From a virus, in IMG/VR virus record IMGVR_UViG_2885994973_000001, positions 1 through 13,406 of that record: a stretch of 13,406 nt of DNA. One strand, given 5' to 3'. How positions within the stretch are numbered: the first letter of the stretch is position 1; the number at the start of each line of letters is the position of its first letter. Positions 1 through 13,406 of this stretch are shown here, one piece after another. Under the pieces are notes generated by a model. That model had not been told where the DNA came from, searched no databases, and saw only the letters and a list, made by a program, of their open reading frames with translations. Both the position numbers and the translations under genes were made by a program.

Positions 1-137
1 AAAGGGTAATGTTTGCACTATGTCCATGGCTATAGTCCATGTTGATAGTCCTTATAGACTCCCATAGTGCAACAAAGGCCAAGATTGTGGAAGGAACCGA
101 CCTGACTTTAAGCCGCGTAGTTGGAGCCCCGCCGGTG
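1..137. promoter_or_regulatory. Right part of the same repressor/xis operator region (duplicate copy at window start)
   Basis: TGCACTATG at 14-22 is inverted with CATAGTGCA at 63-71. CTATGTCCATG (18-28) and CTATAGTCCATG (30-41) are near-repeats. ATAGTCC occurs at 32-38 and 45-51. Confidence 0.55.
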
Positions 138-148
138 ATGCCATGGCG
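1..148. repeat. Terminal direct repeat, copy A (identical to 13259-13406)
   Basis: Base-by-base comparison of the window start with 13259-13406 shows identity up to the window edge, at an offset of 13,258 bp. Confidence 0.95.
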
Positions 149-302
149 CGAGTTTGCCAACTGGATCCGCATGGAGAACGAGCACGACACCGTGCGGGGC
201 TGGATTCGCAACGGCTACCTGCCGTCCAAGAAGATCGGCAAATACGTGCTGGTGAACGTTGCACTGCTGACCAAGCAGCTCATGGAAGAGGAGTGGGAGT
301 GA
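138..302 (+). CDS. Excisionase-family HTH DNA-binding protein (XisF-like lysis-lysogeny regulator), about 54 aa
   Basis: MPWREFANWIRMENEHDTVRGWIRNGYLPSKKIGKYVLV fits the excisionase/AlpA-type HTH pattern (..tvrrWi..G.lP..kiGk..l). The gene is divergent from the repressor. GGAG lies at 123-126, and GTG at 135 is an alternative start. The longer track ORF from 39 would run through the operator repeats, so it is disfavoured. Confidence 0.6.
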   Translation: MPWREFANWIRMENEHDTVRGWIRNGYLPSKKIGKYVLVNVALLTKQLMEEEWE

Positions 303-502
303 TGAAGACTCAATACGTCGTCGAAACCTGCACCTTCCACGGCCTGACCAAGCAACGTCGCTGGCACCGCGTGCACACCGGCCCGTCTCTCATGGACTGC
401 AACGCTTACGTCGGCAGCACCATTGCCAGCATGTACGCTCACTGGCGTCCTGAGCGTGCCCTGGATCTGTTCCGCGTCCGTGGCGTGAGGACTTCCGCAT
501 GA
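302..502 (+). CDS. Small hypothetical early protein, 66 aa
   Basis: The ATG at 302 overlaps the xis stop (TGATG). Codon third positions are strongly G/C in this frame. The track ORF 143-502 is an N-terminal extension in the same frame. Confidence 0.55.
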   Translation: MKTQYVVETCTFHGLTKQRRWHRVHTGPSLMDCNAYVGSTIASMYAHWRPERALDLFRVRGVRTSA

Positions 503-723
503 AAGCACCTGCCCTGTTCTCTGTTCAGCAATTCAAAGACCTCTGCGTCTGGCTGTTCTGGCTTTCGGCTTACGTGGCCTTCTGCGTGCTGTTCAGCCAC
601 CTGTTTAAGAGTCTTTGGGCTCTGCTTGTCGATGTGCCGGTACAGGCAATCGCCGCAATCGTGGCCGCTTCTATCGGTGCAATCGCTATCGGTTTTCGCC
701 TAGCCATGGGGGAGGGCAGATGA
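499..723 (+). CDS. Small hydrophobic (about 2-TM) hypothetical protein, 74 aa
   Basis: An ATGA start/stop overlap joins it to the previous ORF. It has two hydrophobic stretches (LCVWLFWLSAYVAFCVLF; AIAAIVAASIGAIAIGF) and high GC3. Confidence 0.55.
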   Translation: MKAPALFSVQQFKDLCVWLFWLSAYVAFCVLFSHLFKSLWALLVDVPVQAIAAIVAASIGAIAIGFRLAMGEGR

Positions 724-726
724 TCA

Positions 727-1059
727 ATGCAAAAGTACCTGCACCAGCCCCACAGGCCGGACTGCGACTGCTCTGTCTGCTATGTCAAAAGACTGGGGCC
801 TATCAGCCTGTCGCCACGCTGCGCCCAATGCCGCCCCGTGCGCTGTTTTCCGGTCGTTGGCCAAATGCGGCTGGTGAACGGGCACTGGCTGCACGTGAGC
901 AGTACCTACCGCTGGGCCTCGGGCTTTACCTGTCCCCAGCACTCACCAACGCCGTGCCCGCCTCGGTACTGGTACATGGTGGAAAACATCGGCAAGCCAA
1001 CGCCTTACGTCCCGCGCTGGGATCTGTTCGAGCTGGAGTCTGAGCCATGCACGACCTGA
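727..1059 (+). CDS. Cys-rich hypothetical protein, 110 aa (possible zinc-binding)
   Basis: GGAGGG at 711-716 lies 10 nt upstream of the ATG. GC3 is high in this frame. CDCSVC...CAQC..C motifs are present. The competing frame 720-1043 is Ala/Arg/Pro/Leu-rich shadow sequence. Confidence 0.55.
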   Translation: MQKYLHQPHRPDCDCSVCYVKRLGPISLSPRCAQCRPVRCFPVVGQMRLVNGHWLHVSSTYRWASGFTCPQHSPTPCPPRYWYMVENIGKPTPYVPRWDLFELESEPCTT

Positions 1060-1220
1060 CCGGATTTATGCCTGTAGGCGAGTGCTTTTACTGCGGCCAA
1101 ACCCAGGTGGTGAGCTGCCAGGGCTTCAACGTGGCGGACATCCCGGACGTGATCGTTTGCGGGGACTGCCAGGACATCAACGAACGTCGCCTCGCTGACC
1201 TTGAAGGGAAAACCGAGTAA
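1047..1220 (+). CDS. Small zinc-ribbon-like protein, 57 aa (not in the supplied ORF track)
   Basis: My translation is MHDLTGFMPVGECFYCGQTQVVSCQGFNVADIPDVIVCGDCQDINERRLADLEGKTE. It has two CxxC pairs and high GC3. It overlaps the upstream ORF by 13 nt, and its TAA stop overlaps the next ATG (TAATG). Confidence 0.5.
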   Translation: MHDLTGFMPVGECFYCGQTQVVSCQGFNVADIPDVIVCGDCQDINERRLADLEGKTE

Positions 1221-1417
1221 TGCCCGGCATCGTCCTGACCGTCGCCCAAGCCGCTGAGCTGTTGCCCTTGGCCAGCCAGCAGTTGGGCCGCATCCAGCAC
1301 CAACAGGACGCTGCCAACGAGAAAGGCATCCCGGAAAACTGGGGTGTGGATGAATGGCAGGAAATCGTAGAAGCCCTGCAAGGCCCAATCGTTCATGGGG
1401 TGGTGTATGTCGCCTGA
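1220..1417 (+). CDS. Small hypothetical protein, 65 aa
   Basis: The start is coupled through TAATG to the previous ORF. GC3 is high and the composition is acidic and soluble. Confidence 0.5.
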   Translation: MPGIVLTVAQAAELLPLASQQLGRIQHQQDAANEKGIPENWGVDEWQEIVEALQGPIVHGVVYVA

Positions 1418-1631
1418 GCTGTTCGTTGTGATCACGTACTGCCTGCTGGTTCTGTGCTTCATGACCCTTGGCCTGTTGTTCGCCTTCCTGCTGCTGCGCC
1501 GTGAGTTCTGCCCGCGCCGTGGTGGGCAGCCGAATCAGTCGCCTCCGGCGTCCGTGACTGGCCAACGCGATCACCCGGCCAGTTCACCGCGCGCACCGCC
1601 AGTCGCGGGCGACGGTGGCGAAATGGGATGA
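1407..1631 (+). CDS. Small membrane protein, about 74 aa (N-terminal TM helix, Pro/Ser/Ala-rich tail)
   Basis: The ATG at 1407 overlaps the end of the upstream ORF by 11 nt. The helix ELFVVITYCLLVLCFMTLGLLFAFLLL is followed by RR. The track start at 1395 is an alternative. Confidence 0.5.
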   Translation: MSPELFVVITYCLLVLCFMTLGLLFAFLLLRREFCPRRGGQPNQSPPASVTGQRDHPASSPRAPPVAGDGGEMG

Positions 1632-1810
1632 CAAGGGCAAGGCCCTTGGTGTGAACAAACGATCAGGCAACGCCTGACCCGGCTTTAACCCCCGGTAGAC
1701 CGATAAGCACCTGCAGGTTTTGAACTTCGAAGTTCACCTGCACGGACTCGCTCGGCCTGCTGAAAGGCAAAACCGCGCAATAACGCGCAACTGAAAAGAG
1801 GAAACACCCA
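1632..1810 (+). promoter_or_regulatory. Structured intergenic region upstream of the structural operon (candidate promoter, ori or packaging signal)
   Basis: There are hairpins at 1632-1648 (CAAGGGC/GCCCTTG) and 1663-1677 (TCAGGC/GCCTGA). A perfect 14-bp palindrome GAACTTCGAAGTTC at 1722-1735 is flanked by CACCTGCA at 1708-1715 and 1735-1742. CGCGCAA occurs twice (1774-1780, 1784-1790). The SD GAGGA is at 1798-1802. Confidence 0.45.
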
Positions 1811-2164
1811 ATGGCACGTTCGACTATGGAAGTTGCATTCCTGGGCACTCAGATGACCCAAGTTGATGACACCAAATACGCCAAGGTCTTCTACGGCGAC
1901 GAACCAGACGGCAAGACCGAACACGGCCTGTCGATCATCGGCATGGCCATCGCTGAAGACGCCGCCGACGAAGTATTCATGGCCGGCGCCCAGTTCGAGC
2001 CTCTGCAACTGGTGCGCATCACCTTCGACGTCGCCCGCGGCGGCCAGAACAAGGGCAAGAACCTCGCTCTGCATATCGAAGCCGTGGACAACAAAGCCCG
2101 TACCACGGCGAGCCCTGCGCCTGCTGCCAACACCGGCAAGCCTGCCGACCCGGCCAAAGCCTAA
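1811..2164 (+). CDS. Putative ssDNA-binding protein (g5p analogue), 117 aa
   Basis: It is the first gene after the long intergenic region, with a strong SD 8 nt upstream. It lies immediately upstream of the tiny hydrophobic ORFs and the coat gene, as in Ff/Pf phages. It has a Pro/Ala-rich C-terminal tail (TTASPAPAANTGKPADPAKA), as I recall for the Pf1 gene 5 protein. The assignment rests on position and composition only. Confidence 0.5.
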   Translation: MARSTMEVAFLGTQMTQVDDTKYAKVFYGDEPDGKTEHGLSIIGMAIAEDAADEVFMAGAQFEPLQLVRITFDVARGGQNKGKNLALHIEAVDNKARTTASPAPAANTGKPADPAKA

Positions 2165-2188
2165 CCCTGGCCGCCTGGAGCTCACCGC

Positions 2189-2305
2189 ATGGGAATCGAC
2201 GCCTATCTGGCCAACGTCACCCTCGGTGATCTCTGGGCCCTGCAGTTCATTCAAGGCGTGGTGATGATCGCCGCCCTTGGCCTTATCCACGGGCACCAGA
2301 GGTAA
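2189..2305 (+). CDS. Tiny hydrophobic protein, 38 aa (g7p/g9p-like or PfsE-position ORF; not in ORF track)
   Basis: My translation is MGIDAYLANVTLGDLWALQFIQGVVMIAALGLIHGHQR. CTGGAG lies 8 nt upstream and GC3 is high. The ORF sits between the ssDBP and the major coat gene. Confidence 0.45.
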   Translation: MGIDAYLANVTLGDLWALQFIQGVVMIAALGLIHGHQR

Positions 2306-2311
2306 CGGTTT

Positions 2312-2437
2312 ATGGCTTTCACCTGGGGGCAGTACCTCGTTATCGCTGGGCTCTTTGTGGGTGCTCTCGGGATTGGCGTGTCCTGGGGGGCCTTCCGGCT
2401 GGGCTGGAAGGAAATCGTCGACGCTTCAACCAACTGA
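2312..2437 (+). CDS. Tiny hydrophobic protein, 41 aa (g7p/g9p-like or PfsE-like; not in ORF track)
   Basis: My translation is MAFTWGQYLVIAGLFVGALGIGVSWGAFRLGWKEIVDASTN. GAGGT lies 8 nt upstream. It has a single TM helix with Trp/Gly-rich flanks. Confidence 0.45.
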   Translation: MAFTWGQYLVIAGLFVGALGIGVSWGAFRLGWKEIVDASTN

Positions 2438-2448
2438 GGAAACAACTC

Positions 2449-2751
2449 ATGTACCAAAGCAAAAAAGAAGCTGCCATTCGTGGCGGCCAGCTCGTACAGA
2501 ACGAGGCCAGTGTCGGTAAAGCACTGGGCGGCAAATCGCTCGCTCTGATCACTGCCGGTGCGGCCTCGCTGACTGCCGGTTCCGCCAATGCTGCAATCAC
2601 CGTCCCGCCTGAGCTGCTCGAAGTCTTCACCGATCTGGCGCTCGCGTTCGGCACCCTGATGGCGGCTGGTGCCGTGCTGTTCGGCGTTATCCGTGGTGGT
2701 GTGGCCCTGTTCAAGATCGCCGGTCGCGTATTCAGCGCTGCGGGCGCCTAA
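2449..2751 (+). CDS. Major coat protein precursor (g8p/CoaB-like), 100 aa
   Basis: The SD GAGGA is 8 nt upstream. A long leader ends in SANA|A, an AxA signal-peptidase site. The predicted 52-aa mature part has an acidic N-terminus (PPELLEVFTD), a hydrophobic core and a basic C-terminus (RGGVALFKIAGR), the classic inovirus coat layout. Confidence 0.8.
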   Translation: MYQSKKEAAIRGGQLVQNEASVGKALGGKSLALITAGAASLTAGSANAAITVPPELLEVFTDLALAFGTLMAAGAVLFGVIRGGVALFKIAGRVFSAAGA

Positions 2752-2771
2752 ACAGGGTTGGGGGTCGACTG

Positions 2772-4184
2772 ATGCGTACGGCTTTCGGCCTCCGCCTGTT
2801 ACTTGCTCTCACCCTTATGGGGTGGGGGCAGTTTGTTTTTGCTGAGGGCAACTTTTGGCAAGTTGATGGCGATGAGAGCTCCCGTGCGGGCTCCGCTCAA
2901 GCGCTTTGCGCTCGCCTCGTCGGTGAGTTCAACGCCGATGCCTATTGGCGAATTTACGATGATGCGGCCATCCCTGAGCAGCGTAAATTCTGCGATGCCT
3001 ACGGCAACATCGGTCAGACCTTCAAGATCTGGCCGCTTGTTCGTCTGAGCTGTCCTGCGGGTACCACCGTAGATCCTGTCACCGGCAAATGCTCGTCACC
3101 TCCTGTTGAGTGTGAGCCGTTAACAGGTCAGCGCTTCAGTTTCTTCGCCGTCGTCCCGAACGGTGGCAATAGCCTCCCTGGTGAGTACATCTGCCAGCAG
3201 GGCTGCCGTGCTGCCTGGTCTGGTGAGTGCGGTGCTAATGATCAAGGCATATCCGCTTGCTCGGGCCTTGCTACCTACAACGGACAGGTTTGCCAAAGCG
3301 GCGACACTCCGTCCGGCCTCGGTACACCTCCAAAAGATCCGAGTGAGCCAACCGACCCCACTACGCCGCCCGATCCAACTGACCCGCCAGACCCTACCGA
3401 TCCGCCTCCGGTCTGCGGCCCTGGTCATACATGGTCGGGCACTACCTGCGTAAAAGACCCACCCAAACAATGCGATCCCTCCACGGGTGAAGTCTGCCCG
3501 CCGACTGATCCTACTGACCCGAATAACCCCACCGATCCAACCGACCCCGATAACCCTGGCGACGGCGGTGATGGTGACGGCTCTGGTGATGGCGACGGCG
3601 ATACCGGTACGGGCGAACCCGGCGACGGCGACCAAGAAAAGCTTGGCGAGAAGATCGACAAGACCAACAGCCTGCTCGATGGCATCAGCAAAGCCCTGGG
3701 CAACCTGGGCGATGCCTTCAAAGAGTTTGCCGAGGATGCCCTGGGCGAGAAGTACGACGGCGAAGGGGACGGCGACGATAAGAGCATCGGCGAAGCCGCT
3801 GCAGGTTTGGCCGGTAGCTTGGCTGGCAACTTCGGCCAGGGCCTGAATGATTCCCTGGAAGCTCAGGAAGCACTCAACCAAGGCACCTTGGGCGACTTGC
3901 CCAACCTCGTCGGCAATGAGTGGTTCGGCCCCGGCACCGTGGCCTATTCCACGGTGTTCATGATCGACAAGGTGTTGCCTCGCGCCGGCAACTGTTCCGC
4001 CTTCGATGTGAAAGTCGATGCCGGAAAGCTGCACACCAACCTGCGCCTGGACGCCTGTGAGCTGAGCCGCATTAAGCCCCTGCTCGAGTGGATCGTGTGG
4101 ATGGGCACCATCATCGGCGTGTGGCGAATCGCCTATGCCGGCCTGCGTCTTGAAAACGCCAAAGCCGAAAAAGGAGGCTTCTGA
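2772..4184 (+). CDS. Minor coat / adsorption protein (g3p/CoaA-like), 470 aa
   Basis: It has a signal peptide (..GWGQFVFA|EG) and Cys-rich N-terminal domains. Low-complexity PTDP and GDG linkers lie at about 3327-3410 and 3498-3632. A C-terminal membrane anchor (LLEWIVWMGTIIGVWRIAYAGL) is present. The gene sits directly after the coat gene. Confidence 0.75.
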   Translation: MRTAFGLRLLLALTLMGWGQFVFAEGNFWQVDGDESSRAGSAQALCARLVGEFNADAYWRIYDDAAIPEQRKFCDAYGNIGQTFKIWPLVRLSCPAGTTVDPVTGKCSSPPVECEPLTGQRFSFFAVVPNGGNSLPGEYICQQGCRAAWSGECGANDQGISACSGLATYNGQVCQSGDTPSGLGTPPKDPSEPTDPTTPPDPTDPPDPTDPPPVCGPGHTWSGTTCVKDPPKQCDPSTGEVCPPTDPTDPNNPTDPTDPDNPGDGGDGDGSGDGDGDTGTGEPGDGDQEKLGEKIDKTNSLLDGISKALGNLGDAFKEFAEDALGEKYDGEGDGDDKSIGEAAAGLAGSLAGNFGQGLNDSLEAQEALNQGTLGDLPNLVGNEWFGPGTVAYSTVFMIDKVLPRAGNCSAFDVKVDAGKLHTNLRLDACELSRIKPLLEWIVWMGTIIGVWRIAYAGLRLENAKAEKGGF

Positions 4185-4561
4185 TGCTCGGCTGGATCAA
4201 AGGGTTCTTGCAGAAGTTCTTCCCCAACCTGTTCAAGCGTTTCAACGGCTGGCTGCTGGCATTCATCACGCCGCTGATTGCGCCGTTTTTCGAGTTCATC
4301 ACCAAGCTCTTTCGCAAGGTCGCGCTGTTCCTGCTGATCGTCGCCGCCATCGGCACGGCCATCGTCGTGTTCGCCAAGGCCGTTGAATCGGTGGTCGGGC
4401 GCATCGCTACCGAAATGGCCCCCGCTGACCTGATCGTCTTCGGCCAGATGTTCCTGCCGAGCAACTTGGCTCAGGGCATCACCATCCTTCTGTTCGCCCG
4501 CCTGCACTCCCTGGTGTTCATGTGGGTGCACCGCCTCACTGAAAAGTTTATCCACACCTGA
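4184..4561 (+). CDS. g6p-like minor coat / membrane protein, 125 aa
   Basis: A TGATG overlap couples it to the g3p-like gene. The protein is very hydrophobic and multi-spanning. It lies between g3p-like and g1p-like genes, as in Ff. Confidence 0.65.
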   Translation: MLGWIKGFLQKFFPNLFKRFNGWLLAFITPLIAPFFEFITKLFRKVALFLLIVAAIGTAIVVFAKAVESVVGRIATEMAPADLIVFGQMFLPSNLAQGITILLFARLHSLVFMWVHRLTEKFIHT

Positions 4562-4570
4562 GGATCGCCC

Positions 4571-5671
4571 GTGGCCGTCTACATCGTTACCGGCAAGCTG
4601 GGTGCTGGCAAAACCCTGCTGTGCATCCTCAAGATTCTGGAATACCTCAAAGCCCGCCGCCGCGTTGCCGTCAACGTCGATGTGAAGATGGACAAGCTCT
4701 GCCGGGGGGATAACAAGTACTCGCGCCTTGTCCGCCTGCCTGACCTGCCATCGGCTGAAGATCTGGTCGGTTTGGGCTTCGGCCATGAAACCTACGACGA
4801 AGAGAAATTCGGCGGGATCTTCCTCGACGAAGCCGGCGTGTGGCTCAACTCCCGCGACTGGAATTCCGGTGGCCGTACCGACCTGCTGAAGTTCTTCCTG
4901 TTCCTGCGCAAACGCCGCTGGGATCTGTGGTTGTGCGTGCAAAACGTCAACGTCATCGATAAGCAGATTCGCGAATCCATCGCTGAGCACGTGGTGTACA
5001 TCAACCGCTGGGACAAGCTGAAGATTCCCTTCGTGTTCCGCCTGCCGCTGCGTGTCCTGAGCTTGGGTATGTGGAAAGGCAACCTGCCGAAACTGCATCA
5101 GGCCATCGTGAAATACGGCGCCAAGTTCAACTCACCCAAGGTTGAAGACTGGTTCTACCAAGGCAAAGAGTTCTACAGCTATTACGACACCACCCAGGAA
5201 TACAACAAGGACTACGACAAGGGCTCGTACTCCATGCTCCCGCCCGGCTACTGGCGTCGCCGCCTTCCTGCATCACCTCGCGACCTGGGGTTTCTCATGC
5301 GCACCACCAAAATATTCTTCCGCCGCACTCGGGTGGTGAACGCCTTTTTCCTGGGCGGCCTGATCACCCTGTTTGTTTCGCTGCCGGTGTTCTCGGCTAT
5401 TGCCTGGATTCGTACGCCGGGCGTCGCCGTACAGGAAAAACCAGCCGCTGTAGAAGAAGAGAAAAAGGCCACCTTGGCCGAAGAGTTCGAGGGCTACCGC
5501 ATCGCCTCCTATGGGCTCATGTCGGGCCAGTCCCGCTATGTGTTCGTGGATCCCGACGGCAAGCGCATCCGCTCCGAGGATCTGCTCTCCCGCGCTATCA
5601 CCATCGATCCACGGGGGCCGCGAGAAGTGCGGTTGCTGCGTGGTACCGACTCCCTCACCGTCTACAGGTAA
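4571..5671 (+). CDS. Zot/g1p-like phage assembly ATPase, 366 aa
   Basis: It starts at GTG, with GAGGA 6 nt upstream. Walker A is GKLGAGKT at the N-terminus and Walker B-like is GGIFLDEAG. There is a single central TM segment (VVNAFFLGGLITLFVSLPVFSAIAWI). Confidence 0.85.
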   Translation: MAVYIVTGKLGAGKTLLCILKILEYLKARRRVAVNVDVKMDKLCRGDNKYSRLVRLPDLPSAEDLVGLGFGHETYDEEKFGGIFLDEAGVWLNSRDWNSGGRTDLLKFFLFLRKRRWDLWLCVQNVNVIDKQIRESIAEHVVYINRWDKLKIPFVFRLPLRVLSLGMWKGNLPKLHQAIVKYGAKFNSPKVEDWFYQGKEFYSYYDTTQEYNKDYDKGSYSMLPPGYWRRRLPASPRDLGFLMRTTKIFFRRTRVVNAFFLGGLITLFVSLPVFSAIAWIRTPGVAVQEKPAAVEEEKKATLAEEFEGYRIASYGLMSGQSRYVFVDPDGKRIRSEDLLSRAITIDPRGPREVRLLRGTDSLTVYR

Positions 5672-5677
5672 TCGGCC

Positions 5678-7021
5678 ATGAAACGTTGGCTTTCTCTGGT
5701 ACTGCTGCCGCTCGCCCTCACTTCCACGCTCGCCCGCGCTGCTGTGGAGAAGATCGAACTGTACGACTCCACCCTGCAGGACTTCGTAGAGTGGGCCGCC
5801 GTGATGCTGAATAAATCGGTGGTCGTCGGTTCCGATATCCGCTCGGCGCCGATCTCGATTTTCGCCACCTTCGATGGCCCCCAGGAACTCGAACAGCTCT
5901 TGGAAAACGCCGTCCTGTCTTCGGGCTTTCACTACTCCAAAAGCCCCAACGCGATCCGCATCAGCGCACAACCGATTCAGGAATCGCCCGTCCTGGTCAC
6001 AGAGGTGATTCAGCTCCAGCACCTGCAGTCCGACTTCGCCGAACAGTCCGTCCGCGATGTGCTGGCTTCCCGCGCTGACCGCAACACTGAGAACAACACC
6101 ACCGGCCAGGTACTCGTCACACCGTCGCCCACCTCGAACGCCCTGATCGTCACTGCCACGCGCCCCCAGCTCGACGCCATCAAAGAGGTGGTCACCGAAA
6201 TCGACCGACCGCGGCGACAGGTGCAAATCACCGCGGTGGTGGCTGAGCTGTCGGATAACGACTTCGAAGCCCTGGGCCTTAATGCCGCTGCCGGCTCAAA
6301 CCGCCTCGATCTGTCGGGCCGCACCATCCGTTCTTCGGATCGCTCCGACCTGGGCTTCAGCCTCACGTTCTCCGGCCCGACCATCTCGGCCTTCCTGCAG
6401 GCGGTGCGCTCCAGCTCCAGCAGCAACCTGTTATCCACGCCTCAGCTACTGACCCTCAACCGTGAACCCGCATCCATCGTCGTCGGCCAGAACGTCCCCT
6501 TTATCACCGGCCAGACCACCAGTGGCTCCACTCCGGCATCAGATCCGTTTCAAACCATCGTGCGCCAGGATGTGGGCGTAACCCTACAGGTCACGCCCTT
6601 CATCACGCCGGCCGACGCGATAGAGCTGCAGGTCAGCCAGTCCGCCTCTAGCGTCTCGGACGACAACACCGCCGCCGACATCATCACCAACACGCGCCGC
6701 ATCATCACGCGGGTACAGCTCAAGGATGGCCAGGGGGTGCTCCTGGGTGGGCTGCGATCGACGCAAACCGATCGCTCTACCAGCGCGGTGCCGATCCTCG
6801 GTGATATCCCGTACCTGGGGCGCGCCTTCCGCTACGAATCCAACCGCGTACGCACCACCAACCTTGTGGTGCTCATAACCGCCCGTATACAGGCCCTGAA
6901 CCACAACGAGCTGATGCCGGCTGATGCGGGGCCGTGGATGGATCTTTCGTTCGGCGCGTTGCCCGGCGGTGGTTTGGGCGCAGCCCGTGACACCGCCGGG
7001 CGCGCGACGGGCGCCCGGTGA
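5678..7021 (+). CDS. Phage-encoded outer-membrane secretin (g4p/GspD family), 447 aa
   Basis: It has a signal peptide (LTSTLARA|AVEK). Secretin C-domain signatures are present: LLSTPQLLTLNREPASIVVGQNVPFITG, GVTLQVTPFI, VLLGGL, VPILGDIPYLGRAFRY and LVVLITARI. It lies directly after the g1p-like gene, as in Ff. Confidence 0.85.
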   Translation: MKRWLSLVLLPLALTSTLARAAVEKIELYDSTLQDFVEWAAVMLNKSVVVGSDIRSAPISIFATFDGPQELEQLLENAVLSSGFHYSKSPNAIRISAQPIQESPVLVTEVIQLQHLQSDFAEQSVRDVLASRADRNTENNTTGQVLVTPSPTSNALIVTATRPQLDAIKEVVTEIDRPRRQVQITAVVAELSDNDFEALGLNAAAGSNRLDLSGRTIRSSDRSDLGFSLTFSGPTISAFLQAVRSSSSSNLLSTPQLLTLNREPASIVVGQNVPFITGQTTSGSTPASDPFQTIVRQDVGVTLQVTPFITPADAIELQVSQSASSVSDDNTAADIITNTRRIITRVQLKDGQGVLLGGLRSTQTDRSTSAVPILGDIPYLGRAFRYESNRVRTTNLVVLITARIQALNHNELMPADAGPWMDLSFGALPGGGLGAARDTAGRATGAR

Positions 7022-7088
7022 CGTCCCTGTAACACGTCAGATAAACCAGCTTGAAAGTGGCCATTATTGGCCAATAAGGGAAAAACAG

Positions 7089-8369
7089 ATGAGCGTTAAA
7101 GACCAGCGACGGATTGACCGAGCAACCGGCTCAGAGAGCAAGACGGGTCGTCTCTTCATGGATGCTGCGTCAGCAGCATTGACCGACCTTTCGCGAGTAC
7201 GCCTGCTGCGCTGTGGCGTGGACACCGTGCGCCAGTTGTATCGGGGCCTGATCCGCCCTGAGATCATGTGCCTGTTCGAGAAGCCCGGCGCCATGGTCGA
7301 ATTCGCTGACCAGATCTGGCACTCGGGCCGTGTCAGCAAAGACTCTGGCTACCAGTACAAGCTCCAGAACGCTGACCTCGGCATCATCCTGCTGGTGAAG
7401 AACTTCAACGCCAAGATCGACGCCATCGGCGCCCACCTGAAAATCGAAGTCTCGCCCCATGCCATCGACGCGCTGTCGCCTGAGCGCCTGCAAGACCGCA
7501 TGGACTATTACGCCTCGGCTGTCCTGACCCACCGTGAAATCAACCAGTGCGCAGTCCACCTCGCCCTGGATCTGCAAGGCTGGAAACCGCCTGTAGATCT
7601 GGTCGCCCGTATGCACTGCCGGGCACGCACTCAACGCGATATTTCGGGCATCAATGAAATCAACTGGACCACAAAATCCAGCACCTACGGTCGCGGCGAA
7701 ACCTTCATGTTCGGTTCGGCCAGCGGCGTGCAACTGGCGATCTACAACAAGACCGAGCAAGCCCGGGCAACCGACAAACTCGACTACTGGGAAAGCGTGT
7801 GGAAGCGCCGCGACAGCTTCGACCCACAAGATCCCGATAACTATGATCCTGACGCCGATGTATGGCGCGTAGAGCTGCGCTATCACCATTCGGTCATCCA
7901 GCAATTCGCCAGTGGCTCAATCGACCTGAAGTCCGGCGCACTGATCGACACCAGCTCCTTTGCCGCCTTCGCTGGGCATCTGGACGGCCTGTGGCGCTAT
8001 GGCTTGAGGCAATTCAAGTTGCTGGCCCGCCCAGGATATTTCGAGCCCATCTGGACGCTGATCCGCGACGACGTGCGCGTCGATCTGCCGGTGGACTCCC
8101 TGCTCGATGACACCGAATACAAGCGTTACTACAAGACCTCGCGTGGCTTCTCCGGCAAGAACGTGGAGCTATTCCTGGGAAACTTCGTAAGCCTGCTGGC
8201 AAGGGAAAAGGTGGGCGCAAAAAAGGCGTTTAAGACCCTGCAGCAATGGGACTGCTGGCCGGTCATCCGCGATCATTACGCCGCCAAGGACATGACCCAG
8301 GACGATCTCTACAAACATATCCGGGATCTTCTGCAGGAGCGTCACGTGCGGTGGGGTAGAGCGGTCTGA
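7089..8369 (+). CDS. Rolling-circle replication initiation protein (Rep_trans-like motifs), 426 aa
   Basis: The ATG at 7089 follows the structured spacer. Motifs AVHLALDLQG, LAIYNKTEQ (candidate catalytic Tyr) and VWRVELRYHH resemble the RxDxAxD / YxK / RxE pattern of replication initiation factors of filamentous phages and RCR plasmids. The track ORF start at 6924 would overlap the secretin by 98 nt and is rejected. Confidence 0.7.
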   Translation: MSVKDQRRIDRATGSESKTGRLFMDAASAALTDLSRVRLLRCGVDTVRQLYRGLIRPEIMCLFEKPGAMVEFADQIWHSGRVSKDSGYQYKLQNADLGIILLVKNFNAKIDAIGAHLKIEVSPHAIDALSPERLQDRMDYYASAVLTHREINQCAVHLALDLQGWKPPVDLVARMHCRARTQRDISGINEINWTTKSSTYGRGETFMFGSASGVQLAIYNKTEQARATDKLDYWESVWKRRDSFDPQDPDNYDPDADVWRVELRYHHSVIQQFASGSIDLKSGALIDTSSFAAFAGHLDGLWRYGLRQFKLLARPGYFEPIWTLIRDDVRVDLPVDSLLDDTEYKRYYKTSRGFSGKNVELFLGNFVSLLAREKVGAKKAFKTLQQWDCWPVIRDHYAAKDMTQDDLYKHIRDLLQERHVRWGRAV

Positions 8370-9349
8370 TGGCGATCAAGAAGCTTCCTGATGGCCGTTG
8401 GCATGTAGACATTGAACCCGCTCATGACCGGCGTTTTCGTAGAACCTTCAAAACCAAGGGTGAGGCTCAACGCTTTGAAACTACCTGCCGCTCCAAGGTA
8501 GCTGAATCGCGCGACTGGTCGCCAAGGCCCAAGGATAAACGTCGGCTCTCTGAGCTTATGCAGCTCTGGTATGACTTGCACGGCCACTCACTGCGATATG
8601 CAGCCGGTCGCCTGCGTAAACTGCTCTATCTTGCTAAGCGTCTGCGCAATCCCGTGGCCATCCGACTCGACCCGCATGTCTACGCTAATGACCGGCGCTT
8701 GAGGATGGAAGCCGGCACTTCGCCCAAGACGCTCAATAACGAGCTGGGTTACCTGCGTGCCGTGTACAACGAGCTGCGCGGCCTGGGCGTTATTGACTAC
8801 CCGAATCCGCTGGAGCTGGTTAAGCCATTGCGTGTCCAAGAACGTGAGTTGTCCTGGCTGACTAATGAGCAGATAGCCGAGTTGCTGCAGGCGATCCGTT
8901 CGGGCTGCGATAACCCGCACGTCGAAATCATCGTGTTGATCTGCTTGGCCACTGGTGCCAGATGGTCTGAGGCCGAAAAGCTCAAGCCGCATTCGTTGCG
9001 TAACCGGGTGATTACGTTCAGTGGTACCAAAAGCGGCAAGGTACGATCGGTGCCGATCTCTGCCGAGCTTGAAGCCAGGATCATTCGTCACTGGCGTGAG
9101 TATGGCCAGCCAAACTCGGCCATTACCGCGTTCCGCCGCGCCTTGGCCCGCACGACCATCAAGCTACCGAAGGGGCAGGCAGCGCATGCACTGCGCCATA
9201 CCTTCGCTAGCCACTTCATCCAAAACGGCGGAAACATCGTCACGCTACAGCGAATCCTGGGTCATTCGAGCTTGGCCATGACCATGCGGTATGCGCATCT
9301 CGCTCCTGACCATCTGCAGGACGCTTTACGTTTCGGCCCTACGTTGTGA
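8369..9349 (+). CDS. int: Tyrosine recombinase / phage integrase, 326 aa
   Basis: It has ATGARWSEA (Arg I), HALRHTFASH (HxxR) and LGHSSLAMTMRYAHL (catalytic Tyr). The start is coupled to rep through TGATG. It lies next to the attP-like site. Confidence 0.9.
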   Translation: MAIKKLPDGRWHVDIEPAHDRRFRRTFKTKGEAQRFETTCRSKVAESRDWSPRPKDKRRLSELMQLWYDLHGHSLRYAAGRLRKLLYLAKRLRNPVAIRLDPHVYANDRRLRMEAGTSPKTLNNELGYLRAVYNELRGLGVIDYPNPLELVKPLRVQERELSWLTNEQIAELLQAIRSGCDNPHVEIIVLICLATGARWSEAEKLKPHSLRNRVITFSGTKSGKVRSVPISAELEARIIRHWREYGQPNSAITAFRRALARTTIKLPKGQAAHALRHTFASHFIQNGGNIVTLQRILGHSSLAMTMRYAHLAPDHLQDALRFGPTL

Positions 9350-9359
9350 ATCTCAGCGG

Positions 9360-9605
9360 CTACTTATCGCTGATTCTCGCCCTGGCTAAGGCATTCGCTG
9401 CAAGGTGCTTGATATACCTCAGCTCGCCCGGCGTGTGCTTATCTGACTGGTGCGCTTCGATCAATCTCACAAGCTCATTAATACTTTTTGGATCTTTCGC
9501 CATCTCAGCCTTGATGATTTCGATAGCACCGTCAGCGCAATAGCGCTCAACTCCGCCGAAATTCAGTTCTCCGACGTTTATCTTCAATTTCGACCCTCCG
9601 CGCAC
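9360..9605 (-). CDS. Hypothetical small protein, 75-81 aa, between int and att
   Basis: The ORF is convergent with int and has intermediate GC. The track start is GTG at 9605. A TTG at 9587 has a better SD (GGAGGG, 6-nt spacer). I recognised no motifs. Confidence 0.4.
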   Translation of the reverse strand: MRGGSKLKINVGELNFGGVERYCADGAIEIIKAEMAKDPKSINELVRLIEAHQSDKHTPGELRYIKHLAANALARARISDK

Positions 9606-9688
9606 TTTCTCAGCCGGCGTGAAGGTAAAGCATGAGCGCCCTTACGCAAGCAGTAATCATAGATACTTACGACTAATTTACGACACAC

Positions 9689-9733
9689 AAAGAAAAACCC
9701 CTGACTTTCTCTAGGAAAATCAGGGGTTTATTT
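9689..9733. terminator. Bidirectional rho-independent terminator
   Basis: A 12-bp stem with one mismatch pairs CCCCTGACTTTC (9698-9709) with GAAAATCAGGGG (9715-9726) around the loop TCTAG. An A-run (9689-9697) precedes it and TTTATTT (9727-9733) follows. On the minus strand it directly follows the tRNA-like ...CCA end. Confidence 0.75.
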
Positions 9734-9755
9734 GGTGGAGCCGGGGGGATTTGAA
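9733..9755 (-). other. attP core candidate: 23-nt copy of a tRNA-like 3' end (T-loop, T-stem, acceptor strand, ACCA)
   Basis: The minus strand reads TTCAAATCCCCCCGGCTCCACCA: T-loop TTCAAAT, stem CCCCC, acceptor CGGCTCC, discriminator A, then CCA. The upstream 5 nt (ACGGA) cannot form the T-stem, and no matching 5' acceptor strand occurs within 100 nt. It is therefore a fragment, not a gene. Confidence 0.65.
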
Positions 9756-9770
9756 TCCGTTTCAATTACT

Positions 9771-9785
9771 GCCCTTTGCTGCCTA
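9771..9785 (+). repeat. 15-bp direct repeat GCCCTTTGCTGCCTA, copy 1 (candidate integrase arm site)
   Basis: It is a perfect match to 9843-9857, 72 bp apart, inside the non-coding att region. Confidence 0.6.
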
Positions 9786-9842
9786 TGTTTGCTCAACGTC
9801 AGCAAATACGCACCGTATGTTTATTCACGCCTGCCCAATGTA

Positions 9843-9857
9843 GCCCTTTGCTGCCTA
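9843..9857 (+). repeat. 15-bp direct repeat GCCCTTTGCTGCCTA, copy 2
   Basis: It is a perfect match to 9771-9785. Confidence 0.6.
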
Positions 9858-9932
9858 GCGTTTACGACACTTTTTCGACACCACGACGCTTTCCAATCTT
9901 GGGTTGGATCGTTTTTCGCCTGAGTCAGCTCG

Positions 9933-11156
9933 CTAAGGAATGCTCAGGTCTTTAATCTGTGAGAAAGCAAATTTTAATATCTGTTTTGTGAAGTCGTTTA
10001 GTTCGTCGTTTTTTGCGATGGCATAAATAATTCCTATGATTAACACACCTGCAGCAAGGTCATTTATAAAAATCAGTCTTGATTTGGATTTTATTATGAT
10101 GGTGAGTAATTTTTCTTTTGCTTCCTCTGCGCTTACTCGTACTTCGTTTTCATCTTTCATCACTTCGTAACGTTTTAGGGAACGTTTTATTTGCTCGGCT
10201 AAAGCGTCGTAAGCCTCAGAATGAATTCTGTTGGCTATGACGGTCAGAATCCATACACATAATAGAGAAAAGCATACCATTCCTAACGATGGGATATCAT
10301 CACTTCGAGCTAGTGCCGCAACAGCAATTACTGCTCCTGGAATTGCAAAAGCTTTTGTTTGGCTTGAGGATATTGAATCGTTGATTTTTGTTATGTACTC
10401 AGTGGACTTTTCTTCTATTTCTGTAAGTAATTTATTTGCCGAGAATTTGTGAAGATATACATCGTAGTTTTCTTTGTATTTCTTTTGTAGTCTACTCCCC
10501 TGCGTTATCAGCCAAGGCATTGATGTGTTTTCTTCAAGTAATTCCGCTAGGGATGTTCTTAAAACATCTCTACGTTCTTTTTGATGACCATCTAAAAGTT
10601 TGATTGCACTGTGTAGTTGGTCAAGATCTTCGCTCGTGCTGTCTGTAATGCACAGCTCCAACAGTTCAGGGAGCTTGATTTTTTTAGGGTTTACTTCGTA
10701 AATCTTTGCTCCTTTGTCTGTGCTTATGAAGTATATGAGCGTTGAATCATTGCCCTCTGAGCCTCTGTGGTCTTTGAGACTCGTCAGAAATTGTCTCCAG
10801 CTCAGATAGTGCTCTATCGTTTTTATTTCTTTTGCTTTTTTATCGCACTCACTATGAATTTTTTCTTTAAGAATATAGTAATTTGCCGGGAGTTTTTCAT
10901 GGTTCCTTGCCTCATCCCATAGAGCTTCAATTGACTCATAAAAGGGAGAGTTGTTGTCCCAAGCTTCGGCGTCTAGTTCAATAGCTAAGTAATATATTTC
11001 GGCATCATGGCTTTCTATGGTTTGGGCTCTCAAGTACCCAATCTCACAAATTTCACTGTGAGCTTTTCTAAGTTCTTCTTCGCTACCGTAAATGCAAAGA
11101 AAGCCGCCCTCTGCCTTGGGCGGTAACTTTTGTAAAAGCTCAGTTAGAGTCTTCAT
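9933..11156 (-). CDS. Cargo protein B: large soluble N-terminal domain plus three C-terminal TM helices, 407 aa (414 aa if TTG at 11177 is used)
   Basis: G+C is low (19/60 in 10021-10080). The ATG at 11156 has GAGAG 5 nt upstream, while the track start at 11177 is TTG without an SD. Hydrophobic helices lie at about aa 276-291, 297-316 and 368-388 (414-aa numbering). It overlaps the end of the upstream gene. Confidence 0.75.
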   Translation of the reverse strand: MKTLTELLQKLPPKAEGGFLCIYGSEEELRKAHSEICEIGYLRAQTIESHDAEIYYLAIELDAEAWDNNSPFYESIEALWDEARNHEKLPANYYILKEKIHSECDKKAKEIKTIEHYLSWRQFLTSLKDHRGSEGNDSTLIYFISTDKGAKIYEVNPKKIKLPELLELCITDSTSEDLDQLHSAIKLLDGHQKERRDVLRTSLAELLEENTSMPWLITQGSRLQKKYKENYDVYLHKFSANKLLTEIEEKSTEYITKINDSISSSQTKAFAIPGAVIAVAALARSDDIPSLGMVCFSLLCVWILTVIANRIHSEAYDALAEQIKRSLKRYEVMKDENEVRVSAEEAKEKLLTIIIKSKSRLIFINDLAAGVLIIGIIYAIAKNDELNDFTKQILKFAFSQIKDLSIP

Positions 11157-12300
11157 CTGAGCTCTCGTGATCTCCAATGCTAGCTTTTATTTTCTCTCTA
11201 TCTGCTTCGCTTAAGGGGATTTTTAGATAAGTTAGCTCGTCATCTACCTGCACCGGTTTATTCGATCCTGCGTATCCTATCGATGCAGCTTTTACCGATA
11301 CAGAATAGTTGCTATTGAAATCAGTGATTTTAATAGAGATGCTTTTTTCTAAAGCTTGCCGTGTCGCTTCAAAAACAGAGTTGATTTGAAATCCATTTTC
11401 ATTTGCATATTTAGCAAATGTTGCTGTGAGTTTGTGTCCTGCAGGTAGGCCTTTGTCTATTACTTGTTGTATTTCAACTAGTGAAACTTGTTTGCCCAGA
11501 TTTTTTTCAATATGTTCGTAAACTTTTTCAGTAACCTTTTTCAGGAATGCTGGCCCAAGTTTATTCTCATTTGAGAATTTCTTGATTGCCTCGAACACAT
11601 TGTTTACGCTTTGCTGGTTTGTGACTTTTATGTCGCACCCTAAAGCTGTTTTGAAAAACTCAGCTTTTGACTTCCCGTCGATGAAGTGCAGGTACGCTGA
11701 ACCTTCTTTTTTGGGGTGTATCTCGAGAAATAGCGTCAGATCGAACATTGCAGCTTGTCGCAATGCGTCAGTATCTATAGGTTGTAATCTTCTCGGCTGA
11801 AGGGTTCCTTCTTCAAATTCAAAGGCTCCTTTTTTGTCAACCATTACAATCATCAGTCTTCCATGATCTTCATAGTCGCCAAAAGTTTTGTAATGCATGA
11901 ACACGATGTTTCCGCCTACAAGGTTTCGACTCTCCGACTCATTGGCTGTTATGGTTAGAATTTTTATCAGTTCTACCGCTAAGTCATCTAGCGCTATATC
12001 TCCTGATATTAGTTTTTTTAATCCATCCGGTGTTTTGTTAGATGGTAGTCCAGAAAAATAGCTGTGAAACTTATTTTTTCTTCGAAACTTTTTTTGTATT
12101 TGCTCAACGAATTCTGTAGAAACGTTGTTTTTCAAATTCCATGTGTTACCGACTTGATACTTGAAGGGGTGGCCTTTAGTCTCTTTGTCTCGTTCTAGTG
12201 ATGCAGTTATAGCTGCTAGTACAGATATGCTAGGTGAAGCAGTCGGTGTTTTCTCTGATTTGCTATCTTCGCTAACTTCAGTGCCCACTTTGTTGTTCAT
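11140..12300 (-). CDS. Cargo protein A: NdpA/YejK-family (NA37) nucleoid-associated protein homologue, 386 aa
   Basis: Motifs align by eye with E. coli YejK. VGGNIVFMHY matches ADGGIVLFCHY, and LMIVMVD matches LLVAVLS. IDTDALRQAAMFDLTLF matches INHADIVARIDLTEW. AYLHFIDGKSKAEFFKTALGC matches [24 protein letters not shown]. G+C is low and the start is ATG at 12300. Confidence 0.75.
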   Translation of the reverse strand: MNNKVGTEVSEDSKSEKTPTASPSISVLAAITASLERDKETKGHPFKYQVGNTWNLKNNVSTEFVEQIQKKFRRKNKFHSYFSGLPSNKTPDGLKKLISGDIALDDLAVELIKILTITANESESRNLVGGNIVFMHYKTFGDYEDHGRLMIVMVDKKGAFEFEEGTLQPRRLQPIDTDALRQAAMFDLTLFLEIHPKKEGSAYLHFIDGKSKAEFFKTALGCDIKVTNQQSVNNVFEAIKKFSNENKLGPAFLKKVTEKVYEHIEKNLGKQVSLVEIQQVIDKGLPAGHKLTATFAKYANENGFQINSVFEATRQALEKSISIKITDFNSNYSVSVKAASIGYAGSNKPVQVDDELTYLKIPLSEADREKIKASIGDHESSDEDSN

Positions 12301-12348
12301 GGCTTTCCCTATTCTGCTTGTGCTGACTTATATTATTATCTTTGCTGG

Positions 12349-12891
12349 TTAATCTCTGTGGCTTAGCCCAACTGCAGACCTACAGTTTCTGCGTTCTATG
12401 CTTCCTTCCTTGTGAGGCCAGCACGCGCGATCTTTCATGCTAGGTGACTGTTCTATTATTGTTACGCGCACCTTGTCTGCACTCTTCGCCGTCTCTCTTA
12501 CTTGATGTGCTCGTGTTGCAGGTATCACATTGACTGCATGAGCCGGTAGATATGTTGCTGCGTTGTATTCAGTTTGTTTAGGCTGCTGAATCTGAGTACT
12601 TTGCGAAGTTCGCTCCGTTTCGCTTGAGCGTCTCGCCACCTCTTCAACGATCTTGTCCCAGTCTTTTTCGGCGGGCGCCGATCTGGTGATTTCTGCGATG
12701 GGGGCTTGCTTTGACTTTTGGCCGTTAAGTATTTGGTCAGCCACGTCATGCATATAAAGCGCGCTCAGGGTGTAGAGCATTCCTACCGTGAGGATGCTTC
12801 CCAGAAATGACGCAACAATCCATGTTGATCCATTGCTTCTGCGGGCACTTGGCCTGAAGTGAGTCGGTGCATCATCCCTGTCAGCTTTCAT
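12349..12891 (-). CDS. Membrane-anchored hypothetical protein, 180 aa, downstream of the repressor
   Basis: The SD AAGGA is 7 nt upstream of the ATG. A positively charged N-terminus (RPSARRS) is followed by one TM helix (WIVASFLGSILTVGMLYTLSALY) and a roughly 130-aa polar C-terminal domain with 2 Cys. It is on the same strand as the repressor, 55 nt downstream. Confidence 0.6.
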   Translation of the reverse strand: MKADRDDAPTHFRPSARRSNGSTWIVASFLGSILTVGMLYTLSALYMHDVADQILNGQKSKQAPIAEITRSAPAEKDWDKIVEEVARRSSETERTSQSTQIQQPKQTEYNAATYLPAHAVNVIPATRAHQVRETAKSADKVRVTIIEQSPSMKDRACWPHKEGSIERRNCRSAVGLSHRD

Positions 12892-12946
12892 TCCTTCATC
12901 CTTGTCGTTCGGGCGTACCAGCGCCTAGCTACTTCCTGAGTGATCG

Positions 12947-13213
12947 CTATCCCGCGTTTTGACCGGTCAAGGTTCGATTGGCCTCGTCGTATTCGGGGCT
13001 CGTTTGGCCGATTTCAGGCATCACCTCCCCAGTGCTCAGCCACCATCTGTAATTCGGGTAAGCCTTGCCCAATATCTCTATTTCTTCAGCTCCGACCCGC
13101 GCTCTGCCGCGCTTAATACTCACCCAACGGTTGTAGTCCGTCTCGCCTGCTCGGGTCAGCTCGCTGAGGTTGCTCGCGCTGATTAGTAGAAGGGCTCTAT
13201 CAGTAATGTTCAT
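12947..13213 (-). CDS. Small HTH immunity repressor (Pf4r / P2 C-like by position), 88 aa
   Basis: It is divergent from the excisionase-like gene across the repeat-rich operator. It has an HTH-like segment, NLSELTRAGETDYNRWVSIKRG. Its size is typical of inovirus/P2-type C repressors. Confidence 0.6.
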   Translation of the reverse strand: MNITDRALLLISASNLSELTRAGETDYNRWVSIKRGRARVGAEEIEILGKAYPNYRWWLSTGEVMPEIGQTSPEYDEANRTLTGQNAG

Positions 13214-13395
13214 TCAATAGAAATATAGATTATTTGGACTATGTACAAGACATACTCTAAAGGGTAATGTTTGCACTATGTCCATGGCTATAGTCCATGT
13301 TGATAGTCCTTATAGACTCCCATAGTGCAACAAAGGCCAAGATTGTGGAAGGAACCGACCTGACTTTAAGCCGCGTAGTTGGAGCCCCGCCGGTG
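13214..13395. promoter_or_regulatory. Divergent repressor/excisionase intergenic control region (operators plus promoters); contiguous copy
   Basis: This 182-bp AT-richer spacer lies between the repressor ATG (13213, minus) and the xis ATG (13396, equivalent to 138). It holds a 9-bp inverted repeat, TGCACTATG at 13272-13280 and CATAGTGCA at 13321-13329. The ATAGTCC/GGACTAT motif recurs (13236-13242, 13290-13296, 13303-13309). CTATGTCCATG and CTATAGTCCATG form a direct near-repeat. Confidence 0.6.
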
Positions 13396-13406
13396 ATGCC
13401 ATGGCG
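13259..13406. repeat. Terminal direct repeat, copy B (identical to 1-148)
   Basis: This is the same 148 nt as the window start. It contains the operator region and the first codons of the xis-like gene (ATG at 13396). Confidence 0.95.

Follow-up and report, generated by a model that had tools for sequence, protein, structure and literature searches.

The window analysed here (13,406 nucleotides, the whole of contig C7 of a 5.4-Mb genome) contains an open reading frame at positions 5678 to 7021 that very probably encodes the outer-membrane virion-export channel (pIV/G4P) of a 13.3-kb integrative mosaic phage whose Pseudomonas host belongs near P. fulva and P. straminea. As judged from its sequence, this ORF is a genuine and selectively maintained pIV-type secretin gene. 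By gene content, the phage is a mosaic in which Pf-like Rep, integrase and early genes are joined to virion and export genes of the M13/If1/fs2 lineage; its secretin reflects the swap of a whole module, and it is not a Pf phage that gained a secretin.

The secretin gene and its product

The ORF (5678-7021 including the stop codon; coordinates refer to the plus strand unless stated otherwise) is open and codes for 447 aa. Two Pfam domains were detected in the product, Secretin (PF00263; E = 9.5e-43, 146 bits against a cut-off of 27.5) at residues 243-404 and Secretin_N (PF03958; E = 2.9e-8, 34 bits, above the cut-off), in a single copy, at residues 108-181. The N-terminus, MKRWLSLVLLPLALTSTLARA/AVEK, consists of a basic n-region, a hydrophobic core and an A-x-A cleavage site, and was read by eye from the translation as a Sec-type signal peptide (5678-5740; residues 1-21, cleavage after ARA); no lipobox cysteine was seen in the N-terminus on the same reading. 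These matches and the leader bear out the sequence-only reading of this DNA, which had described a 447-aa product with secretin signatures and a signal peptide. The same reading had placed the gene directly after the Zot/g1p gene, as gene IV lies in Ff phages, and indeed only 6 nt separate the stop codon of the pI gene (4571-5671) from the start of the secretin gene. Its assignment to the pIV type draws on the Pfam matches, the best sequence match in the PDB and its place in a phage pIV clade (96/95).

An AlphaFold2 model (30 homologues; mean pLDDT 67, that is, of moderate confidence as a whole and of low confidence in the gate loops of the monomer) comprises N0 (residues 24-96), N3 (107-175), a secretin barrel (181-404) and a disordered tail. 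The N0 domain (5747-5965, residues about 24-96), placed by the model, Foldseek and a collinear alignment, shows the order beta-alpha-beta-beta-alpha-beta-beta at a pLDDT of 83-90, and its Foldseek matches are the N0 domains of XcpQ, GspD and MxiD. It is followed by the N3 domain delimited by PF03958 (5999-6220, residues 108-181) and by the secretin C-domain (6404-6889, residues 243-404), which contains the invariant gate-region motif VGQNVPF. All 62 displayed Foldseek PDB matches of the model with E ≤0.001 are secretins or secretin N-domains; only the ranking and the E-values were used, since setting a monomer model of an extended multi-domain subunit against subunits taken from assembled rings gave low TM-scores. 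The protein therefore has the short architecture of the class of about 400-500 aa, with a signal peptide (by eye), N0, a single N3 and the secretin domain, and N1, N2 and S domains are absent from the model and the Pfam results. Correspondingly, across 111 loci, Zot-adjacent secretins are 400-514 aa long, whereas complete ORFs without a Zot nearby span 626-997 aa.

The C-terminal 43 residues (6890-7018, residues 405-447) differ from f1 pIV, are poorly conserved in the alignment and are predicted to be disordered (pLDDT <50). According to blastn, the last 3-23 codons of the gene consist of DNA homologous to the Zot-Rep intergenic region of pIV-less relatives, with homology resuming at 6951 (locus L105), 7000 (L155) or 7011 (L100), which fits a variable and disordered tail. 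A role of this tail as an S domain or in pilotin binding was considered and set aside, because the tail is variable, disordered and partly made of backbone intergenic DNA. In the alignment, 56 columns, the gate-region motif among them, are invariant over 30 homologues with identities down to 36%. Relative to the closest orthologue, dN/dS is 0.067 for pIV and 0.025 for pI, indicating that the secretin gene is under purifying selection.

A Pf-type backbone with an exchanged virion and export block

Comparison by blastn and tblastn with pIV-less Pf-like relatives (L100, L105, L111 and Pf 62-2) showed that homology, at both the DNA and the protein level, is lost at about 2080-2091, still within the 3' end of the ssDNA-binding gene, and is regained at about 6951-7011. 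Between these boundaries lies an exchanged virion and export block of about 4.9 kb (approximately 2091-7000), made up of small ORFs and the genes for coat, pIII, pVI, pI and pIV. The major coat protein precursor (2449-2751) was recognized from its translation and found in pIV-bearing loci only; following ...SANA/, the mature form has an acidic N-terminus, a hydrophobic core and a basic C-terminus. The 470-aa product of 2772-4184 is probably a pIII-like adsorption protein, as suggested by its match to phrog_4352 (8.7e-33), its P-T-D-P type linker repeats at 3330-3548 and its position. A hydrophobic protein of 125 aa (4184-4561), conserved in pIV-bearing loci only, is a candidate pVI-like minor coat protein on the strength of its position and a weak match to DUF5455 (1.1e-3).

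Outside the block, the genes are of Pf type. The ssDNA-binding (gp5-like) protein (1811-2164; phrog_15465, 3e-54) is 96% identical to that of L100 over residues 1-93 and 35% identical to the gp5-like protein of Pf 62-2. The replication initiator Rep (7089-8369, 426 aa), of the PA0727/orf430 family, is 56% identical to Pf1 orf430 (E = 2e-154), and its closest deposited relative is that of the P. aeruginosa prophage Pf 62-2 (79.7% identity). A longer Rep ORF beginning at 6924 would overlap the end of the pIV gene; this start was rejected, as the alignment with relatives begins only near residue 55 of the long ORF and the ATG at 7089 has a Shine-Dalgarno sequence in front of it. The true Rep start is therefore probably ATG 7089, in which case Rep and pIV do not overlap. 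The tyrosine integrase gene follows (8369-9349; Pfam Int_N 2.7e-33, Phage_integrase 1.4e-23).

The same division was seen when all ORFs of the window were compared by tblastn with Pf1, Pf3, f1, If1, fs2 and a Vibrio inovirus. The N-terminus of the integrase matched Pf1 orf100 and three early ORFs matched Pf1 orf90, orf71 and orf103, whereas pI and pIV matched the Ff/If1/fs2 group only, and the window's coat, pIII, pVI and pI gave no match to Pf1 at E 1e-2. In the reverse direction, Pf1 proteins produced a single weak pIII match (31%, L095) among the pIV-bearing loci; the prophage L107 was matched. Further megablast analysis of bases 1-9700 against 50,697 phage records returned no match, so no isolated phage in that set is a close DNA relative. 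The earlier description of the element as a Pf-like phage thus holds for Rep, the integrase and the early genes, and does not extend to the virion and export block, pI included, which is of the Ff/If1/fs2 lineage.

Distribution of the pIV-bearing phages

In a survey of the host's genus, comprising 400 species-representative genomes, 36 carried a Pf-type Rep, in about 60 copies, and a pIV of the window's type stood beside such a Rep in eight (8/400, or 8/36 of the Rep-positive genomes). In these eight genomes the secretin gene lies directly upstream of a Rep copy every time, and the block is conserved as a whole. Of 12 sampled Rep loci without pIV, five are complete inoviruses with Zot abutting Rep and seven are Rep-Int loci without Zot; Pf1-type structural genes occur in one of the five complete inoviruses. 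In IMG/VR, at least 25 viral contigs encode secretins 59-97% identical to that of the window. More than 90 protein clusters of close homologues (59-99% identity) were also found, from Pseudomonas, Ectopseudomonas, Metapseudomonas, Halopseudomonas, Stutzerimonas and metagenomes, and most of their members are annotated as type II secretion system (T2SS) protein D or as 'secretin N-terminal domain-containing protein'. We found no description of this pIV-bearing Pseudomonas lineage in the literature searched. These data indicate that a pIV-bearing Pf-type backbone is not a rarity but recurs in many Pseudomonas genomes and viral catalogues. The view that a secretin makes this phage unusual is consequently only partly upheld: it stands relative to Pf1 and Pf 62-2, which lack one, and it is weakened by the 8 of 36 Rep-positive genomes, the IMG/VR contigs and the protein clusters. 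Nor is a phage-borne secretin new among Pseudomonas filamentous phages, since Pf3 and PMBT54 were already known to encode one. The secretin arrived as part of a whole virion and export module whose lineage carries pIV as standard, so the finding is real but fairly ordinary.

The distribution bears on what the channel might do beyond the export of its own phage. It could also act in trans for co-resident secretin-less Pf-like prophages or Rep-Int elements, or it could open hosts that have no suitable secretin to the backbone; we regard either extension as unlikely. A further Rep copy without an adjacent pIV is present in five of the eight other pIV-bearing genomes (G300, G301, G255, G023 and G307), and seven of the 12 sampled loci are Rep-Int loci without any Zot, both of which are compatible with use in trans. 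As for host range, in three pIV hosts (G000, G186 and G059) no secretin exceeds the GspD cut-off, whereas one does in all six sampled hosts without this pIV. However, canonical GspD is present in six of the nine pIV hosts, and the three GspD-less hosts carry closely related phages that are not independent observations. An association between phage type and absence of host GspD was accordingly given no weight, the sample being too small and too non-independent. Exchange of the pI-pIV pair is also unlikely to work as a host-dependence switch for Pf-type prophages that lets the backbone live in hosts without a usable secretin, perhaps with use in trans as well.

A second alternative is that the gene is dispensable or a decaying remnant and that the phage leaves through a host secretin like Pf1 and Pf4. 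Consistent with this, a secretin adjoins only a minority of the Pf-type Rep copies in the genus, the five sampled full prophages pass directly from Zot to Rep, and the C-terminal tail extends into backbone intergenic DNA. Nevertheless, the pIV ORF is intact in all nine genomes of the genus that carry one (eight other species and the window's own), its dN/dS is comparable to that of pI, the invariant columns include the gate region, and the pI beside it belongs to the type that always travels with pIV (see below). A remnant is therefore very unlikely, and the gene is better read as a maintained export channel.

Phylogeny of the secretin and of its partner pI

Among solved structures, the best sequence match of the secretin is f1 pIV (7OFH, E = 1e-42), followed by T2SS GspD proteins (6e-40 to 1e-30). 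In the 50,697 phage records, the secretin is matched best by the pIV proteins of If1, Ff, fs2/VFJ, Vibrio cyclitrophicus inoviruses, IKe/I22 and the Erwinia PEar phages, with 30-32% identity across 85-88% of its length. The pIV proteins of f1, If1 and fs2 align collinearly over the full length at 31-32% identity, and local tblastn alignments reach residues 1-5. In NCBIfam, which contains no pIV-specific model, the best model was GspD (TIGR02517), matched at profile positions 271-589 only.

Two secretin trees, a quick tree of 51 rows and a careful tree of 32 rows under LG+C20, agree with each other. In the 32-row tree, 16 Zot-adjacent secretins, including those of the window, f1, If1 and fs2, form one clade (96/95); the corresponding clade of the 51-row tree has an SH-aLRT of 98. 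Of the Zot-adjacent secretins, that of Pf3 alone falls outside the clade; in the 32-row tree it groups with PilQ (99/97). Three fully supported subclades make up the pIV clade, one of Pseudomonas sequences with the window, one of Ff/If1/Photorhabdus with Halomonadaceae prophages and one of fs2/Vibrio. Cellular GspD-like proteins branch outside this clade, and the host's own PilQ, SctC and an unassigned secretin of 541 aa are far removed from it.

The partner pI (4571-5671, 366 aa) is a Zot-type assembly ATPase (Pfam Zot, 2.7e-19) with a Walker A motif (GKLGAGKT) at residue 8, a Walker B motif at residue 83 and a single transmembrane helix at 255-280, and it is 37-38% identical to the pI proteins of fd, f1, fs2 and Vibrio phages. 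An internal methionine, Met243 (nt 5297), lies in the context MRTTKIFFRRTR, and the start of f1 pXI is Met241 in MKLTKIYLKKFSR; by this correspondence, a pXI equivalent is likely translated from Met243. In the pI tree, all 25 pI proteins that stand beside such a pIV fall into one clade (100/99) with a long stem and the same three subclades, and the Zots of pIV-less Pf-like prophages (Pf1/L107; L100/L105/L111; L109) and of Pf3 fall outside it. The pI tree thus mirrors the secretin tree, which indicates that pI and pIV were inherited together as a pair. Secretin carriage is therefore predicted by the type of pI and not by the backbone.

It is extremely unlikely that the prophage recently took up a cellular secretin (a fragment of GspD or PilQ) as cargo, either with no export role or as a moron. 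Such an origin is favoured by a C-domain as similar to GspD-like proteins (33-40% identity) as to Ff pIV (31-32%) and by GspD being the best NCBIfam model. Against it, the GspD score (232 bits) is well below the cut-off of 351, the short N0-N3-secretin architecture lacks N1, N2 and S domains, the protein is placed in the Zot-adjacent clade away from the host's own secretins, its partner pI has the same phylogeny, the gene always lies between pI and Rep, and neither the 529 genome matches nor the host genome revealed a Pseudomonas sister within a gsp or pil operon. Capture from the host itself was ruled out by the trees together with the inventory of the host's own secretins.

Proposed role in virion export

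By analogy with Ff phages, we infer that the secretin forms a channel, that it contacts pI and that export is independent of host secretins; most probably it works with the phage's own pI and pXI as in those phages. The pIV precursor would be exported by the Sec pathway, lose its leader and then multimerize in the outer membrane. In the periplasm, its N0 domain would dock on the C-terminal periplasmic domains of pI, the inner-membrane ATPase encoded by the phage itself, and of the probable pXI translated from the internal Met243 of pI. Coated ssDNA filaments would then exit without lysis and without a host secretin. In this mosaic, Rep and the integrase would belong to the Pf-type backbone, together with the ssDNA-binding protein, the excisionase-like and early genes and an attP in ssrA, and the 4.9-kb block of coat, pIII, pVI, pI and pIV would derive from a lineage to which Ff, If1 and fs2 belong, with pI and pIV as a co-inherited pair. 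A genome search showed that the host retains PilQ and other secretins, so a host channel may still be used.

Comparison with known systems

The pIV proteins of Ff (f1/fd/M13; 7OFH), If1 and IKe share with that of the window a signal peptide, the N0-N3-secretin order and a length of about 430 aa. In Ff and If1, gene IV directly follows gene I, as it does here, and the proteins belong to the same secretin clade; the Ff partner pI is 37-38% identical to that of the window, with a methionine at the pXI start position in both. In contrast, the window's secretin is only 31-32% identical to Ff and If1 pIV and has a variable C-terminal tail of 43 residues of its own. Moreover, its phage is an integrative prophage of a Pseudomonas host with a Rep_trans/Pf-type initiator and a tyrosine integrase, whereas Ff phages are episomal and use pII.

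Members of the same pI-pIV clade are also found in fs2, VFJ, the Vibrio cyclitrophicus inoviruses and prophages of Halomonadaceae (Salinicola, Chromohalobacter and Litchfieldella). The Halomonadaceae prophages have the order pI-pIV-Rep-Int in common with the window, and their Rep and Int are 36-38% and 42-46% identical, respectively. However, these Vibrio and Halomonadaceae relatives have other hosts and low identity to the window (pIV 32-33%, pI 36-38%), and no Pf1-like early genes were seen in them except one small ORF. Integrative prophages with pIV have been described in other genera (PMC10011098).

The backbone is closest to that of the Pf1-like phages (Pf1, Pf4 and the PfAC series; Primolicivirus) and of Pf 62-2 (OR621022). 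Besides Rep (56% identity in Pf1, 80% in Pf 62-2), these phages have the integrase, the excisionase-like ORF and early ORFs in common with the window, as well as the overall gene order with defence cargo at the repressor end; in Pf 62-2 the order is defence genes, repressor, excisionase, gp5, gp7, CoaB, CoaA, gp6, ZOT, Rep, Int. The Pf1-like morphogenesis block ends with Zot (PMC10675462), whereas in the window pIV lies between Zot and Rep, and, one short pIII segment apart, no similarity to the window's proteins was detectable in the Pf1-like coat, pIII, pVI and Zot. The secretin HMM (PF00263) gave no match in Pf1 or Pf 62-2, and it did find the secretins of f1, fs2 and Pf3. According to Fiedoruk et al. 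(2020, PMC7549136), a G4P homologue is missing from Pf4, which may make use of host secretins. The statement in the sequence-only reading that characterized Pf phages lack a gene IV homologue is hence correct for Pf1, Pf 62-2 and Pf4.

Two Pseudomonas filamentous phages do have a secretin of their own, like the window, namely Pf3 (ORF430, annotated as pIV in RefSeq) and PMBT54 (ORF11, of the PilQ family; PMC10534721), and these secretins belong to another lineage than that of the window. The Pf3 protein is 29.5% identical to the window's in the C-terminal half only, and its gene precedes the Zot gene, whereas in the window the secretin gene follows pI. No integrase is present in the Pf3 record, in which the window's Rep and integrase found no match either. 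Among cellular secretins, GspD/XcpQ of type II secretion has N0, N3 and secretin domains homologous to those of the window, but the window's protein scores below the TIGR02517 cut-off, lacks N1, N2 and S, lies in a phage context instead of a gsp operon and belongs to a separate clade. The annotations 'type II secretion system protein D' and 'general secretion pathway protein D', which wrongly imply a cellular T2SS, should accordingly be corrected for proteins of this family.

The finding fits the established picture in which the presence of pIV is variable and inoviruses are strongly mosaic, a pronounced mosaicism also stressed by Evseev et al. (PMC10675462). With a Pf-type backbone and an Ff-type pI/pXI/pIV set, this lineage is a natural comparator for studying how Pf virions leave the cell.

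Integration site and state of the element

Comparison of the contig ends showed that positions 1-148 of the window are an exact repeat of 13259-13406. This 148-nt terminal repeat indicates a circular or tandem unit of 13,258 bp. An att core resembling the 3' end of the tmRNA gene (ssrA) lies at 9734-9760 on the minus strand; it was located from the closest prophage, L007 of P. straminea, which abuts the tmRNA gene, and from host junctions on two other contigs of the window's own genome. One of these, C43, starts with window positions 9608-9730 and continues into the ssrA side. The other, C19 (5.1 kb), contains window positions 9693-13406 at 99.5% identity followed by host flank. Together, the two junctions point to one integrated copy, accompanied either by an excised circle or by a second copy in tandem.

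Secretins of the hosts and possible origins of phage-encoded secretins

The secretin repertoire of the hosts was surveyed using the NCBIfam GspD equivalog model TIGR02517. No secretin reached its cut-off in G000 (the genome carrying the window), G186 or G059, all of which host phages encoding pIV. PilQ was found in each of these three genomes, and G000 additionally encodes the T3SS secretin SctC. Canonical GspD is present in six other hosts of pIV-encoding phages and in all six sampled hosts without pIV. G000 also contains a host-encoded 541-aa secretin-domain protein (L002, G000:C45:169487-171109), whose branch is very long in the phylogenies; it is of no assignable type, with every NCBIfam model scoring below its own cut-off. 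The protein annotated as pIV in phage Pf3 (L086, NC_001418, 2084-3376) clustered with PilQ (99/97), outside the Ff-type pIV clade. Because the Pf3 protein groups with PilQ and not with Ff-type pIV, the phylogeny points to two or more separate acquisitions of secretins by inoviruses, with the placement of Pf3 being tentative since it is based on a long branch.

The boundary between the secretin and Rep genes

Relatives lacking pIV have, between Zot and Rep, an intergenic region whose homologue in the window includes the final codons of the secretin gene (6951-7021), and the variable C-terminal tail of the secretin therefore seems to have arisen as a side effect of joining the modules. The long form of the Rep ORF carries an extension (6924-7088) that overlaps the secretin end. 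Alignment with Rep relatives begins only at about residue 55 of this long ORF, and a Shine-Dalgarno motif (AAGGG) precedes the ATG at 7089; translation from 6924 is probably not used.

Structure and integration of the phage unit

Positions 1-148 are identical to positions 13259-13406, and this exact 148-nt overlap of the contig ends closes the contig on itself into a 13,258-bp unit. This unit may correspond either to a replicative circle that has been excised or to prophages arranged in tandem. The att core, located within 9608-9760, is similar to the 3' end of tmRNA. On contig C43 of the same genome (L113/L116), the first stretch matches 9608-9730 at 100% and is followed by the ssrA side with a poly-A and an N gap, while contig C19 (L115) contains 9693-13406 at 99.5% identity together with 1.4 kb of host flank. 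From the content of these two contigs, the cargo/regulatory end is therefore present in two slightly different copies in this genome. Within the unit, the cargo (9760-12600) is of low GC (37-42%) and encodes, on the minus strand, a 414-aa protein (9933-11177) and an NA37/YejK-like protein (11140-12300). In the pIII-like gene, five degenerate 30-nt repeats (3330-3548) encode motifs of the P-T/N-D-P type, which probably form a flexible inter-domain linker.

Pf-type Rep loci in the host genus

Among 12 sampled loci of the genus that contain a Pf-type Rep and an integrase, Zot and structural genes were absent upstream in seven (L101-L104, L106, L108 and L110). These Zot-less loci bear unrelated cargo, including a HipA-like kinase, a DUF2971 protein and a zinc alcohol dehydrogenase, and may represent Rep-Int elements that are satellite-like or have decayed. 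The Pf-type Rep can be present several times in one genome, with as many as four copies (G173, G307 and G337); three of those in G173 are nearly identical.

Follow-up and report, generated by a model that had tools for sequence, protein, structure and literature searches.

Anti-phage systems that pair a protein of the YejK/NdpA fold with a membrane protein have recently been described in Escherichia coli and other Pseudomonadota. DS-1 (DefensePredictor system 1, working ID D390) consists of WP_000355468.1 and WP_000150292.1, which are represented in NCBIfam by NF053868 and NF053869 (bioRxiv 10.1101/2025.01.08.631726; Science 2026; PMC13092281). We took the reference sequences, and the identity of D390 with DS-1, from Tables S6, S8 and S11 of PMC13092281. 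In the portion of the published plating data covered here, plating of Bas1 on E. coli MG1655 carrying DS-1 under its own promoter fell by 7.6 logs, that of Bas26 by 2.7 logs, of Bas3 and T3 by 1.7 logs, of T5 by 1.0 log and of T7 by 0.9 log; the DS-1 rows in part 1 of 9 of Table S7 include none for T4 (PMC13092281).

Type II PANGU couples a YejK-like nucleoid-associated protein (NAP), Pag2A, to Pag2B, whose N-terminal domain is acidic and whose C-terminal domain is transmembrane (TM); both genes are needed for defence and neither is toxic alone (bioRxiv 10.64898/2026.04.06.716658). Upon T4 infection, Pag2A-GFP leaves the nucleoid, the chromosome being degraded; the isolated acidic effector domain binds Pag2A in vitro with a KD of 19 nM, and PANGU-Ecu shows abortive-infection-like behaviour, giving protection from T4 and none from T1 or T5 (bioRxiv 10.64898/2026.04.06.716658). 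Compared by architecture alone, DS-1 and type II PANGU are very probably the same system, although the reported phage spectra differ: PANGU-Ecu acts on T4 and not on T5, whereas the DS-1 plating data covered here show weak activity on T5. Two more distant points of comparison are YejK/NdpA itself (PDB 9be2), a clamp whose basic pore residues R173, R176, K177, R276, R280 and K284 bind DNA (PMC11229321), and Kiwa, which combines a membrane protein (KwaA) with a DNA-interacting protein (KwaB).

Here we describe two overlapping genes, referred to as gene A and gene B, carried by a Pf-like inovirus. The window, meaning the whole stretch of viral DNA that was analysed, is 13,406 nucleotides long. 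We conclude that its low-G+C two-gene block is very probably an anti-phage defence module on a filamentous Pseudomonas phage.

Composition and setting of the low-G+C block

The block at 9933-12300 has a G+C content of 38.8%, against 59.6% in the surrounding Pf-like inovirus. Counted in lines of 60 bases, it averages 23.3 G+C (maximum 30), compared to a mean of 35.8 in positions 1-9300. The initial annotation had given counts of 19/60 at 10021-10080 and 24/60 at 11401-11460, both of which are exact. The whole low-G+C region extends over 9900-12350 at about 39%, a foreign composition in a phage of about 60% G+C.

The same annotation had placed the block in the slot between att and the immunity repressor, and this position is borne out: the two genes lie between an att-like site and the repressor gene of a circular Pf-like phage. 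The att-associated segment GGATTCAAATCCCCCCGGCTCCACCA is found on the minus strand at 9733-9758, and the att junction at approximately 9731-9758 marks the point where identity with an integrated copy ends. That copy is a contig of Pseudomonas sp. PA27, which is 99.5% identical to the window from 13406 down to 9693 and diverges just past the att motif. We read the att segment as resembling the 3'-terminal part of a tRNA or tmRNA gene; ARAGORN and Rfam (in gathering and E-value modes) made no tRNA or tmRNA call at this fragment. About 200 nt downstream of gene B, at 9695-9729 (minus strand), a hairpin with a 15-bp stem runs into a stretch of T, as in a terminator, and the PA27 contig has a similar hairpin after its att motif. 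Beyond the att region, as seen from the block, a tyrosine integrase is encoded at 8369-9349 on the plus strand (Pfam Int_N, 115 bits; Phage_integrase, 84 bits).

The Pf-type immunity repressor is encoded at 12947-13213 on the minus strand (phrog_147, E 6e-25; phrog_37130), and its gene shares 76-78% nucleotide identity with those of Pseudomonas phages 62-2 and 99-2. It lies upstream of orf180 and of genes A and B, all on one strand, with the structural genes on the opposite strand. The block therefore shows what is expected of Pf-type accessory (moron) cargo, namely the att-repressor slot, a foreign composition and co-orientation with the repressor. A scan for consensus promoters found none directly upstream of gene A, and fewer matches overall than in the shuffled control. 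We infer that the pair is transcribed together with the repressor, and it is probably expressed during lysogeny.

Between the repressor gene and gene A, orf180 (12349-12891, minus strand) encodes a 180-residue protein with one predicted TM helix (phrog_7381, E 5e-13). A homologue with 33% identity is encoded directly upstream of the NA37 gene at a P. stutzeri locus, and orf180 is not present at the P. aeruginosa and P. protegens loci. Thus, orf180 may be a co-travelling accessory gene, seen with the pair in two settings, and is a putative member of the system.

The NA37/YejK-fold protein

Gene A (11140-12300, minus strand) begins with ATG and encodes 386 residues. NCBIfam, Pfam and Foldseek together identify its product as a protein of the NA37/YejK fold and an orthologue of DS-1A. 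Membership of the NA37 family, first proposed from motif-by-motif alignment, is supported by the Pfam model PF04245 (68.4 bits against a cut-off of 24.6) and by the AF2 model, for which YejK 9be2 was the sole significant PDB match (Foldseek E 3.9e-15, TM 0.58/0.65). The assignment to DS-1 is closer still. The protein scores 406.1 bits against NCBIfam NF053868.1 (DS1_1_antiphage, "nucleoid-associated anti-phage protein"; cut-off 330), the match spanning residues 11-363 and model positions 14-369 of 369, and it is 40% identical to E. coli DS-1A WP_000355468.1 over 367 aa (E 3e-90).

We also considered whether gene A is an orthologue of YejK and rejected this candidate, its score with NF001557 (63.3 bits) being far under the equivalog cut-off of 341. 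The two proteins share Pfam NA37 and the two-domain clamp fold. They are, however, only 18% identical, and gene A differs from YejK in being always paired with a membrane partner and in residing on a mobile element whose composition is foreign. When the protein is aligned by profile to 9be2, a remote alignment at this level of identity, R173 and R276 of YejK are matched with K210 and R314, and K177 and R280 are aligned next to the basic residues K212 and K319. R176 falls inside a YejK-specific insertion and K284 lies beyond the aligned part.

At its N-terminus, the tested E. coli DS-1A carries a CxxC..CxxC zinc ribbon, a motif shared by 29 of 50 members of the family. Gene A is without it; an acidic, disordered segment stands in the same place.

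The membrane partner

Gene B is encoded on the minus strand at 9933-11156 when translated from the ATG at 11156, which gives the 407-aa form annotated by NCBI. The full ORF extends to an in-frame TTG (9933-11177, 414 aa). The overlap with gene A is therefore 17 nt (ATG 11156) or 38 nt (TTG 11177), in agreement with the overlap first reported for the two minus-strand genes. NCBIfam, alignment and hydropathy identify the product as an orthologue of DS-1B: it scores 325.8 bits against NF053869.1 (DS1_2_antiphage; cut-off 315), covering model positions 3-337 of 337, and is 28% identical to E. coli DS-1B WP_000150292.1 over 387 aa (E 1e-47).

The initial annotation described a soluble domain of about 275 aa followed by three hydrophobic helices, which is roughly right. 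The soluble N-domain spans approximately 265 aa, and two helices are strong (about 288-309 and 359-382 in the 407-aa numbering). The third, at about 267-283, is shorter and weaker and passes only with a 15-residue window. Residues 1-265 carry a net charge of -13 with a pI of 5.25, so that the acidity of the N-domain is moderate and not extreme. Conservation peaks at residues 234-282, which comprise the juxtamembrane helix and the first hydrophobic helix. A Pfam search with gene B matched no family, and its AF2 model (pLDDT 81) matched no PDB structure in Foldseek at E<0.1 (none below E 0.3); the fold therefore gives no clue to the chemistry of the effector. The margin by which gene B clears the NF053869.1 cut-off is small, at 10 bits.

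Searches with both proteins of PADLOC-DB v2 (2023), whose models cover established as well as candidate defence systems, gave no significant match, none being better than E 0.015. This library predates DS-1, so a check in the style of DefenseFinder or PADLOC could come up empty. Kiwa, to which the pair had been loosely compared, was rejected since neither protein matched KwaA or KwaB in PADLOC-DB v2. What remains in common is the general logic of a membrane protein with a DNA-interacting protein; there is no sequence relationship and the domain families differ.

Conservation and genomic contexts of the pair

We drew the contexts of the pair from contigs that encode homologues and from IMG/VR. 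In each of the 27 loci where the upstream DNA reached far enough, the NA37 gene directly preceded its partner and shared its strand. The two genes are thus kept as neighbours wherever this could be assessed, with prophage cargo among the settings, as the proposal of a conserved cargo pair had implied. In P. aeruginosa, a homologous pair lies in a Pf-like prophage directly after a homologous repressor. Other copies are found at another prophage edge, at the tail end of a P2-like prophage and in bare chromosomal islets. At the DS-1 locus of E. coli, which we retrieved separately, the gene arrangement is the same and the pair occupies the Q-holin slot of a lambdoid prophage. The view of the pair as prophage cargo therefore extends to several prophage types. 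The homologous pair in P. stutzeri has a G+C content of 39-45% within a chromosome of 65-70%.

With gene B as query, tblastn matched none of 50,697 deposited phage genomes. Megablast of the cargo region against the phage collection found two P. aeruginosa Pf phages, and in both the match was confined to the repressor gene. A single-protein scan of genome contigs recovered only the PA27 contig and one spurious match.

Discussion

The initial annotation had presented the pair as a candidate undescribed module. That part of the claim fails because each gene can be assigned to a system that already has a name, an outcome which the annotation itself had set as grounds for giving it up: both proteins pass the DS-1 equivalogs and align collinearly, over their full length, with the validated E. 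coli DS-1 proteins. The loci agree in order, with an NA37 protein followed by a partner of about 400 aa with C-terminal hydrophobic helices. In the window, where the genes overlap, the NA37 gene is immediately upstream on the same strand, as it is in DS-1; adjacent or overlapping genes on one strand are common to both loci, as is their position in prophage cargo. They differ in host (E. coli for DS-1, Pseudomonas here) and in carrier (a lambdoid prophage there, a filamentous inovirus here). Moreover, DS-1A has a zinc ribbon where gene A has an acidic disordered N-terminus, and the window has an extra small TM gene, orf180, upstream of the pair. The broader proposal in the annotation, a nucleic-acid-binding sensor with a membrane effector acting by abortive infection, is supported as the best reading.

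The pair also resembles type II PANGU, in which the NAP gene likewise comes first in a two-gene operon of Pseudomonadota and the partner has an acidic N-terminal and a TM C-terminal part. Gene A has the Pfam NA37 domain and YejK fold of the PANGU core NAP, and gene B fits the effector architecture through its acidic residues 1-265 and C-terminal hydrophobic helices; DNA mimicry by this domain is putative. The preprint stresses linkage to defence islands, whereas the window copy is prophage cargo. We consider type II PANGU the best available mechanistic model for the pair. Taken together, our preferred reading is that genes A and B are a Pseudomonas orthologue of DS-1, carried as cargo in the att-repressor slot of a Pf-like phage, working in a PANGU-like manner and probably expressed during lysogeny. 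We give this reading as a whole a probability of roughly 0.7.

By analogy with PANGU, the NA37/YejK-fold protein would form a dimeric clamp on the host chromosome, and we propose it as a DNA-bound sensor. Breakdown of the chromosome by a lytic phage would set the protein free to bind the acidic N-domain of the membrane-anchored gene B product, the proposed membrane effector. The effector, which presumably acts on the membrane, would then harm it or halt growth; the infected cell would produce no phage, an abortive infection. By extension, the window pair is presumed to be active as a defence system and to work in this way. Filamentous phages leave host DNA intact; one of them could therefore bear such a sensor untriggered and shield its host from lytic competitors.

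A variant of this scheme, which we regard as unlikely, is that the Pseudomonas inovirus clade is a functional DS-1/PANGU-II variant that responds to a different cue and doubles as an exclusion system between Pf phages. The cue might be incoming single-stranded or replicative-form Pf DNA, or a change in the nucleoid other than bulk degradation, and the small TM protein of orf180 could be a third component. The features that this variant takes up are the missing zinc ribbon, the acidic N-tail on the NA37 protein and repressor-side expression in a chronic, non-lytic phage.

It is decidedly unlikely that the pair serves as superinfection exclusion against other Pf-type phages, with the membrane protein blocking uptake or assembly at the envelope. 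Pf phages encode exclusion functions, the pair occupies their accessory slot beside the repressor, and the second protein is predicted to be membrane-anchored. However, surface exclusion needs no DNA-clamp partner, and homologues are found within tailed prophages and, in hosts lacking any inovirus context, in islets of the chromosome. In the published data covered here, the tested homologues act on tailed lytic coliphages.

We also asked whether the NA37 protein could be a phage NAP that compacts, silences, replicates or maintains phage or host DNA, with the membrane protein as its accessory. Mobile elements carry NAPs, and plasmid-borne NdpA-like proteins, which are thought to act in DNA compaction, silencing or maintenance, provide a model. 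Gene A has a bona fide DNA-clamp fold (PMC11229321), with basic residues at or beside several YejK DNA-binding positions in the remote alignment. Nevertheless, its 63 bits against the 341 of the YejK equivalog stand beside a score above the anti-phage equivalog cut-off, and the NA37 gene is strictly coupled to a membrane partner. Related P. aeruginosa Pf phages in the collection searched do not carry the pair, which therefore lies outside the Pf core; this argues against a NAP of the phage. Lambdoid, P2-like and other prophages also bear the pair unchanged, as do islets without a phage. Chromosome compaction, which the initial annotation had offered as its alternative, is unlikely for this reason, and we consider the NAP reading as a whole very unlikely. 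In the part of the published record covered here, a plasmid-borne E. coli homologue defends without any prophage (PMC13092281).

The overlapping, co-oriented genes and the membrane protein among their products could also suggest an addiction module resembling toxin-antitoxin pairs, in which the membrane protein is the toxin, the NA37 protein is the antidote and the prophage is stabilized. Pf prophages do carry toxin-antitoxin modules. The pair persists in islets with a decayed prophage, which fits a selected benefit to the host while still being compatible with addiction. Against this reading, which we hold to be highly improbable, each type II PANGU gene is non-toxic alone and both are needed (bioRxiv 10.64898/2026.04.06.716658). 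Equally improbable is an inactive or decaying passenger without current function: gene B is barely above its family cut-off, but neither ORF is broken or shortened against its homologues, both products keep the invariant residues of their families, and an independently assembled genome has the locus at 99.5% identity.

With a DS-1 orthologue as the preferred reading, what is new here is modest and consists of the filamentous carrier, a Pseudomonas clade without the zinc ribbon and a possible third gene, orf180. The pair opens no new class of system; it widens the range of an E. coli defence system, validated only recently, to include Pseudomonas and filamentous phages. Public annotation of the searched copies still reads "nucleoid-associated protein" and "hypothetical protein", so that re-annotation is a practical outcome. 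The cassette moves among very different cargo slots, from Pf-like phages and the lambdoid Q-holin slot to the P2-like tail end and decayed islets. A sensor of genome degradation would, if the PANGU model is true, be naturally safe on a chronic phage that spares host DNA, and the susceptibility of Pf-lysogenic Pseudomonas to therapeutic lytic phages could be affected.

Assignment of the cargo pair to DS-1

The two genes had been proposed in the initial annotation as an undescribed defense or exclusion pair. We searched PADLOC-DB (2023) and found no significant match for protein A, the product with an NA37/YejK fold, or for its partner, protein B. Searches against NCBIfam release 20 placed protein A on NF053868.1 (DS1_1_antiphage, nucleoid-associated anti-phage protein) with 406 bits against a cut-off of 330, and protein B on NF053869.1 (DS1_2_antiphage) with 326 bits against a cut-off of 315. 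By BLASTP, protein A is 40% identical to E. coli DS-1A over 367 aa (E 3e-90) and protein B is 28% identical to DS-1B over 387 aa (E 1e-47), both alignments being full-length and collinear. Judged by these sequence matches, the pair is a member of the named DS-1 system and not an undescribed one, and the claim of novelty is refuted by the criterion that the initial annotation itself had set.

DS-1 was described in the DefensePredictor study (bioRxiv January 2025, then Science 2026; PMC13092281), whose supplementary tables list it as D390, an E. coli transcription unit in which WP_000355468.1 (391 aa, NA37) precedes WP_000150292.1 (404 aa). For the test, the system was carried by a low-copy plasmid in MG1655 and driven by its native promoter, and the study reports plating drops of 7.6 logs for Bas1, 2.7 for Bas26, 1.7 for both Bas3 and T3, 1.0 for T5 and 0.9 for T7 (PMC13092281). 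The YejK domain was listed there as one "not previously validated in defense", and the mechanism of DS-1 was not pursued (PMC13092281).

Gene layout and features of the two proteins

Between the integrase and the repressor, G+C falls to 38.8% from 59.6%, and our recount of the per-line values agreed exactly with the initial counts. Genes A and B fill this low-G+C block on the minus strand. Gene A occupies 11140-12300 (386 aa) and gene B occupies 9933-11177, encoding 414 aa from a TTG codon; the NCBI annotation starts instead at the ATG at 11156, for 407 aa. The reported overlap of the two reading frames was recovered, at 38 or 17 nt depending on the start of gene B.

The NA37 (YejK/NdpA) assignment of protein A also held, with a Pfam NA37 match of 68 bits. 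Its AlphaFold2 model (pLDDT 81) has E. coli YejK (9be2) as its sole significant PDB neighbor, with an E-value of 3.9e-15, TM-scores of 0.58/0.65 and 18% identity. We considered whether protein A could be the housekeeping YejK itself and ruled this out, because it scores only 63 bits on the YejK equivalog, far under the cut-off of 341; protein A therefore shares the fold of YejK without being the housekeeping protein. The close family of gene A spans Pseudomonas, Enterobacterales, Vibrio and Pasteurellaceae. In the alignment, 29 of 50 DS-1A family members, E. coli DS-1A among them, carry a CxxC..CxxC zinc-ribbon motif at the N-terminus. In contrast, protein A and the other sampled members of the Pseudomonas clade lack the motif and carry an acidic, disordered tail in its place (the N-terminal 25 residues of protein A, pLDDT ~30).

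Protein B matched no Pfam family, and no solved structure resembling its model (pLDDT 81) was found. The model contains an alpha/beta N-domain (residues ~1-160), a helical region up to ~218 and a long juxtamembrane helix, followed by a short hydrophobic helix and then by two strong hydrophobic helices with a helical hairpin between them. The soluble domain described earlier is present (1-265); of the three hydrophobic helices, two are strong and the other, the first in order, is short. The soluble part is acidic, with a net charge of -13 and a pI of 5.25. Across 33 homologues, conservation is highest at 234-282, which covers the juxtamembrane helix and the first hydrophobic helix. The gene B family comprises 403 clusters (50% identity) at E<=1e-3 and 93 at E<=1e-10.

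PANGU as a possible mechanistic model

PANGU systems, described in a preprint of April 2026, combine a YejK-like nucleoid-associated protein (NAP) with an effector (10.64898/2026.04.06.716658). In type II PANGU, the NAP Pag2A is paired with Pag2B, whose N-terminal domain is acidic and mimics DNA and whose C-terminal domain is transmembrane; both genes are required, neither is toxic alone, and cultures show abortive-infection-like behavior (10.64898/2026.04.06.716658). The acidic domain on its own has a KD of 19 nM for Pag2A, and Pag2A-GFP leaves the nucleoid during T4 infection (10.64898/2026.04.06.716658). For type I, the preprint describes escape mutants in the T4 nuclease EndoII and a NAP that binds long DNA (10.64898/2026.04.06.716658). 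By architecture and host, DS-1 is probably the same as type II PANGU. The reported phage spectra of the two differ. The proposed coupling of a sensor to a membrane effector acting through abortive infection is in line with the published evidence.

The phage carrier and its attachment site

Bases 1-148 are an exact direct repeat of 13259-13406, and the window is therefore a circularly closed assembly of a complete Pf-like inovirus of 13,258 bp, not a chromosomal segment. Its backbone includes an excisionase-like gene (39-302), a pI/Zot-type morphogenesis protein (4571-5671), a pIV-type secretin (5678-7021, plus strand; phrog_1012, E 1.7e-105), a 481-aa protein of unknown function (6924-8369; phrog_1159) and a tyrosine integrase (8369-9349). 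The Pf-type repressor (12947-13213) lies on the opposite, minus strand, and its gene shares 76-78% DNA identity with those of Pseudomonas phages 62-2 and 99-2. Pf1 and Pf4 of P. aeruginosa are not known to encode a secretin of their own and use that of the host, and thus this backbone may differ from the classical Pf lineage. We also observed a degenerate 30-nt repeat family at 3330-3548 (plus strand), with several copies 9 nt apart, inside the ORF at 2772-4184. In the 470-aa product, the repeats encode a Pro/Thr/Asp-rich linker of the kind that typifies pIII-like adsorption proteins.

A genome contig of Pseudomonas sp. PA27(2017) holds an integrated copy that matches the window at 99.5% identity from 13406 back to 9693, where the two sequences part. 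The break falls just after GGATTCAAATCCCCCCGGCTCCACCA (9733-9758, minus strand), in which a T-loop, acceptor strand and CCA suggest the 3' end of a tRNA or tmRNA gene; ARAGORN and Rfam made no call there. A hairpin follows this motif in both the window (9695-9729, minus strand) and the PA27 contig, where the corresponding stretch is 3649-3725. The break is the prophage-host junction and marks att, which places the cargo between att and the repressor, as first proposed. Genes A and B share the repressor's strand and oppose the structural genes, which suggests that they are expressed in the lysogen; a promoter scan found none upstream of gene A. On the host side of the PA27 junction, positions 3764-5077 contain a 228-aa ORF and an IS-type transposase fragment, so the phage may have integrated next to another mobile element.

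Genomic settings of the pair

Between the repressor and gene A, the window carries orf180 (12349-12891, minus strand; phrog_7381), which encodes 180 aa with one transmembrane helix. A homologue with 33% identity occupies the same place in P. stutzeri (6123-6674 of the fetched locus); the backbone search detected none at the other loci within its reach. The P. stutzeri homologue lies with the NA37 and partner genes in a ~3.8-kb islet (5585-9440) bounded by tRNA-SeC (5585-5680) and a ~42-nt repeat of its 5' half (9393-9440), with an integrase C-terminal remnant at 5771-5896. This islet looks like a decayed Pf-like prophage that has kept only these three cargo genes. The orf180 product may be a third component of the system or a remnant of the Pf backbone.

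We then examined 33 fetched loci by tblastn, of which three were cut at a contig end and one was spurious. A gene A homologue lay directly upstream of gene B on the same strand at all 27 loci with enough upstream DNA, so the pair is conserved as neighbors in other genomes. The unit is also mobile, and its surroundings vary greatly. The P. aeruginosa copy comes right after the repressor of a different Pf-like prophage, whose xis and repressor are 62% and 47% identical to those of the window. In P. protegens, the pair borders an integrase that belongs to an unrelated temperate phage, and on an IMG/VR contig it follows gpD of a P2-like myovirus. The E. coli DS-1 genes (6001-8393 of the fetched locus) lie in a lambdoid prophage with antiterminator Q on one side and the holin/lysis genes on the other, the slot that holds stx in Stx phages. 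Of 5,426 complete E. coli genomes, 106 carry them at >=99% identity, and their annotation goes no further than "nucleoid-associated protein" and "hypothetical protein". As a bare islet among housekeeping genes, the pair is found in P. oryzihabitans and in P. stutzeri, where its G+C is still ~40% in a genome of 65-70%. The new elements here, namely a filamentous-phage carrier, a clade without the zinc ribbon and a possible third gene, are all modest. The varied contexts argue against a role for the pair in the Pf life cycle, and the pattern fits a host-beneficial cassette.
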